Shown here: in pieces, positions 1 through 64,000 of the stretch | How the letters are laid out: the number at the start of each line of letters is the position of its first letter | Numbering within the stretch: position 1 is the stretch's first letter | Source of the DNA: a virus | IMG/VR virus record: IMGVR_UViG_3300037882_003535 | Coordinates: 7,810-71,809 of that record | Direction: 5' to 3' (one strand) | DNA length: 64,000 bases | Translations under genes and position numbers: made by a program | The notes under the pieces: generated by a model | The model's database searches: none | The model's input: the letters and a program-made list of their open reading frames with translations, nothing else | What the model was told of the DNA's origin: nothing

Positions 1-550
1 GGGAGGTTCGCGGCTTTACATTAGTCAAGTTATGTAGCAGGACATCGCCCCTACTGCCCGCTTCGCTTGCTGAGAGCGTGTTTAAGGCTTGTCCACGATC
101 GGACAGGACAAGTGACAAGCGCAAGGGGTTCGATCGGGCTACGATCGCCGCAGGGTGGGTTTTGCTGGTAGATTGTCATAGGTGATCGTATGTCAAAAAA
201 AGAGAGAACGCTCGATCGTCTGTCTGATCGAGCGTTCTCTTTAGATTTCCTTCTGCTTTCTCGAATGGCGCTTTCGCCCCCAACGCAGTGCGACAGAATG
301 TTCCCCCACAGTTTTAGGGTGCAAGTCGATCGGGCGATCACATTCCGCGTAATCCGCCGCTGTCATCTGTATCTCAACAGTCAACATGTGAGCACTGGAT
401 TGATGGCAGGGTCTCACGCGGCGGGGCAACCTACGTTTAGTGAGGGCGGGCAAGTATACCGGGAAAACTTTGGTTTTTGGGTGGCGGAGATTTTGGAGGC
501 ACTGGCATTGCTCACTCAAAAGCGGGCACTGTTGAGTCTGCCCGCCTGCT

Positions 551-814
551 CTACGCTAATTTAGGCTGTTTCGCTTGCTGTGCTGTTTCTTCGATATGCT
601 CCATCATCCGACACAGCAATTCGTAATGCTCCCACGGAAATTCGATCGTCGCCTTTTCGATTGCCTCACCCCGTTGCTTTGGGGTGAGTTTTTTAAATGC
701 CGCGATCGTTGCCTTGGGAGCCTGAATGGTGATTTCTTGGCTCTCCCATCCATCAGGGATACGATGGGCAGCGATCGCAGCAGCGGTCTGGGCTTTGCGA
801 TCGGTTTTAGACAT
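551..814 (-). CDS. hypothetical small protein
   Basis: 87-aa ORF overlapping the upstream 807..1313 ORF by 8 nt in a leftward operon. Confidence 0.65.
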   Translation of the reverse strand: MSKTDRKAQTAAAIAAHRIPDGWESQEITIQAPKATIAAFKKLTPKQRGEAIEKATIEFPWEHYELLCRMMEHIEETAQQAKQPKLA

Positions 815-1313
815 CAGTATTCACGTAAGGCAAGCTTTTTAGGTCTTTGGAGAAGTACGCAACATCAGTTGGCATATGATTGTTGTGAGCTTTCTGAATC
901 CGTATTGATTTAGTCCCAGCTTCGCACCGGAAACCTTTCGCTTGAGAGTCATGGCGACCCTCTTCCCACTGCCAGCCGTTCCCCCAGTCAGTCCATGTCT
1001 TGACAGCATTGGAGAATGATTGAGGAGACTTGCAGTATTCGACCAACGCGAAACGGTTCTCAAAAGCGCCGGCGACAGCTTGATTGAGTCTATCAAATGT
1101 ACCAAGCTTCCCAGTATCCAGCCGAAGGAACCCTTTGACTCCAGCGCAAGGCTTGAATTCAAGCACGACGTAGCGAGAGCCTGAGTAGCTCCATAGACCA
1201 GTTTTAGCTACCGAGCAATTCAGCTTCTTTCCGTCCCCAACAATAAACTCAAGAGTGAGTCCTTCAACGATTTGGCGCAAGTTTTCATCCATTCCGGTTA
1301 GGGTTGCAGTCAT
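807..1313 (-). CDS. hypothetical phage protein
   Basis: 168-aa ORF, AGGAG RBS upstream of ATG. Confidence 0.75.
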   Translation of the reverse strand: MTATLTGMDENLRQIVEGLTLEFIVGDGKKLNCSVAKTGLWSYSGSRYVVLEFKPCAGVKGFLRLDTGKLGTFDRLNQAVAGAFENRFALVEYCKSPQSFSNAVKTWTDWGNGWQWEEGRHDSQAKGFRCEAGTKSIRIQKAHNNHMPTDVAYFSKDLKSLPYVNTDV

Positions 1314-1372
1314 GTTTGTCGCTCCTGAAAAATAATGATATATGTGTTGTGAAAATCCCCGCCGTCGAGGAA

Positions 1373-1426
1373 TGCCGCGCCTGGAAGTCGAACCCAGGTT
1401 TATCCCGAGGGGGAGCCGATCGCGGT
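1373..1426 (-). other. tRNA-like mini-element (T-arm + acceptor-like stem, no D arm)
   Basis: minus strand CCGCG...CTGGG-TTCGACT-TCCAG-GCGCGGC-A; intergenic. Confidence 0.45.
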
Positions 1427-1432
1427 TTGCAT

Positions 1433-2245
1433 TTAGTCGAATGTTATTGAATTGCCACCTAGTTTTAGGTAGCTTTCGGAACTATCGCCGTAGTCCCAGA
1501 CGCTATGCCCAGCGGAGATTGTCTCCGAATGCATCCCGCAAGGAGACGAGATTAAAATGCCTTCTGCCGTGATGGACTGGATCGTCCATCCGACATACTT
1601 CTGCATATCTTCAAGCGCTTTCGCTGCCGCAGAGCGTTCCGCAGCTTTCGCCTCTTCTTGTATTTGGGCACTCGTTTTAAGAGTGCATGTCCATCCCTCG
1701 GGAGGGAAAGCAAAATTAACGTGGTTACTGCCAACGGAAATCCAATATCGTTCCCAAGACGAATCTGTTTTGATTGGCTCAACACTACGGCCAGAAAAAC
1801 TGCCTGCTACCATAATTCCATCCAGCCCAGAATAGCTCCCAGCAACAAGCTTATGCTGCAACCATGGTGATTCTGTGGGGCACAAACTTGTCTTATGCAT
1901 AAACGGGGTCCAGTCTTTGCTCAATCTGCTTTTTGACCCGATTGAGATGATCGCTGAAGCTAATAAGTCTTCATCTCGGACTCGATTAGCCCAGCCATCC
2001 AGCTCTGTTTGCCGGAATTTAACGCACTCTTCCACGACAATTTGTTCTCCATCATTTACCGACACTAAGATTAAAACCCCGTAGTCTTTGTCGCTCTTGC
2101 GTAGAGTTATTGAAATATCGCACGGAACAGGTGCCTCAAACGATTTCAACCGTGCGACCAGCGCAGCAATTTTGAGGCTTTCGTTCCAAGAAGTTTTAGA
2201 AGCAATGGCTTCTAGCTCAGGTGAGAGTGCGATATTGGATGGCAT
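1433..2245 (-). CDS. hypothetical phage protein
   Basis: 270-aa ORF directly downstream of a consensus sigma70 promoter. Confidence 0.75.
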   Translation of the reverse strand: MPSNIALSPELEAIASKTSWNESLKIAALVARLKSFEAPVPCDISITLRKSDKDYGVLILVSVNDGEQIVVEECVKFRQTELDGWANRVRDEDLLASAIISIGSKSRLSKDWTPFMHKTSLCPTESPWLQHKLVAGSYSGLDGIMVAGSFSGRSVEPIKTDSSWERYWISVGSNHVNFAFPPEGWTCTLKTSAQIQEEAKAAERSAAAKALEDMQKYVGWTIQSITAEGILISSPCGMHSETISAGHSVWDYGDSSESYLKLGGNSITFD

Positions 2246-2292
2246 GATTGTTTTGCGGCTTAGTAAAGTGTTTTGCCGCTCTCCATGTCCTA

Positions 2293-2321
2293 AAGATAAC
2301 GTTTTGCCTGGATAATGTCAA
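2293..2321 (-). promoter_or_regulatory. sigma70-type promoter
   Basis: TTGACA-17bp-TATCTT on the minus strand. Confidence 0.7.
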
Positions 2322-2886
2322 GCTATTTCCGGTAAATTGTTTAGAGCTTTACTACACAAGGGTTCTAAGGCGTAAACTTGGGAGTGCTTGCTCAATGCCG
2401 CCGGGTAGTGACAAGCGTAAGGGATTCGATCGGACCACGATCGCCGTCTGACTGGGTTTGCTGAAGATGTCCGCAGGTGATCGCGATCGGTCATTCCGTC
2501 AGACTGAGGATGCGATCGATCGTGGTCCCGAGAAACATAGCGATCGTGGTTGCATCAGCGGTCTGGATGCCTTGGAAGAAGAGAAACGACTCGATCGCGA
2601 ACATGCCGATCGTCGGAAGCTTGTAGAGATTCATGGTGTCTAAAAATTTTGGTAGCTCGGGGGACTAGCGCTCTGCTGTATGCCCACGCCCGAGGTGATG
2701 ATTTAACTATATCTATTCGCGAAAAATAAAGCGGTAATCTAAAGCACTTTTATAGGTCGTGAGACAGAAGTGAGACAAGCGCTAGTCCAAGAGCAAGCTA
2801 AAGGCAAAGCGTGAGGGTATGTCAAAAGGTGCTGTTTTGATGGGTTTTAGCGATCGTCGTTGAAAAATCAAAAAAAATGAAAAATT

Positions 2887-3086
2887 GTGTACTTAGCTTG
2901 AAAAGCTTTCAGTGAAAGCATCTTAAGATTTTTTGTGTCACGTAGCTTAAAAAGCAAAACCTTAAGTACACTTGTCTCAAACGAAATAATGCGGGTTAGC
3001 CAATTTATTGTGACAGTTAAGTACACTTTTTGTCACGCTAAAAACGCTAAAACATTGATTCTCTCGTGACACCAATTTAAGTACAC
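2887..3086. repeat. cluster of four (T)TAAGTACAC boxes (operator- or iteron-like)
   Basis: boxes at 2887-2895(-), 2962-2971, 3017-3026 and 3077-3086 in an AT-rich ORF-free region, interspersed with GTGACA/TGTCAC. Confidence 0.75.
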
Positions 3087-3139
3087 TCATTTTTTGTGTC
3101 ATTTTGAGTTTGCTTGCTGAGACAGTGAGACTAGATGAG

Positions 3140-3180
3140 CAAAAGTAAACCCGATCGAATTTCGATCGGGTTTACTTTTG
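3140..3180. terminator. perfect 20-bp-arm inverted repeat (probable bidirectional terminator)
   Basis: CAAAAGTAAACCCGATCGAA-T-TTCGATCGGGTTTACTTTTG. Confidence 0.6.
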
Positions 3181-3384
3181 GAAAGTTTTTGCGATTTTTA
3201 TAAGTTGTTGGAGGTCTTCTTCGGAAAGGTTCTCGGTTATTTTTTGGAGACGTTTCCTTAGGCGATCGAAATTCGATATACCTGGACCACGCTTACGCGG
3301 TGTTTGCGAGCTTGGCTCGGCTTCACTCTCGCTCTCCGTTGTTTTCTGTATATCGTGGACGTTGACGGCTTTTTTCCCGTCCAC
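3172..3384 (-). CDS. small helical protein overlapping the regulator gene
   Basis: 70-aa ORF with an amphipathic C-terminus ending at the hairpin; overlaps 3258..3785 by 127 nt. Confidence 0.4.
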   Translation of the reverse strand: MDGKKAVNVHDIQKTTESESEAEPSSQTPRKRGPGISNFDRLRKRLQKITENLSEEDLQQLIKIAKTFQK

Positions 3385-3785
3385 GCCTCGATAACCTCCG
3401 CAATCTTGTTTCCGGGGACTGCCCCTTTATTGTCTTGCATTAATCGCAGGACTGCATCCTCCGTCCCGGCTTCGGCACATTCTGCTAGCCACCGATCGCC
3501 AATGTCTTCCAGATGACTGGAGTTGATCTTGTCGTTTTCCCTCGCTTCGACCGAGTACTTCAGGCAAAACTCCTGATATCGGAGCCGAATCATCATTAGA
3601 AAGAATTGTCGCTGGGTGAGCGATCGGGTTTTGGTGCGACCGTTTGCATCCACTAACCCGGCCTGAAGTCGCCAGATACCCCAGGTTTTCTGGTGGGAGA
3701 TTCGAGCACCCCACTCTTCCAGCACCTTCCGGGCGTCCTTTGAGGCAATCCATCCAATTTCTCCGTCGAGGTCTTTTACCCTCAT
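3258..3785 (-). CDS. putative DNA-binding regulator/initiator (HTH-like segments)
   Basis: 175 aa, C-terminal IAEVIEAWTGKKPSTSTIYR HTH-like motif; divergent from the 4031 operon and flanked by repeated boxes. Confidence 0.6.
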   Translation of the reverse strand: MRVKDLDGEIGWIASKDARKVLEEWGARISHQKTWGIWRLQAGLVDANGRTKTRSLTQRQFFLMMIRLRYQEFCLKYSVEARENDKINSSHLEDIGDRWLAECAEAGTEDAVLRLMQDNKGAVPGNKIAEVIEAWTGKKPSTSTIYRKQRRARVKPSQARKHRVSVVQVYRISIA

Positions 3786-3808
3786 AGCCGTCTTACCTAA
3801 ATAGCCTA

Positions 3809-3943
3809 GTGTACTTAACAGGATTGTACGCGGCGATCAAATAAAAGTCAAAGCCTCGGAAATTCAAGGGTTTTAGGCTCTAAAGAAAATAAAGTGTACT
3901 TAATGCTTGACAGGATTAAGTACAGTGTCTTAAATTAAGTACA
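3809..3943 (+). promoter_or_regulatory. sigma70 promoter overlapped by four TTAAGTACA boxes
   Basis: TTGACA 3907-3912, TAAATT 3931-3936; boxes at 3809-3818(-), 3894-3903(-), 3916-3924, 3935-3943. Confidence 0.7.
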
Positions 3944-4030
3944 TGAAAGCGCGACGCCTCGGAAAGACGAGGGCTGGACCCCAGGCACGGGGCGGAAGGC
4001 TATTTTGTCCCATCTATTTCTAAAATCACC

Positions 4031-4813
4031 ATGCAAGATCTGCTCAAACGACTTGATATTGAAAATGCCACGATCGGGCATCTAAACTCTACGCTTCAGC
4101 GAATCGATCGATCGCCTGAAGACTTTCCAGAAGGGGAAGAACTGGGACCTCTGGCTTACGAAGTTTCGCAGACGATGAAAAAGAGTGCGATCGCGGTGCA
4201 ATCGAAAGGGTTCACTCCGACCTCCACGAAATCGAAGGCTCCCCAGCCGAAAGTGATCGAAGGCAATCCACCTGTTCAACCGGAAGCGCCGATCGTTTCT
4301 GAAGTTGACTTGACTGGTCAAATTGACTGGGCTTCCTTAAGTCCAGATCAACTGGTTCAAATGGAAAAAGACTTGTCCGATCGGATTGCTCGTGAGGAGG
4401 CCATTGCGAACGGACGTGCTTTGCAGAAGCGTCTACTCGAACTCCAAGGCAAAAATGCTGCGGTTGAAGGCGAGTCTCTGGAGCTTGACACTCAGTTGTT
4501 AGACCAGAAGGCTGAACTTGAAAAAGCCCGAACACTCTTAGCTGTGCGTCGTCAAAGTGAAGACACTATTTTGTCTCTCACCCGAGAGGCTGCGATCGAA
4601 ATGGCAAACGATAATGTCGGTCGGTCGATCGCGGCGATCGATTTGGGAAAGTCGGTGGTGAAACGGACACTTCTTCCGGTCGAGCTTGGCGTTCGTCGAG
4701 CGATGCAGCGGCAATCCGAGATGAACAATTCCGGAGCGGAAATCTCCGCTCGAACAATGCCTCTCTTGAACGGGGGATTCGAGCAAAAGGAGATGCAGAC
4801 GATCGATCTCTAG
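4031..4813 (+). CDS. coiled-coil hypothetical protein
   Basis: 260 aa, long heptad-rich central region. Confidence 0.8.
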   Translation: MQDLLKRLDIENATIGHLNSTLQRIDRSPEDFPEGEELGPLAYEVSQTMKKSAIAVQSKGFTPTSTKSKAPQPKVIEGNPPVQPEAPIVSEVDLTGQIDWASLSPDQLVQMEKDLSDRIAREEAIANGRALQKRLLELQGKNAAVEGESLELDTQLLDQKAELEKARTLLAVRRQSEDTILSLTREAAIEMANDNVGRSIAAIDLGKSVVKRTLLPVELGVRRAMQRQSEMNNSGAEISARTMPLLNGGFEQKEMQTIDL

Positions 4814-4856
4814 TCTCCGTCAAACTTGCAAACCTTATTGATTTTCTAGAGCAATT

Positions 4857-5039
4857 ATGAGTTTTTCACAAGTCCGGCTATCTCTGGATACGGCAAGAGC
4901 AATCTTTCGGGACGCAACCATCGATCCCATCGAAATTGGCGGGAAAGTGGTTGCCTACCGAGGCGTTTTCAAAGGGCATACCTACGAAAATCCAGTGCTT
5001 TATTTGCTGGCTCAAATGATGGTGGAGGGAAATGTCTAA
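4857..5039 (+). CDS. hypothetical small protein
   Basis: 60 aa; TAATG coupling to the next gene. Confidence 0.65.
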   Translation: MSFSQVRLSLDTARAIFRDATIDPIEIGGKVVAYRGVFKGHTYENPVLYLLAQMMVEGNV

Positions 5040-5302
5040 TGACTCATTCTGAAGAAAAAACGATCGGACGAATCACGTTCACAACAGAAGCTCAGGATGC
5101 TCGATCGAAGTTAAATCTTTGGCTTACGATGGGTTCCCTCTGCTGTCTGGGGGTTCTCACGGGGGGTGGTTTTTATCACTATGTGGTGATGCCTGGGCTT
5201 GTCCATAACGCCTATCTTCATGGCACGATTGAGGGCTACGAGTGCGGAACTTACAAAAATGCCGATGTCAAAGACATTCCCGATCGTTGTATCGGAGGTT
5301 GA
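5039..5302 (+). CDS. single-TM membrane protein
   Basis: hydrophobic stretch LWLTMGSLCCLGVLTGGGFYHYVV. Confidence 0.7.
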   Translation: MTHSEEKTIGRITFTTEAQDARSKLNLWLTMGSLCCLGVLTGGGFYHYVVMPGLVHNAYLHGTIEGYECGTYKNADVKDIPDRCIGG

Positions 5303-5304
5303 GT

Positions 5305-5526
5305 ATGGAAGGATTGATTAAATCACCCACATTTGAAATTAAAATTCGCCTTCACGAATCAATCAGGGCTGGGGCAAAACTGACCCTTGATAGCCATCCC
5401 GGAGTTTTTGTCGTTCTCGATATTACTCATCAATTGATTTCGACTCCCCACGATCGATCTCGAACCCATGAAGTTAGGACGATCGTGAATGTTAAGCAAA
5501 TTGATACTACTCCCCGTAGAGAATAG
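5305..5526 (+). CDS. hypothetical small protein
   Basis: GGAGG RBS, ATG 5305, 73 aa. Confidence 0.6.
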   Translation: MEGLIKSPTFEIKIRLHESIRAGAKLTLDSHPGVFVVLDITHQLISTPHDRSRTHEVRTIVNVKQIDTTPRRE

Positions 5527-5621
5527 CTTTTATTGCCGTCGAGCTAGTCAATCGATCGTACGGCGCATTTGTAGATCGACTGCATCTAGTCAAGAAAACC
5601 TCAAGCCTTAAACCTCAAGCA

Positions 5622-5780
5622 ATGAATACTGAAACTCTGGAAATCAATCTCGCTGAAAATTACTTCTACTGCCAGATCTGTAACTGGTCTCTTTTTATAA
5701 AGAACAAGGATGCTGATGGGTTTGGAGGAGTGAGTTTAGTTTCCCCGAAAGCTAAATTTTACGATTTTGGTTTCATCTAA
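5622..5780 (+). CDS. hypothetical 52-aa protein (CxxC)
   Basis: manual translation MNTETLEINLAENYFYCQICNW...; below the ORF-track cutoff. Confidence 0.4.
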   Translation: MNTETLEINLAENYFYCQICNWSLFIKNKDADGFGGVSLVSPKAKFYDFGFI

Positions 5781-5825
5781 AAAGAAAAAAGACGATCGTC
5801 CTTTATTCCCATCCCCTATCTGCCA

Positions 5826-6206
5826 ATGAATGAAATCACTGATTATCTGAACTCTCAACTAATTCGAGCATTGTCCGATCGGTTTGGATCAAAACTTGAC
5901 TCCCTTACCGCGACGGACAAGCTTGATTTATCGCATTTGATTTTGACCACGATCGCGTGGATTGATAATGAGCAAGAATCAAAATCTCTTGCCATGACGG
6001 CTGAAGTTCACGGAAGAGTTTATCCGGAGTCTCCGGGGACTCCTCAGGCTATTGCGTTAATTGATGCCTATTGTCCATCGGCTGAAGAGCTATTCGCTGT
6101 GAGTGCAATTTTAAATCATCACTTGCATAAGGGTATCTATGCCGAATATGCTCCAGTCCACGAAGGCGATCAAATTCTTGATTCCCTTAATACGATGTTT
6201 CGGTGA
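5826..6206 (+). CDS. hypothetical protein
   Basis: 126 aa; GTGA overlap with the next gene. Confidence 0.75.
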   Translation: MNEITDYLNSQLIRALSDRFGSKLDSLTATDKLDLSHLILTTIAWIDNEQESKSLAMTAEVHGRVYPESPGTPQAIALIDAYCPSAEELFAVSAILNHHLHKGIYAEYAPVHEGDQILDSLNTMFR

Positions 6207-6661
6207 TTGAAATGAGAACACTTAATCCCGCCTTATCAGTATTTGGATGGTGCGTTGCTGCTGTCTCGGTTCTTGGGGTGTTTGCGATGGTGGGTCACTC
6301 TGGGTCTAAGGCTCAAAGTGATGTCGAAATAGCAGCAGCAGACGCCCGCGCCCGAGAACGATACAACCATTGCATCCGCTTTGAAGTGCCGATCGTCCCC
6401 AAGATGATCGTCACAACTGATAAAAATCGCCCACTGGCAGAGGGCACTGACATTTGTGATGACTTTGGTTCTACGGCTGAAGTCAAGTTAGTAAAAAATC
6501 AGGAAGGTGGCGTTATTTCGATCGTAGGAGCGATCGATCGAATCCATGACTACAAATCCTATTTGGAGGAAAAGAAAAAACGACACGGAACGCTCGATAT
6601 CAAGGGCGAAAAACGCCAGTTAAACTATCAGACCAAACCCAATCCGGAGGAAAGTCCATGA
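6203..6661 (+). CDS. single-TM protein with a probable extracytoplasmic domain
   Basis: N-terminal TM helix, then a soluble domain with a Cys pair; ATGA coupling. Confidence 0.75.
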   Translation: MIEMRTLNPALSVFGWCVAAVSVLGVFAMVGHSGSKAQSDVEIAAADARARERYNHCIRFEVPIVPKMIVTTDKNRPLAEGTDICDDFGSTAEVKLVKNQEGGVISIVGAIDRIHDYKSYLEEKKKRHGTLDIKGEKRQLNYQTKPNPEESP

Positions 6662-7512
6662 CCGCTGCTAAATCGTATTTCTCGAATACTAAAAAGACCA
6701 CGACCACGACCACGACGGCTCCGCAAAATTATGTTTCGCCTCAGGCAGGCATTGAACCAGAACCCGAATTGACCGGATTAGCTAAACTAATGTCACCGAT
6801 CGAAAAGTTCGGTAAAACTTATTTTTGGTTGACTGATTCTTCTCCGAAAGAAGGCGGCGCAAAATATATTTTGTATTTGCTTTCGCTATATTGTGCGGCA
6901 ATGTCCTGGGAGAGCATGTACGCCTCGTTCCCCGTCGCTTTGGGCATTCGTGACAAGGCGGAAAGCGTTAAGTTTTTGCCAAAAGTTGGGATTAATGATG
7001 GCGCGAATCCAGCAAACCTCCTTAATCCTATGGAGTTAGTTGCGACTGTTACCAATATGTTTCCAGCATTGTCTCCGGTCCCATTACCTAAAGTCACGAA
7101 GACTTCTCCACAGGCTTTGCTTGATCCAACCTTTTGGATTGCTGGGGTGATGTCGCTGGGAATCGCGACTTATCAGGCAAAGGCGGTCCGATCGATCTCG
7201 ATCGCAGCTCGGAAGCGTCGGCTTGATGCTGTCGCCTCTTATAAGACGCCCAAACTCGATCCCAATTCGTTGGCGATCGCCAAAGTCCGCAAGAAAGAGT
7301 TCGAGAATGCGGGGATGGGCAATTACGTTACTTCAGGGTTAATGATTGCGGGTTCCTATGCGATCGAGGCGGTGTCCTTTGCGGCTTCGATCGCGGGTGG
7401 TAACTCGAACGGTGTCGCGGTATTTATTAACGGTCTTGGCTCCGTTTTTGGGGCTGAGTCGTTCTACAATGCGACGCTCGACGATGACCAGCGAGAGCAG
7501 AAAAAAGCGTAA
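6658..7512 (+). CDS. multi-pass membrane protein
   Basis: 284 aa with 3-4 hydrophobic segments. Confidence 0.8.
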   Translation: MTAAKSYFSNTKKTTTTTTTAPQNYVSPQAGIEPEPELTGLAKLMSPIEKFGKTYFWLTDSSPKEGGAKYILYLLSLYCAAMSWESMYASFPVALGIRDKAESVKFLPKVGINDGANPANLLNPMELVATVTNMFPALSPVPLPKVTKTSPQALLDPTFWIAGVMSLGIATYQAKAVRSISIAARKRRLDAVASYKTPKLDPNSLAIAKVRKKEFENAGMGNYVTSGLMIAGSYAIEAVSFAASIAGGNSNGVAVFINGLGSVFGAESFYNATLDDDQREQKKA

Positions 7513-7519
7513 TAAAAAC

Positions 7520-7548
7520 GAAGGCGATCGCCGTAAACGATCGCCTTC
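7520..7548. terminator. HIP1-based hairpin
   Basis: GAAGGCGATCG-N7-CGATCGCCTTC. Confidence 0.5.
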
Positions 7549-7569
7549 ATCATTATCTCGGAGTGAGAC

Positions 7570-9393
7570 ATGTCTAATTTAGTCTTGAAAGAGGCGTTTA
7601 ATCAATATGATGTCGAACGAGTTTTGAAGGCTCGGCTCGACAACCTGAAGCGTCTGGGTGACGCGGACAAGTCGAGCTTAGGAGGACAGCAACTTTCTGG
7701 CTCGATCGCCTTGGCATCGGCTGCTACGATCGCGTTCCTTGGTGCCCAAGCATTCGCCTTCCCGGTGGGATGCTTGGGTTTATTCATGTATGGTCAGGCG
7801 ACTGTGCGTGAGGGAATGCTGACGGGCAGTCTTCGTCCCATCCCACTGTCTGGAGCTGATGTCGGTGCCATTGCGCTCTCGTCCGATCGATCGACTAGAG
7901 GTGATGTCGAGCGGAAGCGGGTGACGGGCTACAACTACCTGAATGCCTTAGAAAAAGCGGAATATTCGTTGATCAATAATTTCGGGCGAGTTGTGGCGCA
8001 GGTTTTACAGCGCATGAACCCATCCGATCGATCGGCGGAATGGGTTCGGGTTGTCGATATTTTTGATGACCTTTATGGCGATTACATCAAGGAATCCCCT
8101 AGAGCTTTGATTGGTCAGTTGGACCCCAAGGAGTTGTTTTCGTATCTCACAGCGTCTCCTGAAAAGTTGCATCAATTGGCGACGGAAGCAGCAGCCGAGG
8201 CTATCGTTGATGTCCCCGCCCAAGCGGTAAAGCCCTCCGTTTTTAAGTCGTCGGTTTTGGCAGCTCCGACAACGATTGCTGATGCAGTAGTTCAGCACCA
8301 AAACGCCTCGCCAACGGGATTGATGCGAGATCCTGTGAGTCCGATCGTCACTCAATCCAATATGGTAGCCGTCGCTCCCTCTTCTGCTGTAATTTCCGGG
8401 AACAAAGCAGAAATCCATAATTTCGCGATCGATTTAGGCCGCAATCCTCAGTCTGCGATAATCCTTGGGACACCTGGGGCTGGGAAAGGGATTAGCATTT
8501 CTGTCGCAATTCGTGAATTGCGACAGAAATATCCCTCGGTTAAAATCATGATGGTCGATCCAAAAGGCGACCCAAAAGAGCGAGGATACTGGAATTCTCA
8601 TGTCGATATTCTAGAGAGTAGAGACATTTTAATGATGAATCCGATCGCAGCGGCGGAATGGATGATGAACTGCGTTGAAGCGTATCGAAATCTTCCAGCT
8701 CCCAAACTCCTTATTTGGGATGAGCTACTCTCGACAAACTCCACATTAAAGGCGGCTCATAATCCAAACCCCAAAAGGGACGCAGAGCCGTTCCCTTGCC
8801 TAACTGATTTTCAGCACTTTATTTCGACACATCTTTCTCTCGGCCCATCAAGAGGCATTTGGGTTTGGGGGATGTCGCAGTCTGCCAATCTTAAGGATTT
8901 GGGGCTGAATGGTGGTCAATTAAGTACCTCTCGATTGATTGCTCTAGTTAGCCCTACGAATCGTGGGGCCGTTGAAGCTTACTGGTCTACGAACGCGATC
9001 GTCGCGCCAAAGGGTGGATATGACGAGATTGAATCTTTGATGGCAATGTCACCAGTCGGGCGGGCCGTTTACGATGGTAAATTCAAACGCTGGTATCCGG
9101 TGGCAAAACTGGAAAATCATTCAGGTTTCGATCGGGACAATGCTGATTGGAATAATCTCGACGCATCAGCCCCGATCGCCCCTCAACCCCAAGAATCCAC
9201 TTGGGTTGCTGAAGGCCGATCGGAAGGTTCTGCTGAGTGGGATTTGCTGATGCAGTCGATCGCGGCTCAAGCATTAATTTCGTCAGGACTCGATCGGCAA
9301 AATCTAGTTCACGCTGCAAAGTTGGCGAAGGAGCTGGACGAAAACGGTCAGAGAAACGAAGCTTTTGAACTATTGAAACAGCAACTGCCATGA
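7570..9393 (+). CDS. membrane-anchored FtsK/HerA/VirD4-family P-loop ATPase
   Basis: N-terminal hydrophobic segments; Walker A ILGTPGAGKG, VDPKGD, Walker B LLIWDE, GMSQS motif. Confidence 0.8.
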   Translation: MSNLVLKEAFNQYDVERVLKARLDNLKRLGDADKSSLGGQQLSGSIALASAATIAFLGAQAFAFPVGCLGLFMYGQATVREGMLTGSLRPIPLSGADVGAIALSSDRSTRGDVERKRVTGYNYLNALEKAEYSLINNFGRVVAQVLQRMNPSDRSAEWVRVVDIFDDLYGDYIKESPRALIGQLDPKELFSYLTASPEKLHQLATEAAAEAIVDVPAQAVKPSVFKSSVLAAPTTIADAVVQHQNASPTGLMRDPVSPIVTQSNMVAVAPSSAVISGNKAEIHNFAIDLGRNPQSAIILGTPGAGKGISISVAIRELRQKYPSVKIMMVDPKGDPKERGYWNSHVDILESRDILMMNPIAAAEWMMNCVEAYRNLPAPKLLIWDELLSTNSTLKAAHNPNPKRDAEPFPCLTDFQHFISTHLSLGPSRGIWVWGMSQSANLKDLGLNGGQLSTSRLIALVSPTNRGAVEAYWSTNAIVAPKGGYDEIESLMAMSPVGRAVYDGKFKRWYPVAKLENHSGFDRDNADWNNLDASAPIAPQPQESTWVAEGRSEGSAEWDLLMQSIAAQALISSGLDRQNLVHAAKLAKELDENGQRNEAFELLKQQLP

Positions 9394-9710
9394 ATAGACG
9401 AGATTTTCTAGGACACACCGATCGGGAGGTCGTCCGATCGACCCCCTACTGCCTTCCATTCGATTTCGTGCTACCTCCGGTGGGGTTTCAAGACTCTATG
9501 CCCGCCAGTGCGATCGGGGCCGTCCTGAAGCGCTGTTATCAACCAGACCTGCCTCAAGTGGGATGGAAGATTGAACATGCTGGGCATTGGTGGGAGGGCA
9601 TTGGTGGGAGGTTGTGGCGATCGAACAAAGATTGGCGACGAAGGGAAGCCGCGATCAGGATTATCTACCTGTGCGCGTTTGCAAATATCTGGAGCCGATC
9701 GGATGAGTAG
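9390..9710 (+). CDS. hypothetical protein
   Basis: 106 aa, ATGA coupled to the ATPase gene. Confidence 0.6.
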   Translation: MNRRDFLGHTDREVVRSTPYCLPFDFVLPPVGFQDSMPASAIGAVLKRCYQPDLPQVGWKIEHAGHWWEGIGGRLWRSNKDWRRREAAIRIIYLCAFANIWSRSDE

Positions 9711-10326
9711 AATATTCAGATTGTCGCCTTGTTTTCTGCCCTCGGTGAAGCTTGAGGATTGCGATCGGCTTCCTCGGAAACCTGGGGTGTATTATGCGAT
9801 CGAGCCTAGCAACCCATGGAAGCCGTTGTATATCGGGATGGCGGGGAACATGCGATCGCGGTGGCAAGATCACCACAAATACGATCGACTGGCGCGACGT
9901 GGGGCGGTGCGGTTGCATTACCGACCGACCTTCACTCGCTCCGGTGCTGAATATCTCGAATCCTGCGATATTCGGACTTTTGACCCACCGATGAACGATA
10001 AGTTTGAATCCTGCCCGATCGCTCCAGTGTTCTGGGTGCTCGATCGGATTTGGGACGGGGCGATCGCCTTGGGATTGTTTGGTGTGGGAGCGGTGCTGAT
10101 GTCGGCATTTACTCCATCGAAGTCAGTACCGTCGATCGAAGTGACTCAACTCGCTAATATCCGAAAAACGCCGAATGGCGTGGTGATTTGCGAGGTAAAG
10201 AAGGGCGATCGGTTGCCGCTGGTTTTGGCGTCGGGTGAGACTGAAGTGAAGGCGCGATCGAAGAGTTGGATTCTGGTGAAGGCTTGTGGTGTCAATGGTT
10301 TGATTTTTAAGGAGATGACGAAGTGA
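9703..10326 (+). CDS. GIY-YIG nuclease - TM - SH3b-like fusion
   Basis: PGVYY...LYIGMAGNMRSRW...E...PPMN (GIY-YIG), TM AIALGLFGVGAVLM, then ANIRKTPNG..VKKGD..WILV..G..GLI (SH3b-like). Confidence 0.75.
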   Translation: MSRIFRLSPCFLPSVKLEDCDRLPRKPGVYYAIEPSNPWKPLYIGMAGNMRSRWQDHHKYDRLARRGAVRLHYRPTFTRSGAEYLESCDIRTFDPPMNDKFESCPIAPVFWVLDRIWDGAIALGLFGVGAVLMSAFTPSKSVPSIEVTQLANIRKTPNGVVICEVKKGDRLPLVLASGETEVKARSKSWILVKACGVNGLIFKEMTK

Positions 10327-10589
10327 TTAATCGAATAATCGAAACGGGCAAGATGTCGGCGATCGGGGTGTGGAATTCTCCACCGATCGAACTGTTGACG
10401 GCTGCGGTGGTGGTTCCGGTGACGATCGTAGGCTCCTTTTGGATTCTCCAATGGGTTAGACCTGCAATGATTGTTTTGGGTGTTGTCGCAGGGGTTGTTT
10501 TTGGGGTGACTGCGATCGTTAAGATTATTTATTTATGGAGTTGCGATCGGCGTTATTTCGGTGCTGTGCGAAGAGATTTAAAACAATAA
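10323..10589 (+). CDS. small 2-TM membrane protein
   Basis: 88 aa, two hydrophobic helices. Confidence 0.7.
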   Translation: MINRIIETGKMSAIGVWNSPPIELLTAAVVVPVTIVGSFWILQWVRPAMIVLGVVAGVVFGVTAIVKIIYLWSCDRRYFGAVRRDLKQ

Positions 10590-10590
10590 G

Positions 10591-10923
10591 GTGTTACTTA
10601 TGGCGAAAGGCTTTGAGACTCGAACTGCTCACGATTCTTCTGTCTCCAGTATTTTTCAAATAATCCGACGGGGATGGCGTGACTGTGGTTCCAAGACCTG
10701 CATTGTGCTAATTCCTCGAACGAGCGATCGACTGGTGACGGAGGCGATCGAGATTTTCAAACAGGCTAACCCTGGGTTTGCTGCGGCCATTCAAGATCCG
10801 CCTCCAGGCATTCCCGGACGGATGACGGTTTCTATTTTTGAGATTGGTTCAATGGAACATCGATCGTGGCTGACTCATTCCACGTTTGGGAATACTGCTG
10901 ATATCGTTGATTGGTCGGACTGA
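10591..10923 (+). CDS. hypothetical protein
   Basis: 110 aa, last gene before the terminator. Confidence 0.65.
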   Translation: MLLMAKGFETRTAHDSSVSSIFQIIRRGWRDCGSKTCIVLIPRTSDRLVTEAIEIFKQANPGFAAAIQDPPPGIPGRMTVSIFEIGSMEHRSWLTHSTFGNTADIVDWSD

Positions 10924-10937
10924 TCGGGGCATAAGGT

Positions 10938-10973
10938 AAAAGCGATCGAGTAGAGAAGGCTCGATCGCTTTTT
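10938..10973 (+). terminator. rho-independent terminator
   Basis: AAAAGCGATCGAG-N9-CTCGATCGCTTTTT. Confidence 0.75.
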
Positions 10974-11007
10974 GTTCCATTTGAATTTATTGTGCTATTT
11001 TATACAT

Positions 11008-11081
11008 GGCGGGATAGAGCAGTCTGGTAGCTCGTGAGCCTCATAAGCTTAAGGTCGTAAGTTCAAATCTTACTCCCGCCT
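11008..11081 (+). tRNA. tRNA with anticodon CAT (Met or Ile2), CCA not encoded
   Basis: GGCGGGA/TCCCGCC acceptor, GAGC/GCTC D stem, TGAGC-CTCATAA-GCTTA anticodon arm, GTAAG-TTCAAAT-CTTAC T arm. Confidence 0.92.
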
Positions 11082-11084
11082 CTT

Positions 11085-11675
11085 TTAACCTCGTTGAATT
11101 AGTTGAAAGCCGTGGCCGTCGCGAGTTTTTCTTCCTGTTTTAACGACTCTCGTAATTTGACCACGGGACAAGAACTCTTGCTTCTCCGCCTGTCTAAGGC
11201 TGTCGTAAACATTGCCTGTTCGATCGCTCCGAATTTTAAACCGTACTCCACGAGTCCGATCGGGCTGTGCTTCAATTTGGCGTAGGACTGGTTTGGGTAG
11301 CAAGAAAGACAGGCGATCGATCGAAATATCCTTCAACCATTCGGGATGACGAGTGGCGAAAGTCACGAAATTTCGTTCAAGGATTCGATGGTGGCGCTTC
11401 CCTTTCCGTCGTTTGGTTTTGAGTAACCCACGGCCAATCCAGTCGTGAACCCGATCGCGATCGCATCCCAAGATTTGGGCTAGTCCAGTGCAGTTCCATC
11501 CGCCATCGATCGCAACCCGGCTTAAGCCCAGTCGCTTGACCTTCGTGAGAATTGCGTCATGAACCCGATCGGGCCATCGGCTACGAAACCAATTAATTAC
11601 CTCGTCAATCTCATCCTCACCCACATGCTCTTGAAGGAACTCTATTTCCTCCGCCGTCCAAGTCCGCGATCGCAT
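11085..11675 (-). CDS. multi-domain DNA-binding protein (Myb-like + HTH + NUMOD1-like)
   Basis: RTWTAEEIEFL, LAQILGCDRDRVHDWIGRG, GNVYDSLRQAEK..G.FQ. Confidence 0.7.
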   Translation of the reverse strand: MRSRTWTAEEIEFLQEHVGEDEIDEVINWFRSRWPDRVHDAILTKVKRLGLSRVAIDGGWNCTGLAQILGCDRDRVHDWIGRGLLKTKRRKGKRHHRILERNFVTFATRHPEWLKDISIDRLSFLLPKPVLRQIEAQPDRTRGVRFKIRSDRTGNVYDSLRQAEKQEFLSRGQITRVVKTGRKTRDGHGFQLIQRG

Positions 11676-11710
11676 AACATCAATTCTCCTCAATATTGTT
11701 TGAATCCATT

Positions 11711-11744
11711 AACCTGGACACCTCCAAAATGAAGTGTCCAGGTT
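11711..11744. terminator. intergenic hairpin
   Basis: AACCTGGACAC-N12-GTGTCCAGGTT. Confidence 0.5.
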
Positions 11745-11752
11745 GCTAGGCT

Positions 11753-12334
11753 TTACTGTCCAGGTGTGTCGTGAAGCTCTGCGATCGAGATGTCTAAACC
11801 CAGTCTGACCAAACCTAGAGCCATCCGATCTCGTCCCACCTGTGCCGCCTGATTGCCGACCATGGTCAGGTGATCAACCCATGTCCCAAACCGCCATTCC
11901 AAAATCGTTAGCTCTGCTCCAATCCTCCAAAGGGCTTTCGACTGAAGGGCATCTGTCACCCAATGGTAGACAGCGGTTTTGTCTCGGTTATCCCATGCCC
12001 ACGCTCCAATTTTACCGATCGTAAATAGGGTAAAGACGATTGAAAACATCAGCACACGTAAAACACTTCGATAAATACCGATCGCTGTTTCACTCACCAA
12101 TGCAGCGACAACCAACGAACCCACCGCCAAAACTGCCGTCTCTAATTGCTCCGATGCCTTTTCTGCTGCAATCTCCGCGTCCTTGGCAGTGGCGATGGTT
12201 TCCGCTTGCACTTCCAGAAAGGATTCGATCGCGGACTGCCAGTCCCGCGCAACCTTGTTTCTCCCGTTTTCTGCCAGGACTTTGATATCGTTGGCGGCGC
12301 AAAAGTCTTTCATTTCGCTGATTTCGTAGGTCAT
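11753..12334 (-). CDS. membrane-associated hypothetical protein
   Basis: 193 aa from ATG 12334; two hydrophobic segments. Confidence 0.65.
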   Translation of the reverse strand: MTYEISEMKDFCAANDIKVLAENGRNKVARDWQSAIESFLEVQAETIATAKDAEIAAEKASEQLETAVLAVGSLVVAALVSETAIGIYRSVLRVLMFSIVFTLFTIGKIGAWAWDNRDKTAVYHWVTDALQSKALWRIGAELTILEWRFGTWVDHLTMVGNQAAQVGRDRMALGLVRLGLDISIAELHDTPGQ

Positions 12335-12485
12335 GATAATTCTCAAAAAGGTTTGCTTCACTCCGTCTTGCAGGGCTTGTGACCTTCGATCGCGATTGAA
12401 AGGGTGGCGATCGGCGACGTTAAAGCATTTGAACATCTATGTTCACTCAGAGCGTTTTAGGGCACCGCCGACCCGCTTGAATAAT

Positions 12486-12590
12486 ATATTATTGCTTTTG
12501 AATTGATCTGTCAATTAATTATGTAAATTAATTAAGTCGATCTATTCGTGTAAAACAATTATTGACAGGATCGATCGGTTTCTGTAGGAT
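12486..12590. promoter_or_regulatory. divergent sigma70 promoters
   Basis: minus TTGACA(12514-12509)-17-TAATAT; plus TTGACA(12562)-17-TAGGAT. Confidence 0.65.
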
Positions 12591-12615
12591 GGTTGTGTTG
12601 TCTAGAGTTGGTGCT

Positions 12616-12942
12616 ATGCCGAAAGGAGTTCCTACAAGAATTGCAGAGTTATCCCCCAAAGCTCAGACTTGGTATGAGGCTCTTGAAGATAAGTCCGGTA
12701 CCGTTGCTGGATTAATTGAGTTGGCGGCGGCGGATGACTGGTTGTCTCTGCGGATCGTTGCTGCGTTAGAGCGGATGGAGCCTCCCGATCGTGGGAAGGC
12801 TGGGCGAAAGGTCAAAGTGTCGGACGATCGGCTTCGAGAGCTGGTTGCTAAAGGACTTTCCCCCATGGCGATCGGTCTTGAGGTTGGCTTGGGTCAGGCG
12901 CAGACGGTTAGACGGTTGAAAAAATTGAAAATAGAGAGTTGA
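12616..12942 (+). CDS. HTH DNA-binding protein
   Basis: C-terminal LRELVAKGLSPMAIGLEVGLGQAQTVRRLKK. Confidence 0.7.
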   Translation: MPKGVPTRIAELSPKAQTWYEALEDKSGTVAGLIELAAADDWLSLRIVAALERMEPPDRGKAGRKVKVSDDRLRELVAKGLSPMAIGLEVGLGQAQTVRRLKKLKIES

Positions 12943-12945
12943 TTA

Positions 12946-13260
12946 ATGGAAAAAGATACTTATTACCATAGCCATATGGGGCGGGAAGTGAAGTATGGCG
13001 GGCCGTTCGATCGGCTCCCGACTGAACTTCAGAAGCGCTTTATCGATGTCTTTTATGATGGCCTGTATGATGCGTCGGCTGGGGCTGTTGCTCACGCCGC
13101 TAGCGGCTCTGAGGAACATATGATTCGGCAACTTGTTCGGGTCTTGGAGTTTGCGGATAATCCAGCAGCAATGCAGGTTATTTCCGATGTTGTCGAGGAA
13201 TTGGAAGAGCAAGAAAATAAACGGAGGCGCGATGAGTCGCGATCGGGAAACCCTAATTGA
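12946..13260 (+). CDS. hypothetical protein
   Basis: 104 aa, in operon. Confidence 0.7.
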   Translation: MEKDTYYHSHMGREVKYGGPFDRLPTELQKRFIDVFYDGLYDASAGAVAHAASGSEEHMIRQLVRVLEFADNPAAMQVISDVVEELEEQENKRRRDESRSGNPN

Positions 13261-13450
13261 AACATTGATCGAGAACTCTCTCGATCGAATAGATACATAT
13301 TCTTCTGATCCTGTATCTGAAACGATGAAGGAGGCACACATACAGCGGTTGCGATCGTTGTTCTCTGAGCGGACGCTTAAGCAGTTGATTGGAATGGTGG
13401 AAAAAGATTCTGCGCGGAAATCCAATCCCTGCGATCGGGCATCCTCTTAA
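13232..13450 (+). CDS. hypothetical small protein
   Basis: GGAGG RBS, ATG 13232, 72 aa. Confidence 0.55.
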   Translation: MSRDRETLIETLIENSLDRIDTYSSDPVSETMKEAHIQRLRSLFSERTLKQLIGMVEKDSARKSNPCDRASS

Positions 13451-13464
13451 AAACCGATCGCACC

Positions 13465-13635
13465 ATGAACACAGATAAAATCACCACACTTTCAGGCGGA
13501 CTCATCGGGGTCTGCCTTTTGCTTGAGGCGTTCAATGTTCTGAGCAGTAGCCAGTCAAACGCATTCCGGACGGCTACACCCATGATCGTGATGGCGATCG
13601 GGGCGATGATGCAGGGCTACTGGACTAACAAGTGA
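13465..13635 (+). CDS. putative holin-like 2-TM protein (56 aa)
   Basis: manual translation MNTDKITTLSGGLIGVCLLLEAF...IVMAIGAMMQGYWTNK; preceded by a late-type GGGCATCCT box. Confidence 0.6.
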   Translation: MNTDKITTLSGGLIGVCLLLEAFNVLSSSQSNAFRTATPMIVMAIGAMMQGYWTNK

Positions 13636-13646
13636 TTAAACGTCAA

Positions 13647-13672
13647 CAGCCGCTCTATTTCTAGAGCGGCTG
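13647..13672. terminator. hairpin between convergent transcripts
   Basis: CAGCCGCTCTA-TTTC-TAGAGCGGCTG. Confidence 0.65.
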
Positions 13673-13927
13673 CCAGTGAAATCGTTCCCATTTAAGGCGG
13701 TGATATTTTCCGATCGGATAAAGCGTCGATGTATCGCTAGGAGTTTGTTCAGGGTCTCGCCTGGGACCAGTTATAACGCCACTCCGAGCGTCTAAGACTT
13801 GTTGATAACGCAGAACTTAGAATTAACTGCGACTTCACTTGGGATGCGTCAGGCATGGCTCCTCGCCAGTCTCCGTTCTTTTAATCGAACATCGAATCCT
13901 GCTTTCGTTCCGTCTCGCCCCATCCAT
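13647..13927 (-). ncRNA. candidate ~280-nt non-coding RNA
   Basis: TAGACA-17-TATAAT promoter (13962-13934) and hairpin terminator; the ATG ORFs I translated are at most 35 aa. Confidence 0.4.
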
Positions 13928-13995
13928 ATTCTTATTATAACCGATCGCCCTCCATCTGTCTACATAATTGTGTAAATTAATTAGGTTTATTTTTT

Positions 13996-14433
13996 GTGGC
14001 AACCGATCGCGAACTAGCTAAAGAGGCTTACACGAGCAACCCGAACATCACTTACGGGCAGATTGCCAAACGCTTTAAAGTTCACGAGCGGACGATTAAG
14101 CGGTGGGCTACGGCGGATAATTGGCAGGGTGAGCGCAAGGTGGTGGCGTTGGTTGATACTCCAGCGGCTCCCGTTCGATCGGTTTCGGGTGAGATTATTG
14201 CGATCGATATCATTGACGCGACGATTAAGGATTTGCAGGGTGAGATGGCTGCGGGTATTCAGGCGAGGGATAAGGCGGCGATCGCGGGGAAGCTGCGGGA
14301 TTTGTTGGTGTACCGAGAGCAGTTACTTCCGCCTACGTTGCCTGATTTGGTGGAGAAGTTAGTGGCTGATTTGGTGCGGTTGGATGTGGATATTGTTGAG
14401 TTTGTGGCGGAGCTGAAGGCCAAATGGAAATAA
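13996..14433 (+). CDS. terS: terminase small subunit
   Basis: N-terminal HTH ITYGQIAKRFKVHERTIKRWATADNW; located upstream of the large subunit. Confidence 0.75.
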   Translation: MATDRELAKEAYTSNPNITYGQIAKRFKVHERTIKRWATADNWQGERKVVALVDTPAAPVRSVSGEIIAIDIIDATIKDLQGEMAAGIQARDKAAIAGKLRDLLVYREQLLPPTLPDLVEKLVADLVRLDVDIVEFVAELKAKWK

Positions 14434-14474
14434 GGGACGATCGTGGTGTGCGATCGTCCCTTATTTCCATTTGG
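14420..14474. terminator. perfect 24-bp-arm inverted repeat at the end of terS
   Basis: CCAAATGGAAATAAGGGACGATCG-N7-CGATCGTCCCTTATTTCCATTTGG. Confidence 0.65.
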
Positions 14475-14491
14475 ACACTATTCCTTAAGTC

Positions 14492-15013
14492 TCAAACTCT
14501 TTTCTCCCAATATAAATACGTGTTGCCTTTATGCTGTCGAATCTTTAAGCAAAATAAAAGACTGTCTGTACAATTTTCGCAAGTGAATTTAATCCCTATA
14601 GACGGTACTTCATCGTTTCCTGCAACCTCCTTGGCACTCCACAAAGGAAGTTCACTATGGTGCAAAAGATTTTCTTCGCAATTAGGGCACTTTAGAAGCG
14701 AACCGTATCCAGGTTCAAACGGATTTAGATCGACTCTATAAACATGAATAGATAGGTCAAAATAAATTGAATGCTCAAATTCACCCCCTGCTTCAAGCGT
14801 TACAGATCCATACTGAAGAGCCAAAGATTTTGCGATGGCTTTTTCATCTGATGTTAGATCGTTTGAAAAAAAAGAATTCAAAGCATCTTCTAAGCAAGCA
14901 TTAAAATTCAAATCGCTCGTATACCCAGACCCTCTACCAGGGCGATAAACCCATCCAAACTCCTCATATATTTTGTAATTTGGTTTCTTGACTGGTGTGC
15001 TAAATAATGCCAC
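14492..15013 (-). CDS. hypothetical protein with a C-terminal Zn-ribbon (CPNC...CENC)
   Basis: 173 aa, AT-rich moron, GGAG RBS. Confidence 0.7.
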   Translation of the reverse strand: MALFSTPVKKPNYKIYEEFGWVYRPGRGSGYTSDLNFNACLEDALNSFFSNDLTSDEKAIAKSLALQYGSVTLEAGGEFEHSIYFDLSIHVYRVDLNPFEPGYGSLLKCPNCEENLLHHSELPLWSAKEVAGNDEVPSIGIKFTCENCTDSLLFCLKIRQHKGNTYLYWEKRV

Positions 15014-15022
15014 TTTACTCTC

Positions 15023-15277
15023 CTAAATATTTTCAATTTCTTCGATCGCTTTCATCGCCTTCAGAAGCGATCGTTTCACCGTGGCCACATTCGCTTTAAT
15101 CACCATGTCTGGTGTGCGATCGCCCAAAGGAATCTCTCCGTCTGCGATCGCCCTGATTAGCTCGGATACGTTTGGCTTGTCTCCCCATAGAAACCCGTGC
15201 TTGATTGCAAGGGCTTCGAGTAACGCCTTACGATCGGGAGTGCAGGCGATCGTAAGGGCTTCTTTCTTTCGAGTCAT
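15023..15277 (-). CDS. ribbon-helix-helix regulator resembling the N-domain of cyanobacterial WYL proteins
   Basis: MTRKKEALTIA...LEALAIKHGFLWGDKPNVSELIRAIA. Confidence 0.65.
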   Translation of the reverse strand: MTRKKEALTIACTPDRKALLEALAIKHGFLWGDKPNVSELIRAIADGEIPLGDRTPDMVIKANVATVKRSLLKAMKAIEEIENI

Positions 15278-15498
15278 TCGTCGTTGTCCTCGGTGTAGAT
15301 CTCCCAGCACTTCTCGGACTCGGAATACAGCAGAAACTCAATCCGATCATTGAAGCGAATTCCAAATCCATCATCAGACGACCGATTTACATCAACATCT
15401 TCAAGATAGTGAAACATGGAATATCCATGTTCTTCCGCAGTTCCGTCTGCTATATGCCGTTGAATTAATTCGAGTGCTTTTTCTGCTTGAGATTCCAT
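15274..15498 (-). CDS. small acidic hypothetical protein
   Basis: 74 aa, ATGA coupled to the RHH gene. Confidence 0.65.
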   Translation of the reverse strand: MESQAEKALELIQRHIADGTAEEHGYSMFHYLEDVDVNRSSDDGFGIRFNDRIEFLLYSESEKCWEIYTEDNDE

Positions 15499-15525
15499 TG
15501 CTTGTTACCGCTTTCTACATCTCCT

Positions 15526-15580
15526 AGAATATCAAAAGTGTACGGACATGTCAACCCGTAAATCGAATCAATTTACGGAC
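15526..15580 (-). promoter_or_regulatory. sigma70 promoter with adjacent operator
   Basis: TTGACA-17-TATTCT with extended TG; inverted repeat CCGTAAAT-N7-ATTTACGG at 15556-15578. Confidence 0.65.
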
Positions 15581-15629
15581 GCTCTGAACGATCGGGAATT
15601 CTCCAAAAAACGATCGGTGAGAATGTCCG

Positions 15630-17567
15630 GTGCGAATTAATGATGTCGATCGATTGATTGGGGAACTAGAGAAAGCGTTTGATTTGGCAGATGAGAGCGA
15701 TAGTAAGCCTGCGCTGCGATCGGCTTATATTGCGGATGTGATGGCGAATGGGGGAAAGGGTTTTTTAGAGCGTGTGCGGCGGTATGGGGCGACGGATAAG
15801 GGTGAACCGTTGCGGATGCCTCAATGGTTTTGTGAGTTGCTGGAGTTGTTGGGCGATTTTCGGATTCCGCATGTCCTGACTACGGGTTGTAGCCAATTGG
15901 GGAAGACACAATCGAACACTCTACTGCTAACGGATTTAGTCGTTCATGGGAAATTGAATAGCGCGTGGTTTTATGCGAGCCGATCGAGTCGAGATCTGAA
16001 TGTCCCGGAACAGTTTTACCCGGTGGTAAGCGAATGGCTCGATCGGTTGTCTACGGAGGTTGGCTCTTGCCTGGGGGCGGAGGCCGATCGGCAAAATATG
16101 TCGCGATACCAGATTGACGGGACGACGGCGATTTTTAGCTATGCCAACACCTCCAAGCCAACCCCTAGTCGATCGGGTTTGGCGTCGGCGGGTGGAGCTG
16201 CGGTGTCATTTACGGCGAATGTGAATTTCTATGAGGAACGATCGCAGTGGATTCCGGGAACGGCTGATCCGTTGATTCGGCGGTTGGATGCGTCATTGGT
16301 GCCGACTCGCCCCATTCGTGAACTGGGAACGCCGGGGGCAGGACAGGGTATTGAGGTGGAGGTCGATCGGGCTTCGCGGTGGTTTTATCCGCATTTTGAA
16401 TGCGAACACTGTGGTGAAGTGCAACCGCTTGACCCCAAGGGATGCCTCCTGAAGCGCTTCGATCGGCGGGATGTTACCGGAAAGACGATCGCGGGGTATT
16501 TCTCGGTTTCAGGCCGTCCCCATGAGTGGCACCATACGAATCCCAATGACCTGATCGAATCGGCTTATTTTGGATGCGCTCATTGTGGGACGAAGATTTC
16601 GGATGAGGTGCGCGATCGATCGTGGATGCAATGCCGGAAAACTGGGGTAACGCTGCGAAATTTCCTAGATTATTTCCCCGGCGACGACGGACGGATGAAG
16701 GTTGCGATCCATTTGTCGCCGCTGTGCCGCATGACACAAAACAATCTTGCTGCGGAATTGATTCGGGGTGGCATCGAGGCACTGAGACCGGAGGATTGGC
16801 AACAGCAGGGCTTGGGGCATCCGTCCGAAACCTCGACTACGAGTGTTTCGATCGACATGATTAAAGCCTCGATCGCTGCGACGGCTCCCGATCGCAAACC
16901 CACGGTGACGATCGCGGGTGTAGACAAAGGGCGTGGTGAGGATTGGTTATGGATTATGGACGTGCATTTTCCCGAGAATTGGGATCGGATGCCTGTGTCT
17001 GAGGCGATCGAGCAGGCGATTCGGGTGGTGAAGTTCGGGGCGGATGTGGTCCGATCGAGTATTCCTGAGTTGCTCGATCGGTATGGCGTTGGGTATGGGT
17101 TGATTGATAACGAACCCGATCGGGCTGATGCGTCGGCGCTCTGTGGGCGAACGGTGTTGGAGATGGCCAACCAGGTAGGCGGGCTGAAGGATGTGACGGC
17201 GAAGACGATCGTTAAAGACGGCGGAATTGAATACCCATGCTGGAACCTCCGAAATGAGAAGTTTTTGAAACAGGTTTTGACGAATTTCACCACGGTTTCA
17301 GAACTCGACCACCTCCCGCTCTATCGACTGCCTGATGAGTGGGATAAGTGGATTGGGGTGCAGACTGAACGATCGCCCGTGCGACATCTCACGGGGCCAT
17401 CCTGCGACCCGGACACAGGCACCTGGAAGCGTGGGGCGGGAAACATTGACGACCTGTATTATGCGGCATTATTTGCGGAGGCGGCATTGTATTTGTGGGT
17501 TCTGAATAAGCCTTTTGTCCAGTTCTCATTCAAGTCGGCTGGGCGACGCGAGACGACACGATTTTAA
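15630..17567 (+). CDS. terL: terminase large subunit (GpA-like)
   Basis: Walker A GCSQLGKT, FYEE, GTP, CxxC pairs (CEHC, CAHC), nuclease AGVDKG and DDLYYA. Confidence 0.85.
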   Translation: MRINDVDRLIGELEKAFDLADESDSKPALRSAYIADVMANGGKGFLERVRRYGATDKGEPLRMPQWFCELLELLGDFRIPHVLTTGCSQLGKTQSNTLLLTDLVVHGKLNSAWFYASRSSRDLNVPEQFYPVVSEWLDRLSTEVGSCLGAEADRQNMSRYQIDGTTAIFSYANTSKPTPSRSGLASAGGAAVSFTANVNFYEERSQWIPGTADPLIRRLDASLVPTRPIRELGTPGAGQGIEVEVDRASRWFYPHFECEHCGEVQPLDPKGCLLKRFDRRDVTGKTIAGYFSVSGRPHEWHHTNPNDLIESAYFGCAHCGTKISDEVRDRSWMQCRKTGVTLRNFLDYFPGDDGRMKVAIHLSPLCRMTQNNLAAELIRGGIEALRPEDWQQQGLGHPSETSTTSVSIDMIKASIAATAPDRKPTVTIAGVDKGRGEDWLWIMDVHFPENWDRMPVSEAIEQAIRVVKFGADVVRSSIPELLDRYGVGYGLIDNEPDRADASALCGRTVLEMANQVGGLKDVTAKTIVKDGGIEYPCWNLRNEKFLKQVLTNFTTVSELDHLPLYRLPDEWDKWIGVQTERSPVRHLTGPSCDPDTGTWKRGAGNIDDLYYAALFAEAALYLWVLNKPFVQFSFKSAGRRETTRF

Positions 17568-17594
17568 GGATTTCTGTAAAACCTGAAATAATGA

Positions 17595-17630
17595 AACAGC
17601 CGATCGGAGGGTATCTGCCGATCGGCTGTT
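17595..17630. terminator. HIP1-based hairpin between convergent genes
   Basis: AACAGCCGATCGG-N10-CCGATCGGCTGTT. Confidence 0.65.
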
Positions 17631-17684
17631 GTGTGTTCCCTGTTGATTTCTCGGCTAAAGAAACTCTGGTGAAATAATAGCACT

Positions 17685-18020
17685 TCAGTCGATCGAAAGT
17701 AAGGCTGTTGCCTTCGATATTGCACTCCGAAGCTTCTGATTTTCGATTGCTAGGCGCTGACACTCGATCGTTAGTCGATCGTTTTCGGATTGAAGTCGAT
17801 CGACGCTAATTGTAGCTTTGTCCAGTTCTTGGGGCCTGAATTTATTGACGAGTTGCAGGCGGTTTTTGAGGTTGCATTTTTGCAACATGTGGTGAACATG
17901 AGTTTCAACTGTCCGTTGCGTGATATGCAATTTGAGTGAAATATCGGAGTTTGAAAGCCCGTCAGAGAGAAGCCTCAAGACTCGTTTTTCTGCGGGTGAG
18001 ATTTCGTCAGGGTTTTTCAC
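17685..18020 (-). CDS. LuxR/GerE-type HTH + coiled-coil regulator
   Basis: ISPAEKRVLRLLSDGLSNSDISLKLHITQRTVETHVHHMLQK; start uncertain. Confidence 0.8.
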   Translation of the reverse strand: MKNPDEISPAEKRVLRLLSDGLSNSDISLKLHITQRTVETHVHHMLQKCNLKNRLQLVNKFRPQELDKATISVDRLQSENDRLTIECQRLAIENQKLRSAISKATALLSID

Positions 18021-18087
18021 GATCGGCGGTGGATATTTCCCACAGGGTTCCCGATCGGGCATCCTCCCAAAAATCCCCGATCGCACC

Positions 18088-20943
18088 ATGGCTCGACTGA
18101 TTCACCGAGGCGAATTCGCCAGTATTCGCAATAGCTTAATCATTCCGACCTATGGCGGAGGTCGCCTGACCCCACAGGATACGGCGTATCTGGAGCATGG
18201 TGGTGGGCGATATCATGCGCTGGATGCATTGCTTGATGTGTTTCGAGATGCCCATGCGGGAGCCGTAGCGCAGCAGCGGATTGGGGCCGTAATTGGGCGA
18301 GAGTGGAAGCTGAAAGAGGGCGGCGAGAGTGCGATCGATCTCAAGGCGCGCGATCTCTGCAAGGCGCAGCTCGACGCATTAGAAATCCCTTCCGCCTCCG
18401 ATGACGATAATGCGATCTATTCGCTGAATACTGGATTAGATGCGGCTTGCACCAATCTGCTGTGGGCGACGTTCTTTGGCATGTCTGCGAGTGAGGCAAT
18501 CTGGGATCAGCAAGGGAAAGAGGTGATTCTGCAAGATTTACGATCGCGGGATGTTCGGCGGTTTGCGTGGGTGGCGGGGGAGTCGAGTGGGTACAAATTG
18601 CGGCTACTGACTCGCGAAAATCCCTATGATGGGATCCCCGTCCCTGCACGTAAGTTTTTGATTCATCGTTTTTTCTCATTGCCGTTGGAAGATCCGTATG
18701 GTGTGGGGATTGCGGCGCGGTTGTTTTATCCCGTTTTTTATAAGCGCCATGCGATTAAGTTTTGGTTGATTTTTGCTGAGAAATGGGCCTCTCCGACCGC
18801 GATCGCGAAGCATCCGACGGATGCGAATGAGAAGCAGGTGGATGACCTGCTGGAGATGATTAACGCGATCGCCTCTGATACGGGGGTGGCCATTCCTGAT
18901 ACGGTATCGCTTGATTTCTTGAAGGCTCCGGGCGGTGCGATCGACTCCTACGAAGGGCTGAAAAAATTTTGCAATGAGGAAATCTCAAAGATTGTCATTG
19001 GGCAGACTGCGACGGTGGATCAGTCCCAAGGAGGCGGGAGTCGAGCAAGAGACCAAGTTGCTGACGGTATTCGGGTGGAACTGGCTAAATCTGATTCTGA
19101 CCTGCTCAGTGGGACCATTAACCGACTGCTCGCGTGGATGACTTGGGCGAACTTTGGTCCCGACGCGAAGGCTCCTCGACTATGGCGTGAGTTCCCCGAA
19201 TTAGAAAATAAGGTCAACCGATCGGAGGAAGCTACCGTAATTTCGACGCTGACGAATGCAGGATTCAAACCTAAAAAAGAATGGGTTGAAAATCGTCTTG
19301 ATGTTGAACTGGAAGACGTACAGGATGCGATCGCGCCGGAGAACCCAGACACTCCACCGGATATTGGTAAATTGCTCGGTGGTGAGCCTGCACCGGAGAA
19401 TCCAGAGGAAGCGATCGAGCCTCCTCCCGCTTTTGAAGAGGTGGAGTTTGGTGGGGTGTCGAAGGTTTTGAAGTGGAATGGGTTGGCGATCGGGCTTGAA
19501 GTAATGCCGGGTGAGTCTCGGTGGAAGGGGACGGGCCATGAGCGAACTCTGACGGCGGCTTATGGTCACATTCGTCTGCATCAAGGTAACGATGGTGAAG
19601 CATTGGATTGCTATGTATCGCCTGCGGTCTTGGATGAGGGTGGGAGCGATCGGATCTTCTTGGTGTCGCAGTTGGATGCGGCTGGGGCGTTTGATGAAGA
19701 GAAGTTGATGCTTGGGTATGCCGATGAGAAGGCGGCGCGATCGGCTTATCTGGCAGAAATGCCCAAACAGTTTTTCGGGGATATTGTCGAGCTTGAGTTG
19801 GAGGATTTAGAAGAATTTAAGCTCGATTTTGCGAAGACTCAGAAGAATTGCAAGAAGGGTTATTCGTGCGGGTTTAGCTGCATTCGGACAGCGTACAAGT
19901 GCAAGTCTCCCATGAAGGGGCAGGCTCGGAATTATGCTGATTATTTGGTTGGTGCGGTTAAGCGAATTGGTATTGAAAAGATGCCTCAACGCCACGCCTC
20001 GGATGCTCGCGCAATGGGCTTAGGGTTTGAGCATTCAACTACTGGGCAAGGAATTCTATTCCCGATCGCTCCGCTCTTGAAAGTTTCGGACAAACAGAAA
20101 GGTGAAGCGAAATTCACTCGAAGCTCAATTGAGAAACAGATTCTTAAACAAAAAGAACTCATTAAGAGTGAAACCGATCGCAAAGATCCGGATGCGAATC
20201 AAATCGCTAGAATGCAGCGAAGAATTAAGCGAATGCGCGATCGTGTCAAAGAATTGAAGGCAATAGAAGAAACGGGAGCCATCCCCCGATCGAGCCTTCG
20301 AGGGACTGAAATTGAAGTCCCGGCGAAACCCAAAGCGCCTAAATCAGACGTTCAAGCTCAAAGCGACAAAGTTAAAGCCAGTCTCGATCGTCAGGACGTT
20401 AAAGCCAAAAAAGAGGCTGATTTGGACCGACAGAAGCAGCAAGAGCAGAAGGACGCATTCGATCGATCTCAAGGTAAAGCAACCCGCGCTGAAGTGGTAG
20501 CGAAATTGCCTGATATTTTGAAGCCGTCTAAATTAACGAAGTCTTACGAAGACGCTCGTGATGAATGGTCTAAGGCTGTTCAGGACGGTTCTAAAACAAT
20601 GAAGGGAAAGAAGATTAAAGCTTCTGGCGATCGGGTGGAATATCTTGATTATGGGGGCGGTGTGGGCATTAGCTCAGTACAAGTCGGACGGACAACTGAG
20701 AAAGCTTTAATTGAAACGCCTACAGGTCAAATCATTGCCCGAATCCCGAAAAACATGAAGGCGACAGAGGCGGCTTTTGTTGCTTCTCAAGTATTGTCCA
20801 AGAATATCAAAGAAGGCTTGGCTAGTTCGGATAAAGGGACGAAAGCCGCTGCGGAAGAGTCGGTGCGATGGCTCCGTGATTTTGTGGACAAACGATCGAA
20901 AGGTCAACTGCTCGTCCCTCCGAAATACTCAGGAGAGGGCTAG
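18088..20943 (+). CDS. Mu gp29-like portal (DUF935) fused to an inorganic pyrophosphatase domain and a Cys-rich/basic C-terminal region
   Basis: PYGVG..ARLFYP..YK....FWLIFAEKW and CNEEISKIVIGQTAT (DUF935); YGHIR..GNDGEALDCYV and FDEEKLMLG (InPase). Confidence 0.85.
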   Translation: MARLIHRGEFASIRNSLIIPTYGGGRLTPQDTAYLEHGGGRYHALDALLDVFRDAHAGAVAQQRIGAVIGREWKLKEGGESAIDLKARDLCKAQLDALEIPSASDDDNAIYSLNTGLDAACTNLLWATFFGMSASEAIWDQQGKEVILQDLRSRDVRRFAWVAGESSGYKLRLLTRENPYDGIPVPARKFLIHRFFSLPLEDPYGVGIAARLFYPVFYKRHAIKFWLIFAEKWASPTAIAKHPTDANEKQVDDLLEMINAIASDTGVAIPDTVSLDFLKAPGGAIDSYEGLKKFCNEEISKIVIGQTATVDQSQGGGSRARDQVADGIRVELAKSDSDLLSGTINRLLAWMTWANFGPDAKAPRLWREFPELENKVNRSEEATVISTLTNAGFKPKKEWVENRLDVELEDVQDAIAPENPDTPPDIGKLLGGEPAPENPEEAIEPPPAFEEVEFGGVSKVLKWNGLAIGLEVMPGESRWKGTGHERTLTAAYGHIRLHQGNDGEALDCYVSPAVLDEGGSDRIFLVSQLDAAGAFDEEKLMLGYADEKAARSAYLAEMPKQFFGDIVELELEDLEEFKLDFAKTQKNCKKGYSCGFSCIRTAYKCKSPMKGQARNYADYLVGAVKRIGIEKMPQRHASDARAMGLGFEHSTTGQGILFPIAPLLKVSDKQKGEAKFTRSSIEKQILKQKELIKSETDRKDPDANQIARMQRRIKRMRDRVKELKAIEETGAIPRSSLRGTEIEVPAKPKAPKSDVQAQSDKVKASLDRQDVKAKKEADLDRQKQQEQKDAFDRSQGKATRAEVVAKLPDILKPSKLTKSYEDARDEWSKAVQDGSKTMKGKKIKASGDRVEYLDYGGGVGISSVQVGRTTEKALIETPTGQIIARIPKNMKATEAAFVASQVLSKNIKEGLASSDKGTKAAAEESVRWLRDFVDKRSKGQLLVPPKYSGEG

Positions 20944-20981
20944 CGATCGGGAACAATCCCGCAAACGCTAATCCCCTATTT

Positions 20982-21362
20982 ATGTCACAAGCTCTCCTCC
21001 CCGAACAATCCCAATTAGAAACCGCGATCGAGCGTCAGCTAATGCAGTCGTTAGGCGCTGCTGATTTTGCTGACGAGTTGCCCGCAAACCCCACGCCGGA
21101 ACAACTCGATAAAATGATTGTGCCGATGGTTCGGTACATCCTCCAAGCTGGCGAGAAGGGGTATAAGGACGGCATTGACGAGGTTACGGATAAGGATGGA
21201 AATCCCCCCAGTGCTGAGAATAACTGGCTTGTGGCCGATCGGGGGATTGAGGGGCTATTTATCGATCGGCGTCCGGGTGGCGATCGTACCTTTGAATTCG
21301 TTCTGGAAAACTCTGGGGATAATTGGGGCAAAAGTTTTCAGATGGTCTCTGGAGAGGCTTAA
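20982..21362 (+). CDS. hypothetical head-associated protein
   Basis: 126 aa between the portal and sigma factor; ADFADE motif after a short leader. Confidence 0.7.
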   Translation: MSQALLPEQSQLETAIERQLMQSLGAADFADELPANPTPEQLDKMIVPMVRYILQAGEKGYKDGIDEVTDKDGNPPSAENNWLVADRGIEGLFIDRRPGGDRTFEFVLENSGDNWGKSFQMVSGEA

Positions 21363-21369
21363 TCTATCC

Positions 21370-22098
21370 ATGACAACGTACAGCCAAAACTACGACCTAT
21401 TCTGCCAGTACCAAGCCGATCGCGATCGTAAGCTCCGAGACAAAATCTTTAAAATCAATGAAAATCTGATTCATTCTGTCATCAAAAAAATGACAAAGTT
21501 TGGATGGGAATATGATGACTTGTATCAGTGCGGGGCGATCGGTCTAGTGTTTGCGATCGATCGGTTTGACCCTAGCAACGGCGCGGCCTTCAGTTCCTAT
21601 GCCGTTCCTTATATTCGGGGTGAGATTTTGCGGTATTTCCGCGATCGGTTTGGACTTGTTAAACCTCCAAGACCGCTTTATGAACTCTATTGTCGTGGTC
21701 AGAAATTCATTGAAAAGCACCAACAGACGACGGGACGAATCCCTTCCGAAGTGACGATCGCCTGTGGGCTAGATGTCGATTTAGCCGAATGGCGGGATGC
21801 TGTTTTTGCAAATACTAAACCCGATTCTTTGGATGTGGCAATCCCTGATTCTCTACGAACTCGGATTGATTATGTCCCATCTCCGGAGAAAGAGGATATT
21901 CCTACGATTGAGATCGAAGAATTGTTGAATTCAATCGATCCAAAATTTTCGATGATTCTTCGCGAGATCTACTGGAAGAATCGCACGGCCAAGTCGATCG
22001 CTAAAGACTTTGGAGTTTGGCCAATGACGATTACCCGTTGGAAACAGTCGGCTTTGCGAAAGCTGCGGGTTGCGATCGGGAACCATCCCATAAATTAA
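21370..22098 (+). CDS. group-3 sigma-70 factor (SigF/SigJ-like)
   Basis: DLYQCGAIGLVFAIDRFDPSNGAAFSSYAVPYIRGEILRYFRD; region-4 HTH. Confidence 0.9.
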   Translation: MTTYSQNYDLFCQYQADRDRKLRDKIFKINENLIHSVIKKMTKFGWEYDDLYQCGAIGLVFAIDRFDPSNGAAFSSYAVPYIRGEILRYFRDRFGLVKPPRPLYELYCRGQKFIEKHQQTTGRIPSEVTIACGLDVDLAEWRDAVFANTKPDSLDVAIPDSLRTRIDYVPSPEKEDIPTIEIEELLNSIDPKFSMILREIYWKNRTAKSIAKDFGVWPMTITRWKQSALRKLRVAIGNHPIN

Positions 22099-22110
22099 GC
22101 TTTTAGCCCT

Positions 22111-23334
22111 ATGAATGTGCTCGATCGTCTTCCTCAATTGTGGGGAGAACCCATTGAATTTCGTGAACAGCCATCTGCTCTGGTTGAACTGTCCGATCGT
22201 GTGACGGCATTGGAGACGATCGACTTTGCTGGGAAGAAGGGATCGAAGGTTACTCAGAAAAAGAACTGTGTTAAAGGTTCAAGTTGCGGTTTTACTTGCA
22301 TTCGGGCTGGGGCTGTGTGTCGATCGGAGATGAAGGGTAAGGAAAAAGAGTTTGCGGGTTATCTGAAGAAATCAGCCGGGAGCACGAAAGGCAAGGCAAA
22401 GGTTGAACCTGTTGAAAAACCTCCCGTGGTGGCGAAGAAACCGAAGAAGGATGATATCCCTGATGTGCAGAAGGAGACGATCGCGGCTAAGGTCGATCGG
22501 AAGAGAGATGGAACCCATACGGATATCCCTGATGGAAAAATTCCGCCTAGTCCTAGGGTCGCTTATTCATGGAAAAAAGATGCGGGCGGAGTTGAGCGCT
22601 ACTACAGAAACGAAATCAGCCCAGATGGCAAACGAAATCTTATTGAAATATCTGGGCAAGAGCTTAAATCTGTCGTTAAAGCTGAATTTAACAGTGATTT
22701 CAAGCTAGCTAAGTTTGGGCGAGATGTCCGCCCTGAGTCTGAAACTAAAAAAATTGAAGAAAAAGTACGATCGAGTCAGATCTCTGCGATCAAGAAATTA
22801 TCAGGACTTTCTGAAGATGAGGCAAGAGCGGCTATTGACGCAATTAAAAAGTACTCAGAGCCTGAGGGTAGCGTTATTAGCTATGGCTCAATCAGAAATG
22901 TTCAGAGGGGAATTTTAAAGACAGCAGATGGGCGAGATCTGACGAAAGCAGAGCTATCCAAGGTTGAATCTACGACTAAATCAATTAATCGGTATCTTGA
23001 GAAGATGCCCTCTTTTGATGGGGTCGTTCATCGTGGAATGTCATTCGATTCAAAAGAGGATCGCGATGCATTTGTCTCGAAAATTTCAGGGGGGTACTCA
23101 TTGGAGGCAATGTCTAGCTTCTCAAGCTCAAAAAATACAGCAAAAGAGTTTGCCTCTCAATCTGGGTCCGGTGTTCTTTTTACTGTAAAGAATAAATCCG
23201 GCGTATCAATCAAGAGGCTTAGTGAAGTAGAAGAAGAGAATGAAGTTCTCGTACCGAAAGATACTAGATATAGAATTGTGGGGAAACCCAAGAAAGTAGC
23301 CAATGTTCTAGTCGTTGAAATGGAAGAATTCTAA
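22111..23334 (+). CDS. ADP-ribosyltransferase (R-S-E, exoenzyme/VIP2-like) with an N-terminal Cys-rich module
   Basis: VHRGM, MSSFSSS, EEENEVL catalytic motifs. Confidence 0.85.
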   Translation: MNVLDRLPQLWGEPIEFREQPSALVELSDRVTALETIDFAGKKGSKVTQKKNCVKGSSCGFTCIRAGAVCRSEMKGKEKEFAGYLKKSAGSTKGKAKVEPVEKPPVVAKKPKKDDIPDVQKETIAAKVDRKRDGTHTDIPDGKIPPSPRVAYSWKKDAGGVERYYRNEISPDGKRNLIEISGQELKSVVKAEFNSDFKLAKFGRDVRPESETKKIEEKVRSSQISAIKKLSGLSEDEARAAIDAIKKYSEPEGSVISYGSIRNVQRGILKTADGRDLTKAELSKVESTTKSINRYLEKMPSFDGVVHRGMSFDSKEDRDAFVSKISGGYSLEAMSSFSSSKNTAKEFASQSGSGVLFTVKNKSGVSIKRLSEVEEENEVLVPKDTRYRIVGKPKKVANVLVVEMEEF

Positions 23335-23549
23335 TGAAAAGAAAAAGTAATCGATTGGTTGACCGTCCTGAGACTGCCGCAATTAAACCGTTGCCTTCTG
23401 ACAAAAAGCTTGTAATAGAAGATCTAAATATGACCCTTGACGAGTATTTGAACTCCCTGGGATTAGATGATGACCCTTTGCCGAAAAACAATCACAGGCT
23501 TGAAATAGGGGCGGATGACAGCCCTACGGATCTCCCTGAGGATCTTTAG
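23334..23549 (+). CDS. small acidic protein coupled to the ART (candidate immunity)
   Basis: 71 aa, TAATG coupling. Confidence 0.55.
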   Translation: MKRKSNRLVDRPETAAIKPLPSDKKLVIEDLNMTLDEYLNSLGLDDDPLPKNNHRLEIGADDSPTDLPEDL

Positions 23550-23551
23550 CA

Positions 23552-23956
23552 ATGAAGCTTGATATCACGATCGAAAACCTCTCCATAACCCAAAAGACGA
23601 TCGCAGAACTTCGGGGACGGGTGCAGAACCCTGAACCTGCGATGCGATCGATCGGGGAATATTTCAAAAAACGGGTGGACGATCGGTTTGCGGCGGAAGG
23701 GCCGAATTGGAAAGCTCCAACCGATCGATATCGGCGATGGAAATCCAAAGCGGGCTATGGCGCGAAAACGCTGACACTTACCGGAGCGCTGCGGGCATCG
23801 ATCGTAGCGCAGACGACGGGCGATAGTGTTTCGATCGGAACTGATATTCCTTACGCCGAACATCAAAACCGAGTTCGCCCATTCATGGAAGCGGACGAAC
23901 GGGACCAACGGGAATTCACTGATATTTTATTTGACCATTACACAGGAAACGGCTGA
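23552..23956 (+). CDS. phage virion morphogenesis protein (Mu gpG-like)
   Basis: RFAAEGPNW, LTLTGALRASI, IGTDIPYAEHQ, RPFM. Confidence 0.85.
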   Translation: MKLDITIENLSITQKTIAELRGRVQNPEPAMRSIGEYFKKRVDDRFAAEGPNWKAPTDRYRRWKSKAGYGAKTLTLTGALRASIVAQTTGDSVSIGTDIPYAEHQNRVRPFMEADERDQREFTDILFDHYTGNG

Positions 23957-25200
23957 TGAGCGACATCTCGATCGAAATCCTCCCCATCGGGACTCACACC
24001 TCTGCCAGCGGCTATAAATTGGCGGCGACGGCGGCGGACCTGAAGGAACTGGTGGCGACCTTCGATCGGGAGGTCTTTCGTCCGCCGTTGATTATTTCTC
24101 ACGATACCAAGGGGTTGCAAGACGAGGCGATCGCAAACTCAGAGTTTGCCTTCGGAGTCCCTAAAGCGTTGAAGGTGGTGGGGAAGAAATTGAAGGCAAT
24201 CTTTGACCCAAAGGAAGTCTCTCCCGAATTCCAGCAATGGGTCAAGGATCGCAAACTCACCAGCGTCTCCAGTAGCCTGTACCTTCGCGATTCCCCCAGC
24301 AATCCAAACCCCGGCAAACTCACCCTGCGCCACATTGCTGCGCTGGGTAAAACGCCCCCCGCCATCAAGGGCATGGAATCTCTTCAAACTGCATTCAACT
24401 GCAACGAGTTTGAAGAGGGCGTTCAAATGTTCACCATTCAATTTAGTGCCCCAATGAGTACCACCGAAACCGCCGACTTTAGTTACTCCGATCGTCTGAT
24501 CTCAAACATTTTGCAACGACTTCGTGAGCATCTCATCGAAACAGCCGATCGCGAAACGGCGGATTCGATCGTGCCATTGGGTGAGCTTCAAAGCATTACC
24601 GAAATGGATATGTTTGGTGCTCGGGAAATCGATCGATTGCGCGATCGGATCTATGCGCTGGAAAGTTCAGAGCGATCGGAATCTGCGGGAATAATCCCGG
24701 CATATTCGGAAATTGAAGCAGAAGCTGTAAACGAACCTGAAATTGATATGGCAGATTTTGAAGAAAAAGAATCTCGGTTAGCCGAGATCGAAGAAAAGAT
24801 CGCCGCAGGGGAAACTCGTTTGCGGCGGACGGAATTCCTGGAATTTTGCGAGACGATCGCGAAGGGTAAAATCCTTCCCGGCGTTGCAAGCTTCGACGAC
24901 ATGGCTGATTTCATGGAGCATTTGCATTCCATTGAATCCAATGTTGATTTTGAAGAGCATGGCGGACCTACTCCGCTCGACTTCTTCAAGACGATGATCG
25001 GCAAACTTCCCAATGCGATCGAGTTTGGCGAATTGGCAGGTGGCAAACCTCCGACTGCTGTAGCTCCGACCGTGAATGGAACCTTTGACGCATCGGAACT
25101 TGACGCCGATCGAGCCATCCGAGACTATTGCGCTCAAAATGGCCTAGACCCTGAAACCGACTACGCGAGAGCAATGACAGCTCTAGGAATGACGTACTAA
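23956..25200 (+). CDS. Mu gpI-like prohead protease/scaffold
   Basis: IEILPIGTH, PLIISH, SVSSS, LRHIAALGKTPPAIKGM. Confidence 0.85.
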   Translation: MSDISIEILPIGTHTSASGYKLAATAADLKELVATFDREVFRPPLIISHDTKGLQDEAIANSEFAFGVPKALKVVGKKLKAIFDPKEVSPEFQQWVKDRKLTSVSSSLYLRDSPSNPNPGKLTLRHIAALGKTPPAIKGMESLQTAFNCNEFEEGVQMFTIQFSAPMSTTETADFSYSDRLISNILQRLREHLIETADRETADSIVPLGELQSITEMDMFGAREIDRLRDRIYALESSERSESAGIIPAYSEIEAEAVNEPEIDMADFEEKESRLAEIEEKIAAGETRLRRTEFLEFCETIAKGKILPGVASFDDMADFMEHLHSIESNVDFEEHGGPTPLDFFKTMIGKLPNAIEFGELAGGKPPTAVAPTVNGTFDASELDADRAIRDYCAQNGLDPETDYARAMTALGMTY

Positions 25201-25202
25201 CT

Positions 25203-25553
25203 ATGGCTCAGCAAACAATTACACCTCAAACCATCCTCGCGCAGGGTGCAGGCTTCAAAGGGCAAGCGATCGGGTGGAACTGCCAAGTCGCAGGCGCAAA
25301 CGTCGGAATCATGGGAATTGCAGATCATCACTTTGTCGCAGGTGACGCGGTGCGGGTCTTGGTTGGTCATGTCGTCGATGCCCTCAGCGGCGGTGCGATC
25401 GACGGCACTGAGTCTCGTCTGATGACGAACGCCTCCGGCAAGCTAATTCCTTGGACGACGGGTAACGTGGTCGCAGCCCGATTGATCGTGAAACCCGGCA
25501 ACATCGCAACAGGTGCAGACCAGTTTATTGAAGTGTCTCCGATTCGATCGTAG
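25203..25553 (+). CDS. capsid decoration/cement protein (DUF2190-like)
   Basis: 116 aa Gly/Ala-rich, between the protease and capsid genes. Confidence 0.7.
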   Translation: MAQQTITPQTILAQGAGFKGQAIGWNCQVAGANVGIMGIADHHFVAGDAVRVLVGHVVDALSGGAIDGTESRLMTNASGKLIPWTTGNVVAARLIVKPGNIATGADQFIEVSPIRS

Positions 25554-25622
25554 AACGCTAGGTTTTAGACAGGTTCAGAGTTCCATCCCTCTGCTGACCT
25601 CTAGAACCCTAACGGAAGTAAC

Positions 25623-26618
25623 ATGCCAGCAGATATCTCACTAACAGGTGCCCGAGCGACGGTATCGTTGCCTCTCACCAACCTTGCCCAAAAGTCCGCT
25701 CAAGCAACCTATGTGATGCGATCGCTGTATCCGTTGGCTGAAGTTGGCAGCTACGGCGGTGTCGTGATTCAGTTTGATGAAAGCGACTATGAATACGTTG
25801 ATGACACTCGCGCAGATGATGCAGCATTCGCCGAAATCCAGTCTGGATACGAAGGTAAGCCGTTCAAACTGAATACTAAAGGGCTACGCTACCGCGTCTC
25901 CGATAAACGCCGAAAAGAAATGGCGAACCTCAAGGTTAATTGGGGCGATATGGCGGTTAAATCCCTCATGTCTCGCGCAGGCTTGTACCACGAAATCGAG
26001 TGTGCGGTTAAAGCTACTACTTTCGCAAACTACGCTTCCACCAACCGAGTTACCTTAGCGGGGGGGAGTCGATTCAGTGATTCCGCCGTGGACCCTGAGC
26101 CGCTCCTTCGTGCAGGGAAAGACGCGATCGCAAACCAAATTGGTGTGGAGTCGAATGTCTGCGTCATGGGGCGCATGGTCTTCTCTGCCTTGGCTGCACG
26201 GTATTCGCGGACATTCACGAGCGCTGGTACCACTCCAGGCATCCGATCGCAGCTTACGAAAGCCGCTTTTGCTGATATTTACGGCTTCGAGCGTGTCGAG
26301 ATCTGTGATGCGATCGTGACTCGGAACGGAGTCAAGGGCAAGGCGTTCGGTAATCATCTGGTGATGGCTTACACGAACCCTGACGCCATCAATGGCAACA
26401 TCGTCACGTACCAGCCTCAGGGCGATATCTCCCCCATGGTGGGCGGAATGGGCTACACCTACGTCATGCAGGGCAACCCCTTGATGTATGAGCCTTGGGA
26501 AGATAAGAACACGAAAGCGACGGTATTCGACCTCGACTTCGATCGTCAGGTACAGAACACGGGTGTGAACGCCGCAGGTCAGATTACCTACGGATATCTG
26601 ATTGAAAACGCGGTGTAA
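25623..26618 (+). CDS. major capsid protein
   Basis: 331 aa; LTNLAQ, MGYTY motifs; synteny. Confidence 0.85.
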   Translation: MPADISLTGARATVSLPLTNLAQKSAQATYVMRSLYPLAEVGSYGGVVIQFDESDYEYVDDTRADDAAFAEIQSGYEGKPFKLNTKGLRYRVSDKRRKEMANLKVNWGDMAVKSLMSRAGLYHEIECAVKATTFANYASTNRVTLAGGSRFSDSAVDPEPLLRAGKDAIANQIGVESNVCVMGRMVFSALAARYSRTFTSAGTTPGIRSQLTKAAFADIYGFERVEICDAIVTRNGVKGKAFGNHLVMAYTNPDAINGNIVTYQPQGDISPMVGGMGYTYVMQGNPLMYEPWEDKNTKATVFDLDFDRQVQNTGVNAAGQITYGYLIENAV

Positions 26619-26621
26619 CTG

Positions 26622-26645
26622 AATGCCGACCATGGTCGGCATTTG
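26622..26645. repeat. 22-bp palindrome AATGCCGACCATGGTCGGCATT
   Basis: 20 bp identical to 53680-53699; partial copy at 11854-11867. Confidence 0.8.
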
Positions 26646-26673
26646 CTCCCATTCTGAATGTTTTGAGATTTTT

Positions 26674-27042
26674 ATGGCCTTATCCTACGTAGTGAAATTA
26701 GGTCCGATCGTCTCCGGCGATCGGACCTATCAAGACAATGATCCTTACGACGGCACCGACATCGAGTATCTTTTGGCTCACGGGCGAATTGCGCAAATCG
26801 GAACTGGTGAAGAGTCTCTAGTGATTCCCGTTGTACCGATCGGAGATTTTATTGAGTCTCTGATTGAATTGCCAACGGAACCCGTAGTGGATATCCTCGG
26901 GATGAGTGTGAATGATGCGCGTGAGGCGATCGCAAGTTGCTCGGATGCTGATACGTTGCAAATCTGGATGGCGACGGATGCCCGATCGCCCATTCGTAAA
27001 GCGATTAACGATCGGTTGACGGCATTGAAAGAGGCTGTGTAA
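26674..27042 (+). CDS. hypothetical head-associated protein
   Basis: 122 aa directly after the capsid gene; TAATG coupling. Confidence 0.7.
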   Translation: MALSYVVKLGPIVSGDRTYQDNDPYDGTDIEYLLAHGRIAQIGTGEESLVIPVVPIGDFIESLIELPTEPVVDILGMSVNDAREAIASCSDADTLQIWMATDARSPIRKAINDRLTALKEAV

Positions 27043-27515
27043 TGGCGTACTCAACGGTCGAAGAATTCGCGCTTTATTTTGGCGATCGGGAGTCGATTCA
27101 GGTGTCCAATATGGACAATCCAAATGCGACGACGATTAACCGAGTCGCGATCGAATCGGCGTTGAATGTGGCAAGTGAGGAGATTGACGGGTACATTCGG
27201 ACGGCTGGCTATGCAGTGCCGATCGTGCCTTCTCCGTCCGTCCTCGGGCCAAAATGCTGTGACATTGCCCGGTATCGCCTTGATAACTATCGCACTCGCG
27301 AAGAAGTTCGACAGCGGTACATGGATTCGGTGTTTTGGTTGAAAGATGTCGCTACGGGCAAGGTTACGCTCCCGACTGTTCCGTCTACGGGTGGTGGTTC
27401 GGGTGTGCCGGGTGATGGGTCATCTGGCGGCCTTCAGGAAAAGCCATTGTGTCGCTTTTATACGGTCGATCGGGTCTTTTCGGGCAAGGTTACGTTTCCC
27501 TATAGGGGGTATTGA
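27042..27515 (+). CDS. head-tail connector (Mu gp36/DUF1320)
   Basis: ASEEIDGYI, CCDIARYRL, RYMDSVFWLKDVATGK. Confidence 0.85.
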   Translation: MAYSTVEEFALYFGDRESIQVSNMDNPNATTINRVAIESALNVASEEIDGYIRTAGYAVPIVPSPSVLGPKCCDIARYRLDNYRTREEVRQRYMDSVFWLKDVATGKVTLPTVPSTGGGSGVPGDGSSGGLQEKPLCRFYTVDRVFSGKVTFPYRGY

Positions 27516-28240
27516 TGCCACAGTTGGTCGGCACGATTAATTTAGAGGCTCATGCACGGACGGACTGGAGCTACGAATTCCCCACAACTCGGGATGACGA
27601 CGGAAATCTGATCACGTCGGCGAATGCCGGACGAATGCAGGTCCGGGATAGCTTCGGGACTCTTCATGCCGAGGCTTTCGTGAATATTGGCGACGACGGG
27701 AAACCGATCGCGCACATCTCCCGCAATGACCTATTGCAGGCGGGACAATATCTCTACGACGTAATTATTGAAAGCACGATCGGTTTTCGATCGAAACGCT
27801 ACTCTGGAAATCTCCGAGTTTTGGAGACTGTTACTGAATGGTCTGGACTCGAACCCACGAACCAAAACCCCAACCCAACCCTTGCTAGAGTTGCAATTTC
27901 CTACCGATCGGCGGTGGTTGAACCGATCGCGGGACACCGAGTCCTTTCGACGGTTAACGGGAATCCAGTGTTGGCAGATTTTATGGATACCCAGTTGGCG
28001 AACTCGGTGCTGGGATTGAGCCTGAATGCGGCGGCGATCGGTCAACGCCTTGCGATCGCGACCTATGGAGAAATCACCGAGGTCTCTTGGAATTGGGTTC
28101 CAAATCTGCCTATTTTTTTAGCGGGCGATGGACTGATGACTCAGACAGCCCCGACGCTTGGGGCGTTGCTCCGAGTGGCCTATGCCCAAACAGCGAAAAC
28201 CATTTTCTTTAATCCTGGACCTGTCATTATCCGGAATTAA
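27515..28240 (+). CDS. virion structural protein (BppU-like N-domain + DUF2190-like C-domain)
   Basis: GQYLYDV motif; LGLSLNAAAIG..TYGEI..WNW..PIFLAGDG. Confidence 0.65.
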   Translation: MPQLVGTINLEAHARTDWSYEFPTTRDDDGNLITSANAGRMQVRDSFGTLHAEAFVNIGDDGKPIAHISRNDLLQAGQYLYDVIIESTIGFRSKRYSGNLRVLETVTEWSGLEPTNQNPNPTLARVAISYRSAVVEPIAGHRVLSTVNGNPVLADFMDTQLANSVLGLSLNAAAIGQRLAIATYGEITEVSWNWVPNLPIFLAGDGLMTQTAPTLGALLRVAYAQTAKTIFFNPGPVIIRN

Positions 28241-28275
28241 AGAAGCACAGAATTACAGATTTAAGGAGAAAGTTT

Positions 28276-28803
28276 ATGCCATCTAGCAAGTATCTTGCGG
28301 TCAATACAGCCGGAAATCAGGTTGAACAGTCTGCGATCTCGTCGAGCACGGGCACCGCAAGTGCAGGTGGATTGGTCGCCCTGGACGAACAAGGAAAGCT
28401 GAATCCGACCCTTTTCCCATCTGGAATTGGTGGCGCGACTCAGCCTGCGATCGCCTCCGAAGAACTCGCCGCAGGTGCTCAGGTGAATTTCTGGGAGGAT
28501 GCGGGCGTGATGAAAATCCGAAATGCAGACGCTTCAGGCGGCCACGGGAAGCGATCGGATGGATACGTTTCGGCGGCGGTAACGGCGGGTGGTGTGGCTG
28601 CGGTCCAGACCGACAACGGAACCATTATTGCTGGTTTGACTGGACTGATTCAGGGGCAGACTTATTTCCTCAGCCCGACAAGTCCAGGCGGATTGACTCT
28701 GACTCCTCCGACAACAGCCGGACATCTGCTTCAAATCATTGGGAAGGCGCTCACTTCCACTACGCTCAAATTTGAGCCATCTGAAGGCATTACTAGAGGC
28801 TAG
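28276..28803 (+). CDS. virion decoration protein (DUF2190-like)
   Basis: VALDEQGKL, ASEELAAG, GLIQGQTYFLS, QIIGKA. Confidence 0.65.
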   Translation: MPSSKYLAVNTAGNQVEQSAISSSTGTASAGGLVALDEQGKLNPTLFPSGIGGATQPAIASEELAAGAQVNFWEDAGVMKIRNADASGGHGKRSDGYVSAAVTAGGVAAVQTDNGTIIAGLTGLIQGQTYFLSPTSPGGLTLTPPTTAGHLLQIIGKALTSTTLKFEPSEGITRG

Positions 28804-28806
28804 GTT

Positions 28807-29157
28807 ATGCGATTCCTTGCGATCGGTGAAAGCGGGCGAACCGGGGAAATCAACTTGGTTTCCTCCGGTCGTTCTGTGGTCACTCGCAATGGGGTTTCGC
28901 CTGCGACAGTGGGGGAGAAAAAACAGGTCTTTGCTGAAAATGTCAGCCGTCTATCGTTTCGGATTCAGAACCGATCGGTGACGGCTGTTTTGGTGATTTG
29001 GGAGGGGGCGATCGGTGCTGAGACGGAGTTGATCCGGTTGCAGCCTGGAACGGTTCCTGATGCGGGTGATTTGGCTATTTGCAGTAGCGTTAAAAATCGA
29101 ATCAGCCTTTCGTCTACTGGTAGCGAAACCCCTTACTACGCAGGTGAAACGCTATGA
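28807..29157 (+). CDS. hypothetical structural protein
   Basis: 116 aa in the late operon. Confidence 0.65.
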   Translation: MRFLAIGESGRTGEINLVSSGRSVVTRNGVSPATVGEKKQVFAENVSRLSFRIQNRSVTAVLVIWEGAIGAETELIRLQPGTVPDAGDLAICSSVKNRISLSSTGSETPYYAGETL

Positions 29158-31532
29158 CGATCGCGGTGGATAGTGCTCTAAAACGAGTCACAATTTCGGG
29201 GACAAGTGAAGCGTCTCCCCAGTCGATCGAATCGGTGATTGATGCCGTCGTGGCGATCGATCCGATAAATGCAAACCGAGTGGGTTCCAGTGGATGGATC
29301 AGTTCCAGTTGGCAAATCTTGTTCGCGCAACCGACCGACTTTTTGATTATTAGCGCGTTTTTCACTTGCGAATTTCGATCGACGGCGGCGATTCGATTGG
29401 TGGGGAGTTTGATTCTGGATGTCGCTTGTACGTTGATTTTTGCGAGATCGTCGGGGCTTGGCTCTGGCAACTTTGCGACGTTCCAGGATGCGCGGTGCAA
29501 ACTCGTGACTCGGCGGTATAGGGGGTTTGTGAATCCTAAGGTGATTGTGAATTGTGGGGCTTCGCGATCGGATATCTTTGGGTCGTTTTCAGCGTCGATT
29601 CTTCCGGCTCATAGCATCGAGGGACTCGATCTGATTTATCAGAGTGGGAGTTCTGGTTTTCTGAAACTGTTTTTCAGCGGTTCTGCGTCGGTGAACAATA
29701 TTTTTGCGGCGGGAAGTCCGATCGCAATTCAGCAGTTTTCAGGTGTGGTGGCGACGGAGGCGGGATGCCCGACGTTCAACGGATTGTATTTGGAACGCAA
29801 TGATATTAGCGGAGAGATCGCCCCAGGTGAGCGATATATTCGCCTCGTAAATTGCACGTTTGCGGGGACGGGAGATCTATTTATTAACTACCGATCGACG
29901 GCATTTGTTGTCGTTGATCCGGTCTTTCAAAATGGCATTCCTGGAAGTCTCGGGGCTTCCGATAATGCCGGAAATTTGAATGCTCGACAGGAATTGAGAT
30001 TCACTTACAAGCTAAATTTCTTGGATACCTCGGGGTCTCCCGTGGCAGGTGCTCGGGTGAGATTTCTGCGGAATGATGGATTTACGATCGATGAGCAGTC
30101 CCCGATCTCTGGCGTGATCGGAACGAAGGAGCTGCGGACCCGATCGAAGCCATTGGATTCAACCTTGGCGGCTCGTCCGGTGGTGGCGTGGACTCTGCAT
30201 CAGTGGACGGTGATTCAGCGGCATTATCAGTATTTGTCGAGTGCGGATACGTTGGATTTGGCTGTGGTGTTCGATCGCCCGATCTCCAAAATGGTGACGT
30301 TGTTCGCTGACGCTAATATTAGCCTGACTGAAGTGTTGGCGGCGGCGATCGTTGGGGTGTCTTTCGATAAGGCCACCAAGGCGGTGACGATCGCAGGGAA
30401 TTCCCTTTCGCAAATCTATCATCGCTATCGCCAGTGGATCTCTCAATATGAAAACTTCGATACTCCCGTTTTTCTAAAAGCATCCGCTGACACGATCGAA
30501 GTGTTCAATGGATGGACTCTGAAATTCACGTCACCACCAACCCCGAGCAGTGTCTTGAAGCGGGTCAAGGTTTCGGGTGGGGCGATCGCTTTGGCTGCGG
30601 GAGATTACCGATCGGTGCCGTTTTTTGCGGCGGGTGCGGTGGTGACGGTTGCGCCGGGGGAGACAAATTTAATTGGTTCAACCTTTGCTCCAGGGACTTC
30701 GATCGTGACGCCTGCGGGTGGAGCTGCGGTGGTGACGGTTGACCTGTTGCAATTGGCGATGGCTGCGGCAGGAACTGGGGTTACAGTGCAAGCGCCTCCG
30801 GTGGAGTTTTATGGATTTCCGACGTTGCCAAACCCTAACGGCATTGCACCTGCGGCGACCTTTGGTGTGCAGGATGTCGCCTCGGGGCAATGGCGGACCT
30901 ATGATGCCTCGTCCGGCTCCGTTAAAATTGTCCTCCCAACGATCGCGACAGGCAATTCCTTGCTAGTTCGAGCGGATGCGGTGGGCTACTACCGAACAGT
31001 AGACGTGGTGATTCCCCGCGATCGATCGGACTCGTTTAATTTTGCACCGCTTTTCGTTCCCGTTGTGGATGACCAGGGCGTTCCGATCGTAGGCAAAGGA
31101 ATCCCCTCTGAGAAAGCTCGGATCACTTTCAACCCGTCTCCGCCTCGCCTTGAGTTCGCAGCGGGTCCGATTTCGTTTGCGTCGTTCGTAGATAAAGTCG
31201 AGGAAATCACATCCTCACAGGCGGGACTGCTGGCGTTTGCAGAAATTATTCGAGATTTGAAATTCCAGAAAAACATCTATGCTCAGGTCGCTAAAATCCC
31301 TCTGCCTCTGACGATCTCAGCGGCGGCGGGGGCGCTGACGAGTCCGATTTTGATGGACTTTGTTGCGGTGCGATTTGGGGAAGAATCCCAAGATGTTTTT
31401 GAGCATGGATTGCCCTCGACGGCGGCGGGACTGACCGATCGTCCGGAGGTGAGGGAAAACATGTCCAAGATGATCTCTGGCACTAGTCAAGCGACGGCTT
31501 CTAGGGCGTCTCCAACGGTTTACATCATTTAG
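29154..31532 (+). CDS. large beta-rich virion appendage protein
   Basis: 792 aa, ATGA coupling, beta-strand-rich composition. Confidence 0.7.
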   Translation: MTIAVDSALKRVTISGTSEASPQSIESVIDAVVAIDPINANRVGSSGWISSSWQILFAQPTDFLIISAFFTCEFRSTAAIRLVGSLILDVACTLIFARSSGLGSGNFATFQDARCKLVTRRYRGFVNPKVIVNCGASRSDIFGSFSASILPAHSIEGLDLIYQSGSSGFLKLFFSGSASVNNIFAAGSPIAIQQFSGVVATEAGCPTFNGLYLERNDISGEIAPGERYIRLVNCTFAGTGDLFINYRSTAFVVVDPVFQNGIPGSLGASDNAGNLNARQELRFTYKLNFLDTSGSPVAGARVRFLRNDGFTIDEQSPISGVIGTKELRTRSKPLDSTLAARPVVAWTLHQWTVIQRHYQYLSSADTLDLAVVFDRPISKMVTLFADANISLTEVLAAAIVGVSFDKATKAVTIAGNSLSQIYHRYRQWISQYENFDTPVFLKASADTIEVFNGWTLKFTSPPTPSSVLKRVKVSGGAIALAAGDYRSVPFFAAGAVVTVAPGETNLIGSTFAPGTSIVTPAGGAAVVTVDLLQLAMAAAGTGVTVQAPPVEFYGFPTLPNPNGIAPAATFGVQDVASGQWRTYDASSGSVKIVLPTIATGNSLLVRADAVGYYRTVDVVIPRDRSDSFNFAPLFVPVVDDQGVPIVGKGIPSEKARITFNPSPPRLEFAAGPISFASFVDKVEEITSSQAGLLAFAEIIRDLKFQKNIYAQVAKIPLPLTISAAAGALTSPILMDFVAVRFGEESQDVFEHGLPSTAAGLTDRPEVRENMSKMISGTSQATASRASPTVYII

Positions 31533-31615
31533 ATTTTCTTGCCATCGGGTCAGACTCCGGTACCGATGGCAGTCACCGGAACCATAAAACTCACTCGCGC
31601 GAGAATTTTAGATTT

Positions 31616-33241
31616 ATGTCAACGCTCTTCAACTCGAACACCTACGTCCGCTTACTGAATGGAGTCCTCTCCTATTCTCTTGATAACGAGGCGACTTGGG
31701 TTCAGTTAGCCTCTAGCGTCGTATCGACATGGGGGATGCCGAATGCTCCGAATAGTCCCGAACTCGAATTATTTTTCCAACTCTCAGACGGTAGCTACAA
31801 ATATGCTGCATCCCCGACCTACGCGGTGACGGCGAGCACTCAAGCTGTTTATGCTGGCGCTGAAAATGGTGGCGTTGAAGTTCAGCCCGGTGGTGTCCCT
31901 GTAACGTTAAATCCTGTTATTCCTCCCTCTACTGCCTCAACAGAAAGTATTCCGGTCCTCTCTACCCTGAATCTGATGGGCGTTAGCCGGGTGGAGGGTT
32001 CACTTCCCTCTGAGGCTGATGGACAGGTCGTCATCCATGAACAATTGGTCTCTTTTGAGCAGGCAGTCGATCAGTCGATCGCTCAATTGACTCAAGTTCT
32101 GGGCACTAAAATCACCGGACCTGAAGCGACGACGATCGCAACTCAGATCGTCACTGCTGCGGTTGCTGGCTTACAGAATGCCCAACAGGTGCAGACTGCG
32201 ATCGGCTTGGCTATTGCGAGTTTAGATGAAGTTCTGTCGATCCCCGTCAAACGGGTTTTCTCGGGCAGCTTAGCCAACATTGTCACGACTGACCTCGTTC
32301 CCGGTGACGGAAACCTTGAAGGTCTTGCTACGAGCGGAGTGCTGGTACAGTCTCCGAACGTTGGCGAGTCTGGTATTTATTACCTCAACCAGTCCGGCAA
32401 TCTCGTCAACTACACTGAGTCCCTAATTGAACAGGGGCTGGAAGTCGGCACATGGATTTGGGCTGAGGTCGCAGACGGCGAGACGCTTGCCTATCGCGTA
32501 ATTGACATCACCCCGTTTACTGCGCGTGCGGTTGCAGCGCCTGCGGCCTACTCCGATGAAATTACGAATGGGGTTCATGTTGATCCGGTCACTCGAAAGA
32601 TCTTCCTTTCCGTTGACCCCGATCAGTTCGCATTTGATGCCCAACGTCGCCTCGTTCTGGCCTCGGCAATCAAGGCGGCGATCGACATGGTTCCACTCCT
32701 CGAAGACGAGGTTTCGGCGCAAGCATTGCAGCTTTCCACTCTGCAAACTCAAGTTGCAGCTCAGGCTGCTGCTGCTGTCTTGCTTGCGAACCGTGTGATG
32801 GCTGTTGAATCCGAAAACGGGATTCAGGCGCAGACGCTGATCACTCAGGCCCAGGTTCAGCAAACTCAAGCGGGGCAGATTCAGGGTCTAGATACTCGGA
32901 CGACGGCGCTTGAAACTGGCAAGGTTGACAAATCCAGTGTTCGATCGAACGTTCTTTTCAACGTCGTCAATGGCGTTCCTCAGAACCTTGACGGCTCCGC
33001 GTGTTCCTTTGTGTTGTTGGCTGCTGGTAGCACGATCTCGAAAGGGTTGTACGACGTGACCCATAACCTCGGTTGGATGCCTCAGGTGCAGGTCGTTGCA
33101 TTGAATGAAAATGGTCATCCGATGCATGAGGCGATCGCGAACACTTGGAGCGAATCTGAAACGGTTCGTCGTGTCGCGATTCCTAAATCTGGCTCCTATC
33201 GTGTGCAGCTTGCAGGCTCCACGGGTGGCGTTTTTTTCTAA
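31616..33241 (+). CDS. fibre-like protein with coiled-coil shaft
   Basis: 541 aa; heptads QIQGLDTRTTALETGKVDK; C-terminal VTHNLG motif. Confidence 0.7.
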   Translation: MSTLFNSNTYVRLLNGVLSYSLDNEATWVQLASSVVSTWGMPNAPNSPELELFFQLSDGSYKYAASPTYAVTASTQAVYAGAENGGVEVQPGGVPVTLNPVIPPSTASTESIPVLSTLNLMGVSRVEGSLPSEADGQVVIHEQLVSFEQAVDQSIAQLTQVLGTKITGPEATTIATQIVTAAVAGLQNAQQVQTAIGLAIASLDEVLSIPVKRVFSGSLANIVTTDLVPGDGNLEGLATSGVLVQSPNVGESGIYYLNQSGNLVNYTESLIEQGLEVGTWIWAEVADGETLAYRVIDITPFTARAVAAPAAYSDEITNGVHVDPVTRKIFLSVDPDQFAFDAQRRLVLASAIKAAIDMVPLLEDEVSAQALQLSTLQTQVAAQAAAAVLLANRVMAVESENGIQAQTLITQAQVQQTQAGQIQGLDTRTTALETGKVDKSSVRSNVLFNVVNGVPQNLDGSACSFVLLAAGSTISKGLYDVTHNLGWMPQVQVVALNENGHPMHEAIANTWSESETVRRVAIPKSGSYRVQLAGSTGGVFF

Positions 33242-33306
33242 CTAGCCTCTTCGGTGGTGGGGGATCTAATCCCCCTGCGTCCGGAGGGGCTACGACGGGA
33301 TGGACA

Positions 33307-34302
33307 ATGTATCAAGGGACTAGCTACAGGTTAAACAACGGTGCGATCGAACGTAATCAGAATGGAGTAATCACCTCCAGCCCTAATTACAACGCGATCG
33401 CCGCCTTGATTAAGTTTGATGCTGAAGATTCGATGTTAAATCTTTGGTTTAAAAACCCCACAGAAACAGCATTGATAGAACAAATTGATTTGGTAGATCT
33501 CTTAGTTCAATCTCCGGCATTTGGCTATCAAAACTATGAGGCTTATGCTGCCACTTCAGGATCAGGTTATGACGAATCTGCAATAATTCTGGGCAATCAA
33601 GTAGTGCTTTCCACTGCTGATCCGATCGATGGTGAGCAGGTGCCTGGAATGGTTGAATCTGTCCGCTTTAACGCAGGGACTCTTGAGTATGGCGTTGCAG
33701 GTACTTGGACGATCGTACCTGGGGCAACTGGTCTCGAACGATCGTTGCTGGCTGATGACGGCACGATTTTCAACAAATCTCAGGACGGCGTGACCTATAC
33801 CAAGGTCGTTCCGGGGGAATGGTTGATGTTGCCGACTGATGGAGGCATGTTCGCGAATGTTGCGAGTGACCCAGGGTCTGTATTGTTGGGTGTTTATGAT
33901 TCATCAGTCACGCCAACACCTCCCTCTGGCGGTTCGGGTTCCGGTGGGGGATCTAATCCGCCGATCGTTGGCTATGAGGCATTGACGGGAGACAGGTGGG
34001 TTCCGTTTGGTGATGGATACAGGTATGCTCGATTCAAAAACGGAGTAATCGACGTTTCTTGGATCGAGTCTCCAAGCTCACCACCAAACGCGAATGCGGC
34101 CCGTGAATTTGGATTTTTCCGTGACACGCCTGGAGGTGAGCTAACAGGGATTCTGAACGGTTTTATACTGAGTGAATTCTGTTACGTGTCGATGCCCGGA
34201 GGACTGTACTTCAAGGCTCAGGCAAATGGATGGACAGCCATCTCTATCCCTGAATCCGAGTATCTACAGGCACTAGCAAATCCGCTGAAGCTGAACTTCT
34301 AA
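33307..34302 (+). CDS. hypothetical structural protein with internal repeats
   Basis: 331 aa; repeated R(L/F)xN(G/A) motifs shared with the N-terminus of the 31616 protein. Confidence 0.65.
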   Translation: MYQGTSYRLNNGAIERNQNGVITSSPNYNAIAALIKFDAEDSMLNLWFKNPTETALIEQIDLVDLLVQSPAFGYQNYEAYAATSGSGYDESAIILGNQVVLSTADPIDGEQVPGMVESVRFNAGTLEYGVAGTWTIVPGATGLERSLLADDGTIFNKSQDGVTYTKVVPGEWLMLPTDGGMFANVASDPGSVLLGVYDSSVTPTPPSGGSGSGGGSNPPIVGYEALTGDRWVPFGDGYRYARFKNGVIDVSWIESPSSPPNANAAREFGFFRDTPGGELTGILNGFILSEFCYVSMPGGLYFKAQANGWTAISIPESEYLQALANPLKLNF

Positions 34303-34303
34303 G

Positions 34304-34945
34304 ATGCTAGAACACATCGAAAATGCGATCGTAGGGAGAATCCTTCACACGTTGGATTCTCCAAATATCAAAGTTGCCGCCTTCCCCGAGAAGGCGAAAG
34401 AATTCGATCGTCCAAATCCAACGGGGCAAGTCCTTATAGGCTATAAGCGATCGGTTTTTAAGATGATTTCGGAACAGCCCTTGACCATGCATCAGGACGC
34501 TGATTTTGAATTGTCATTGCAGTTTCAGGATTTACGATCGCACGTCGGAGCCTATCCGATCCTCGATCGGCTTCGCGTTTCTCTACTTGGGTTTATCCCC
34601 ATTCAGGGGAACGTGAAGGGGCTTCGTCCGGTGTCTGAAAACTTTGCGGACTTGGATAACGGGACTTGGTATTACAACGCTATTTATCGTTTGCCACTGA
34701 TCCACAATGTGGCATTTAATGCCTACCAACCGAATGACCCATGGGATCCTAAAGACCCATGGGACGACCCGTTTAAACCATTGCCTGAATGGGCGATCGA
34801 TCCTGATCAGAATGAATGGTGGCGCAATCCAGAACCGATCGTCACCATTCGATCGGGCACATGGGTTATCAAACGGGGAACACTCCCGCAAACGGATCAG
34901 AGCCGTTTCGATCGTGAATTTGTCATCCAAGCCAGACAAGAGTAG
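34304..34945 (+). CDS. tail terminator/completion protein (Mu gp37-like)
   Basis: IENAIVGRI, GAYPILDRLRVSLLGF, GTWYY. Confidence 0.75.
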   Translation: MLEHIENAIVGRILHTLDSPNIKVAAFPEKAKEFDRPNPTGQVLIGYKRSVFKMISEQPLTMHQDADFELSLQFQDLRSHVGAYPILDRLRVSLLGFIPIQGNVKGLRPVSENFADLDNGTWYYNAIYRLPLIHNVAFNAYQPNDPWDPKDPWDDPFKPLPEWAIDPDQNEWWRNPEPIVTIRSGTWVIKRGTLPQTDQSRFDREFVIQARQE

Positions 34946-34947
34946 TT

Positions 34948-36126
34948 ATGCCAACTCCGTTAAATATCAACACAATCACCGCTCCGGGTGTATATGTTTC
35001 GGAGAACACCGTGGGGGCTATCCCTGCGGGGTTAAGTAGCTTTAACTGCTGCTACATGATCGGAACGGCGACGGCGGGCGTAGAAAAAACACCGACTCAG
35101 GTGGTGAGCTTGGCTGATTTTACGAATCAGTTTCCGGGTAGCCCTTCCCTGAAGTCGGTGCGTTTGTTTTTTCGCAATTATCCTAGCGGCGTTCTATTCT
35201 TCGTCCGCGCTCAAGCTTCGACGGCGATCGAGTTTGTAGAAGCGATCGAGGAATCGTTCGATCCGGATATCCACGAAGCGGGCTTCCTAATCTGTCCTGA
35301 GGCATTTGAGAATCTAGCATTGGCGAACGATCGTTTGATCGTTGCAACAATGATGGAAAATCTCTGCGCCACTGAGGGATACGATTGGTGCTGTTTCTGG
35401 GATTGCGGGCCTCCTACGGTCGTTGACACGCCTGCGGAGTACAACATCGAAGGAGGGACCTACAACTCTCCCCGTGGTCACGGTTCTTATTTTTATCCCT
35501 ATTTAAAAGACCTTGAGGGGACACTAGTTCCTCCTTCGACGGCGGTGGTAGCGATCGCGCTGCGCCGATATGCAGAACAGGGCTTTGCTCAACCTCCAGC
35601 GGGTAGTGAATATCCGTTGAGGGGTGTTCTGGGTACGGCGGTGAAGATTACACGCAATCATCAGTCAGTGGCGACTCCCATGGGATTGAACGCGCTGCGA
35701 TACTTTCCGAATCAGGGCGTGTTGGTTTACGGCTCGCGCACACGATCGAGCGATCCTTACTATCGATTTATTAATGGTCGAGTGATTCTCAATGTACTGA
35801 ACCGATCGATTCGTCGGGCATTGGGACGGACGGTGTTTAGTTTGGTGGATGGTCAGGGTGTGTTGTTCTCCCGAATTCGGGGTACGGTCCACGCGATTTG
35901 TTACAGCCTTTGGGATGGCGGTGCGCTTTTTGGGGCGACTCCTACCGATGCCTTCTTCGTGAAATGCGATCGGGGCAACAATCCCAACTCAGACCTGTCA
36001 CAAGGTGCGGTGCGGGTGGATACCTACGTTTGCCTGTCTCCGACTCTTGAGAAAATTTTGGCTTCGACCAATGTGACACCGATCGGTGAGTTGGCATTTG
36101 TTTCTGGAGGTTCGCGAGGCGTCTGA
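34948..36126 (+). CDS. contractile tail sheath
   Basis: APGVYVSE, YPYL, PPAG, VYGSRT, GALFGATPTDAFFVKCD. Confidence 0.92.
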   Translation: MPTPLNINTITAPGVYVSENTVGAIPAGLSSFNCCYMIGTATAGVEKTPTQVVSLADFTNQFPGSPSLKSVRLFFRNYPSGVLFFVRAQASTAIEFVEAIEESFDPDIHEAGFLICPEAFENLALANDRLIVATMMENLCATEGYDWCCFWDCGPPTVVDTPAEYNIEGGTYNSPRGHGSYFYPYLKDLEGTLVPPSTAVVAIALRRYAEQGFAQPPAGSEYPLRGVLGTAVKITRNHQSVATPMGLNALRYFPNQGVLVYGSRTRSSDPYYRFINGRVILNVLNRSIRRALGRTVFSLVDGQGVLFSRIRGTVHAICYSLWDGGALFGATPTDAFFVKCDRGNNPNSDLSQGAVRVDTYVCLSPTLEKILASTNVTPIGELAFVSGGSRGV

Positions 36127-36314
36127 TGTATACCCACATTCCCGTTACTGAAGAATCACTCGAATCTGCTGTTCAGACCATTTTGGCAGAGCAGAAAAAA
36201 GCAGGTCGCCCAGAAGACTCTTTGCTATGGGCAGAGGCGCTTTCGATCGCTTCTGCAAGGCTTAGAGAGGCGATCGCTATCAAAGAAATGAAAACCGTAG
36301 AGGGAGAACCCTAA
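36126..36314 (+). CDS. hypothetical small protein
   Basis: 62 aa coupled on both sides (TGATG, TAATG). Confidence 0.6.
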   Translation: MYTHIPVTEESLESAVQTILAEQKKAGRPEDSLLWAEALSIASARLREAIAIKEMKTVEGEP

Positions 36315-36751
36315 TGCCTACCACCACAAATCCGACAACTAAGGCAGGCTTTCTCGTTCAGATGGACGGGTTCGACACCTATTGGGAAACCTTTAGCGGG
36401 ATTGACGATAAAGCTCAAACGTCAGAATGGTCTGATGGTCTTTCAAACCGAGTCTTCAATTTGATTGGCCCAAAAAAAGCGTCTGACGTGACCTTAGGGA
36501 AAGCGTTCGATCCGGAACTAGATAAGCCGATCGTTGACTGGTATTTGAAATTTTGCGATGGGATGAGTGAGCCAAAAACGATCAGCGTCACGCCCGTTCG
36601 GTATTGTCCAGAGCCGGAACCAAGGGGCGCAGCATTGACACTTTATGGGGTGAAACCTTCAGGCTTAAAAGGCTTTGAGGCGGACAAGAAAAGCAACGAT
36701 GTGTCTACACTCGAATTGACTTTCATCGTGGATACCTGGGGGTACGATTAA
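36314..36751 (+). CDS. tail tube protein (T4 gp19-like)
   Basis: FSGI, GPKKASDVTLGK, LELTF; located after the sheath gene. Confidence 0.8.
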   Translation: MPTTTNPTTKAGFLVQMDGFDTYWETFSGIDDKAQTSEWSDGLSNRVFNLIGPKKASDVTLGKAFDPELDKPIVDWYLKFCDGMSEPKTISVTPVRYCPEPEPRGAALTLYGVKPSGLKGFEADKKSNDVSTLELTFIVDTWGYD

Positions 36752-37119
36752 TGCCGGAATATGAAGATGTAGATATGCCGATGACTGGTTCGCTCACTCG
36801 TAGCGATGAGCGTTATATCAGTCAGGGTTTCGCGGTTATCAATAAAAATTTAGATCAGATTCTTTCTCAACTTGACAAATTTGATAAAAAATTTGATAAG
36901 AAAATTGACGACTATTCCGCTAGGACCGATCGGCGCGTTGATAAAAATGAGACCGATATTTCGGCAAACGAAGTTAGAATTACACGCCTTGAAACGTATC
37001 TGAAGATTGGTGGAATGTTAGGTGGCTTTGCTGTCACATTGCTTTCGGGCATTATCGTCAACAACTGGGGCAACCTAACAGCCCCACCGCCCCATCCACC
37101 CTATTCTTATACCAAATGA
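36751..37119 (+). CDS. coiled-coil + C-terminal TM protein (holin/XhlA-like)
   Basis: RITRLET followed by IGGMLGGFAVTLLSGIIV. Confidence 0.6.
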   Translation: MPEYEDVDMPMTGSLTRSDERYISQGFAVINKNLDQILSQLDKFDKKFDKKIDDYSARTDRRVDKNETDISANEVRITRLETYLKIGGMLGGFAVTLLSGIIVNNWGNLTAPPPHPPYSYTK

Positions 37120-37526
37120 CACGCCTTAAGCAAGTGACGATCGAACCTGAACTTGAAGTATCAGGACTCGCCTTTAATTCAGACGAAATTGACCACGAAG
37201 AGACAAAAGACCCAAGCCGAAGAATGCGGCCTGATGGCGTGTTTATTGAAATCTTGGGCGACTATTCAATGCGATTCACTATTCCTGAATCCCTTCATCC
37301 AGGCGGACTAACGATCGTCCTCAAAGATCCGACGCAGGTTGACCTTGAATTTGTGGCTGAATTTAGTAAGGGCAGACCTGAAAAAATGCCCGAAATGATT
37401 AAGCGCTTAGTTTGCCGTCTGTGTACTCAGTGGGGCGATCGTCCGGGTGTCACAGTCCCTATCTATGAAAAGGTTCGATCGAAATTAGCGCAGGTGATTA
37501 TCCAGGAAGTGAGCGCTTTTTTGTAG
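37116..37526 (+). CDS. tail assembly chaperone (G)
   Basis: directly before the tape measure gene; ends in slippery GCT TTT TTG TAG. Confidence 0.75.
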   Translation: MTRLKQVTIEPELEVSGLAFNSDEIDHEETKDPSRRMRPDGVFIEILGDYSMRFTIPESLHPGGLTIVLKDPTQVDLEFVAEFSKGRPEKMPEMIKRLVCRLCTQWGDRPGVTVPIYEKVRSKLAQVIIQEVSAFL

Positions 37527-37696
37527 ATTGTCCAATGATTCCGCGATCGCAGTTTCTTGAGTCTGTGTATGCGCTGAATGGGGGGAATTTTCAAAATTAT
37601 GAACGCTATTACGATATTCCGATTTCGGAATTTGTATTGCTTTGCTCTATCCACAACGAAGCGATCGATCGACAGAAAAAATCCATGAAGAGTTAG
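37517..37696 (+). CDS. -1 frameshift extension of the tail chaperone (GT)
   Basis: TTTTTTG at 37517-37523; -1 frame open to TAG 37694-37696, 3 nt before the TMP start. Confidence 0.7.
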   Translation, partial: FFVDCPMIPRSQFLESVYALNGGNFQNYERYYDIPISEFVLLCSIHNEAIDRQKKSMKS

Positions 37697-37699
37697 ATC

Positions 37700-39931
37700 G
37701 TGTCTATTCAGCAAGTCCTAAGCTTATTGATCACAGCAAACGATCGTGCCTCAGGGGTGATCGGTGGGCTTGCTGCGCGGGTGCAGTCACTCGGTGGGCA
37801 GATGAATGCGGCGCAGGGCAGTAGTGCCAATCTTGGGGACTCTATTGCAGCGGGCTTTCTGAAGGCTCAGGCTGCGATCGGGATTGTCCAGATGGGCTAC
37901 GGGCAACTGAAGGGTTTGATCACGGAATCATCCTCGTTGCAGCTTGAAAACATGAATTCGGCGCAAACTTTCGCGTCTCTCACGGGCAAGAGCTTTGATG
38001 AGGGGGCGGAATTTATCGATCGATTGAACGATCGACTGTCTAAGTCGGCGGCGGCGCTTCCCGGTGCGACAAAGGATTACACCACTTTGGCCCGTACTAT
38101 TCAGGACAACGTTCTAGGAGCTTTTAAGGATGCAGACGGTAAAGTCGGCAACATGAAGGGCTTTGAGGATACTGTTGCAGGGATTTCGGAGAGTTACGGA
38201 GTGTTGGCGGCGGCTAGTGGCGTTCCGATTCAGAATGTCGGATTGAGCTTAACGAAGGCGATGGGCGGGGCGTCTGTTGCAGAGTTGCGTCAACTTCAGT
38301 TCTTTGAAGGGAACCAGGCAGTTCTGGGTTTTATTGAATCGGAGCTGAAGAAGGTTAATGCGAAGTCTCTGAAAGATTTGGATGAAAAGTCTCGCGTTGC
38401 ATTGATTGACCAAGCGGGTAAAAAATTCGTCACTGAAGACCTGAAAAGACGAGCGGCAAGCTCTGTTGATGGCCTGATGCAGTCCTTTAAGTCAGCATTC
38501 TTCGACCCGTCTTCAGGGGTCTTTGGGTTTATGCGAGACTTGGACCCGAACGTGAAGGGGAAACAGAGTGCGTTCACGGCATTTAATGAACTACTGATCA
38601 CGCTGATCGGCGGCGGCGGACTGCTGAGTGGCGATGGCCCAGTTGCGAGTATTTTGGCAACTCTGGGCTTGACCGTGGATCCGATGGTGCTGTTGAAGAA
38701 TGGCTTTGATTTCATCAATTCAAAGCTAAAGGGCTTAGTGGGTTTCCTGACTGAAGTGGCGGGTGCCCTGAAAAGTGGCGACATGAATTTGGGTGATGTT
38801 ATCAAGTCGAATTGGGGGATTATCCAAAATTCGATCGGCTCATTCTTTGAGGGGATTGGAGAGAAGGCCGCAGGCTTCCTGAATGGATTGGTGAATGGTG
38901 GCGCGAATTTTGTGGGACAAATTGACTGGGGGATTGTCGGCAATTCGATCGGGCTGTTCCTGTCGAGTTTCATGACGGAGCTGGGGGGCTTCTTTGGGAA
39001 CCTCGACTGGAAGGTTTATCTAATTGCGGCGGTGCCGTTGATTGCAGGCGGGCTGATTATGGCGTTGGCACCTGCGATCGTGACGACGATGGGCGCGGCA
39101 GTTGTGGGTTTTCTGGCGTTGCTGACGGGGCCATTTGCTTTGGTTGCGATCGGTGCTGTCGCGGGGTTCATGGCGTTGCTCGGATTTATCACGGCGAACT
39201 GGGACAATCTAAGCCTCGGCGTAAATCAAACAATGGCGGACCTTGGTGGCTTTTTTCAGTGGGGATTGCAGGGGATTATTAATGCTTGGAATACGATCAT
39301 TTCGATCCCAGTGCAGCTTATTGAGTGGCTAGGAACCTCAATCAGTACCGGAATTACAATGATTTCGACGAAAGTCACAGAAGTCTTTACTTGGATCGGG
39401 AATGCCATCTCCTCAATCCTGAATAATCCGGCTGTCAAGGCAGTGACCGGAGCCGTGGGTGGCGTGGCGGATGCGGTGACGAATCCAGTTGCGGCGGTGA
39501 CAGGTGCAGTGGGGAATGTGGTCAGCGCTGTGACGAATCCAGCAGCAACCGCGACAGCGATCGGAGGGGGCGTGGCGGATGCTGCTGCAACGATCGGGAA
39601 TCTGTTTGGTTTTGGGGGCGTGGGTGCTCAATTTAGAGGTTATATCCCTAATGCTGCAAATGGATTGATGGGGGCGGCTATCAGTGAGGCACGATCGATG
39701 CCTAGCGGGGCATCCTTGGCGGTGGCGAACACGAGTGAAGCGATTCTCACGCCGTCGATGCTTTCCAATCTGGTAAATGGGGCTGTCTCCATGGGGGCAC
39801 GATCGGGGGGTGGCACCTTTGCACCTCAAATTATCGTGAATGCTTCTGGGGATGCTCAGGCTATTGCGGCGGAAGTGATGCGCCTCATTCAATTGGAATT
39901 TTCTGAATATCAAGCGGGGCAATTAGCGTAA
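37700..39931 (+). CDS. tail tape measure protein
   Basis: LLITANDRAS N-terminus, Ala/Gly-rich with hydrophobic segments and ~18-aa repeats. Confidence 0.88.
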   Translation: MSIQQVLSLLITANDRASGVIGGLAARVQSLGGQMNAAQGSSANLGDSIAAGFLKAQAAIGIVQMGYGQLKGLITESSSLQLENMNSAQTFASLTGKSFDEGAEFIDRLNDRLSKSAAALPGATKDYTTLARTIQDNVLGAFKDADGKVGNMKGFEDTVAGISESYGVLAAASGVPIQNVGLSLTKAMGGASVAELRQLQFFEGNQAVLGFIESELKKVNAKSLKDLDEKSRVALIDQAGKKFVTEDLKRRAASSVDGLMQSFKSAFFDPSSGVFGFMRDLDPNVKGKQSAFTAFNELLITLIGGGGLLSGDGPVASILATLGLTVDPMVLLKNGFDFINSKLKGLVGFLTEVAGALKSGDMNLGDVIKSNWGIIQNSIGSFFEGIGEKAAGFLNGLVNGGANFVGQIDWGIVGNSIGLFLSSFMTELGGFFGNLDWKVYLIAAVPLIAGGLIMALAPAIVTTMGAAVVGFLALLTGPFALVAIGAVAGFMALLGFITANWDNLSLGVNQTMADLGGFFQWGLQGIINAWNTIISIPVQLIEWLGTSISTGITMISTKVTEVFTWIGNAISSILNNPAVKAVTGAVGGVADAVTNPVAAVTGAVGNVVSAVTNPAATATAIGGGVADAAATIGNLFGFGGVGAQFRGYIPNAANGLMGAAISEARSMPSGASLAVANTSEAILTPSMLSNLVNGAVSMGARSGGGTFAPQIIVNASGDAQAIAAEVMRLIQLEFSEYQAGQLA

Positions 39932-40758
39932 TGCCGAAAACTAATGCGATCGCGACTGCCAAGCTCCCAAAAGCTGAGAAAAAGCCTGCTGAGGCTTACA
40001 TTATCCAGTACTCAGCAAACCCAAAATCAGAGCAGAGGCTTTGGACCTTTCAGTACAATCCGTCTGTTCTGAAATTTTCAGGAGAGGCAAAGTATTCGGC
40101 GGCGGAGACTTTTGCGACAAGGTTGCCGGATCAGCAGTTTGCAAATTCTAGTGGGCTGAAACTCGACATTTCTAATATCTATCTCGAAACTTATCGAGAG
40201 CGAAAATCATTACTGCCTCTGATTGACGGAATCAATGAATTGCGAAAAGCGAAACTCGATAAGCGACAGTTTTCGCCCCCACTATTGATGTTTATTTTTG
40301 GTTCGCGGAGCTTTGGGCCATGCGTCCTGACATCGGTGTCCTGGGACGAGGCATCGTGGCTTGGGGGAGCGCCTGCGCGGGTGCAGATGAATTTGAGCTT
40401 TATGGAGGTGCCGAAGCCTGGGGCGATCGGGGTGAAGGCATTACCACCGGAGCCTGATGCTCCAAAGGACGGGAAGCCCGCGAAGGAGCTGACCGATCGA
40501 CAAAAGGATGACGCGATCGTGAAGGCTAAGGAATGGCTGAAAACCAATGAAGGCAAGCTAGACCCGCGCATCGTGACGACGCTGAAGGCGAATACTTTTA
40601 AGCTCGAAGCCGACAAGAAATCCGGAGATGTAATGATGCTCGATGCCAAGGGCGGGAAGATCGGGGTCGTTGGGCGGTGGGATGGGAAAACCTTCACGAC
40701 GGAGAAGGTGAACACGATTCCGAAAAAACCTGAAGCATCCAAGGCGGCGAAAAAATGA
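39931..40758 (+). CDS. tail tube initiator (CIS tube-like)
   Basis: FQYNP, PPLLMFIFG, PARVQMNLSFME. Confidence 0.75.
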   Translation: MPKTNAIATAKLPKAEKKPAEAYIIQYSANPKSEQRLWTFQYNPSVLKFSGEAKYSAAETFATRLPDQQFANSSGLKLDISNIYLETYRERKSLLPLIDGINELRKAKLDKRQFSPPLLMFIFGSRSFGPCVLTSVSWDEASWLGGAPARVQMNLSFMEVPKPGAIGVKALPPEPDAPKDGKPAKELTDRQKDDAIVKAKEWLKTNEGKLDPRIVTTLKANTFKLEADKKSGDVMMLDAKGGKIGVVGRWDGKTFTTEKVNTIPKKPEASKAAKK

Positions 40759-41186
40759 TTGAGAAACAATTGCAGGCAGGCGACAGCCTTCAGACTCTAT
40801 TGCTGGACCAACTCGACGACATCGACAAATACAACCCAAATTGGCGATCGATCGCAGACTCCGCAGGCATTAATCCTCTAAAGTCGCTCCCGATCGGTGA
40901 CATCGTTCAGATCCCAGAATTAGATCAATTGGTGACGCAGGCTGATGGACTGCTCGGGGGCGTTTCGGCGGGGTTGAACCAAGCTAAAGGGCAAATCTCC
41001 GAGGTCTTTAATCAAGTCGCCCAGTATCTCCCACCTGGATATGCCGCAGAAGCCCAGAAGCTATTAGGAGAGGTGAACGGAGCCTTTGGGCAGGTGGAGA
41101 CGATCCTGGGGCAAGGTAAGGCGGTGCTCGGGAAAGCTCGGGACTATAAGGGCGAAGTCGCTAAATTAGTGGATTGGTTACTGTGA
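40755..41186 (+). CDS. LysM-like baseplate protein (gpX-like)
   Basis: QAGDSLQTL...WRSIADSAGINPLKSLPIGDIVQIP. Confidence 0.7.
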   Translation: MIEKQLQAGDSLQTLLLDQLDDIDKYNPNWRSIADSAGINPLKSLPIGDIVQIPELDQLVTQADGLLGGVSAGLNQAKGQISEVFNQVAQYLPPGYAAEAQKLLGEVNGAFGQVETILGQGKAVLGKARDYKGEVAKLVDWLL

Positions 41187-43702
41187 TGGGTAGTTGGATT
41201 GCCCCGATCGCACGGGTCAGAATTGCGGATGACGTTTTCATGACGGGTGACGGATACCTCAAGTCGGTGTCCGTCACTTTGAGCGAAGATGCGCGGGCGT
41301 CGCGGTGTAAATTTGAACTTTACGATCCGGGTCTTGAGATTGCGTCTCAATACTTCGAGATGAGTTTTCGGGATGGAGGGATTCAGGTTCCGGCTGATTT
41401 GCTGGAAGACCCGAGTAAGGCTAGCGCAGGTGGTGGGACGATTTCGATCGCGGGGTCGGAGTCCTTGGGGGGATTCTCCGGTGGAACCGCAGCAGAACAA
41501 GAGCTTGCGATCGTCCGGGAATGCCTGAAGCAGGGCGTTACAGATAAGGCCCAGATTGCCTACATTTTGGCCACGGCAAAGCATGAATCTGACCATTACA
41601 AAACACTGACGGAGTATGCGAGCGGATCGCAGTATGAAGGCCGATCGGACCTAGGAAACACCCAACCCGGCGACGGAGTGAGATTCAAAGGCCGAGGTTA
41701 CGCCCAGGTCACGGGGCGAGTCAATTACGAGAAATACAGCAAAATCCTTGGGACGGATTTTATTGCGAATCCGACGGAAATGCAGAAGCCAAATGTCGCA
41801 CTTTTCACCCTAGTCCATGGGATGAAGACCGGGCATTTCACGGGGAGGCCGATCGGGGACTATGTGGGCGGTGGGAAGCAGGATTTCTATAATGCTCGGC
41901 GAGTGGTCAATGGGACGGACTTGGCGGGTCAGATTGCTGGTTATGCCGATACTTACCTTGGACGGGTTGATGGGCTGGTTCAGCAGGCAGGCGGCTCGGC
42001 CACTCCTCCCGCAGCTCCACCAAAGACTCAGCAACAGCAGGCGGCGGCCACTCCACCACCCGTCAAAGATGCTTCAGTTACCAAGCCTGAAGAGGTCTCT
42101 AAAAAGGGGACGGAAATCATCGTCGAACTGGGCTATCAAATCGCGCAGCTCGTGAATTTTCATTTCATCCACACAGGGACCACAACCCAAGGCCGATCGC
42201 CTGACTCTACTGGATTTGAAGGGCAGTCGATCCGATGGCTGATGACGCGGCGGACGAAGAACACGGCCTACGCAAATATCACCCTGAAAGAGCTTGCGGA
42301 GAAAGTTTGCAAGTCTTACGGCTTCAAGCTCGACATGGAAGGCGACGGGCCAAAGTATGAGCACTTGGACCAAACCGGATTGACGGATTATGAGCTGCTT
42401 TTGAGAGAATGCCGGGGAATTGGCTATAGCATCCGTGAGGACAAAGACACGCTGATCCTGAAGCCCTATCGCCCTGAATTCACGGGCTTTGTCATCACAG
42501 CAGATATTCTGCTGCATCCCATTTCGTTCGCGGACAAAGCCTCGAAGGACATGCAAGGTTCTCCATCGGCTCCTGCAAGTGATTCGGCTACGCCGTCGGG
42601 GGATTCTAAATTCTCGATCGATCGCGTCACGGGAGTCGCGAAACAGGTGAAGCTTGAAGACTCGACGGGCATGGGGAAAGCCCTTGCAAATACCTCGACG
42701 GCGCAGTTCGACTTATCCAAAGCAACGATCGGACCCGTGGTCAAACCTTCCGCAGCCCTCGCCGCATCAAACCCAGTCGCGGCGATGGGAAGTCCCGTGA
42801 AAAAGATCGGGGGGACACCTGCCCCAGAATCGGCGGCGAAACCTGCGGAAGGGGCTGCGAGTACTGGAGATGCGGTGACGGGATTACCTAAGCAGGAAAT
42901 CGGGGCGATCGATTTGGCGGATGGTCGGGCGGAGGCGAGTGCGATCGCAGATGAGTCGAAGCGGGTGAAGGGCTATGAGTCTTCGGCGACGGTGCTGACG
43001 ACAGATGCAGTGTTGGCGATCGCGCCGGGTTCGATTATTGGGATATCTCGGAACATCGTCCCGGAGACTTTTGCGACAGAGTGGAGAGTGGGGCAGGTGA
43101 CGCACTCGCTTTCCCAAGGGAAGATGACCACGACGCTGAATTTCTATAAGCCACAGAAGCAAAAGGCGGCGAGTGGGAGTATTAGCATTGCGGGGTCTGA
43201 AGTGCTGGGCGGGAATGTGCCAGCGGGGAAACTACAAAATCCAATGCCGGGAACGCCTCGGGGAACGCCTTTCGATCCTGCGGGGGTTATCCGTGGAAGA
43301 CAGCACCTTGGCATTGATATGTCGGGCGGGTCTCAGAACAAGATTTTGGCGGCGGAAAGCGGGAAGGTCATCGATGCAGAAAATTCTTGCGTGGTGGGCG
43401 ATCGGGGATGCGGGGGCGGTTTTGGGAACCTCGTCTACATTCAGCATGAAGGGGAGTGGGCGGGGTACGTTACCCGATATGCCCATTTGAGGACAGGTTC
43501 GGTCACGGTGAAAATCGGGGACGCGGTGAAAAAGGGGCAGGTCATTGGGGTGGAGGGCGATACTGGGTCCAGCGGGGGCGACCATCTTCACTTTGAAGTG
43601 GTAAAAGGCGGGCAGCGGATTGATCCAGAGCCATTGTTTTGCCCTCCGCCCTCCGGAACCTATGGTCAGGGGGCTGGAACGCCCTTGAGAAACAAGTGCT
43701 AA
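41186..43702 (+). CDS. baseplate hub with an inserted GH19 lysozyme domain and a C-terminal M23 peptidase
   Basis: AYILATAKHES, GDGVRFKGRGYAQVTGRVNY (GH19); DQTGLTDYELL (hub); HLGID, YAHL, HLHFE (M23). Confidence 0.88.
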   Translation: MGSWIAPIARVRIADDVFMTGDGYLKSVSVTLSEDARASRCKFELYDPGLEIASQYFEMSFRDGGIQVPADLLEDPSKASAGGGTISIAGSESLGGFSGGTAAEQELAIVRECLKQGVTDKAQIAYILATAKHESDHYKTLTEYASGSQYEGRSDLGNTQPGDGVRFKGRGYAQVTGRVNYEKYSKILGTDFIANPTEMQKPNVALFTLVHGMKTGHFTGRPIGDYVGGGKQDFYNARRVVNGTDLAGQIAGYADTYLGRVDGLVQQAGGSATPPAAPPKTQQQQAAATPPPVKDASVTKPEEVSKKGTEIIVELGYQIAQLVNFHFIHTGTTTQGRSPDSTGFEGQSIRWLMTRRTKNTAYANITLKELAEKVCKSYGFKLDMEGDGPKYEHLDQTGLTDYELLLRECRGIGYSIREDKDTLILKPYRPEFTGFVITADILLHPISFADKASKDMQGSPSAPASDSATPSGDSKFSIDRVTGVAKQVKLEDSTGMGKALANTSTAQFDLSKATIGPVVKPSAALAASNPVAAMGSPVKKIGGTPAPESAAKPAEGAASTGDAVTGLPKQEIGAIDLADGRAEASAIADESKRVKGYESSATVLTTDAVLAIAPGSIIGISRNIVPETFATEWRVGQVTHSLSQGKMTTTLNFYKPQKQKAASGSISIAGSEVLGGNVPAGKLQNPMPGTPRGTPFDPAGVIRGRQHLGIDMSGGSQNKILAAESGKVIDAENSCVVGDRGCGGGFGNLVYIQHEGEWAGYVTRYAHLRTGSVTVKIGDAVKKGQVIGVEGDTGSSGGDHLHFEVVKGGQRIDPEPLFCPPPSGTYGQGAGTPLRNKC

Positions 43703-44169
43703 ATACCGCAGAGAATCTGCCCATAGGCCGTCTCTCCGTCCCGTCTGGACGCCGACTCGTCAGCACATAGGAAAAGCTTGATTGAACCATCGTCAAAAAT
43801 CCCAACTGTCTCGGACCAAGACGATCGGTTGACTCCGATCGAAACTGTGCTCACATCTGAGCAGGCTTGGAGAATCTCAGACCCGATCGAAGTAATCAGT
43901 TTAGGCGATCGCATTGTGGCGTTTGCCGCTTTGCCATCAATGGTGAGACTAATGGATCGGGGGCGACCTTCTGGCAGTTTGGCGGCGATGTCTTCAGTCG
44001 CGACAAAACTGCTTTGAGAGATCAGATTAAGACCTCTGATCGATTTCAATCGGGATGCGCCTGCATCGATCGCCTTTTGGCATTGCGGGGACACCGCGCT
44101 TTCTTCGGCGGAGACGGGGGACGGGAGCAAGACGATCGCACAAAACAGAGAGAGAAGGGAGAAACGCAT
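43699..44169 (-). CDS. secreted/periplasmic moron protein
   Basis: signal peptide MRFSLLSLFCAIVLLPSPVSA, four mature Cys; antisense to the late operon. Confidence 0.7.
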   Translation of the reverse strand: MRFSLLSLFCAIVLLPSPVSAEESAVSPQCQKAIDAGASRLKSIRGLNLISQSSFVATEDIAAKLPEGRPRSISLTIDGKAANATMRSPKLITSIGSEILQACSDVSTVSIGVNRSSWSETVGIFDDGSIKLFLCADESASRRDGETAYGQILCGI

Positions 44170-44226
44170 GGAAAATCCGGGTAACGTCCTTTAAGAATAG
44201 CCCCGATATTTGCCCAAAAGCCATCT

Positions 44227-44934
44227 ATGCAAAAAATTTTTGACATTCTCACCTCCGCCGAAAAAGCAGCCCGATCGAACAACGAAGGGCGAATCTTTGG
44301 GCTAATGTTCGCGATCGTGACGAACAACCAAGACCCCATGAATATGCGGCGGGTGAAGGTGACATTGGAATCGAAGGGTGGGCAAACGCAAACCGATTGG
44401 GCGTTGGCAATGCGTCTGATTCCTAATTACGATCCGCCGATGCCCGCGATTGGGACTTCGGTGATTGTGGCTGCGATCGATGGAGACCCCCATGATCTAG
44501 TCTGGCTCGGTCCCGTCGTCAACAATACAAACCCGCAGGATGGTGAACAGTCGGACCCGCTCAACGATAATTCACAGACCATTCCTGGGGCTAGTAGTGA
44601 GGCGATCGGGAAGTCTTGGTCTTTTTCCACAGGCGAGGACTGGACGGGGAAAGTTGGCAACGATATGGAGATCGATATCGAGAAAACTTGCACGATCAAA
44701 AACAGCGCTGGGGCAAGTATAACGCTGCATGAGTCAGGCTTCTTAGTGCTTCAGGATGCGTGGGGACGAAAACTAACTTGGGGCGGAGCTGGGGGGACGG
44801 AGTACAAATGGGATATGGCGGGGGCGGAGATCGATATCGTCAACCCCAGCAGCTTCAAAATCAATGGGAAGGAGATCGCGACGGTGGGCGCGGTAGACTC
44901 TCGCGGGGATGCTCTTGTAAATCGTGGGTGGTAA
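44227..44934 (+). CDS. baseplate spike (gpV/VgrG-like OB fold)
   Basis: AIVTNNQDP..RVKV, TDWA, PAIGTSVIVA..GDP. Confidence 0.85.
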   Translation: MQKIFDILTSAEKAARSNNEGRIFGLMFAIVTNNQDPMNMRRVKVTLESKGGQTQTDWALAMRLIPNYDPPMPAIGTSVIVAAIDGDPHDLVWLGPVVNNTNPQDGEQSDPLNDNSQTIPGASSEAIGKSWSFSTGEDWTGKVGNDMEIDIEKTCTIKNSAGASITLHESGFLVLQDAWGRKLTWGGAGGTEYKWDMAGAEIDIVNPSSFKINGKEIATVGAVDSRGDALVNRGW

Positions 44935-44939
44935 TTCTG

Positions 44940-45287
44940 ATGGCGTTAATTCGATCGATCGCTTATCCATTTCAACTAGAAAACGGCGGACTGAAGACGG
45001 CGGAAGATAATCGGGTGTATTTCGATCGCATTAAGCAGGTGATCGAAACTCGCCCGTTCGAGCGGGTGATGAATCCGGGCTATGGGTCGCCAGACTTTGT
45101 GTTTACGGCTCCACAGAGTGCTGAAATTGTGGCGCAGCGGGTGACGATCGCACTGGAACGATCGATTCCAGAATTAGGATTTCAGGTGGAGGCAGATTTA
45201 GACGAATCTGGGACTTGTTCGCTTACAATAAATTGGCAAATCAATGGAGTAAATCAAGATGCCATCCAGTACAAGCTGCAATCCTGA
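44940..45287 (+). CDS. baseplate wedge gp25/GPW
   Basis: IAYPF, TRPFERVMNPGYGS. Confidence 0.85.
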   Translation: MALIRSIAYPFQLENGGLKTAEDNRVYFDRIKQVIETRPFERVMNPGYGSPDFVFTAPQSAEIVAQRVTIALERSIPELGFQVEADLDESGTCSLTINWQINGVNQDAIQYKLQS

Positions 45288-45654
45288 CTATCTCGGGTTG
45301 AAAGAAGAATTCAGGGATTTGTTTGATTTGAAGTTCCCCGCGATCGGCTCCGTCTGGTTCAACAATCGCCGGAAAGAATTTTTCACTGTAATCGGAATGG
45401 TTTCGCCATGTGGAGAGACAGATAAATGGCAAGTGCTTTACCGATCGAATTCATGGAAGCCAGAGGAACACAGAAGTCGATCGATCGAGGACTGGTACGG
45501 GCTTAATCGAGATGGAAAGCCAAGGTTTGTCGAATATTGCGAAAATCACAGGAATTACCGGAGAGTACAGACCTGCGAGAAACGATCGCAGAAATTCAGC
45601 ATGATCAAATATGGTCGCACTGGATGGAGTATCAATTCTCTAAATGCACTATAA
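45259..45654 (+). CDS. hypothetical accessory protein (possibly a frameshifted fusion with 45537..45803)
   Basis: 131 aa; W(Q)VLYRS..RSIEDW..DGKPRF. Confidence 0.5.
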   Translation: MPSSTSCNPDYLGLKEEFRDLFDLKFPAIGSVWFNNRRKEFFTVIGMVSPCGETDKWQVLYRSNSWKPEEHRSRSIEDWYGLNRDGKPRFVEYCENHRNYRRVQTCEKRSQKFSMIKYGRTGWSINSLNAL

Positions 45655-45803
45655 ATACAGACGGATCTTTGACCATTCCTGCTGAGTCAGTCAGTCGATG
45701 GTTACGGCAATCTCAAACGGCATATGCAGAACTACCAGAGACTGAACGAGAATCCGACCGACATCAAGCAGACAAAATCCTAAAAGTTCTCAATCTAGCC
45801 TAG
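45537..45803 (+). CDS. RyR-like small phage protein
   Basis: HDQIWSHW...YAELPETERESDRHQA. Confidence 0.6.
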   Translation: MRKSQELPESTDLRETIAEIQHDQIWSHWMEYQFSKCTINTDGSLTIPAESVSRWLRQSQTAYAELPETERESDRHQADKILKVLNLA

Positions 45804-45838
45804 GGAACTCTCCCAACAGCAGAAGGGATGGGACCACG

Positions 45839-47023
45839 ATGCCACAAGTAACCCGATTTATTCCATTAGAAACACCAACGATCGATCCTCGCAATGAGGA
45901 GGCGTTGGTTGCCTATGGAATGGATCGGGTTTACTCATCTTCCGGTGGGAGGATTAACGATTTTTCCGCAAGCTCTCCAGCGAGAGTGTTAATTGAAGGG
46001 CTAGCCTTTGCAGCCGCAGAATTTTTGTATTACGCAAATAAGGTGCTGGATTCGCTTGAGATCCAATTGCTCCAGACCGCAGGCATCCAGCAGAAAGAAG
46101 GAAGTCCAGCGATCGCAACCCTCACCTTTACCCTCACCGCACCGCTCGGGAACGTCTTCACTATCCCCGCAGGCTACGAGTGCAAAGCGTTCGATCGGGT
46201 ATTTTCCACCGATTCTTTACTACTGATTCCCGCAGGCGCAATCAGTGGAACCGTCGCGGCCACCTGCACAACCTTGGGAACTCAAGGCAACGTTGCCGCA
46301 TTTTCAATTAATCAACTCACTCAGCCTCTCGCCTTTCTCGGAAATGTCACAAACACCGCAGCCGCTTCCGGTGGGAGTAATGGTGAAACGATCGAAGACA
46401 CCAAAGCTCGGGCCTTTGCTTCGTTCCGCCGTCGAGGGCTGGTGAGCGGGGAGGATTATGAGCAGGAAGTTCGGGGGCTACTGGGGGAAAATAGCGTGGC
46501 ACTTGCGATCGGGAACCTGAGTGCCGATCGGACTGCGGTAGAAAAAGGCGTGGTCCATATTTTCGCTCTCAACGGCGACGGTTCCGCTCTCAACAGCGCA
46601 CAGCAAAGCGATCTGCAACAACGACTGCAAACCAAGACGCACCTGACGATCGGCGTTTATGTCTCCAATTTGCAAATCATTGACACCTCTGTTCAAGTGG
46701 TTGCGAGTATTCTCTCAGGCGAAAATCCTGAAGCAATCGCGATCGCGTTGAACCGGGAACTAATGGCCTATCTTTCTCCCGATGGCGGGGTGGGCATCGG
46801 GGGAACAGTGCTGGTGAAAGAAATTGAGTATGTGGTCCGCGCAGTCCCAGGCGTGGATTACGTTCAGTCCGCGACGATCGGTGGATGGCTCGAAACCCTC
46901 TATAGCTCAAACTTCGCCATCCCAAATCGCTGGAGTGCGCCAAAGTTGCGATCGTTCGTTTGTAGCTTAGTGCAGGCAGGTGAAACTTACACCTATGCCT
47001 TCGGGGAAGGCGACCCAGATTAG
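45839..47023 (+). CDS. baseplate J-like wedge protein
   Basis: GTQGNV, VTNTAAASGGSNGET, LVSGEDYE. Confidence 0.9.
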   Translation: MPQVTRFIPLETPTIDPRNEEALVAYGMDRVYSSSGGRINDFSASSPARVLIEGLAFAAAEFLYYANKVLDSLEIQLLQTAGIQQKEGSPAIATLTFTLTAPLGNVFTIPAGYECKAFDRVFSTDSLLLIPAGAISGTVAATCTTLGTQGNVAAFSINQLTQPLAFLGNVTNTAAASGGSNGETIEDTKARAFASFRRRGLVSGEDYEQEVRGLLGENSVALAIGNLSADRTAVEKGVVHIFALNGDGSALNSAQQSDLQQRLQTKTHLTIGVYVSNLQIIDTSVQVVASILSGENPEAIAIALNRELMAYLSPDGGVGIGGTVLVKEIEYVVRAVPGVDYVQSATIGGWLETLYSSNFAIPNRWSAPKLRSFVCSLVQAGETYTYAFGEGDPD

Positions 47024-47031
47024 GAGGAATT

Positions 47032-47664
47032 ATGGCAGGATGGGACACGGGCAGACCAATCCACGATCGGCTCCCAAGCGAAAATGAGGGATACCAGAAA
47101 GACGAGGAATGGGATGGGTTTGATGAGGTGGAGAATCCCCCGATCGCTCGGTGGCTGACGACGCCATGGGATGAACTGTTGATGGCGTGGAAAACCTACA
47201 TTGACGACATCCCTAAAAACTATCTCAATCCTGCGACTGCACTGCCTTCGGCTCTTGACTGGCTCGGGCAGTTGTGGGGTTTTACGGGAGAATATTGGGA
47301 TACGGGATGGCCTGATATCATCAAGCGAACCTTGATACAGAATTCGCAATGGATCTGGATCAACATGGGCACAGAAACGCTCATGACCTGGATGATTGCG
47401 TTGTTCGGGCTGAAGGCGACCTTGTATCAATTGGGGGACTTTCGCGCAGATGTCAGCGCAGCCGAGGACACGATCGGCAACGATGGCCGAGAGTTTGAGA
47501 TTTTTGTGATTGTGAAGCTGGCTGACTATTTCAGAGTCAGCGCTCAATGGCGACTTCTTGAACGACTTTGCGATCTGTACATGCCCATCTATGTCGAGCG
47601 AACAATTTGCTACGAAGAGTTCTACGCTGATTTCAGCCTAGCCGACGACCCTATTTTTTCGTGA
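47032..47664 (+). CDS. baseplate wedge gpI-like tail protein
   Basis: LNPATA..ALDWLGQLWG, W..MGT. Confidence 0.8.
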   Translation: MAGWDTGRPIHDRLPSENEGYQKDEEWDGFDEVENPPIARWLTTPWDELLMAWKTYIDDIPKNYLNPATALPSALDWLGQLWGFTGEYWDTGWPDIIKRTLIQNSQWIWINMGTETLMTWMIALFGLKATLYQLGDFRADVSAAEDTIGNDGREFEIFVIVKLADYFRVSAQWRLLERLCDLYMPIYVERTICYEEFYADFSLADDPIFS

Positions 47665-47669
47665 ATTAA

Positions 47670-48032
47670 ATGCGAACCTGCACAAAACTTTCAAAGCAAC
47701 CTGCCCTAATTTACGTAAAACAGATAGAGTATGTGAACGCGATCGCAGCCTACAACGCAGCATCCGTGAGCCTCGACAACGAGACGCTACAAATCGACTG
47801 TAGTGTAGGCTTTGATGAGACCTTGAAGAACGAACATCAGCGACGAGCAAAACGCGCGCAGATGATGCTACGTCCTGGGTTTCAGGGGTTGCAAAGCGAC
47901 GTATTGCGGCTAAAGCAGGCCATGGGGATCTGTGAGGCTGAATATCTGAAGATTCGTCGATCGTTCGACGTGATGAAGATTCAAGCAAGTAGTGGTGTTG
48001 ATCGTGCGGGAAAACTCCCCGAAAGCATTTGA
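47670..48032 (+). CDS. hypothetical protein
   Basis: 120 aa helical ORF in the tail operon. Confidence 0.5.
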   Translation: MRTCTKLSKQPALIYVKQIEYVNAIAAYNAASVSLDNETLQIDCSVGFDETLKNEHQRRAKRAQMMLRPGFQGLQSDVLRLKQAMGICEAEYLKIRRSFDVMKIQASSGVDRAGKLPESI

Positions 48033-48041
48033 GCCGCGATC

Positions 48042-49508
48042 GTGACGACAATTACAGGGATTATTCGGGATAGCGGAAACGCTTTGCTATCAGGCGCTCT
48101 AGATGTGCGCCTGGATGCATATATGCTCGATCGATCGACGACGCCTGACTCTATCTTGACGACGCAACCCAAAACTTTTGCGATCGTCAATGGGGCAATT
48201 AATATTTCACTGCCTGAGTCTGAGACACAGAACCAGACCTATTATTTCGAGTTTTTCTCTGAGGCGACCCAGGTCTCTTATTTTTTCCCAGAGGGAGGCC
48301 AGTACACGGGTCCCGTTCATCAGTGGACAGATCTGAAGTGGTACGTCGGCGACGTGCATGAGGCAAACTCTAAGGTACTTTTTCGCGCAACACCAACAAT
48401 TAGGACCAAGGTTTTCGATCGGCGAGTTGTCATCCCAAATGTTGCGTCTGTTGAATTCTCGGACCTGCTTCCGACTGGCGTCACCACCGACGTTTTAGAC
48501 ACCTCCATTAGACGGCTTGCTCAACTACTGACGGGCGACGTGCAATATGCCCAAGCTTTGCGCGGAGGGCCAGATCCAAAGGGTCCGTGGAATACAACCA
48601 CTTATTATCAGAAAGATGATTTTGTAACCTATGCGGGATCTAGTTGGCTTTGCATCGCGACGGCTCCGATCGTCAGTTCAACTCCAAACGATGCGAACCC
48701 AAACTGGCTTTGCATTGCAAAAAAAGGCGATGCAGGTGGGACCGGAGGGCAAGCTACCGCTTACAGTGCGTCAGGATGGCTAAACCAGTTGTGGGCACCT
48801 TCTGCGGGCGTTTTAAGAAATGTAATCGAGGGTTTAGCGAAGCTAACGGATATTGCGAACCTAGCATCGATCGCCTCTCCAGCATTTACCGGAAACCCGA
48901 GTCGAACGACTTCACCATTGGCCTCTGACCGATCGCAGCAAATTCCAACAACTAGCTGGGTGGGGGGACTTTTCGCGACGATCGATTCCCCGGCATTTAC
49001 GTCAAACCCATCTGCGCCGACACAGGCTGTTACGGATGTTTCGGGAAAGCTTGCAACGACGAAATTCGTTGACGATTACTCCCGTGCGCGGACTTGGGGG
49101 ACGATCGTCTACGCACAACAAAACAGTGCATTTTCGTTTCCGGCTTCGATCTACACAATGATTCCATTTACAACAGAACTTGTTGATTCAGCAAATCTTT
49201 TTTTGAATGGAATTTTCACCCCAGCCGCAACAGGATTGTATGACATTAGCTACGGGGGAGGGATGACGGTTCCGAGTGGGGCTGTCGGACTCTATGCAGT
49301 AGCGCTCCATCAGGGATCGAGTCTTATCGGGATCTTGTTTTTAGATGTAACTACCTCTGGAACAGTTTGGCAATCTGGAACTGTTCGCTTAAATCTTGTT
49401 GCAGGGACGCCCTACAATCTTCGGATTTATGTCTCAGGAAGCAATCCAAGCATTCCGACCGGAACTCCGCCAAATTGGATTTCGATCGATCGCGTTTCTT
49501 TACTGTAA
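48042..49508 (+). CDS. tail fibre protein (C1q-like tip)
   Basis: KGPWNTTTYY, repeated SPAFTGNP..T...ATT.FV, FTPAATGLYDI. Confidence 0.82.
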   Translation: MTTITGIIRDSGNALLSGALDVRLDAYMLDRSTTPDSILTTQPKTFAIVNGAINISLPESETQNQTYYFEFFSEATQVSYFFPEGGQYTGPVHQWTDLKWYVGDVHEANSKVLFRATPTIRTKVFDRRVVIPNVASVEFSDLLPTGVTTDVLDTSIRRLAQLLTGDVQYAQALRGGPDPKGPWNTTTYYQKDDFVTYAGSSWLCIATAPIVSSTPNDANPNWLCIAKKGDAGGTGGQATAYSASGWLNQLWAPSAGVLRNVIEGLAKLTDIANLASIASPAFTGNPSRTTSPLASDRSQQIPTTSWVGGLFATIDSPAFTSNPSAPTQAVTDVSGKLATTKFVDDYSRARTWGTIVYAQQNSAFSFPASIYTMIPFTTELVDSANLFLNGIFTPAATGLYDISYGGGMTVPSGAVGLYAVALHQGSSLIGILFLDVTTSGTVWQSGTVRLNLVAGTPYNLRIYVSGSNPSIPTGTPPNWISIDRVSLL

Positions 49509-49514
49509 AAAATC

Positions 49515-50867
49515 ATGAAAACGACCTTTGCACCTGGAACTAAAGTTACTGCCTCTTGGCTGAATGCAATTCAGTCACTGACTTTTGACGATGAGGATTT
49601 AGACGGACACCTACCTAGAATTACGGATGCAATGCTCAGTAATGCGGCGGGAAACCTGAAGGCCGTTTGGTCGGGATTTAGTAATCAATTTTTGGTGAGG
49701 GCATCCACAGGATTATCTGTGACAATCGAAGGAGGAGTTTTTACGAACTCTCAGGATTTGGGGATGACTATCGCTCCGAGTGCATTGGCAATGCCTGCCA
49801 GTGCGACGACATATATCTGGGTGACAGATGCAGGCACTTTTGCGTCGGGAGCAAGTTTGCCAGTCATCGCGTTACCAATTGCGGCGGTGACGACGGGTCC
49901 AAGCGGAGTTTTAAGTGTCTCTGATTTACGGCCTAGATTTAAAGTGGGGCCGCAATCTCGGGCGATCGCGGTCTTTGGTGGACGCAGCAATACGGATTTA
50001 GTTTATGCGTCAAATGCGTCGATCGATGGGGTGATCAATTGTCGAAATTTCACTTTAAATGCTGGGGCCACACTAACAGTTCCTTCAGGACTTCTGAAAA
50101 TTGTGGCGTCGGGGACGGTGACAATCAATGGAACGATAATCGTTTCACCACCGATCGGGGGGGGAGCCTTTTTCAGTGGGGGGGTGGCGGCACCTGCGCT
50201 ATTGCTATCCGATTCAGGAAAAGGATTTGGGGGCGGGGCGGGGCACAATGCGGCGGGGGGGCTGAGTTACCCTCTTGAAGCAAGTTCGTTTGGATCAGGG
50301 GGGGCGAGTGGGCTTGCATCCATACCTATAACGACCTCAGCATTCGGTAGTGCTGCCTTCACCTCAAGCCGTGGGGGGAATGGGGGGGGAGCCTTAATTA
50401 TTGAAGCGGCTGGAATTGTATCGATTACAGGGTTGATTAACTGCAATGGAGGCAATGCGGCGGCTGGAACGATTGTAAGCGTGACGAATGCAGAAGCGTT
50501 CATTACTGGAGGCGGAGGCGGATCAGGGGGGGCGATTATGCTCCGGTCTTTGGCGGCGGTGATCGTGACATCGTCGGGGGTCCTCTTTGTGCGAGGAGGA
50601 AATGGAGCCGATGCGAGGACTAGTAACAATCTTAACCTATCAGCAGGTGGGGGTGGGGGTGGGGGTGGAAGAGTTGTCGTGGCGTCGCCAAACACAAATT
50701 TGACGGGGTCTACCATCATCCTTTCAGGCGGCGCGCCGGGTTTAAATGCAGGTTCTGGTGGGGGGGTTAATGGCTCCTCTGGGGGTGGGTTCGGCGGGGC
50801 TGGGGGCGCGCCACAGAGCGCAGGGACGATCGGGCAACTCACACTTCAGTCATTTATCACGGTATAA
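49515..50867 (+). CDS. glycine-rich tail fibre protein
   Basis: KVTASWLNAIQ N-terminus, GGGGGSGG repeats. Confidence 0.78.
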   Translation: MKTTFAPGTKVTASWLNAIQSLTFDDEDLDGHLPRITDAMLSNAAGNLKAVWSGFSNQFLVRASTGLSVTIEGGVFTNSQDLGMTIAPSALAMPASATTYIWVTDAGTFASGASLPVIALPIAAVTTGPSGVLSVSDLRPRFKVGPQSRAIAVFGGRSNTDLVYASNASIDGVINCRNFTLNAGATLTVPSGLLKIVASGTVTINGTIIVSPPIGGGAFFSGGVAAPALLLSDSGKGFGGGAGHNAAGGLSYPLEASSFGSGGASGLASIPITTSAFGSAAFTSSRGGNGGGALIIEAAGIVSITGLINCNGGNAAAGTIVSVTNAEAFITGGGGGSGGAIMLRSLAAVIVTSSGVLFVRGGNGADARTSNNLNLSAGGGGGGGGRVVVASPNTNLTGSTIILSGGAPGLNAGSGGGVNGSSGGGFGGAGGAPQSAGTIGQLTLQSFITV

Positions 50868-50870
50868 ATT

Positions 50871-51389
50871 ATGCGGCTACTTGTTCTTGATGGATTGATT
50901 GCAGGCATTGCTGGGGCGGAAGTGGAAGAATCATCTCTTCCCACAGGGTTTACGATCGCGGAATACGCCGAGGAAGTGCCGATCGAATCCTTATATTTTC
51001 TGGATGGAGAAGTCAATCCAATTCCTGATAGACCGAGCGATCGGCATCATTGGAATGGGAAAGAATGGGTTGAACTGATCATCCAGGAAGTCATCGCCTC
51101 TCAAGCCTCAGATTGGGAGGGGCTTTTGAGTGACTTACGCAGCTCTGTTTTTTGGCAGAAAGCTTTTCAAGCAGCATCAACCTCATTGCCTGCAAATGCC
51201 GCTTGGACAGTGCTTCAGAGCAGTTTAACGGCAACTCGCCATTCAGAAGATTTTGAGTTTGCGATCGGGGCGTTGCGGCGGGCGATGGCGGCGGGCGATG
51301 GCGGCGATTTTACCCAGAATCAGATCAAGATGCTGAACAAGATGCTGGCCGATCGAGGATTTGGTTTCAAAATCCCCCTGACACTGTAG
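50871..51389 (+). CDS. tail fibre assembly chaperone-like protein
   Basis: PDRPSDRHHWNGKEWV motif; follows the fibre genes. Confidence 0.65.
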   Translation: MRLLVLDGLIAGIAGAEVEESSLPTGFTIAEYAEEVPIESLYFLDGEVNPIPDRPSDRHHWNGKEWVELIIQEVIASQASDWEGLLSDLRSSVFWQKAFQAASTSLPANAAWTVLQSSLTATRHSEDFEFAIGALRRAMAAGDGGDFTQNQIKMLNKMLADRGFGFKIPLTL

Positions 51390-51512
51390 TTTTTTGAAAT
51401 TCAAGAGGCTCTGATGGCAAGGGATTCACGATCGAGCCTAGATTTTGATTCTAGATAATAGACGTTATATAGAATCAGACAACTATGAGACAACTTTAGG
51501 GAGGTGGCAGGA

Positions 51513-52064
51513 ATGAGCAGGATTTTAGAGGTTCCTTACTTCTACCAGAGAGACAATGATGAGGCTCTGCATGGTCCCGGATGGCGACAGTGCAACCTGA
51601 CGAGCCATGCGATGGCGATCGATTTCCTCAAGAAAGGCCAACTGCGAAACGAGGGTTTCCGAAGAAGTGTTGAGCCGGAGACGGTCTACGGGCAAGCGTT
51701 GATCGATTTTGGCGACACGCGGGAGCATCATGCACACACCCAATGCCTGCTCGATCGGTTTGGGATTCGGAGTGATTGGCGGACGGACTTGTCTAAGGCG
51801 ATTGTGCTGAAGCAGCTTGATATGGGGTTCCCAGTACCGATCGGAGTGGCATATCGGACGGATGGCCATATCATTTGCGCGATCGGCTACGACGATAATG
51901 GGCTGATTATTAATGACCCCTATGGCTCTCGCTATGGGGCGAGTGATGACTACAGTATGGTCGGAGGGGAACGCGATCGGTATTCGTGGAAGTTGCTGGA
52001 TAGTATTTTTTGGGATATTGGACCGGAGCACGGGTGGGGACGGGTCATCCATGGACTACTCTGA
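51513..52064 (+). CDS. C39-like cysteine peptidase (probable endolysin)
   Basis: VPYFYQRDN, QCNLTS, GHII, INDPYG. Confidence 0.8.
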   Translation: MSRILEVPYFYQRDNDEALHGPGWRQCNLTSHAMAIDFLKKGQLRNEGFRRSVEPETVYGQALIDFGDTREHHAHTQCLLDRFGIRSDWRTDLSKAIVLKQLDMGFPVPIGVAYRTDGHIICAIGYDDNGLIINDPYGSRYGASDDYSMVGGERDRYSWKLLDSIFWDIGPEHGWGRVIHGLL

Positions 52065-52863
52065 CGATCGGCTGATTGGGATTTGGTTGACTAGTAAGGC
52101 CGATGCGACTCAGGATGCCTATGCGCGAGCGGTCATTCAGTTCCGAAAAGAGTTCATGGGGCGATCGTTGAAATCGATTACGATCGAGGATATGCAGACT
52201 TTTGAGGCGCTGGTACAGAGGATTTACACCAAGGATTCAACTAGGCGTCTCAAAATCAATGCGATCAAGAGTCTGTTTTCGTTTGCGGTGCTGCATGGGG
52301 CGATCGCCTCGTCCCCTGCGGCTATACTGCGGCTCCCACCACTGAATCCAAATCTCTCGAAGAAACTGATGCTGGAGGAAGAAGTTCTGCGGCTTTTCGC
52401 GGTGGATATTCCCCTACGCGATCGGGCGATGTTGCAATTCACTTATCTGACGGGGAGCCGAGTCAGTGAGGTTTGCGCGACGAAGTGGGCTGATTTCGTT
52501 GAACGATCGGATGGGACGGTGCAGGTGAATATCTGGCGATCGAAGTCACATCGGATGTGTCCGGTGATTTTGCCGGGGGCTTTTTGGGAAAGCCTTTTGG
52601 GATTCAAGGGGATTGACGCTCGGGTGTTTCCCATCTCCAGACAGCAGGCCCATGGAATCATAAAACATGCTGTCGAACTTGCGGGGTTGGATCCGAAAAT
52701 TAGTATGCATTGGCTCCGACATGCCCATGCAAGAATTGCATTGGAAAAGGGCGCGGATCTCGTGACCATTCGGGATACGCTCGGACACTCAAACATTTCT
52801 GTAACGAACTGGTATCTAACCTCACTGCCCGATCGATCGTCGAGTCAGATGCTTCAAATTTAA
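52051..52863 (+). CDS. tyrosine recombinase (XerC/D-like)
   Basis: TGSRVSE, HWLRH, LGHSNISVTNWY; no N-terminal arm-binding domain. Confidence 0.9.
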   Translation: MDYSDDRLIGIWLTSKADATQDAYARAVIQFRKEFMGRSLKSITIEDMQTFEALVQRIYTKDSTRRLKINAIKSLFSFAVLHGAIASSPAAILRLPPLNPNLSKKLMLEEEVLRLFAVDIPLRDRAMLQFTYLTGSRVSEVCATKWADFVERSDGTVQVNIWRSKSHRMCPVILPGAFWESLLGFKGIDARVFPISRQQAHGIIKHAVELAGLDPKISMHWLRHAHARIALEKGADLVTIRDTLGHSNISVTNWYLTSLPDRSSSQMLQI

Positions 52864-52975
52864 AGTTTTAAGAAAGATTTGTCTTTTTAGGTGGATCCTA
52901 GGGGTTTTCTCTATTCTTTTTTTGCATTAAGAAATGCTATATAGGCATCATCCCCAGTTTCTTAATCTTCTTTTT

Positions 52976-53671
52976 ATGATTTGTGATTTTTTGAGCTTGC
53001 AGGCGTATCGGGCGAGTGGGCGAGTGGATCAGGAACGGCAGTGTAAGGAGGCTCTGGTCAAGGCGAATATCGGGCTGGTGATTAAGATCGCAGCGACGTT
53101 TCACAAGTCGTCGGAGGCTCCGATCGCTGACCTGAAGCAGGAAGGTGCAATCGGCCTTTTGAAGGCGATCGACGGCTTTGACCCGAGTAAAGGAATGAAG
53201 TTTTCGAGCTATGCGGTCCCGAAAATTCGGGGGGAGATTTTGCATTACCTGCGCGATCGTGCGCCATTGATGCGGGTACCCCGACCTTACTGGGATGCCT
53301 ATAAGGCTGTGGCGGCGGATCAGAAAAGCCTTGAGAAACAGGGATATATGCTGTCGATGAAGTCGATCGCATTAATGAAGGGGAAAACGGAGGAGGAGTG
53401 GCGAGAAATTTCGATCGCTTGCACGGCGAGAATCTCGGATGCGGCGATCAATCTGCCTGCGGGGAGATCGGAAGAGTCGGTGGATGCGGGCGAGGTCTTT
53501 GGGGCGTTGTCAAAGTTGTCGGATCGAGATCGATCGATTTTTGTCAGCTTTGCAATGAGGTCAGAGGGGCGGTCTGTGGCGGATATCGCGGTGCATTATG
53601 GCGAGTCGGAGACAGATGTTCAGGATGCGATCGATCGATCGCGGCAAATTCTCAAAGCTCAACTGGTATAA
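52976..53671 (+). CDS. group-3 sigma-70 factor (SigF/SigJ-like), second copy
   Basis: DLKQEGAIGLLKAIDGFDPSKGMKFSSYAVPKIRGEILHYLRD. Confidence 0.9.
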   Translation: MICDFLSLQAYRASGRVDQERQCKEALVKANIGLVIKIAATFHKSSEAPIADLKQEGAIGLLKAIDGFDPSKGMKFSSYAVPKIRGEILHYLRDRAPLMRVPRPYWDAYKAVAADQKSLEKQGYMLSMKSIALMKGKTEEEWREISIACTARISDAAINLPAGRSEESVDAGEVFGALSKLSDRDRSIFVSFAMRSEGRSVADIAVHYGESETDVQDAIDRSRQILKAQLV

Positions 53672-53679
53672 ATTCACTC

Positions 53680-53699
53680 CCGACCATGGTCGGCATTTG
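53680..53699. repeat. palindrome CCGACCATGGTCGG (second copy)
   Basis: identical to 26626-26645. Confidence 0.8.
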
Positions 53700-53725
53700 T
53701 TATGTCTTTAGTCTGTGATGTGGTG

Positions 53726-54361
53726 ATGGGTTTGACGGTGGATGAGAAGATTCGGTTGGCGAATCTGGAGGAGCGGATTGACGATCGGGTTCGCGGGATG
53801 GCGGAAATCGGAGAGGCGCTGGGGGAGATTCGGGAGTCTCGATTATATCGGGAGGCTTATCAGAGTTTTGATGAGTACTGCCAAAATCGCTGGTCTTTTT
53901 CACGGGACCGAGCGGATCAGATGATTGGGGCGCAGGCGATCGTTAAGGCGATGGCGGAGAGCGGGAAGGTGCGATCGAAAATCCTGCCCTCACGAGAACG
54001 ACATGTGAGGGCACTTAAGCCGTTATCGGTCGAGCAGCAAGCGGAGGCTTGGGATGAGGCGGTGGAAGTGGCGGGGGGTGAGCCGACGCAGCAGCAGGTG
54101 AAAGCGGCGGTGACGGCGAGGATGGCGGTGGTCGATCGGGTGGAGTCACCGCAGTATGGGCAGGTGGTGACGGTGAAGAAGACGGAGGGGGCGATCGTGA
54201 CAGCGGTGACGGCGACGGGTGCGAAGGCAACGTTTTTGCAGCAAGATTTGACGCCGTTGCCGGAGCCGATCGAGCTATTGAGGAAAGTTTTGAGCTATCC
54301 GATCGAGGCTATTGTTCCGTCTGCGCTGATGCAGCAGTGTCGCCAGGTGCTTGGCATCTGA
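53726..54361 (+). CDS. putative DNA-binding protein (DUF3102/ParB-HTH-like)
   Basis: IGEALGEIRESRLYREAYQSFDEYCQNRWSFSR, LPSRERHVRAL. Confidence 0.65.
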   Translation: MGLTVDEKIRLANLEERIDDRVRGMAEIGEALGEIRESRLYREAYQSFDEYCQNRWSFSRDRADQMIGAQAIVKAMAESGKVRSKILPSRERHVRALKPLSVEQQAEAWDEAVEVAGGEPTQQQVKAAVTARMAVVDRVESPQYGQVVTVKKTEGAIVTAVTATGAKATFLQQDLTPLPEPIELLRKVLSYPIEAIVPSALMQQCRQVLGI

Positions 54362-54540
54362 TGCCATCGCGGACTTGGCGGGCGATGCGTTCTAGAATTG
54401 TGGCGGCGGCGGGAGAGCAGACGGACTGAAACCGTTCGAGGACTCGCCAGATGACGGCTTCAAGAAGTGTTAGAGGCATTTTTGTGGGGGATTGAGCGAT
54501 CGGTCTAGTCTTTAAACTGAGTTCACAAAAAAGTCATTAA

Positions 54541-54572
54541 AAAGGACGATCGGGGTAGCTCGATCGTCCTTT
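54541..54572. terminator. bidirectional HIP1-based terminator
   Basis: AAAGGACGATCG-N8-CGATCGTCCTTT between the convergent arms. Confidence 0.7.
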
Positions 54573-54620
54573 ATACTAAGGGATTCAGCGATTTTACTGG
54601 ATCCATTTTTGGTAAATTTA

Positions 54621-55457
54621 TTAGAAATTTAAGATTTGTGGGAATTCTCTGCGGCGGATTCCCAGTGGGAATTCTTCGATGTCTCCACCCTTCCGGTGAA
54701 CTAGCGGTATCGGAAGTTCTTCATAGAAAACTTTTGTCCCCAGTTGTTTTACGAATAGAGGGATTCGGAGCTTAGCGGACTGTGCGGCGATCGAGACGAT
54801 CCAATCCAAGTCGGTCGATCGTGCATTTGGCCCGGACTCACCTCCGACGATAATCCAATCAATCTGATCTCGAACTTTTATTGTGATGGGTTCGAGTAAT
54901 GGTTCCATACTCAGGAATTTCACTTTTGCATCAATGAAGGCTAGCTCATTGGTGCGATCGTTGAAGGTCTTTTGGTTTTCGGTTGTGATGCCAAACCAAA
55001 CGTTTCTGGGGGCAATCATGAAGGTTCGCCATTTGTCCGCGACTTCGGCTCCGGGGGTGCCTTGCCAGTCACGCATGACAGATGCCATTCGATCGTGAAA
55101 CAACTCTGGACGCTTGGTTACTAACTGCCAGTCGAGGTTTGGGGTTTCCTGAATCAATTCAAGTAAATCGCAAAGCCAGTGAGACGGAACTTCTGGATCT
55201 AACCAATCGGCTAGGCTTGCACAGAAAACTTTGGTGCGGACTCCAGCTTTTGCTGATTTTCGATCGAGCGATCGGACAGCTTTCCAATTGGATTTGCTTG
55301 TTCGATGGCGTTGTTTGCCTTTGCCCCATTCGATGCCCATAGTGCGAACAGGAGTGGAATGTTCGGCGTAGCAATTGGCGCAACCGGGCGATACTTTGGT
55401 GCATCCGATCCACGGGTTAAAGGTGTAGTCGGTCCATTCGATTAGTGATTTTTGCAT
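54621..55457 (-). CDS. DUF5131 / phage Gp37-Gp68 radical-SAM-like protein
   Basis: NPWIGCTKVSPGCANCYA, LVTKRP, SMEPLL, WIIVGGESG. Confidence 0.9.
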   Translation of the reverse strand: MQKSLIEWTDYTFNPWIGCTKVSPGCANCYAEHSTPVRTMGIEWGKGKQRHRTSKSNWKAVRSLDRKSAKAGVRTKVFCASLADWLDPEVPSHWLCDLLELIQETPNLDWQLVTKRPELFHDRMASVMRDWQGTPGAEVADKWRTFMIAPRNVWFGITTENQKTFNDRTNELAFIDAKVKFLSMEPLLEPITIKVRDQIDWIIVGGESGPNARSTDLDWIVSIAAQSAKLRIPLFVKQLGTKVFYEELPIPLVHRKGGDIEEFPLGIRRREFPQILNF

Positions 55458-55497
55458 GATTTTACTTTATTGATTTGATAGGAGAATCTAACTTTTT

Positions 55498-55884
55498 CTA
55501 AAGTGCTCTGATCAAGACTCCAGAGACCTTGCTGACCTTTACTAACTCGAACGTCGTCAATGGGTAGACATTATCTAGAACCCATCCATAGGGGCCTGAA
55601 AACCATTCTGAGCTTGAATACTCAACACACCCCACAAAACGGGCCACACAGACGATCAATCCGCAATCTTCTTGATCATTTTCTGGGTTTTCAAATAGCC
55701 CTGAAGGGTTTATTTCTTCAAGAAATTGAGCACCATTTTCATCCCACTTTTTCCCATTGTGAATTGCGATGTAAGAGCCAACAGGGAGAAAGCATGGATG
55801 GGTTCGATTTTCAACACGTTTATTAAGAGCGCGGACCGCCCATCCCCATGGGCGGTGAAGCGTCAAACCTCTAATTATTGCCAT
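55498..55884 (-). pseudogene. ASCH-domain protein with an apparent 1-bp frameshift near the C-terminus
   Basis: LTLHRPW..KRVENR..IAIH; the conserved KGQQGLW lies in the -1 frame after the G run at 55562-55564. Confidence 0.65.
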
Positions 55885-56077
55885 AGTAGTTTAGCTCCAG
55901 AATTCTGCGTAATGGAATAAGTGCCACTTGAGGAACGATCGAGTTCCCGAGGGCTTTCAATCGGTCTTTGTGGTTTGGGACTTTGGTCTCAAGCGAGGCG
56001 ATCGGAAGTGCGCTGGGAAGGTCTTCGAGTTTTAGGAAATGTCGGTCCAATCCGGCGGATAGGTCTAAATGTTTCAT
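55871..56077 (-). pseudogene. internally deleted C5 DNA-cytosine methyltransferase remnant
   Basis: MKHLDL (start of motif I) joined to SAGLDR...RLKALGNSIVPQVA (motif X). Confidence 0.7.
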
Positions 56078-56310
56078 AATTGAGCCTTTGTATTTCCGTA
56101 CTCCCATTCGATCATGAGGCCAAAGCATAGCCACCGATACAAGGGTGAAAATGCGGAATGGACAGGCTTCCAAGTCCACCAGGTCAGGCGAAATCTAAGG
56201 CCAATAGAAAACCCTACGATCGGTTTTCCATTCCACAAGCCGACAAAACCACGATCGCGCCAACGCAAACCTAAAAATTCAAGAATTAATTGAATAAGTT
56301 CCTTAATCAT
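56074..56310 (-). CDS. hypothetical small protein
   Basis: 78 aa, ATGA-coupled on both sides. Confidence 0.6.
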   Translation of the reverse strand: MIKELIQLILEFLGLRWRDRGFVGLWNGKPIVGFSIGLRFRLTWWTWKPVHSAFSPLYRWLCFGLMIEWEYGNTKAQL

Positions 56311-57107
56311 GATGCGTCCTCAATTCTTTTAAACTGGATCACCCAGACCCATGGATTGGCTTTGATACCGAAACCACGTTTTTTGTTTAACTTGTCCCAG
56401 TAATTCAAGAATGCCAATCGTGGGGAGGCAAGGCAGTGGGCCGTATCTTTTGGTTTATCTTCCATACTCCATCGGCAATTGTCGAACTGCCCCCAACCCA
56501 AGGGGATATCAGGGATATGTCGGGCACCTTCGGCGATCGCCTCTTCATCGGTAATCGATCGAAGCTTCTCCACTCGAACGTCTTTGATGTCTAGAATCGT
56601 TCGACAAGCATTGCGAGGGAGAAATATCGAAGGTCTCCATTTCAAGGGACTTGGGTATGGGTGAGGCATTGGATGCCATCCTGTTGCGTATGGATTCAGT
56701 TGAGATGAGGAAACTTCATTAATAAGTTTTTCCCAAACATCATCAACTCGGTATTTCTCCCAAGTATCCCGAGGACTTATGTTTTTGACCGCGCCACCAG
56801 CTTTATATTCAATCATCATCCAATCAAAGTCCTCGCCCCAAGAGTTTGGTCGCCAAGTTTCACGGACCCAGAGCCGATCGCCTGCTAGACCGTAGGGGCT
56901 TTTAAAGTGCATTTGGGCTGGGCCACCTTCTAGATTTCCAAAACCAGTGATGCAGCCTTTGGGGGTGGAGTTGTCGGTACCGAAGTGAGTGATCCATTCG
57001 GGGACTTTATCTAAAACTCTCCGAGTTGTTGTTTTACGACCGTCGGCGATCGCTTGCACCATGGGAGTGCTGAAAAGAGTTGGCGAATCTTTCATTTCAT
57101 CTCCCAT
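56307..57107 (-). CDS. ASCH/PUA-like phage protein
   Basis: FSTPMVQAIADGRKTTTRR, GDRLWVRETW, WRPSIFLPR, NPWVWVIQF. Confidence 0.8.
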   Translation of the reverse strand: MGDEMKDSPTLFSTPMVQAIADGRKTTTRRVLDKVPEWITHFGTDNSTPKGCITGFGNLEGGPAQMHFKSPYGLAGDRLWVRETWRPNSWGEDFDWMMIEYKAGGAVKNISPRDTWEKYRVDDVWEKLINEVSSSQLNPYATGWHPMPHPYPSPLKWRPSIFLPRNACRTILDIKDVRVEKLRSITDEEAIAEGARHIPDIPLGWGQFDNCRWSMEDKPKDTAHCLASPRLAFLNYWDKLNKKRGFGIKANPWVWVIQFKRIEDAS

Positions 57108-58291
57108 AGCAGTGGCTGGATATTACCTAAAGAGTCTAGAGGCTCATCAATCAACGTTGAACCAACAATTTCATCCCCGGTCCATTTATCCGGAAAAACT
57201 TTAAGTTCAATGCTTTCTCTGATAAATGCTTCCTCTTCAGGGTTGAGTATATTGATGAGAGGTCGCCCAAATTGAAGCGCCGAAACGTTAACTTCTCGTT
57301 GTATTTCAATCAATATCTCCAACATTTTGAGACGGACCTCTAAGGTGACAGGACCAAATCGCCCTTGATTTGCAACGAGAGAACCGTCTTTCTTTGTTTC
57401 ACCTCCTACTTTCCGAAGGCGATTGCTCCTATCTCTAGCCATTAAATGGACAGCGGAAATTTTTCGCAATGGAGACAGGTAAGCCCATTTTGGATTTTTC
57501 AGCAATCGCTCAAGAGCCGTGTCTACAGTTGAGACTAAAGGGCATCCAATACAACCTGTTCGAGCATTTATCGGTTCATCGCCATTCTCAATTGATTCTG
57601 TCATTCCATAAGCTTCAGCGACTTCGACGACGGGATACCCATGCTCAACATCAGCAACAACAATCCAATCCCAGATATGGCAAACTCGCCAATGGATTAA
57701 TGGGGCCAGCGTTGCAAGCCGATCGCCTGCCATTGACTGAAAATATCCTTGGCCGCATTCTCCGCCATCTTTAGAGCAAGAGATACTAATTCGGTTGTCC
57801 CTTGCGGCGGACTCGCCTAATCGAACTCCAGTGAGCATGAGGGTATTTTTGCCAAGGGACTCCACTGCGTCTTGCATTGGCTCTCCCTTAATTTGCCGAG
57901 TACACCAACGCAACGTTCCATTGTTTGGGCTTGGGACTCCACGCCCAAGAATATAAGGCCAGAAACGTTTTTCTAGAGGGGCAACAACGCACTCAGCCTC
58001 ATATCCGATGTCTCTGCAATATTTCAGCATTTTCATAGCTGTGTTATGGAGTGGAGGCAACTCTTGGCGCGTGTCTGCGTATAGGACTTTTAGCGACTTG
58101 GGAGGGGTTATTTGGCCTGTTCGGATCAGGAATAAGACGATCGTAAGCAGTGCCGTCGAATCCTTCCCGCCAGAATAAGCGATCGCCCAGTGATCGAATT
58201 CAGCCCCATAGGCTTGAAGAGACTGCTTTGTTAATTCAATTGAATCATCTAAAGATAGGCGGTACTCATCAAACAGTGTTGGTTGTCTCAT
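57092..58291 (-). CDS. PAPS-reductase family protein (DndC-like)
   Basis: AYSGGKDST, ADT, RWCT, GVRLGESAARD, RTGCIGC. Confidence 0.85.
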   Translation of the reverse strand: MRQPTLFDEYRLSLDDSIELTKQSLQAYGAEFDHWAIAYSGGKDSTALLTIVLFLIRTGQITPPKSLKVLYADTRQELPPLHNTAMKMLKYCRDIGYEAECVVAPLEKRFWPYILGRGVPSPNNGTLRWCTRQIKGEPMQDAVESLGKNTLMLTGVRLGESAARDNRISISCSKDGGECGQGYFQSMAGDRLATLAPLIHWRVCHIWDWIVVADVEHGYPVVEVAEAYGMTESIENGDEPINARTGCIGCPLVSTVDTALERLLKNPKWAYLSPLRKISAVHLMARDRSNRLRKVGGETKKDGSLVANQGRFGPVTLEVRLKMLEILIEIQREVNVSALQFGRPLINILNPEEEAFIRESIELKVFPDKWTGDEIVGSTLIDEPLDSLGNIQPLLWEMK

Positions 58292-58467
58292 GCTTGAATT
58301 CTCTCCCCATTTTTTTTGATAACGGTTCCTAATCCAGAGCCATTTCCGCAATTGATTTGAACTAAACTGATTGAATCCTCTGGGACTCCGGAAACCCTGA
58401 TAATACGACTTACTAAAGCGTCAAAATATTGGCGATCTGGACTGAAAACAAGAAAACTCTTTTTCAT
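58288..58467 (-). CDS. hypothetical small protein
   Basis: MKKSFLVF..., ATGA couplings. Confidence 0.55.
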   Translation of the reverse strand: MKKSFLVFSPDRQYFDALVSRIIRVSGVPEDSISLVQINCGNGSGLGTVIKKNGERIQA

Positions 58468-58862
58468 GAATTTGCCTCGCAAAAGGCTTTCATCGACTCG
58501 GTAAATTTATATGGAATTTCTTCACCACGGCTTTGCATTCCATCAAGGATGGAGATTATCGCATCATCGATCGGGTCGGGATAGTCTAAAAAGTCTTTGA
58601 TAAATGCAGAAACAGTTTCGGCACAACGGCATTTTTTAACATGTTTATCGAAATAGATTTCACCAAGACGCGATGGGCTTGGGATGCCTAAATAATCAGA
58701 AGAGTCGATCGGCTCCCAATTGCAATCTGCAAGGGTTTTGAGTGTGCAGACATCGGACAGGAATAGGTATTGTGGTGGGTTGTCTGGGGTGACGCCGAGG
58801 TTTACGACTTGGTAGGTGACGGTCGATCGGAACAATTGAGAGGATTCTGTGGATTGGTACAT
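58464..58862 (-). CDS. hypothetical protein
   Basis: 132 aa from ATG 58862. Confidence 0.6.
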   Translation of the reverse strand: MYQSTESSQLFRSTVTYQVVNLGVTPDNPPQYLFLSDVCTLKTLADCNWEPIDSSDYLGIPSPSRLGEIYFDKHVKKCRCAETVSAFIKDFLDYPDPIDDAIISILDGMQSRGEEIPYKFTESMKAFCEANS

Positions 58863-58864
58863 GG

Positions 58865-59929
58865 TTAAACGATCGCGAGTTCGCGGAGTGGTGTTTGGGC
58901 TGATTTGGTGGGGGAGTAAAGAGAGTGGGTTTGGGCGATCGGGGTGAAGACCCAAACATGCTCGGTAGAGACCTCCGTTTGTTTGAATTTTGTCTTCCAT
59001 CCAGTGGGACGCATACCGTAGTGGTAGCCATGCCGATGGGCAAGTAAGGCAAAACACTTATCAAGTTCGTAACTGAAATTATTGAAGGCGACGATCGCCC
59101 CATACTTTAGGATCATCGCTCGTTCCACCGGAGGCGCTCCGCAAAGGGTTGCGTTTTCGTTGGGGTAAGTCTGAGATGGGGGCTTTTTTGAATTAGCGGC
59201 GAAATAGGGTGGGTCCAGAAGAGCGATCGAGTCTGGACCGGGCCATTCTTTTAATGCGTTTTCCCAGGAAGATGTAATTCGATCGGGGTAGTGATTAATT
59301 GGGTTTAGGAATCGACCTCGTTTGATTAGTCCTCTAATTTTGTGAGGACACGGTTTGATGTTGTGGCGACCACTTCCGTTGTGACGAATGTTGTTGCCAA
59401 TGCCTAGATTTTGCAAAATCAGGAGAGATTGTGGCGAGTGAAAGCGGTAGGTGCCTTCTGGTAGTTTGTCGCGCAATGAATGCAGATGATCGACTTTCCC
59501 CTCCAAGCCATCGCGCAAGGACTCCCAAACGATCGTTAGCTTTTTAGAATCCCATCCACACTCACTCAGTCCGATCGCATTTAGAAAATGATTTGCGAGG
59601 GATTTGAGAAAAGCAGTATCACCGAAAGAGTTGCTGTACAGCTTTCGCAATGGCTCAAATGACTCCCCTGCGATGACGATGCGATCGTAGTGGGGGGCGT
59701 TCCACTCGTGGGTCTGGAGGTAGCTTTTGCTGAAACCACCGGAGCCATAGAAGGCATCGACGACGATCGGTAGATTTGGGAGATTGAGGGATTGAAGCAA
59801 CTCCCTGTGTAAGGGTTGAGCTTTATTTCCGGGGTAAGCCACTAAATCAAGCCTCCCGTTGCTGTCTGGACCAAATAACCGCGCCATCCTGGGTGATGGC
59901 CATCCAGGTAATTTAACGTCCTCTCCCAA
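58865..59929 (-). CDS. divergent Dam/D12-class DNA adenine methyltransferase
   Basis: YPGNK, VDAFYGSGG (motif I), LDPPY (motif IV); start uncertain. Confidence 0.8.
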   Translation of the reverse strand: MGEDVKLPGWPSPRMARLFGPDSNGRLDLVAYPGNKAQPLHRELLQSLNLPNLPIVVDAFYGSGGFSKSYLQTHEWNAPHYDRIVIAGESFEPLRKLYSNSFGDTAFLKSLANHFLNAIGLSECGWDSKKLTIVWESLRDGLEGKVDHLHSLRDKLPEGTYRFHSPQSLLILQNLGIGNNIRHNGSGRHNIKPCPHKIRGLIKRGRFLNPINHYPDRITSSWENALKEWPGPDSIALLDPPYFAANSKKPPSQTYPNENATLCGAPPVERAMILKYGAIVAFNNFSYELDKCFALLAHRHGYHYGMRPTGWKTKFKQTEVSTEHVWVFTPIAQTHSLYSPTKSAQTPLRELAIV

Positions 59930-60081
59930 ATCTCAACATACTGAAGCTGATCGGCAGTCTCAGATGGTCTTTTTTGGCAGAATCCTAGCTCGATCGCAAC
60001 TTGAAAAATCAAACGCTCAAATCTTTTTGCGGACTTAGACACGCGCTGAAGTTCAGAGAGAATCTCGGGGGATATTTTCAT
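59842..60081 (-). CDS. hypothetical small protein
   Basis: 79 aa. Confidence 0.55.
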   Translation of the reverse strand: MKISPEILSELQRVSKSAKRFERLIFQVAIELGFCQKRPSETADQLQYVEIWERTLNYLDGHHPGWRGYLVQTATGGLI

Positions 60082-60142
60082 GATTTGGGGGATGGGGTGA
60101 TGACGATCGGATTTGGTGGATCCGATCGTCTGAGTTTACTAT

Positions 60143-60703
60143 TTACGCGATCGGTTGTCGATCGGATTTGGTGGATTTTATGGGAGCTTTAGGATCTCCC
60201 TTGGGAGCCGTTTTGGGGCTGTCGGATGTACCTGCGTCCCGAGGGGTTTTTAATGCAAATCGAGTTCCAGAGCCACGGGTTTGGCGAGGGACTGGGTTTG
60301 GTTTTGGAGTAAAGACAAACCCTTCTGCGTTGGCGGCGACCTCAAAGAGAGACCGAGTTCCACCGCCTTGACTTCCGTTGGGGGCACCTCGGCGACCTGG
60401 GGGGACATGCCGATCGCTGCTTTGGGCAAGCATGGGCAAAATCGATCGCGTTGGCGGTTCAGTGGTCTCGGGATTTGGGGTGAGCATGGTGCAGCCTTTG
60501 ACATCGGGAGCATTCTCACACCGAGGAAACTGAGGACCGCGAGGGTCACGATCGACGCCTTCAGCCAAGGAAGGAGAGCAGACAACTGCTGAAATCGAGA
60601 GGAGAAGGACGGCGGAAAGCGATCGGCGAATTAAGGTTTGAGCGCAAAGGCATTCGGCGTTGCTTCCGCCACAGATACCGCAGACAGTCAAGTTTTTTTG
60701 CAT
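60143..60703 (-). CDS. signal-peptide-bearing low-complexity protein with GGGTR and RGSGTR motifs
   Basis: RRSLSAVLLLSISAVVCSPSLA; PPGRRGAPNGSQGGGTR; PKPNPVPRQTRGSGTR. Confidence 0.65.
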   Translation of the reverse strand: MQKNLTVCGICGGSNAECLCAQTLIRRSLSAVLLLSISAVVCSPSLAEGVDRDPRGPQFPRCENAPDVKGCTMLTPNPETTEPPTRSILPMLAQSSDRHVPPGRRGAPNGSQGGGTRSLFEVAANAEGFVFTPKPNPVPRQTRGSGTRFALKTPRDAGTSDSPKTAPKGDPKAPIKSTKSDRQPIA

Positions 60704-60788
60704 GAGAGTGAAAAGATTGGAGAAGGGTTGACAAAGATTTTGAAAGGGTTGCAAGGTGGGCAATCGAACTCCGATCGCCCGGATGAAT

Positions 60789-61016
60789 TTAGACTGTGAT
60801 GGGCGCGTTTTTGTAGATCCAGTCCATGGCCATGCTGCGGCTAAACTGAATCTCTCCAAGCATTCGACGATAGAAGGGAAGCTCCGATTGCTCTAGGTAG
60901 TTGAGCATTGCGCGGGCTTCGGCTGCGGTGGGGATTAGATACTCGTACATGGAGATGTAGTAGTCGATCGTTTCTTGAATCGATCGTGGCTCTTGACTCT
61001 CAGTAGGAAGTGACAT
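60789..61016 (-). CDS. hypothetical small protein
   Basis: 75 aa, first gene of the leftward operon, AGGA RBS. Confidence 0.65.
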   Translation of the reverse strand: MSLPTESQEPRSIQETIDYYISMYEYLIPTAAEARAMLNYLEQSELPFYRRMLGEIQFSRSMAMDWIYKNAPITV

Positions 61017-61091
61017 AAGTTAGTCCTGTGTTGAAATGACATTGAAAAAAGCGATTCAGCTTTCCGGGCGGGTCGCTTTTTTCATATCCGT

Positions 61092-61152
61092 ATACTACTA
61101 TCTTTTTATTATTACTGTCAACCTTGTAATACAAGAAAAATAGTACTATATT
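61092..61152. promoter_or_regulatory. divergent sigma70 promoters with TACTAC/TAGTAC boxes
   Basis: minus TTGACA-18-TAGTAT; plus TTGTAA-17-TATATT. Confidence 0.55.
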
Positions 61153-61173
61153 GTTTGTAGTAATATAGAGGCT

Positions 61174-61383
61174 ATGCCAGTGAGAAATGTGATTAAAGAA
61201 TTTGTCGATGGGCGGGGTATTTCTGTTTATCAGTTCCGTGCTGAGACGGGGATTTCGCCAAAGACAGCTTACGACCTGTACAACAACTCGGACCAATTGC
61301 CGGGGAGTACCGTACTGTCGAAGCTTTGCGATCGGTACAAGACGCAGCCGACTGCGTTCATTCGATGGTTTGAGGAGGAATAA
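61174..61383 (+). CDS. Cro/C1-type (XRE) HTH regulator
   Basis: RGISVYQFRAETGISPKTAYDL...LSKLC. Confidence 0.85.
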   Translation: MPVRNVIKEFVDGRGISVYQFRAETGISPKTAYDLYNNSDQLPGSTVLSKLCDRYKTQPTAFIRWFEEE

Positions 61384-61384
61384 C

Positions 61385-61762
61385 ATGAACTTATTACAGA
61401 AAGGCTTTTCAGATATCGAGAAGCATTACAAGATGGCTCGGGCGATTCTTGAGGCAAAAGGAACCCTGAAGGGAAGCCAGTTGTATTGGGAGTCGGGGAA
61501 AATAAGAATTTCTGGTTCGCCGGACAATTTAATGCTTTCGATTAATTTCGACGATCGGGCGAACACTGGGCGCGACTTTTGGAGCCAACCCCTGAACGTC
61601 TCATCGATCGGATCTATCGAATCGGTCAGCCAACCGCACCTGTCCCAAGCGGAAGCGAAGGAGGGTCGATCGAAAAGCATCTATATCCCTTGGTACTCAT
61701 TTTTGGTGCGAGAGTATCAGAACCTTTTTGGGAAGCGGTGGGAGGACGACGGTGAATATTAA
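61385..61762 (+). CDS. hypothetical protein
   Basis: GAGGAGG RBS, ATG 61385, 125 aa. Confidence 0.65.
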   Translation: MNLLQKGFSDIEKHYKMARAILEAKGTLKGSQLYWESGKIRISGSPDNLMLSINFDDRANTGRDFWSQPLNVSSIGSIESVSQPHLSQAEAKEGRSKSIYIPWYSFLVREYQNLFGKRWEDDGEY

Positions 61763-62027
61763 GCTCTCGACGGACTGGACGATCGCAGACCAGTTGCCCG
61801 ATCGACAGGGTCCGTTTATTGCAGTAATGGAGGGTAGCCCCGTTCCTTTGCTGGCCACCTTTAACTTGGAAACCCTTGACTGGTATCAGATTTTCCAGAA
61901 GAAGGGCAGGAAGGGTGGAATTATTTTGGAATCTACGCTACTTGAGGAGAAGGTTTTGGCGTATCGATCGATCTCTGGTATCTCAATAGAGTTTGAAAGC
62001 GACGACGAAGCGGAGGAGTTTAGATAA
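61752..62027 (+). CDS. hypothetical protein
   Basis: GGAGG RBS, GTG start; W...DQLP motif. Confidence 0.55.
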   Translation: MNIKLSTDWTIADQLPDRQGPFIAVMEGSPVPLLATFNLETLDWYQIFQKKGRKGGIILESTLLEEKVLAYRSISGISIEFESDDEAEEFR

Positions 62028-62095
62028 ACTTGTGATGTCAGTTTAATCTTGAAATCCGTTTTGCCCCCAGAATTTCTGGGGGTTTTGTTTTGGGA

Positions 62096-62455
62096 TTATG
62101 GACGATCGATCGGCAACACCTCATGAAGTCGAGAGTCACCGTCTTCCATCCAGAAAATTCTAGATTCGTGAATCCAGCAGGATTGGGTGTACTCGAAGAA
62201 CCAGCGGCTTCCGGGAAGTCGTCCAAGAGTCGGACCGGGGACGGCGGTGCGGACATCGGCGGAAATGGGAACCGATCGGGTGAACTCATGCTCGACGGTC
62301 GCAGTCATCGAGGGCGATCGGCGACAGTTGGTGGGGAGTTCAAATATCCATGCGTTGGCCGTGGGGCTTTCGGCGCTGGGATAGATGGGGGCCGCGATCG
62401 TTGGGAGTTGTAGACCGATCGTAAGCGCGAGGGTGGAAAGGAGAGGTTTCAGCAT
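62096..62455 (-). CDS. secreted hypothetical protein
   Basis: signal peptide MLKPLLSTLALTIGLQLPTIA. Confidence 0.65.
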   Translation of the reverse strand: MLKPLLSTLALTIGLQLPTIAAPIYPSAESPTANAWIFELPTNCRRSPSMTATVEHEFTRSVPISADVRTAVPGPTLGRLPGSRWFFEYTQSCWIHESRIFWMEDGDSRLHEVLPIDRP

Positions 62456-62536
62456 TTTTCTTGGGGAATGGGATGATTTAGTCTACCCAAAACAAAACGC
62501 CAATCCGGGGATTGGCGCTGAGGATTCACAGGATAT

Positions 62537-62710
62537 TTATAGGATTAGGCGCTGAGTCGGCGGATGGTGCGATCGGGTAGATGGGGGGATCTCAGGCCAT
62601 TTGTCACGGATGAGATCGCACATTTCGCCAACGGCATAAGTCGATCGCCCGACTGTGTAGCGCATGGCATAGAGAAAAAGAGTTTGGATTTCTTCAGGGG
62701 AGAGATTCAT
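62537..62710 (-). CDS. small phage protein (possibly truncated)
   Basis: YAMRYTVGRSTYA motif; ATGA coupling. Confidence 0.55.
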   Translation of the reverse strand: MNLSPEEIQTLFLYAMRYTVGRSTYAVGEMCDLIRDKWPEIPPSTRSHHPPTQRLIL

Positions 62711-63681
62711 TCTTTCCACCCGCTAGCGCGAGGATGACCGCCTCCGCCGTGAGCAGCAGCGATCGCGGTGCAGTTGGTGGTCTTTGGCTTGAAAACCTTC
62801 AGGAGCAAGTGACGCAGGGGCGACCAGAGGACTCGGCGAAGGAGGGATTCGATCGGAATATTAGGTGTGGTCGATCGCAGATGGTTTGAGAGTCCATCGA
62901 CCATCCAGGCGAGGTTAACGCCGTGGTATTTCGCAATGCGGTGGCCGAGTATGGAGTAGTGGGGAGCGATCGCAGAGTCGCCCGTAAAGTCGTAGAAACC
63001 ACAGGCAATTCCGTCAAGTTCTGCCAGCGTTGACTTTGGAAGCCGATCGGCAATGAGACGATCGCGTTCTTCGATTTCGGGGAGACCTGAACTGAGGAAG
63101 AACGGGATTTCGGATTGACTCACATCAACGATGACTGAGTTTAAAAGCGCCAACTGTTCGATCGTTCCGAGGCTTTTTATCCGTTTTCGATAGAGTCCTA
63201 GCCCAAGGTTGATGGCTTCGGATCTGGGCGATCGGCCTTCGTAGTAGCCATCTAAGCCGATGTCTCGACGGCGGACATGTTCTAGGATTTCGGGGATGAC
63301 GTGGTTTTGTTGGCCGTAGTAGTACTGCCAGACCAATGACGCTCCACACTCTTTGTCGTTGAGAACGGCTCCGGAGAAGTCTTGGAGCCAACCAAATTTA
63401 TCGGCGTGATGCTCGAAGACGGTGACGATGAGGTTTTCTTGTAACTCCCAGAAAAGAAGCCATCCTTCTGGATAGGAGAAATCTACGATGACCAGTTTTT
63501 TGGTTCCTGCGGGGATTTCAATGTCTGGGATAGGTGGATATTCCTTTCGATAGCAAGCTCCAGCAACGGTGACAGATTCGCCGATACCTTGATGGTATCC
63601 GTAGGCGACGGCTGCGGCCATGATGCCGTCTGGACAGTCAATACCAGGCTTAGCCTGGTGGTAAATGATGTGTGTGGACAT
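62707..63681 (-). CDS. DHH/DHHA1-family phosphoesterase
   Basis: IIYH..DCPDG, IVDFS, FEHH, CGASLVW, GGGGHPRASG. Confidence 0.85.
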   Translation of the reverse strand: MSTHIIYHQAKPGIDCPDGIMAAAVAYGYHQGIGESVTVAGACYRKEYPPIPDIEIPAGTKKLVIVDFSYPEGWLLFWELQENLIVTVFEHHADKFGWLQDFSGAVLNDKECGASLVWQYYYGQQNHVIPEILEHVRRRDIGLDGYYEGRSPRSEAINLGLGLYRKRIKSLGTIEQLALLNSVIVDVSQSEIPFFLSSGLPEIEERDRLIADRLPKSTLAELDGIACGFYDFTGDSAIAPHYSILGHRIAKYHGVNLAWMVDGLSNHLRSTTPNIPIESLLRRVLWSPLRHLLLKVFKPKTTNCTAIAAAHGGGGHPRASGWKE

Positions 63682-63725
63682 GATTAGGATCGATGGGGTG
63701 AATATTTTCTGCTTTAAATTACAGA

Positions 63726-64000
63726 TCAGTCAGAAGCCAACACCTTCATCAGTTCGGGTGAGAGGTCCGCACGGCTTCCGATCGCTCAGCGAACTGAGTA
63801 ATGATCGTCAGAAGCCAACACCGTGATCAGTTCGGGAGAGAGGTCCGCACGGCTTCCGATCGCTCGGCGAACATCCTCATCTCGATCAGAAGCCAACACC
63901 GTCATCAGTTCGGGAGAGAGGTCCGCACGGCTTCCGATCGCTCGGCGAACTGAGTAATGATCGTCAGAAGCCAACACCGTCATCAGTTCGGGAGAGAGGT
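63726..64000 (-). repeat. 78-bp tandem repeats encoding 26-aa LRV/HEAT-like repeats (3' end of a gene that starts beyond the window)
   Basis: unit starts at 63731, 63809, 63887, 63965; peptide MTVLASDDHYSVRRAIGSRADLSPEL. Confidence 0.85.

Follow-up and report, generated by a model that had tools for sequence, protein, structure and literature searches.

Chromosomal FtsK has four membrane helices and a gamma domain. In TcpA, the FtsK-like coupling protein of the Clostridium perfringens plasmid pCW3 (PDB 6o1w/6o1x/6o1y), one ATPase domain follows a membrane anchor at the N-terminus; its partners in a type IV secretion system (T4SS) are a relaxase, a VirB4-like ATPase, and a VirB6-like protein. 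PMC4447253 describes Streptomyces traB/spd operons as sets of small membrane-protein genes whose stop and start codons overlap, with clt repeats located directly after traB in pSVH1 and pIJ101. The MPF_C class of T4SS, that of cyanobacteria, is defined in PMC4027160 by VirB4 plus VirB3/6/8/9/10 homologues, with pCC7120alpha as the model plasmid. The operon analyzed here was compared with these systems; no description of its module family was found in the literature searched.

The operon and its carrier genome

The operon is located in a 64,000-nucleotide stretch (the window) of a complete 71.8-kb Mu-like myovirus genome, and family searches with the ORFs confirmed the tailed-phage context of the module. 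The same genome codes for a full-length CyRepA1 plasmid replication protein; therefore, the virus reads as a phage-plasmid. In line with what was originally seen, no relaxase, T4SS, or VirB protein was found among the 42 window ORFs of at least 150 aa, the 12 operon ORFs, or 16 further ORFs that included the 7.8 kb by which the record extends beyond the window, so that none lies just outside the window among the ORFs scanned in the 71.8-kb record.

A single operon at 4031-10923 was also borne out, with 12-13 co-directional, translationally coupled ORFs on the plus strand that overlap by 1, 4, 4, 4, 8, and 4 nt at six junctions. Of the 13 ORFs tested, 11 had a codon-model log-likelihood above 0 in the frame that was called, the exceptions being the long form at 5242-5526 and the ORF at 9390-9710. 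The first gene (o1, 4031-4813, coding score 0.171) encodes a soluble protein of 260 aa with a charged, helical-looking middle part (residues 96-215 are 67% E/K/R/D/Q/L/A by composition, with one proline), the putative coiled-coil protein of the original prediction, for which family and PADLOC searches found no relatives or family. It is followed by five small ORFs without a family match in the same searches, namely o2 (4857-5039, 60 aa), o3 (5039-5302, 87 aa, one moderately hydrophobic segment), a probable 73-aa ORF behind GGAGG (5305-5526), o4 (5622-5780, 52 aa), and o5 (5826-6206, 126 aa). Downstream of the ATPase gene are o9 (9390-9710, 106 aa), which had a weak coding signal (-0.071, yet the highest of the six frames) and no relatives in family searches, the nuclease-like o10, o11 (10323-10589, 88 aa), and the last ORF, o12 (10591-10923, 110 aa, soluble). 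A terminator-like hairpin (10938-10972, plus strand) of 14 bp with a CGATCG core closes the operon, and a tRNA-Met gene (11008-11082) lies beyond it.

Membrane segments were scored by Kyte-Doolittle hydropathy over 19 residues, with 1.8 or more taken as firm. Firm segments were present in o6 (6203-6661, one), the ATPase (residues 54-72), the nuclease-like protein (119-137), and o11 (two strong helices); hydropathy was weaker in o3 (1.46) and o7 (6658-7512, five peaks of 1.06-1.55). The original prediction of at least four membrane proteins holds if these two weaker cases are counted and fails without them.

A sigma-70-like promoter (3907-3936, plus strand; TTGACA, 18 nt, TAAATT) precedes the operon. 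It is a consensus match only, in a region with 14 such matches versus 14.7 expected, and is credible because it is positioned inside operator-like TTAAGTACAC sites. This motif, with at most one mismatch, occurs eight times in the 64-kb window versus 1.0 expected, all within 2887-3944 in clusters at 2887-3086 and 3809-3944. The count was reached in 0 of 100 shuffles, no other 8-mer in the window is as strongly clustered, and no copy was found in the remaining 7.9 kb of the record. The second cluster brackets two divergent promoters, that of the operon, with copies just 5' of the -35, within the spacer, and across the -10, and a promoter-like consensus match on the minus strand (3851-3823) on the side of a divergent 175-aa ORF (3258-3785, minus strand). 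The array may serve the operon as a set of operators or as another kind of cis site, and the 175-aa ORF may encode the operon's regulator; this ORF gave insignificant HTH hints only (Pfam HTH_32, E 0.043; WH_Rok, 0.19), and no PDB relative was found.

The ATPase and its conserved partners

The ATPase o8 (7570-9393, plus strand, 607 aa) begins with a helical hairpin (hydrophobic stretch 46-72) and a helical domain to ~210, followed by a disordered linker (213-276), the ATPase core (278-545, pLDDT > 90 in the AF2 model), and three C-terminal helices. Across 66 relatives, Walker A (G300-K306) and Walker B (D384-E385) show little or no variation, and a hydrophobic segment occurs in the first 150 residues of 31 of the 32 homologues of at least 300 aa. 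The fold matched VirB4 (VIA Z 13.9), EccC (13.1), TcpA (12.8), EssC (12.6), FtsK (12.4), and HerA (11.9), with generic RecA-like folds at ~10.5; the top Foldseek match in the PDB was TcpA (E 1e-4). Local hhalign of a 66-sequence o8 profile against cyanobacterial FtsK_SpoIIIE gave a probability of 59% (P 9.4e-5, 147 columns) and brought together Walker A, (I/V)DPK, Walker B, and (S/T)QxP. VirD4 aligned over 41 columns, HerA reached 4%, and comparisons between the known families scored lower (25%, 7%, and 2%). The Pfam FtsK_SpoIIIE model was touched by 4 of the 66 relatives and was not reached by o8 itself. Sequence and model together support the identification of o8 as a divergent FtsK/SpoIIIE-family ATPase with a predicted N-terminal membrane anchor, and place it in the FtsK-HerA superfamily nearest to FtsK, by small margins (Z gaps within ~1.5, hhalign 59%). 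The FtsK-like membrane-anchored ATPase that had been proposed is thus upheld by the fold Z-scores, the hhalign motifs, and segment 54-72, and FtsK is favored over VirD4 and HerA; the likeness to TraB is by description only. A family search of the C-terminal 60 residues detected no DNA-binding family or recognizable winged-helix tail.

Together with o6 and o7, the ATPase gene forms a conserved core in fixed order (bitopic protein, polytopic protein, and single-domain membrane-anchored ATPase), which is flanked by small, fast-evolving, translationally coupled ORFs. The first member, o6 (plus strand, 152 aa; family F4), has an N-terminal membrane helix (hydropathy 2.18) and then a small domain containing a pair of invariant cysteines; R53, C57, C85, G89, and T91 are invariant in the family alignment of nine sequences, and phmmer matched it to loci L005 (2e-4) and L030/L031 (5e-3). 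The second, o7 (plus strand, 284 aa), has five moderately hydrophobic segments, only one of which counted as a membrane segment in the locus survey, and stands where the polytopic F3/F6 families do elsewhere. It clusters in F3, with 15-23% identity and phmmer E-values of 1e-4 to 7e-3 to the gene that directly precedes the ATPase gene in L012, L013, L015, L016, L020, and L025. Among the 28 loci having upstream sequence, 22 had at least two predicted membrane segments in the first or second upstream gene, and in most of these a bitopic protein of ~140 aa precedes the polytopic gene; the counts include near-duplicates (L013/L015/L016, L030/L031, and L027/L029).

The fold alone does not imply a DNA substrate because EccC-type relatives export proteins. 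A single-domain EccC/EssC cousin could export small proteins of the operon, or else a wall hydrolase, as might occur in lysis or septal peptidoglycan modification, and the rank of EccC and EssC among the top fold matches, the many co-operonic ORFs of 50-130 aa, and an M23 peptidase in the same gene string of three carriers (L022, the Leptolyngbya BL0902 plasmid, and Planktothrix phage PaV-LD) are consistent with this. Such export is nevertheless very unlikely, since the hhalign match is FtsK-type with DPK and SQxP motifs, family searches found no WXG100-like or other secretion family among the small ORFs, and the repeat arrays that follow the ATPase gene in relatives serve no protein-export role. 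EccC-type ATPases also have three ATPase domains, whereas o8 has one.

These element-specific 8-mer arrays (4 to ~10 copies in two opposed blocks) were found at most 300 bp past the ATPase stop codon in 5 of the 21 loci examined (L003, the second copy of L004, L005, L011, and L034), and their position and form are those of clt/TRS relative to Streptomyces traB. No array was found 3' of the o8 gene. The opposed blocks also resemble polar loading sites, as would suit an FtsK-like pump at the closing septum that reads the element's array as FtsK reads KOPS and clears or distributes element copies, leaving neither daughter cell of a filament without one. The FtsK/SpoIIIE kinship of o8 fits such maintenance, as do a ParM-like actin gene that opens Nostocales-type operons together with small ORFs (L013, L015, L016, and L017; Pfam MreB-like_C, 7e-5), ParA/ParB and Rep among the neighbors, and the replication of this phage by a plasmid Rep with no ParA/ParB among the ORFs scanned. 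On the other hand, host FtsK-family proteins are already present in 15 of the 21 related genomes searched, the periplasm-facing bitopic partner with its two invariant cysteines and the linked M23 peptidase suggest work beyond the cytoplasmic face, and lytic-looking phages also have the module, which makes maintenance distinctly unlikely.

Distribution of the module and its possible role

With this operon, the phage-plasmid has its own copy of a module carried by cyanobacterial mobile elements, and the core of the module recurs on plasmids, plasmid-like contigs, and tailed phages, so the genes do co-occur elsewhere. The module was found on 22 PLSDB plasmids including pCC7120alpha, 8 of which are typed non-mobilizable. 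It makes up a large share of the coding capacity of plasmids of 13-24 kb and stands in the backbone of very small plasmids adjoining Rep and Par genes. The plasmid-like contigs contained CyRepA, primase, ParB, ParM-like, and integrase genes but lacked structural genes of phages. The tailed-phage carriers comprise contigs on which terminase, portal, capsid, and tail genes were found, and PaV-LD. No deposited phage was found by tblastn with three family members. The genera of all 22 carrier plasmids are filamentous, in contrast to a control search with a Rep protein, whose 249 plasmid matches include at least 61 from unicellular genera. This link to filaments is uncorrected for phylogeny: most matches are from Nostocales, and 7 of the 24 genome loci were placed only to order, phylum, or 'uncultured bacterium'.

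The module is tentatively read, with slightly less than an even chance, as an apparatus of the TraB/Spd kind for moving DNA across the cell envelope. This reading is favored because of the FtsK/SpoIIIE kinship, membrane anchor, and conserved membrane neighbors of o8, the carriers, which are plasmids, plasmid-like contigs, and tailed phages, and the linked M23 peptidase, which fits a machine passing peptidoglycan. The clt-like arrays in 5 of 21 loci, the filamentous hosts of all 22 plasmids, and the stop/start overlaps and unassignable small membrane proteins, which match spd operons, also argue for it. Against it, TTAAGTACAC is placed on the promoter like operators and unlike a transfer site, this copy lacks a post-ATPase array and a DNA-binding tail, the tie of o7 to F3 has an E-value of only ~1e-4, and phage carriers such as PaV-LD have no obvious need for non-lytic spread. 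Cyanobacteria are also diderm, and their septal junctions are known to pass only small molecules. Non-lytic spread or segregation of the phage genome along a filament, as originally predicted, is partly supported by the kinship, operon layout, co-occurrence, hosts, and arrays of relatives, and weakened by the missing array, tail, and Spd similarity of this copy. In such a mechanism, o6, o7, and o8 would form an inner-membrane complex, and a ring of o8 would pump the element's dsDNA through a channel built by its partners into a neighboring filament cell or touching cell, with no relaxase needed. Such a complex would be similar to Streptomyces TraB plus Spd, or to TcpA plus its membrane partners. 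In this phage, the module might let a plasmid-like prophage spread or persist along the filament.

The remaining protein, o10 (9703-10326, plus strand; 207 aa from ATG, with a longer TTG form from 9571 in the ORF list), is a probable GIY-YIG nuclease over residues ~17-100. It gave sub-threshold NCBIfam matches to the N-terminal parts of three models (Cho, E 8.8e-6; DEDD/GIY-YIG family, 4e-4; UvrC, 0.013) and no Pfam match, so that, of the membrane-anchored nuclease originally predicted, the anchor is borne out by helix 119-137 (hydropathy 1.89) and the nuclease part by these sub-threshold matches and a PADLOC match to PDC-S14 only. A ~65-aa C-terminal domain of unrecognized fold follows. For DNA transfer, this protein would be an accessory particular to this copy, with DNA cleavage or processing at the same site as its possible role. 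The tethered nuclease could instead degrade foreign DNA that a membrane complex senses or blocks on its way through the envelope, and plasmids, integrative elements, and prophages would all carry such a defense or superinfection-exclusion system since all profit from excluding competitors. All three kinds of element commonly carry accessory systems of this type. Weak PADLOC matches (ATPase to mad8, 5e-5; nuclease to PDC-S14, 5.6e-5), HerA-type defense relatives in the fold list (SIR2-HerA 8woc, Nezha 8j4u, and DndH 7es4), and tight operator control of the promoter, which suits a toxic product, point the same way. However, a counterpart of o10 was found beside the ATPase in none of 29 loci, the mad8 match spans only the Walker A-Walker B stretch, and the ATPase profile is far closer to FtsK than to HerA. 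The backbone location beside Rep/Par in very small plasmids and the post-ATPase arrays, which suggest that the element's own DNA is the thing recognized, also leave defense unlikely.

Relationship to known systems

The core of PaV-LD (HQ683709), likewise a tailed phage of a filamentous cyanobacterium, has the same order and sizes in ORF129L-127L (143 aa, 269 aa, and a 475-aa ATPase). In the string ORF129L-ORF122L, ORF127L is annotated as 'FtsK/SpoIIIE protein' and ORF123L as 'peptidase M23'. The family profile matched ORF127L by hhalign with 91% probability (E 9.8e-7, 198 columns), reaching the C-terminal 'N-x-SG-x-D', whereas the two upstream proteins had no detectable similarity to o6 and o7, and the M23 peptidase is absent from our window. 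No discussion of the PaV-LD ATPase was found in the literature searched.

TcpA shares the topology of o8 and aligned over 274 columns by Foldseek and 211 residues by VIA, but with only 12-16% identity, and its relaxase, VirB4-like, and VirB6-like partners were not found among the ORFs scanned in the record. Chromosomal FtsK/SpoIIIE (PF01580; PDB 2ius, 6t8b) aligned with o8 at Walker A, DPK, Walker B, and (S/T)QxP; unlike it, o8 has one hydrophobic anchor and no gamma domain, and mobile elements encode it together with two membrane partners of its own. On pCC7120alpha, the module and T4SS loci presumably stand apart, judging from gene numbers. This plasmid has both, according to PLSDB typing and its use as the MPF_C model in PMC4027160; unlike MPF_C, none of VirB4 and VirB3/6/8/9/10 was detectable in the module.

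The Streptomyces systems differ in that the proteins beside o8 showed no similarity to any Spd protein or known family in profile and sequence searches, no GntR-type TraR is present here, and this copy has no post-gene repeat array or recognizable winged-helix tail. Their elements also differ from the present tailed-phage carrier and its diderm cyanobacterial host. By the published description of TraB, both have a lone membrane FtsK/SpoIIIE-like ATPase on a small mobile element without a relaxase or T4SS, and, like the spd operons described there, this operon combines diverse small membrane proteins with stop/start overlaps and a tightly regulated promoter, in hosts that are multicellular filaments.

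Operon layout and the three-gene core

The module is encoded on the plus strand by an operon at 4031-10923, which contains 12 ORFs (o1-o12), or 13 if a probable 73-aa ORF at 5305-5526 is included, and six of its junctions overlap, by 1, 4, 4, 4, 8, and 4 nt. A codon model, for which 14 long structural genes of this window served as the training set, was positive for the called frame in 11 of 13 operon ORFs and mostly negative for the other frames; it was negative for the long form 5242-5526 and for the ORF at 9390-9710. A promoter-like site was located at 3907-3936 (plus strand), and a terminator-like hairpin (10938-10972) was followed by a tRNA-Met gene. Firm membrane segments were predicted by hydropathy in o6 (6203-6661; one segment), the ATPase o8 (7570-9393, 607 aa; residues 54-72), the probable nuclease o10 (9703-10326; residues 119-137), and o11 (two segments), whereas weaker peaks were observed in o3 (1.46) and o7 (6658-7512; five peaks, 1.06-1.55). 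In Pfam, PHROGs, NCBIfam, and PADLOC, no operon ORF scored above the curated cut-offs. Comparison of all operon proteins with 29 related loci by tblastn and phmmer revealed counterparts for the ATPase, o6, o7, and, once, o3, and none for o1, o2, o4, o5, and o9-o12, nuclease included. A 19-bp inverted repeat built on two cores resembling GCGATCGC (HIP1, a palindrome typical of cyanobacteria) lies between o7 and the ATPase gene (7512-7556), and may be an attenuator, a processing site, or a mere HIP1 pair.

The original prediction of a single module, to be checked by conservation of its gene neighborhood, held up for a core of three genes (o6, o7, and the ATPase gene), which recurs on plasmids, plasmid-like contigs, and other phages. 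The survey covered 24 species-genome loci, five viral contigs, and five stretches of named plasmids, in which all ORFs of at least 45 aa were clustered by BLASTP; the number of independent loci is smaller because of near-duplicates (L013/L015/L016, L030/L031, and L027/L029). Upstream of the ATPase gene, a fixed order was observed that consisted of a protein of ~130-160 aa with one N-terminal membrane helix (clusters F4/F5), followed by a multi-segment protein of ~200-290 aa (clusters F3/F6). A hydrophobic segment was present within the first 150 residues in 31 of the 32 ATPase ORFs of at least 300 aa. Four of these ORFs were without upstream sequence, and in 22 of the other 28 the first or second same-strand upstream gene encoded a protein with at least two predicted segments. 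The six exceptions were L008-L011, in which family F13 was found, L036, and the window itself, in which o7 exceeds the hydropathy threshold of 1.5 only once. Protein o7 clustered in F3 by BLASTP and matched the upstream gene in six loci by phmmer (1e-4 to 7e-3), and o6 is a member of F4 that has R53, C57, C85, G89, and T91 in common with eight others, in all of which these residues are invariant. An ESM Atlas search with o7 gave no usable match; the AF2 model of o6 (pLDDT 56.7) was too poor to read and Foldseek returned nothing for it at E ≤0.001; at this model quality, no VirB8/NTF2-like fold was recognizable. A complex prediction for the N-terminal 215 residues of the ATPase and o7 scored 0.23 against a mark of 0.32 in a run without controls.

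The o10 protein showed sub-threshold NCBIfam matches to the GIY-YIG-bearing N-termini of Cho (8.8e-6), PRK07883 (4e-4), and UvrC (0.013), and its sequence reads GVYY...YIGMAGNMRSRWQDHH...E...N. GIY-YIG nucleases are characterized by GIY...YIG motifs and conserved Arg, Glu, and Asn residues. No Pfam or PDB match was obtained for o10, and an SH3-like C-terminal domain is unsupported, because there was no similarity to the SH3-bearing protein of L021. Among the 29 related loci compared, this nuclease was specific to the window copy. A putative membrane-helix GIY-YIG nuclease would fit either the processing of DNA at the machine or the destruction of incoming DNA. The latter would suit a module that functions in exclusion or defense, which we consider unlikely. 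PADLOC matched the ATPase to mad8 (5e-5) over residues 293-381 only and detected no other component.

Affiliation of the ATPase

A phmmer search of 1.84 billion representatives identified 408 proteins related to the ATPase at E ≤0.001, of which 276 were found at ≤1e-10 and 78 at ≤1e-30. In a 66-sequence alignment, G305, K306, and E385 were invariant, and G300, G303, D330, K332, E337, G339, D384, G425, Q437, S494, R498, W508, N516, R522, and D523 were at least 90% conserved; Walker A (G300, G303, G305, and K306) and Walker B (D384 and E385) are thus invariant or at least 90% kept. The window ATPase did not match PF01580 at E ≤0.1. When the 66 relatives were compared with Pfam one by one, the generic P-loop family AAA_22 was found in 12 and FtsK_SpoIIIE in four (best 2e-4). 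PDB sequence searches, whether started from the single ATPase or from the profile of 66 sequences, returned P-loop stretches only, those of NifH and Rho.

The AF2 model of the ATPase (mean pLDDT 78.9) consisted of a long N-terminal helical hairpin with a hydrophobic stretch, a helical domain to approximately residue 210, a disordered linker (213-276), a core (278-545) with pLDDT >90, and three C-terminal helices. Foldseek against the PDB ranked TcpA of pCW3 first (E 1e-4), followed by Rho, FtsK, RecA, EccC, HerA, and the STIV packaging ATPase, with TcpA, FtsK, and EccC falling between 1e-4 and 1e-3. The Z-scores in the VIA structure search, which does not depend on Foldseek, were 13.9 for VirB4, 13.1 for EccC, 12.8 for TcpA and Rho, 12.6 for B204 and EssC, 12.4 for FtsK, and 11.9 for HerA; the matches to VirB4, EccC, TcpA, EssC, and FtsK spanned 207-219 residues, and generic RecA-like folds scored ~10.5. 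Because the top matches are tied within ~1.5 Z, the fold places the ATPase in the FtsK-HerA superfamily and no finer. FtsK-HerA packaging ATPases were also among the matches in BFVD, where the best structural match was an uncharacterized protein of the Nodularia phage vB_NspS-kac65v161 (E 4.6e-9).

Profile comparison resolved the affiliation further. Cyanobacterial proteins matching PF01580 (FtsK, n = 12), PF02534 (VirD4, n = 14), and PF01935 (HerA/DUF87, n = 14) were aligned, using the longest open frame per locus, and compared with the family profile by hhalign. The original prediction had called for the ATPase to be compared with VirD4 and HerA; the profile was nearer to FtsK (probability 59%, P 9.4e-5, 147 columns) than to VirD4 (37%, 41 P-loop columns only) or HerA (4%), while the fold alone did not point to a clade. 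As a yardstick, FtsK matched VirD4 at 25% and HerA at 7%, and VirD4 matched HerA at 2%. The FtsK alignment paired Walker A, (I/V)DPK, Walker B, and (S/T)QxP; MVDPK was paired with VDPK, and MSQSAN (consensus isQsp) with the aTQRP of the 12 PF01580 proteins. The motifs (I/V)DPK after strand 2 and (S/T)Q-x-P are hallmarks of FtsK/SpoIIIE. On this profile and motif evidence, the ATPase is best called a divergent FtsK/SpoIIIE-type branch outside the current Pfam model. The prediction of a membrane-anchored FtsK-like ATPase was thereby borne out by the hydrophobic segment at residues 54-72, the hhalign match to FtsK, and the FtsK-HerA fold.

The C-terminus of the window ATPase (80 aa) and those of the ATPases in L003, L004, L005, and L011 matched no HTH family significantly (best HTH_24/AsnC-type, E 0.14, in L004), and a PDB search with the C-termini gave nothing significant; a C-terminal winged helix was therefore not demonstrable by family or PDB search. 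At the other end of the protein, the N-terminal membrane and helical domain (~200-250 aa) was also found joined to a different P-loop domain. The protein P0001 was 58% identical to the window ATPase over the matched stretches (best stretch, query residues 2-385), and its ATPase part has a Walker A motif and otherwise departs from the family consensus in the alignment. Several of the genome matches G035, G166, G291, G130, G357, and G003:C49 cover the first 100-260 profile positions only, in ORFs of 580-810 aa. These sequences point to domain shuffling around a common, putatively membrane-docking part of the ATPase.

Carriers, hosts, and the plasmid replicon of the virus

The ATPase was found on 22 plasmids in PLSDB, from Nostoc (8), Tolypothrix (5), Aulosira (2), Trichormus (2), and Calothrix, Microchaete, Fischerella, Leptolyngbya, and Scytonema (1 each). 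These include plasmids of 13, 24, and 39 kb, and were typed as non-mobilizable (8), mobilizable (7), or conjugative (7). Plasmid pCC7120alpha of Nostoc/Anabaena PCC 7120 carries, at 49437-51257, the homolog WP_010999624.1 ("hypothetical protein") behind genes of 137 and 234 aa. The 13-kb plasmid unnamed6 of Tolypothrix sp. PCC 7910 (L032, 7545-10527) harbors a decayed copy of the module, in which three ORFs (213, 158, and 55 aa) hold the fragments of the ATPase and two ORFs those of the polytopic partner. On plasmid-like contigs, the neighboring genes encoded DUF3854-VapE or primase-type Rep proteins, ParB, a ParM-like actin, CopG-type regulators, and tyrosine recombinases, and no phage structural family was found among the 122 proteins scanned. 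Septal segregation of the element is a further reading of the module, in favor of which such partition-type neighbors count; we regard this reading as quite unlikely.

The core was likewise detected in phages. It was located just upstream of genes for a primase and a gpA terminase, lambda-type portal, capsid, and tail tube in L027-L029, and directly behind tail genes in L030/L031. The Planktothrix phage PaV-LD (HQ683709) contained ORF129L (143 aa), ORF128L (269 aa), and ORF127L (475 aa, "FtsK/SpoIIIE protein") in the order of the core, with three small ORFs and then an M23 peptidase behind them. The family profile matched ORF127L with a probability of 91% (E 9.8e-7, 198 columns); the PaV-LD proteins upstream of ORF127L showed no detectable similarity to o6 and o7 of the window, and tblastn of three family members against deposited phages gave no match. 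L022 and the Leptolyngbya BL0902 plasmid likewise encode an M23 peptidase 3' of the ATPase. Such a peptidase would suit protein export or wall remodeling as the function of the module, which we consider improbable.

Among 401 sampled cyanobacterial genomes, 13 matched at E ≤1e-10, and all 13 are 5.7-8.5 Mb in size. No flanking tRNA genes that could serve as integration sites were found in 12 related loci. A gene matching the CBASS inhibitor Acb3 (3.9e-49) was located at L021:5562-6278, near the chromosomal copy of Leptolyngbya sp. PCC 7375, which may lie in a prophage because of this Acb3-like neighbor.

The original prediction had also raised host morphology, namely a cyanobacterial filament. 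All 22 plasmids came from nine genera, each of them filamentous. As a control, the Rep protein of the phage matched 249 plasmids, and the ten commonest genera listed included Synechococcus (25), Acaryochloris (22), Synechocystis (8), and Picosynechococcus (6), which are unicellular. Assuming that unicellular hosts account for a quarter of such plasmids, the chance of 22 filamentous hosts out of 22 is 0.755^22, or ~0.002. The link to filamentous hosts is suggestive only, because the hits are phylogenetically clumped. Furthermore, 17 of the 24 genome loci were named to filamentous genera or families, and the other seven only to order, phylum, or "uncultured bacterium."

The virus record, of which the window covers bases 7810-71809, has 71,809 bp with direct terminal repeats and is 100% complete according to CheckV. 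Scanning of 42 ORFs of at least 150 aa identified a gpA-type TerL, a Mu-type portal, Mu gp36, a sheath C-terminal domain, and a contractile-system tube protein, as well as a baseplate hub with an M23 peptidase, a gpV OB domain, baseplate J, and a P2-I-like tail protein. Owing to this set of morphogenesis genes, the virus is a tailed, myovirus-like phage, and the predicted tailed phage with its own TerL was confirmed by the terminase, portal, sheath, tube, and baseplate genes. The 7.8 kb of the record beyond the window encode an HTH repressor-like protein, a tyrosine recombinase, and a 1014-aa DUF3854 protein (4.4e-33). The latter (L002:2440-5484, in record bases) was 40% identical over 97% of its length to Tolypothrix and Nostoc plasmid proteins annotated as "plasmid replication protein, CyRepA1 family." DUF3854 proteins are described as cyanobacterial plasmid Rep proteins (PMC10079941). 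The combination of tailed-phage morphogenesis genes with a full-length CyRepA1-type Rep indicates that the virus is a phage with a plasmid replicon, that is, a phage-plasmid. Integration may also be possible because two tyrosine recombinases are encoded, one outside the window (L002:6376-7548) and one within it (51913-52863). The host is a cyanobacterium, as indicated by the excess of the octamer GCGATCGC (40 copies vs. 2.3 expected) and by the relatives found, all of which are cyanobacterial. The sequencing runs listed for the record are DNA only, labeled freshwater metagenome, with no RNA run among them.

Several other features of the virus genome were observed. A tandem array of ~4 units with a 78-bp period occupies the extreme end of the record (63730-64000), with two CGAACTGA-like words per unit; counted across the terminal repeat, it lies ~2.5 kb upstream of the Rep gene and may represent iterons or an origin. 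The Mu-type portal (17920-20943) carries a fused inorganic-pyrophosphatase domain (InPase, 3.7e-27). Two genes past the portal, a 407-aa protein (22111-23334) contains a C-terminal ADP-ribosyltransferase domain (ART, 1.5e-8) and, by analogy, may be a virion-borne effector, for which MuF-type toxin fusions provide a precedent. The phage also harbors two sigma-70 family genes, at 21118-22098 (regions 2 and 4) and 52934-53671 (region 2 only). The leftward arm on the minus strand includes genes for a DUF5131 protein (phage Gp37/Gp68-like, 1.8e-63; 54621-55457) and a PAPS-reductase-domain protein (57092-58351), which may be DNA-modification genes.

Repeat arrays, possible functions, and comparison with known systems

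Repeat arrays were sought as 8-mers with at least four copies in 600 bp in 21 loci, followed by inspection. In five of these, an array started ≤300 bp past the ATPase stop codon: L003 (4622-4750; CAGCGAAC/GTTCGCTG, ~10 copies in two opposed blocks), L005 (4476-4620; ATGGGAAC/GTTCCCAT, nine copies including GTGGGAAC/GTTCCCAC variants, with a second block of 12-bp period), L034 (6252-6420; GCCACACC), L011 (11034-11330; ACGACACC), and the second ATPase copy of L004 (11259-11400; GGCACGAT/ATCGTGCC). The 8-bp repeats form two opposed blocks, with a different word in each element, and the ATPase C-termini differ too. No array followed the ATPase gene in the remaining 16 loci, PaV-LD and all five viral contigs among them, and none was present behind the ATPase gene of the window. 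The most clustered word of the window, TTAAGTACAC, occurred in eight copies (≤1 mismatch) vs. 1.0 expected, all at 2887-3944, i.e., 3.6-4.7 kb upstream of the ATPase gene and on the promoter, with none in the rest of the record. Of these copies, three fall on the promoter-like site of the operon, at its -35, within its spacer, and across its -10; one lies where a divergent 175-aa gene starts, and the next intergenic region holds the remaining four. From this placement, the TTAAGTACAC copies read as a candidate operator set, and they may also be a recognition site for the motor.

The module is a new branch of FtsK-like motors that is carried on mobile elements of cyanobacteria, has membrane partners of its own, and escapes the Pfam models. 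A role in transfer is suggested by the anchored FtsK-type ATPase, two conserved membrane partners, the operon, and three kinds of carrier, together with the repeat arrays and wall hydrolase of some relatives. We tentatively propose, with a little less than even confidence, that the module threads the double-stranded DNA of the element through the envelope to a neighboring cell. The ATPase would assemble into a ring at the inner membrane and thread the DNA through a passage that it forms together with the polytopic partner; the bitopic partner, in which two cysteines are invariant, would face the periplasm, and the DNA of the element would thereby arrive in the adjacent cell. The spread of phage DNA between cells, as originally predicted, is a plausible candidate function, supported in part by the FtsK-type motor, membrane partners, operon, and mobile carriers. 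A broader proposal, possible and rather doubtful, is that filamentous cyanobacteria harbor a relaxase-free, FtsK-motor DNA transfer akin to TraB/Spd, by which plasmids, small integrative elements, and tailed phage-plasmids pass double-stranded copies of themselves, without lysis, from one cell of the filament to the next or to filaments in contact with it; each element would be recognized by an 8-bp array of its own or some equivalent site.

Should the module move DNA, actinomycetes would no longer be the only group with a single-motor (TraB-like) transfer system, and multicellular filamentous growth would be paired with such gene transfer in a second, independent case. The virus could then spread within the host body while cells are not killed, the movement of many cyanobacterial plasmids typed as "non-mobilizable" could be accounted for, and a genetic handle on DNA passage across cyanobacterial septa would be available. 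Even if it serves exclusion or segregation, the family matters: with 408 representative clusters (E ≤0.001) it is large, and neither Pfam nor PHROGs has a model for it. Its presence on plasmids of model strains, such as pCC7120alpha, makes it directly testable.

No relaxase, T4SS, or mating-pair family was found among the ORFs scanned across the 71.8-kb record (mostly ORFs of at least 150 aa outside the operon), and the absence of a relaxase and VirB set noted in the original prediction thus extends from the window to the 7.8 kb beyond it. The NCBIfam model conju_CD1110 matched the ATPase at E 0.025, with 12.9 bits against a cut-off of 325. PF03135 and PF12846 gave nothing in 121 cyanobacterial genomes each, and VirB4 was thus compared by fold only. 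The module is probably not a T4SS, since no relaxase, VirB4, or VirD4 family was found among the ORFs scanned. Membership of MPF_C, the cyanobacterial T4SS class, was set aside because that class is defined by a different gene set (PMC4027160). Genome packaging by the ATPase was also set aside because TerL and a Mu-type portal are encoded by the phage itself. Among described genes, ORF127L of PaV-LD is the nearest, which is annotated and without a study in the literature searched; this search, with gene lists in supplementary files outside it, retrieved no paper on the ATPase family.

The resemblance to the Streptomyces TraB/Spd plasmid transfer system lies in a single FtsK-like ATPase on an element in which no relaxase or T4SS was found. 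Streptomyces spd operons are described as comprising 3-7 genes for small, diverse membrane proteins with overlapping stop and start codons, and clt as direct 8-bp repeats recognized by the ATPase and located at or near its gene (PMC4447253). The likeness to spd is one of layout, not homology, with six overlapping junctions and four to six ORFs with hydrophobic segments and no assignable family, and five related loci match clt in the position and form of their 8-bp repeats. Because its partners are unrelated, a winged helix is not demonstrable, and the window copy has no clt-like array, the module is not filed as a member of TraB/Spd, yet by analogy TraB/Spd is the known system that it would work most like.

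Follow-up and report, generated by a model that had tools for sequence, protein, structure and literature searches.

The gene at 18088..20943 (+ strand) of the window, the 64,000-nucleotide stretch analysed here, encodes a portal protein that continues into an InPase domain, a junction module with four cysteines and an exchangeable cargo region. The module marks a border: on one side lies a conserved anchor, be it a portal, a MuF domain or a short leader, and on the other a cargo cassette that can be exchanged. Our reading, which we hold with fair probability, is that the gene is an authentic polyvalent portal from a temperate phage of myovirus type, ~72 kb in size, that infects filamentous cyanobacteria, and that its extra domains would be packaged in the head, cut free and injected with the DNA.

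Anatomy of a polyvalent portal gene

The open frame spans 17920..20943 (+), and translation from the ATG at 18088, which sets the same N-terminus as in the nearest relative, P0002, yields 951 aa. The gene and its parts are:

18088..20943, +, polyvalent portal gene, 951 aa plus stop (ORF scan, start agreement with P0002, contigs crossing the junctions)
18088..19317, +, portal core, residues 1-410 (Portal_Mu over residues 48-405; phrog_113 portal, E 1.5e-79)
19312..19461, +, acidic Pro/Glu-rich linker, residues 409-458, pI 4.05 (sequence composition)
19462..19815, +, InPase domain, residues 459-576 (Pfam PF18823)
19795..20028, +, junction module, residues 570-647 (LDFA, Lys-rich stretch, four-Cys knuckle, two helices)
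20029..20940, +, cargo X, residues 648-951, 304 aa (basic, mostly helical, C-terminal alpha/beta domain)
20572..20874, +, hypervariable block inside cargo X, residues 829-929 (comparison with contigs of runs X1 and X2, identity to P0050)

The initial annotation had described a 951-aa ORF with a DUF935 portal, an InPase domain, a Cys-rich module and a Lys-rich tail, and this description holds. Portal_Mu/DUF935 (PF06074) matches residues 48-405 at E 6.4e-84, scoring 282.6 bits where the cut-off is 23.9 and aligning over positions 4-335 of the 336-position model, and the Pfam check of the InPase region returned PF18823 at E 3.3e-27 (95.4 bits against 26.8; model positions 12-132 of 135). The four cysteines are present, and residues 648-951 contain 14% Lys, with a pI of 9.8. 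The linker ends in VEFG (residues 452-455, nt 19441-19452), immediately ahead of the InPase domain. A TerL-like gene lies upstream at 15630-17567, and gpG-like, protease/scaffold and capsid genes lie downstream (Pfam, PHROG). With portal, InPase, module and cargo in one polypeptide within the head module, the product is a polyvalent protein as Iyer et al. (2017) define the term.

The window derives from a metagenome-derived virus record, and the fusion could in principle stem from misassembly or a frameshift error, or the gene could be decaying. We give this next to no credence, as it is contradicted by the available contigs and homologues. Contigs of runs X1 and X2, which come from two other studies and are ~94% identical to the window, are continuous over 18900-20571 and so cover every domain junction; their single indel, a paired -1/+1 at 19628/19630, preserves the frame. 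The portal and InPase architecture is common to 12 other database proteins, some of them from isolate genomes, and the position of the module is common to P0002 and P0003 as well.

InPase fusions recur among DUF935 homologues, where the initial annotation had suggested looking for variable C-terminal fusions. Portal_Mu and InPase occur together in 13 of 36 matches by precomputed Pfam domains, the query's own record included, and in 7 of the 18 matches that were re-scanned. The portal match extends to at least query residue 578, beyond the InPase end at 576, in nine of 80 genome loci, and all nine records bear cyanobacterial titles. The acidic motifs D-x-E-A-L-D and FDE-x-K are retained in every one of 11 aligned portal-InPase proteins. 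The second acid of the InPase motif is Glu in this lineage, where the classical pyrophosphatase signature has Asp. A sequence search of the PDB returned only a phage portal, with residues 637-731 of Pa193 gp19 (chain 9b41_L) matching the InPase region at E 3.4e-10. As that search found no sequence-level match to classical pyrophosphatases, InPase activity is predicted here from remote homology, by Pfam and by Iyer et al.

Neither the portal-InPase fusion nor the idea of its injection is new. InPase domains fused to portal domains, and possibly injected, were reported in the section 'The InPase domain' of Iyer et al. 2017 (PMC5512222), and the PB1-like portals of Pa193 and E217 also precede ours. 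Burkholderia phage BcepF1 gp124 (PMC5512222) and the PB1-like portals of Pa193 (gp19, PDB 9b41) and E217 likewise place a polyvalent-type InPase after the portal. They differ from the present protein in that its portal core belongs to the Portal_Mu family, and in that its InPase domain is followed by the junction module and a further exchangeable cargo of 304 aa. Residues 529-765 of the E217 and Pa193 portals, including the InPase match, are encoded but lack density in cryo-EM, and the word 'pyrophosphatase' occurs 0 times in the two cryo-EM papers.

A four-cysteine module at the anchor-cargo border

The cysteines of the portal module are residues 588, 594, 598 and 605, preceded by LDFA at 579-582. 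The module is basic (pI 9.3), and an AF2 model with pLDDT above 90 over residues 589-647 predicts a beta-hairpin followed by two helices. It is shared with the product of ORF4 (22111-23334; BLASTP E 5e-12), whose identical heading by the Cys module had been overlooked in the first reading. A 60-position profile of the module (A1) retrieved 620 proteins, each a protein cluster, at E<=1e-3 among 1.84 billion representatives, and the module is therefore not a chance feature. No Pfam (E<=5) or NCBIfam model matches it.

A domain scan of 100 module proteins found Portal_Mu in 6 and MuF in 2. P0053 and P0057 are MuF-module-cargo proteins, and P0052 carries the module fused N-terminally to a head protease/scaffold with 40% identity to the gpI/Z-like gene product of the window. 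The first module begins no more than 120 residues from the N-terminus in 110 of 147 proteins, and 14 of the 147 have at least two. Many short cargo proteins are headed by the module. Such an element, covered by no Pfam or NCBIfam model and recurring in 620 protein clusters, where it follows portals and MuF, precedes a head protease or opens short cargo proteins, is new.

The module is rare and not a general cyanobacterial feature: among sampled whole genomes it was present in 1 of 201 from the phylum of the Nostoc genome, the one being the centre genome itself, and in 0 of 201 from the phylum of the Pelomonas genome. A literature search that covered the main texts of Iyer 2017 and Jamet 2017 found no description of it. 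The word 'cysteine' is absent from the main text of both Jamet 2017 (PMC5576092) and Iyer 2017 (PMC5512222), so the module seems to be undescribed there. This small cysteine-rich piece at the point of domain exchange thus appears to be new to the literature.

Similarity between relatives stops exactly at the module, and cassettes shift between the portal slot and the ORF4 slot; both observations are new. P0002 is 81% identical to the portal as far as residue 646 and unrelated beyond it, so that its tail differs from ours where the cargo begins. Cargo X in turn has a stand-alone counterpart, P0050 (69% identity at 98% query coverage), in which an ORF4-type leader and module (73% identity) are joined to cargo X (61-69% identity). 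Because similarity ends at the module and the portal tail is found elsewhere behind an ORF4-type leader, we conclude that cargo cassettes move between two slots. The portal tail had not been recognised as an exchangeable cassette in the first reading. Within cargo X, block 829-929 is a diverged stretch of the same length in the X1 and X2 contigs, with flanks ~94% identical; against P0050 the block is 41-43% identical, and most of the remainder is 80-93% identical, apart from two 30-residue windows at 63-70%. The two module copies of the window were considered as a DNA-level recombination repeat and rejected, being 74% identical over aligned columns with no long direct repeat.

Junctions of this kind have a counterpart in polymorphic toxins, where a short conserved element likewise sits between the trunk and swapped cassettes. 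In CdiA, VENN is the pre-toxin junction motif at which recombination swaps toxin cassettes. The present module differs from VENN-type junctions in sequence, in its phage-head context and in its likely fold, a predicted zinc knuckle.

Searches for a family or fold of cargo X came back negative. The model of residues 560-951 has a mean pLDDT of 74.1 (AF2), and it matched 0 entries at E<=0.001 in the PDB (Foldseek) and 0 in BFVD at the same threshold. ESM Atlas searches with residues 625-951 and 570-650 gave no usable feature matches, with all query-normalised TM scores below 0.5, and searches of the tail against Pfam (E<=5), NCBIfam and PDB sequences gave nothing meaningful. A helical-hairpin fold match was discarded, since its best Z of 7.4 (VIA-align wide) lies below what the tool itself counts as noise with helical models. 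In appearance, cargo X is closer to a basic helical protein than to an enzyme, and it could be structural.

The head module, ORF4 and the absence of MuF

Downstream of the portal gene, the head module contains:

20982..21362, +, conserved small gene of the head module, 126 aa (matched by nothing in Pfam or PHROG)
21370..22098, +, Sigma-70 family gene, an insertion within the head module (Pfam Sigma70_r2, E 8.6e-15; phrog_351, E 4.6e-47)
22111..23334, +, ORF4, 407 aa, second cargo gene (Pfam ART, ADPrib_exo_Tox); its leader is residues 1-32
22207-22380, +, junction module of ORF4, residues 33-90
23552..23956, +, gpG-like virion morphogenesis gene (Pfam Phage_tail_S, E 1.8e-11)
23956..25200, +, gpI/Z-like head protease/scaffold, candidate processing enzyme (phrog_976 'head maturation protease', E 2.8e-53)
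25623..26618, +, major head protein (phrog_1005, E 7.3e-49; L003 homologue, E 2.9e-135)

The small gene at 20982-21362 has homologues (E ~1e-31) in L163, where the portal gene immediately precedes it, and in the syntenic relative L003, where it immediately precedes a MuF fusion gene. The L003 genes run from this homologue to MuF-module-C39, gpG, scaffold and capsid protein. The product of 23956..25200 has four copies of a hydrophobic-[DE]-[FY]-small motif; no Pfam family matched it, the Mu I-protein family included, so its protease role rests on the PHROG label. The 71-aa ORF at 23334-23549, directly after the ADP-ribosyltransferase (ART) gene, has no family match, and a promoter and terminator scan of 17500-24000 found sites in numbers no higher than in shuffles.

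Behind its leader and module, ORF4 continues with a Lys/Pro-rich linker, a middle region and an R-S-E type ADP-ribosyltransferase domain at about residues 303-395. Pfam assigns ART (PF01129) at 34.7 bits against a cut-off of 22.3 and ADPrib_exo_Tox (PF03496) at 27.4 against 23.4. In alignments to solved ARTs, HRG, SSFSSS and ENE fall on the R, S-x-S and E-x-E positions, with weak PDB E-values of 0.016-0.56; an AF2 model built from seven sequences was unusable, with a mean pLDDT of 42.8. Five further proteins share the ORF4-type leader and module at 73-87% identity and carry other cargos, giving four cargo types among the six members of the family. ORF4 occupies the slot held in L003 by the MuF-module-C39 (peptidase) gene, a placement that the first reading had also missed. 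An ADP-ribosyltransferase gene in place of a syntenic relative's MuF-module-peptidase gene is a new observation. A reading of the ORF4 leader as a remnant of a MuF C-terminus found no support, as the local alignment scores with six MuF proteins were equalled by 3 to 228 of 500 shuffles.

The initial annotation had found no MuF gene here, against the portal-MuF-gpG-gpI order usual in Mu-like heads. The Mu record bears out that order, and the absence extends to the whole genome: the record, 71,809 bp long with direct terminal repeats and a completeness rating of 100%, was searched from end to end in all six frames with the Pfam models PF04233 and PF06152, and neither matched at E<=10. The same annotation had pointed to 20982..21362 as a place where a MuF domain might be found. 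A six-member cyanobacterial MuF profile, compared by hhalign with ORF4, the portal tail and ORF 20982-21362, matched the Cys module only, and nothing in 20982-21362. MuF is present in all 20 of the other Portal_Mu virus records of at least 35 kb.

The arrangement resembles that of the MuF polymorphic toxins and polyvalent proteins, which, according to Zhang 2012 (PMC3482391), Jamet 2017 (PMC5576092) and Iyer 2017, combine a head-anchored conserved N-terminus with variable C-terminal cargo (ART, peptidases) beside the portal. As in the toxins of Jamet 2017, close relatives of the portal and of the ORF4 leader family have conserved N-termini with unrelated C-termini, and relatives of the window phage do carry MuF-module-cargo genes. 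The window differs from these toxins in that the N-terminal MuF domain is missing; the anchors here are the portal and a 32-aa leader.

Packaging, release and the fate of the extension

We propose a model in which the Portal_Mu core forms a 12-mer ring, with its C-terminal extension of ~540 aa (acidic linker, InPase, junction module and basic cargo X) facing the capsid interior, as the C-termini of portals do, the E217 barrel among them. Each head would therefore hold 12 copies of each extra domain from the outset, and a MuF carrier would be unneeded. The gpI-like head protease probably cuts the extension, as reported for the C-terminus of Mu gp29, with VEFG ahead of the InPase domain and LDFA ahead of the Cys knuckle as likely sites. 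These cuts would free InPase, and the module with cargo X, within the head, to exit with the DNA at infection. The ART protein, with its leader and module, may be a second cargo in the slot of the relatives' MuF-module-cargo gene.

Precedents exist for several of these steps. Mu portal gp29 belongs to the same portal family, and, according to PMC11915804, its last 124 residues are missing from the virion structure, a loss that the authors credit to protease I. The Mu gene order of portal, (MuF), G, I and capsid is also the order here. Unlike the present tail, that of Mu is short, lacks an enzyme domain and has no VEFG- or LDFA-type motif, and Mu has a MuF protein (gp30). In T4, Alt and the internal proteins likewise comprise an ADP-ribosyltransferase and others that are loaded in the head and delivered with the DNA. 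T4 internal proteins bear a short N-terminal capsid-targeting sequence that the head protease removes. Compared with T4 Alt there is no sequence relation, the presumed signal here is a leader plus the four-Cys module, and one of the cargos forms a single chain with the portal.

In 117 of 173 modules the first Cys is preceded, at a distance of 6-18 residues, by a [DE][FY]A-like motif, the candidate cut site. Motifs of this type number 52 in 15 gpI/Z-like scaffold homologues (~0.9 per 100 aa) and 7 in ten other proteins of the window, which total 6,390 aa; the count is post hoc, because the motif was devised after the module was seen. In the portal the motif coincides exactly with two domain borders, VEFG and LDFA. 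It is found in the tails of only 46 of 163 portals, at 0.23 per 100 aa, about twice background. As the motif is absent from gp29 of phage Mu and present once in its gpI, the Mu precedent does not use it.

It is tempting to go further and to regard the ~60-aa module as a general addressing-and-release tag in Mu-type heads. Such a tag would consist of the hydrophobic-[DE]-F-[AG] motif, the Lys-rich stretch, the four-Cys knuckle and a helix, and would act behind or on four kinds of anchor (portal, MuF, protease/scaffold and short leader), with the head protease as the presumed cutter. Cargo behind it would be loaded, cut free at the motif and delivered with the DNA, and MuF would be dispensable. 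We offer this generalisation tentatively, as a possibility that falls well short of our confidence in the portal itself. A simple model of module-to-module docking is disfavoured, because only one module-bearing gene was detected in L010.

The extension might instead stay on the portal ring and act inside the capsid, as a basic crown in contact with DNA, helping to organise or hold the packaged genome or serving as a nucleus for scaffold assembly; the module would then be a structural zinc knuckle, perhaps one that binds nucleic acid. The basic and largely helical character of module and cargo X (pI 9.3 and 9.8) suits such a role, as does a cargo with no detectable enzyme family or fold. The E217 portal provides a parallel, in that its C-terminal barrel juts into the head and contacts DNA, and SPP1 gp7, a MuF protein, is cited as a DNA-binding protein targeted to the procapsid. 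A conserved structural part, however, would hardly behave as this tail does, which near relatives swap for unrelated domains (zincin-like HExxH, ParB-like, ART) and which is also found free-standing. The strain-level hypervariable block, and an enzyme-type InPase domain with conserved acidic residues, also speak against a crown, and we think it unlikely. Still less probable, in our judgement, is that the extra domains do their work during late infection, in the cell that makes the phage: they would be translated together with the portal, then removed before assembly or in its course, and left unpackaged. The long, acidic and probably flexible linker would permit this, and late-gene placement by itself does not distinguish it from packaging. 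A 1:1 fusion to a protein present at 12 copies per particle would be a poor way to dose a cytoplasmic enzyme, however, and the same module ties cargos to two proteins of the head interior, MuF and the head protease/scaffold. Portal and MuF fusions are, moreover, read as packaging in the published work.

Packaging and injection thus remain our preferred reading, and the initial proposal, by which the portal itself would bring effector domains into the head to be injected, agrees with the whole of the context evidence. The word 'effector', applied to the tail, goes too far, because no enzyme family or fold was recognised there.

Portal-borne enzymes have been proposed in print, apparently without experiments to date. 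This lineage provides a clean natural experiment, in which two slots take at least four unrelated cargos, the junction element stays fixed, and some relatives have MuF where others lack it. A module that serves in loading or release would account for the diversification of injected phage proteins, and could be a simple tag with which to load chosen proteins into capsids; if the broader tag reading is true, any head cargo could be exchanged at will, with no need for MuF. Should the module be no more than a structural knuckle, we have described one more member of the portal-InPase group. The finding also qualifies a statement in Iyer 2017 (PMC5512222) on the paucity of polyvalent proteins in cyanobacteria.

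The portal fusion and its reality

The virus record (71,809 bp, with direct terminal repeats, rated complete), of which the window covers bases 7810-71809, encodes its portal in an open frame of 17920-20943, where the ATG at 18088, the same start as in the nearest relative P0002, gives a protein of 951 residues. Within this single ORF, as the initial annotation had proposed, Pfam places Portal_Mu (DUF935) at residues 48-405 (E 6.4e-84) and an inorganic pyrophosphatase domain (InPase) at residues 459-576 (E 3.3e-27). Both scores far exceed the curated cut-offs, and PHROGs concur on the portal (phrog_113 portal). The surrounding genes, by Pfam and PHROG annotation unless marked, are the following.

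Genes around the portal
15630-17567: gpA-type large terminase
18088-20943 (+): portal, with InPase, junction module and cargo X
20982-21362: 126-aa ORF without a family match
21370-22098: sigma-70 family gene
22111-23334 (+): ORF4, 407 aa, with an ADP-ribosyltransferase (ART) domain at its end
Between ORF4 and the gpG-like gene: 71-aa ORF
After the 71-aa ORF, in this order: gpG-like gene, gpI/Z-like protease/scaffold, capsid protein
Further on than the capsid gene (Pfam scan): Mu gp36/gp37-like genes, contractile-tail genes, tyrosine integrase, second sigma factor

The fusion is real on three counts: homologous proteins, related loci and spanning contigs. Portal_Mu and InPase occur together in 13 of 36 proteins retrieved by a whole-query search (precomputed Pfam domains; the query's own record counted), some of them from isolate genomes (Nostoc sp. 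CENA67 / Amazonocrinis; Nostoc sp. ATCC 43529), and in 7 of 18 proteins taken from these 36 and re-scanned. The match extends beyond InPase, to at least query residue 578, in 9 of 80 related genome loci, all nine with cyanobacterial titles. Two runs, from two different studies, have contigs ~94% identical to the window that span 18900-20571 unbroken through core, InPase, module and tail; their sole change in length is a frame-preserving pair, -1/+1 at 19628/19630. With the junctions crossed in two studies and the architecture shared by other proteins, an assembly artefact is refuted. In all four runs compared, relatives have a base missing and a base gained two bases on (19628-19630), a compensating pair that alters one or two InPase residues. 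Elsewhere, in an uncultured cyanobacterium (L007, 9323-10984), separate but overlapping frames encode a 503-aa portal and a 554-aa InPase-module-GNAT protein, with four further module-bearing genes after them. The arrangement is a frameshift or else a split version of the fusion.

The missing MuF gene was also borne out. In Mu itself the order is, as had been stated, portal, MuF, G, I/Z, T. Here a six-frame search of the complete 71,809-bp record with PF04233 and PF06152 gave no match at E<=10. A profile of six cyanobacterial MuF proteins matched ORF4 and the portal tail in the Cys module only and did not match ORF 20982-21362. The lack of MuF in this phage is unusual. A MuF match over cut-off was present in 20 of 20 other Portal_Mu virus records, taken by size (>=35 kb) from 80 viral loci, and downstream of the portal the cyanobacterial relatives L003, L009, L010 and L016 carry MuF as a gene of its own. 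By synteny, ORF4 occupies the slot of a MuF-module-C39-peptidase gene in prophage L003, between the homologue of ORF 20982-21362 and gpG. That ORF is conserved (E ~1e-31) in the two related loci L003 and L163, where it adjoins the portal or a MuF fusion gene, and is a candidate accessory of the cargo system. Overall, Pfam domains, spanning contigs and the empty MuF search of the complete record confirm a portal-InPase-cargo fusion without MuF.

The further reading, that the portal carries effectors into the head for injection with the DNA, is plausible but not new. Its central inference is already published in principle, since passages of Iyer et al. 2017 (PMC5512222) report InPase domains of polyvalent proteins fused to portals, for example BcepF1.124, and infer their injection. 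The roles proposed there are degradation of infection-induced nucleotides or clearance of pyrophosphate to aid early transcription or replication. Other domains described there and in passages of a 2022 follow-up (PMC9503650) as joined to MuF or portal domains are PBECR, 2H, Nudix and ART. With E 3.4e-10, the InPase region of this phage matches residues 637-731 of 9b41_L, a chain of the solved Pa193 portal. The Pa193 and E217 portal papers model residues 94-528 and 97-528, respectively, of 765, leave 529-765 without density, and do not contain the word 'pyrophosphatase'. New in this phage are a junction module that appears not to have been described before, the exchange of cargo between two slots, and the loss of MuF from a Mu-type head.

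Junction module and cargo exchange

The stretch directly after InPase has a counterpart close to the ORF4 N-terminus, with identity at 20 of 36 positions (E 5e-12). In order, it comprises a hydrophobic-[DE]-F-[AR] motif, some ten residues rich in Lys, the pattern C-x5-C-G-x2-C-I-x5-C, and an amphipathic helix ending Y-A-x-[YW]-L. AF2 models portal residues 589-647 at pLDDT >90 as a Cys-bearing beta-hairpin and two helices, and the four invariant cysteines suggest that the module may bind zinc. No Pfam or NCBIfam model matches it.

Searched against 1.84 billion cluster representatives, a 60-position profile of the module found 620 proteins at E<=0.001, of which 126 reach E<=1e-10. Among 147 proteins from the best 150 of the 620, the first module begins within 120 residues of the N-terminus in 110, and 14 carry at least two modules, with six in one 3,641-aa protein. 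Pfam on 100 of the 147 gave Portal_Mu (6), MuF (2), ART families (5), DUF3626 (4) and, for a few proteins, isolated other families; 79 matched no family. P0053 and P0057 are MuF-module-cargo proteins. In P0052 the module is followed, after an ADFA motif, by a protease/scaffold homologous to that of the window (40% identity, E 7e-77). Profile searches of DNA placed module-bearing genes near related portals in 10 of 80 genome loci (nine titled as cyanobacterial, one Caulobacterales), 9 of 80 viral loci and 6 of 81 further loci, at most of them in the portal itself or the gene immediately after. The module is otherwise rare in sampled genomes: it occurs in 1 of 201 random genomes from the phylum of the Nostoc genome, that one being the centre genome itself, and in 0 of 201 from the phylum of the Pelomonas genome. 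Large DUF3626 proteins, with a Cys module at about residues 120-170, lie right after the portal in Nostocales prophages L011, L017 and L021 (10040-12833). The cultured Nodularia phages also encode a DUF3626-annotated protein (L243, 7671-9548), in which the profile search detected no Cys module.

Surveying homologues for variable C-terminal fusions showed that portal-InPase recurs and that what follows is exchanged. Over residues 1-646 the portal shares 81% identity with P0002, whose remaining tail is unrelated and has an HExxH motif. Portal tail residues 640-951 have one relative among proteins of 171-546 aa, the stand-alone P0050 (69% identity, query coverage 98%). Residues 1-91 of P0050 share 73% identity with the ORF4 leader and module. 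As P0050 joins an ORF4-type leader to a homologue of the tail, the portal's cargo here sits behind an ORF4-type leader elsewhere. The ORF4 leader and module are common to five proteins (73-87% identity), so that with ORF4 the family has six members and four cargo types.

Cargo types of the leader family
ART: ORF4, P0046
Cargo X: P0050
HExxH domain: P0058
Domain without assignment: P0043, P0055 (judged one type from alignment)

The cargo of P0058 and the tail of P0002 are distant paralogues (26% identity, E 7e-19); both proteins are reported from a 67,090-bp contig and probably belong to the same phage.

Cargo X itself (residues 648-951) is basic (pI 9.8, 14% Lys). Its model shows a helical hairpin followed by a long helix and, at the C-terminus, an alpha/beta domain; sequence-family and structure searches assigned it no family or fold. 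Residues 829-929 are a strain-level hot spot, where the X1 and X2 contigs (the two runs) have a diverged stretch of equal length in place of 20572-20874 (303 nt). Identity to P0050 is 41-43% in the hot spot, 63-70% in two 30-residue windows and 80-93% in most of the rest. The stretch looks like a local diversifying change or a mini-cassette; a Pfam scan of the window's main ORFs found no reverse-transcriptase family.

Possible release of the cargo

Portal C-termini project into the head, as in the E217 barrel. We propose that 12 portal extensions, together ~0.7 MDa by arithmetic from computed masses, would be built into every procapsid, and that they would release their extra domains after a cut comparable to that of Mu gp29. 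The Mu virion lacks the C-terminal 124 residues of gp29, a loss that the authors (PMC11915804) attribute to protease I. The cleavage site could be the hydrophobic-[DE]-[FY]-small motif, for which support is mixed. Of 173 modules, 117 have it 6-18 residues upstream of their first Cys, and the portal has it as VEFG (452-455), immediately before InPase, and LDFA (579-582), immediately before the knuckle. A post hoc count gives 52 occurrences among 15 gpI/Z-like scaffold homologues versus 7 in ten other proteins of the window (6,390 aa in all). However, only 46 of 163 portals have it in their tails, and Mu gp29 has none. The module may be read as a release signal, a docking element or a nucleic-acid-binding knuckle; that it serves as a release or addressing signal seems to us possible, if somewhat less likely than not.

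Host and regulatory genes

The octamer GCGATCGC, the cyanobacterial HIP1 repeat, occurs 40 times in the whole window versus 2.3 expected from shuffles. This excess and the record titles of related loci point to a filamentous cyanobacterial host. The two sigma-70 family genes lie at 21370-22098, inside the head module between the portal and ART genes, and at 52934-53671. A LuxR/GerE-type regulator on the opposite strand (17685-18089, -) has a start that shares 2 nt with the portal start codon. The gpD-like baseplate hub protein (41174-43702) has a C-terminal M23 peptidase domain (Pfam, E 1e-22) and is probably a cell-wall-cutting tail tip.

Follow-up and report, generated by a model that had tools for sequence, protein, structure and literature searches.

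The window analysed here, a stretch of 64,000 nt, belongs to a complete 71,809-bp phage genome and contains Mu-like head genes, the portal gene among them, together with a stand-alone gene for a predicted ADP-ribosyltransferase (ART). Table 1 lists the features from the portal gene to the prohead protease gene. The longest ORF of the portal gene starts at 17920. Two InPase-type PHROG matches stop at aa 642-646 of the portal ORF, which are the first residues of the module described below, and no Pfam family was found for the portal-tail cargo. The ART gene is separated from the portal gene by two ORFs, one for a sigma factor and one of 126 aa whose product shows a weak match (10/26 identical, E 8e-5) to the leader domain of P0047-type module proteins. 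By the Pfam curated cut-offs the ART protein is matched by both ART (34.7 bits, cut-off 22.3) and ADPrib_exo_Tox (27.4 bits, cut-off 23.4), and with its R, S-x-S and E-x-E motifs it is a predicted R-S-E ADP-ribosyltransferase (Alt/VIP2/C3-like). Its acidic leader also resembles the leaders of the module ORFs at locus L005.

Table 1. Features between the portal and prohead protease genes (window positions).
Feature	Position	Strand	Evidence or remark
Portal polyprotein gene, 951 aa from MARLIH (P0008)	18088..20943	+	Portal_Mu E 7e-84, InPase E 4e-27 (Pfam)
Mu-type portal domain	18229..19302	+	Portal_Mu on P0008 aa 48-405
InPase (pyrophosphatase-like) effector domain, portal-fused	19462..19815	+	InPase on P0008 aa 459-576
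Module copy 1: LEEFK-LDFA, basic linker, four Cys, helix ...YADYL	19807..19947	+	
FA motif of copy 1	19822-19833	+	
Four Cys of copy 1	19849-19902	+	
Portal-specific extension C-terminal to module (VGAVKRIGIEKMPQRHASDARAMGLG)	19948..20025	+	Kept in related portal P0009 (alignments)
Portal-tail cargo: K-rich coiled-coil-like region and C-terminal domain	20026..20940	+	P0006 likeness
126-aa ORF directly 3' of portal gene	20982..21362	+	No family match
Sigma-70-family factor gene, between portal and ART genes	21376..22098	+	Sigma70_r2 E 8.5e-15; phrog_351 E 5e-47
Stand-alone module-ART gene, 407 aa	22111..23334	+	Slot is the MuF position of Mu-like phages
Acidic leader of ART protein, aa 1-36	22111..22218	+	Common to close relatives P0003, P0005-P0007
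Module copy 2: IDFA (22219-22230), basic linker, Cys53/59/63/70 (22267-22320), helix aa 73-88	22204..22374	+	
Predicted ADP-ribosyltransferase catalytic core, R-S-ExE type	23053..23295	+	HRG, SSFSSS, EEENE readable
71-aa ORF, acidic C-terminal half, start overlapping ART stop codon	23334..23549	+	
Mu G-like virion morphogenesis/neck protein gene	23552..23956	+	Family matches
Mu I-like prohead protease/scaffold gene	23956..25200	+	phrog_976 E 3e-53; homologue alignment

Two copies of a rare four-cysteine module

An earlier, sequence-only reading of this DNA had quoted one Cys-rich peptide from the portal tail and one from the ART, and the two are exact translations of 19825-19950 and 22222-22368, respectively. 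When the whole ORFs were compared by BLASTP, a single significant segment was found (aa 622-676 of the portal ORF and aa 31-85 of the ART ORF), in which 24 out of 55 residues are identical (E 2e-11), so the proposed common stretch is real. The runner-up segment has an E value of 0.57; therefore the regions C-terminal to the module are unrelated, as that reading had also held. At the DNA level the copies show 73% mean column identity across 227 columns, and a recent duplication is therefore excluded. A six-frame scan of the window with the pattern C-x4-7-CG[FYW]xC[ILVM][RK] found just these two sites, and a protein search of the complete phage genome found the same two copies only.

The family is rare. 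A search with a profile built from 8 copies returned 190 cluster representatives at E<=1e-3, 17 of them at E<=1e-10, among 1.84 billion proteins, and the likeness of the portal and ART copies is therefore far beyond chance. The module is ~55 residues long and consists, in order, of an acidic stretch, a phi-(D/E)-F-A motif (FA motif), a basic linker, a Cys core (C-x5-C-G-x2-C-I-x6-C) and a GQAKxYADWL helix. The four Cys are invariant in an alignment of 114 sequences, and C53, C59, G60, C63 and C70 are invariant in one of 42. The DFA that had been noticed just before both copies belongs to a motif, phi-(D/E/N)-F-A, that recurs throughout the family: 106 out of 147 members have it at 5-15 residues (23 in one case) before the first Cys. 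The charge is -2.9 before the FA motif, +4.2 in the linker and +3.0 from the first to the fourth Cys. About 20 proteins start with M, basic residues and the first Cys and lack both leader and FA motif; they begin at about the point where a cut would produce a new N-terminus.

AF2 predicts a beta-hairpin (56-59, 62-65) and a helix (73-88) for the core at pLDDT 76-79, and Foldseek against the PDB gave no structure match for the module at E<=0.001. Four conserved Cys are present, as a zinc knuckle or zinc ribbon needs; the CxxC pairs usual in zinc knuckles are absent and the spacing is C-x5-C-x3-C-x6(7)-C. The four invariant Cys as such are compatible with metal binding. No model of Pfam, PHROG or NCBIfam falls on the Cys core in the window proteins and their relatives, and Pfam tallies of 36 and 114 member proteins gave no family common to most members.

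Cargo variety and genomic context

The architecture first seen in two genes, a constant module followed by variable C-termini, is widespread. Among the matches listed, 142 downstream regions sort into 57 groups by similarity, and their Pfam domains include ART, GNAT, DnaJ, Pkinase, lipase, C39 and ParB_N, besides others; the largest group (21 of the 142) consists of HExxH peptidases in 21 out of 21 cases. Across close relatives of the ART gene the first ~90 aa are conserved and five different C-termini occur. P0006 and P0007 part right after the module, beyond ...KYLYSATGQ, and P0003-P0005 part ~40 aa further on. The C-terminus of P0006, a stand-alone module protein of another phage, is 62% identical to the tail of the portal protein P0008 over 381 columns (E 8e-150), and P0007 and the portal P0009, encoded on the same 67-kb contig, have paralogous HExxH tails. 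Judging from these alignments, cargo has moved between portal tails and stand-alone genes.

A recognisable virion gene is present in 25 out of 33 module loci, of which 14 have head genes and the remaining 11 just neck or tail genes; the other 8 loci have none, and three of the eight are <=2.4 kb. These counts include loci that are not independent: L025 shares length and ORF map with L007, L032 closely parallels L005, and L006, L008, L010 and L011, in which the module gene lies between sheath and tube, are near-identical at the protein level. Since 11 loci place the module gene next to neck or tail genes, position alone does not imply head loading. Tandem arrays of 2-4 module genes occur in 10 out of 33 loci. 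All genome matches (10/10) are cyanobacterial MAGs. Two patterns that the sequence-only reading had set against its proposal, no linkage to head modules or always the same partner, do not hold for the family across the 33 loci and 57 groups.

The module had also been called MuF-independent. This holds for the phage genome, where PF04233 and PF06152 were unmatched in the ART and portal proteins and, at E<=1, in the genome as a whole, and fails for the family, since Phage_Mu_F is carried by 4 (2+2) out of 150 members among the matches listed (Pfam).

Possible roles of the module

Among the 150 matches listed, the module lies within the first 60 aa in 103 and internally in 46, is C-terminal in none, and gave no local match in one; the variable region is always C-terminal to it and it ends no protein. 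A portal is found upstream of the module in 13 of these 150 (jackhmmer) and in 11 out of 36 long proteins (Pfam). One MuF example has the order MuF(54-176)-module(267-313)-C39 peptidase. At locus L016 a protease domain, the module and cargo follow one another in one protein, and at L019 (protease-module-cargo-scaffold) an insertion of module and cargo splits the protease half from the scaffold half. Portal C-termini point into the capsid interior. Because the module stands behind such capsid-interior carriers and is repeated two to three times in some polypeptides (P0010-P0013, P0125, P0138, P0151), a role as junction, processing site or handle fits at least as well as one as address.

We put it at even chances that the module is a junction or handle for swappable effectors packaged in the heads of a group of myophages that infect cyanobacteria and have head genes of the Mu type. 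Each exchangeable effector cassette inside the head would begin with it, and it would comprise two separable elements, because the distance from the FA motif to the first Cys varies and ~20 proteins start without the first element. The acidic stretch and phi-(D/E)-F-A may be a docking or cleavage site of the Mu I-like prohead protease, which is a candidate for the enzyme that would process the FA motif; Grimaud is said to have reported in 1996 that the Mu portal is processed by the gene I protease. Cleavage inside the procapsid would detach the cargo from the carrier or leader that precedes it. The four-Cys beta-hairpin and helix, a strongly basic unit, would remain on the cargo, where they probably bind zinc and may anchor it on the packaged DNA or in the portal channel, and the anchored cargo would exit with the DNA at infection. 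The phage under study would in this way deliver the separate ART and as many as twelve InPase-plus-tail cargos borne by the portal. We infer packaging, cleavage, zinc binding and DNA binding of the module alike. An acidic-phi-(D/E)-F-(S/A) motif also lies C-terminal to the protease domain in aligned protease proteins, and N-terminal to the protease in the L007 fusion. Several observations count against the junction: the L007 order is module-DnaJ-protease rather than carrier-module-cargo, the FA-like motif at protease junctions is anecdotal, the FA motif has little information content, and the full AF2 model is weak (mean pLDDT 63). The missing CxxC pairs, the lack of a Foldseek match and the 8 loci with no recognisable virion gene weigh in the same direction.

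It is a tentative proposal, in our view less than probable, that the ~55-aa module (its acidic leader included or not) suffices, as a portable signal independent of MuF, for head loading of an arbitrary protein and its ejection into the host with the DNA. As a mechanism, the module alone would attach in trans to the portal, the scaffold or the inside of the procapsid and would suffice to load any protein fused behind it without MuF; we regard this as rather unlikely. The 103 N-terminal modules have no recognisable carrier, and the complete genome is without MuF, its ART gene occupying the MuF slot. Read-through between neighbouring genes could account for the portal fusions; in L030 and L031, for example, the module gene lies directly 3' of the portal gene. 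Some members begin directly with the basic Cys knuckle, so the knuckle alone must serve all that stand-alone proteins need. An address would, however, be redundant behind a portal, MuF or protease, yet the module is kept there; second and third internal copies in single polypeptides would be superfluous, and the L019 insertion looks like a processing junction.

It is improbable that the module acts after injection, as a zinc-finger-like nucleic-acid or ribosome targeting element or a refolding element at the effector's site of action, unrelated to packaging. It stays joined to very different enzymes, is strongly basic with a predicted hairpin-plus-helix mini-fold, and the segment after the FA motif (A-R-L-K-x-A-G-N-T-K-Q) resembles the N-terminus of ribosomal protein L27. 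This role leaves unexplained both the exact place of the module at portal, MuF or protease boundaries and the acidic leader with FA motif ahead of it, and no DNA- or RNA-binding family was matched in Pfam or NCBIfam, nor such a fold in the PDB search. We give similarly little credence to an evolutionary seam, in which a linker of no biochemical role is kept since homologous recombination in it exchanges cassettes, like VENN in CdiA. Breakpoints directly after the module (P0006/P0007), exchange of cargo between portal and stand-alone gene, and the tandem arrays would fit a seam; but at 73% DNA identity the two copies still keep the Cys/Gly/Phe pattern, and that only protein features are invariant family-wide points to selection on the peptide rather than on DNA identity. 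Cutting of the FA motif by a host cysteine protease of the Prp type, which processes the leader of ribosomal protein L27, is disfavoured and highly improbable: short leaders of the form M-x2-4-L-D-F-A-x-K-K resemble the L27 leader (...LQFF/ASKKG) and staphylococcal phage 80alpha uses a Prp-type cysteine protease, but Peptidase_Prp (PF04327) was unmatched in the phage genome and present in 0/4 cyanobacterial MAGs with module loci, which may be incomplete.

Implications and known systems

What happens in the first minutes of infection is decided by phage proteins that enter the cell along with the DNA, and outside T4, P1, N4 and the MuF family we know of no sequence signature for finding them. 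If the module marks packaged cargo, it would be a searchable tag for dozens of candidate early cyanophage effectors, such as ARTs, acetyltransferases, kinases, J-domain proteins and peptidases. It would also offer a natural experiment, with the same cargo on the portal, on the protease or alone, and a small element on which one can ask whether it suffices for packaging and delivery. Exchange of cassettes, as in polymorphic toxins, would then act on virion-internal proteins via a junction other than MuF. If the signal is sufficient, the module would be a natural modular protein-delivery tag and a marker of a phage lineage's whole injected-effector repertoire.

Pre-toxin junction motifs, VENN of CdiA and DPxGL of Rhs, separate a constant delivery part from exchangeable toxins and sometimes double as a cleavage site; such polymorphic toxins were reportedly treated by Zhang et al. 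in 2012. Unlike these motifs, the module has a different sequence, is a predicted folded Cys-containing mini-domain, and belongs to a phage virion rather than a secretion system. T4 packages the ART Alt in its head and injects it together with its DNA. The capsid targeting sequence of T4 internal proteins is a short N-terminal signal of ~10 aa that lacks a Cys domain and is cut off by the prohead protease at an (L/I)xE site. The ART described here likewise has an N-terminal element, whereas no sequence similarity to the T4 system was seen and the head genes are Mu-like. T4 Alt is also mentioned in the text of PMC5512222.

MuF polymorphic toxins of temperate phages, as outlined in PMC5576092, have a constant N-terminal part, a gene next to the portal gene and variable C-terminal toxins including ARTs, and their head packaging is presumed there (Jamet et al., 2017, PMC5576092). 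The module proteins resemble them in the constant N-terminus with variable C-terminal domains. They differ in that the constant part is ~55 aa with four Cys rather than a MuF domain, that it also occurs behind MuF itself, portals and the prohead protease, and that the hosts are cyanobacteria, with no immunity gene established. SPP1 gp7, a MuF family member cited in PMC5576092 as a portal-bound DNA-binding minor head protein, is small and basic, stays at the portal until infection releases it, and may serve as a model for the proposed handle; it has no homology to the module, whose binding to portal or DNA is a proposal.

Effectors fused to portal, MuF or capsid-processing peptidase, portal-InPase fusions (PMC5512222) among them, are described in the text of Iyer et al. 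(2017, PMC5512222) and Iyer et al. (2022, PMC9503650), where packaging and injection are proposed for effectors joined to head proteins in this way. The portal of the window is of the same portal-InPase type as their polyvalent proteins (Iyer et al., 2017), with Portal_Mu, InPase, the module and a 305-aa tail in one polypeptide, next to TerL, and HExxH is the commonest partner in both sets. In the passages of the two papers that deal with zinc, ribbons, linkers or cleavage, no Cys-rich junction module is described, and the word 'cysteine' has 0 occurrences in PMC5512222. The sequence-only reading had named the shared module as its best candidate for an undescribed system. This goes too far: head-packaged effectors in portal, MuF or protease fusions were already described (PMC5512222, PMC9503650), and what appears to be new is the module itself.

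Copies of the module in the window and the family they belong to

The sequence-only reading held that the portal tail and the ADP-ribosyltransferase (ART) protein share one Cys-rich module, and both peptides on which it rested were recovered exactly by translation of positions 19825-19950 and 22222-22368. When the two whole proteins were compared by BLASTP, aa 622-676 of the portal ORF aligned with aa 31-85 of the ART protein with 24 of 55 residues identical (E 2e-11); as that reading had it, the similarity is limited to the module, all remaining segments giving E values of at least 0.57. An eight-copy profile searched against 1.84 billion cluster representatives had 190 matches at E<=1e-3, 17 of them at E<=1e-10. 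Chance similarity was rejected on the BLASTP value and the 190 profile matches; the shared module is real and statistically solid. Recent duplication was rejected as the origin of the two copies because their DNA has diverged (73% mean column identity). Neither a six-frame regex scan nor a whole-genome search revealed a third copy; the virus record, rated complete, is 71,809 bp long and has direct terminal repeats.

The family counts rest on 150 listed of the 190 matches. The consensus starts with acidic residues, followed by phi-(D/E/N)-F-A (the FA motif) and a basic linker that varies in length and often reads RLKxAGNTKQKK; the core reads C-x-KG-(Y/W)-(S/P)-CG-x-(S/T)-CI-x5-6-C and then x-x-L-x-GQAK-x-YA-(D/E)-WL. 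Each of the four Cys is invariant in all three alignments (114, 38 and 42 sequences). Among the 150 listed proteins the module lies within the first 60 residues in 103, is internal in 46 and is C-terminal in none; the sole protein without a local match, P0056, is a DX-module Cys-repeat protein and was taken as a false positive. Seven phage-type proteins of the same list carry two or three copies. Neither Pfam nor NCBIfam has a model covering the module, no Pfam family is common to most members, and a feature search of the ESM Atlas gave no usable match. In PHROG, two InPase-type matches end 7-11 residues into the module and none reaches the Cys core. Two small proteins with signal-peptide-like N-termini and no Pfam family, P0091 and P0129, contain two repeats of C-x5-CG-x2-CI-x6-CH; they are possibly a separate secreted family sharing, or converged on, the core spacing, and they are peripheral, being left outside the interpretation while included in the position, downstream-group and FA-less counts.

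A Mu-type portal domain lies upstream of the module in 13 of the 150 listed proteins and InPase in 4; by Pfam, Portal_Mu is upstream in 11 of 36 proteins and Phage_Mu_F in 2+2. The N-terminal segment of several shorter proteins is homologous to the part of the portal that immediately precedes the module, which makes them probable portal fragments. Many portals (P0014, P0015, P0024, P0040, P0063 and others) also have a conserved segment of ~80 aa (...LYxxLPxxDFAExMGxAxAxAELAGRYEV...) between Pfam Portal_Mu and the module, probably the portal C-terminal (crown) region outside the Pfam model.

Exchange of cargo regions behind the module

Searching with aa 30-90 of the ART protein returned five relatives (P0003-P0007) among 16 candidates. 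All five keep the N-terminal ~90 aa, consisting of the leader MNVLDRLPQLWGEP... and the module, and differ in their C-termini: ART in P0004, two different regions in P0003 and P0005, each with a repeated winged-helix-like segment, an HExxH region in P0007, and, in P0006, a region that shares 62% identity with the window's portal tail (E 8e-150). The portal copy retrieved the window's own portal and one relative, P0009, among 102 candidates. P0009, encoded with P0007 on one 67-kb contig, has the same portal-InPase-module arrangement as the window's portal, but its tail is an HExxH domain, a paralogue of the one in P0007 (E 4e-20). The tail matches of P0006 and of P0007/P0009 indicate that the same cargo can sit on a portal or in a stand-alone gene, with the module as its left boundary both times.

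The sequence-only reading had suggested a profile search with a tally of C-terminal partners. In this tally 142 downstream regions (>=40 aa) fell into 57 BLAST groups. In the largest (n=21), all 21 members have an HExxH motif. Downstream Pfam matches were ART/ADPrib_exo_Tox (5), ART-PolyVal (2), GNAT (5), DnaJ (5), DUF3626 (5), Pkinase (2) and Hva1_TUDOR (2), with one case each of lipase/alpha-beta hydrolase, C39 peptidase, M90 peptidase, ParB_N and intein. The proposed architecture of a constant module with variable C-termini thus holds, in the five relatives as in the 57 groups family-wide.

For loci elsewhere, an IMG/VR search with a single N-terminus or an 8-row profile confirmed none; a degenerate DNA pattern (Cys core plus GQ) found 9 in IMG/VR, 10 in a species-representative genome set and 14 in metagenomes. 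All 10 genome-set loci come from four MAGs of cyanobacteria (Trichocoleus, Jaaginema, Chroococcidiopsis and a Leptolyngbyaceae). These 33 loci are pattern-selected and partly redundant: L025 equals L007 in length and ORF map, L032 closely parallels L005, and L006, L008, L010 and L011 are near-identical in protein sequence. Comparison of their ORF maps with the window's proteins showed a recognisable virion gene in 25 of the 33 (head genes in 14, neck or tail genes only in 11) and none in 8, including three contigs of <=2.4 kb. Ten of the 33 hold 2-4 module genes. Among 301 sampled genomes of the cyanobacterial phylum the module occurred in one, the centre genome itself, so the family is rare and no common prophage feature.

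Features of the window and arrangements of the module at loci elsewhere (L-numbers)
Feature	Position or locus	Length	Remarks
TerL gene	15630-17567		Upstream of portal polyprotein gene
Portal protein with copy 1	18088-20943	951 aa	Portal_Mu and InPase domains
ORF directly 3' of portal gene	20982-21362	126 aa	No family match
Sigma-70-family factor, first gene	21376-22098		Inside head module, between portal and ART genes; Sigma70_r2 E 8.5e-15, phrog_351 E 5e-47
Module-ART protein with copy 2	22111-23334	407 aa	Module near N-terminus; R-S-E-type ADP-ribosyltransferase at C-terminus
ORF after ART gene	23334-23549	71 aa	C-terminal half acidic; start overlaps ART stop codon
Tail or baseplate protein	41174-43702	842 aa	Lysozyme-like and metallopeptidase-like regions (PHROG endolysin, peptidase matches)
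Sigma-70-family factor, second gene	52934-53671		phrog_351 E 2e-29; homologues adjoin module loci in L012 and L017
Portal-module	L017, L030		
Module gene immediately 3' of portal gene	L030, L031		
MuF-module-C39 peptidase	L021		
Protease domain-module-cargo	L016		Scaffold encoded separately
Protease domain-module-cargo-scaffold	L019		
Module-DnaJ-protease/scaffold	L007		
Module gene between sheath and tube	L006 type		
Array of four module ORFs	L029, 2271-8001	283, 558, 235, 220 aa	Largest seen; 74-aa and 531-aa ORFs interspersed; downstream of adaptor-like gene
Module-ART gene between portal and InPase ORFs	L005, 4431-7994; L032		More distant phage; portal 444 aa without extension; InPase a separate 357-aa ORF

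Gene order, anatomy of the module and its possible role

In the window, TerL is followed by the portal polyprotein, the 126-aa ORF, a sigma-70-family factor, module-ART, the 71-aa ORF and a Mu G-like gene, and then by a Mu I-like protease/scaffold, the major head protein, and adaptor, sheath, tube and baseplate genes. The phage is a myophage whose head module is Mu-like. The arrangement in L005 and L032 is the unfused state of its portal polyprotein. Between the 126-aa ORF (segment ELPANPTPEQLDKM...) and the N-terminal leader domain (~80 aa) of P0047-type module proteins there is a weak match with 10/26 residues identical (E 8e-5), and the ORF may represent another accessory or carrier domain. 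The 71-aa ORF is a candidate antidote or chaperone for ART during late expression; no counterpart was seen beside the ART-type module gene of L005. The 842-aa protein, by its matches, is probably a virion-associated cell-wall hydrolase.

In 106 of 147 members an FA motif precedes the first Cys (C1), at a distance of 5-15 residues or, in one case, 23. Mean charge is -2.9 over the 12 residues before the motif, +4.2 in the linker after it and +3.0 in the Cys core. The linker frequently reads A-R-L-K-x-A-G-N-T-K-Q-K-K (for example in P0015, P0028 and P0033), which may resemble the N-terminus of ribosomal protein L27 (AHKKAGGSTRNGRDS). Of 42 FA-less proteins, 27 begin with Met and have C1 within 25 residues; discounting two signal-peptide proteins and four L-E-F-K/E variants, about 20 start M-basic-C1, roughly at the N-terminus expected from a cut after F or A. 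Given the variable FA-C1 distance and these FA-less proteins, the leader-plus-FA part is separable from the knuckle-plus-helix part. An acidic-phi-(D/E)-F-(S/A) motif also follows the protease domain in aligned Mu I-like proteins, with a similar one at the DnaJ/protease junction of L007, a recurrence that is anecdotal. AlphaFold2 modelling of ART aa 1-100 (42 rows) gave a mean pLDDT of 63, with 76-79 over aa 50-70, and a predicted core in which a beta-hairpin (56-59, 62-65) precedes a helix (73-88). Foldseek found 0 PDB matches at E<=0.001, which says little for a small model of moderate confidence. A complex prediction pairing the same ART segment (42 rows) with the protease domain of the prohead enzyme (8 rows, 240 aa), run without controls, scored 0.00 (mark 0.32), which leaves binding neither favoured nor disfavoured.

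Portal C-termini face the capsid interior, and the Mu portal is processed by the gene I product. We propose that the module serves head-internal effector cassettes as their constant junction. Its acidic FA segment would then be where the prohead protease docks or cuts, and the basic four-Cys mini-domain, which probably binds metal, would remain with the cargo as a handle, tethering it to DNA or the portal channel so that both are ejected together. From packaging and cleavage to metal and DNA binding, every step of this scheme is inferred. The other leading reading is the original one of an autonomous, MuF-independent address; it fits the majority of members, which have no other carrier, and a genome without MuF, but not the retention of the module behind three different carriers or its repetition within single polypeptides. 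Action on the host side after injection is possible, but leaves the boundary position unexplained. A purely recombinational seam is unlikely given the protein-level conservation despite DNA divergence. Prp-type processing at the FA motif is disfavoured, since PF04327 went unmatched in the phage and in the 4 host MAGs searched.

Comparison with known head-packaged effectors

The module-ART gene sits in the slot held by MuF in Mu-like phages, while PF04233 and PF06152 (MuF) had no match at E<=1 in the whole genome. Since this defining domain was looked for and is absent, the window's proteins fall outside the MuF family, although they would work like it. The portal protein can be classed as a polyvalent protein. 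Effectors that are packaged in the head and fused to MuF, portals and capsid-processing peptidase have been described, including portal-InPase fusions (PMC5512222, PMC9503650), as are MuF polymorphic toxins (PMC5576092). Supplementary alignments aside, we found no description of the module in the literature on such effectors, and the word 'cysteine' has 0 occurrences in PMC5512222 and PMC5576092. The suggestion of an undescribed system therefore stands for the module, which appears undescribed, and not for the class of system, which these papers already cover. A recurrent junction behind portal, MuF and protease is notable within this known class and directly testable.
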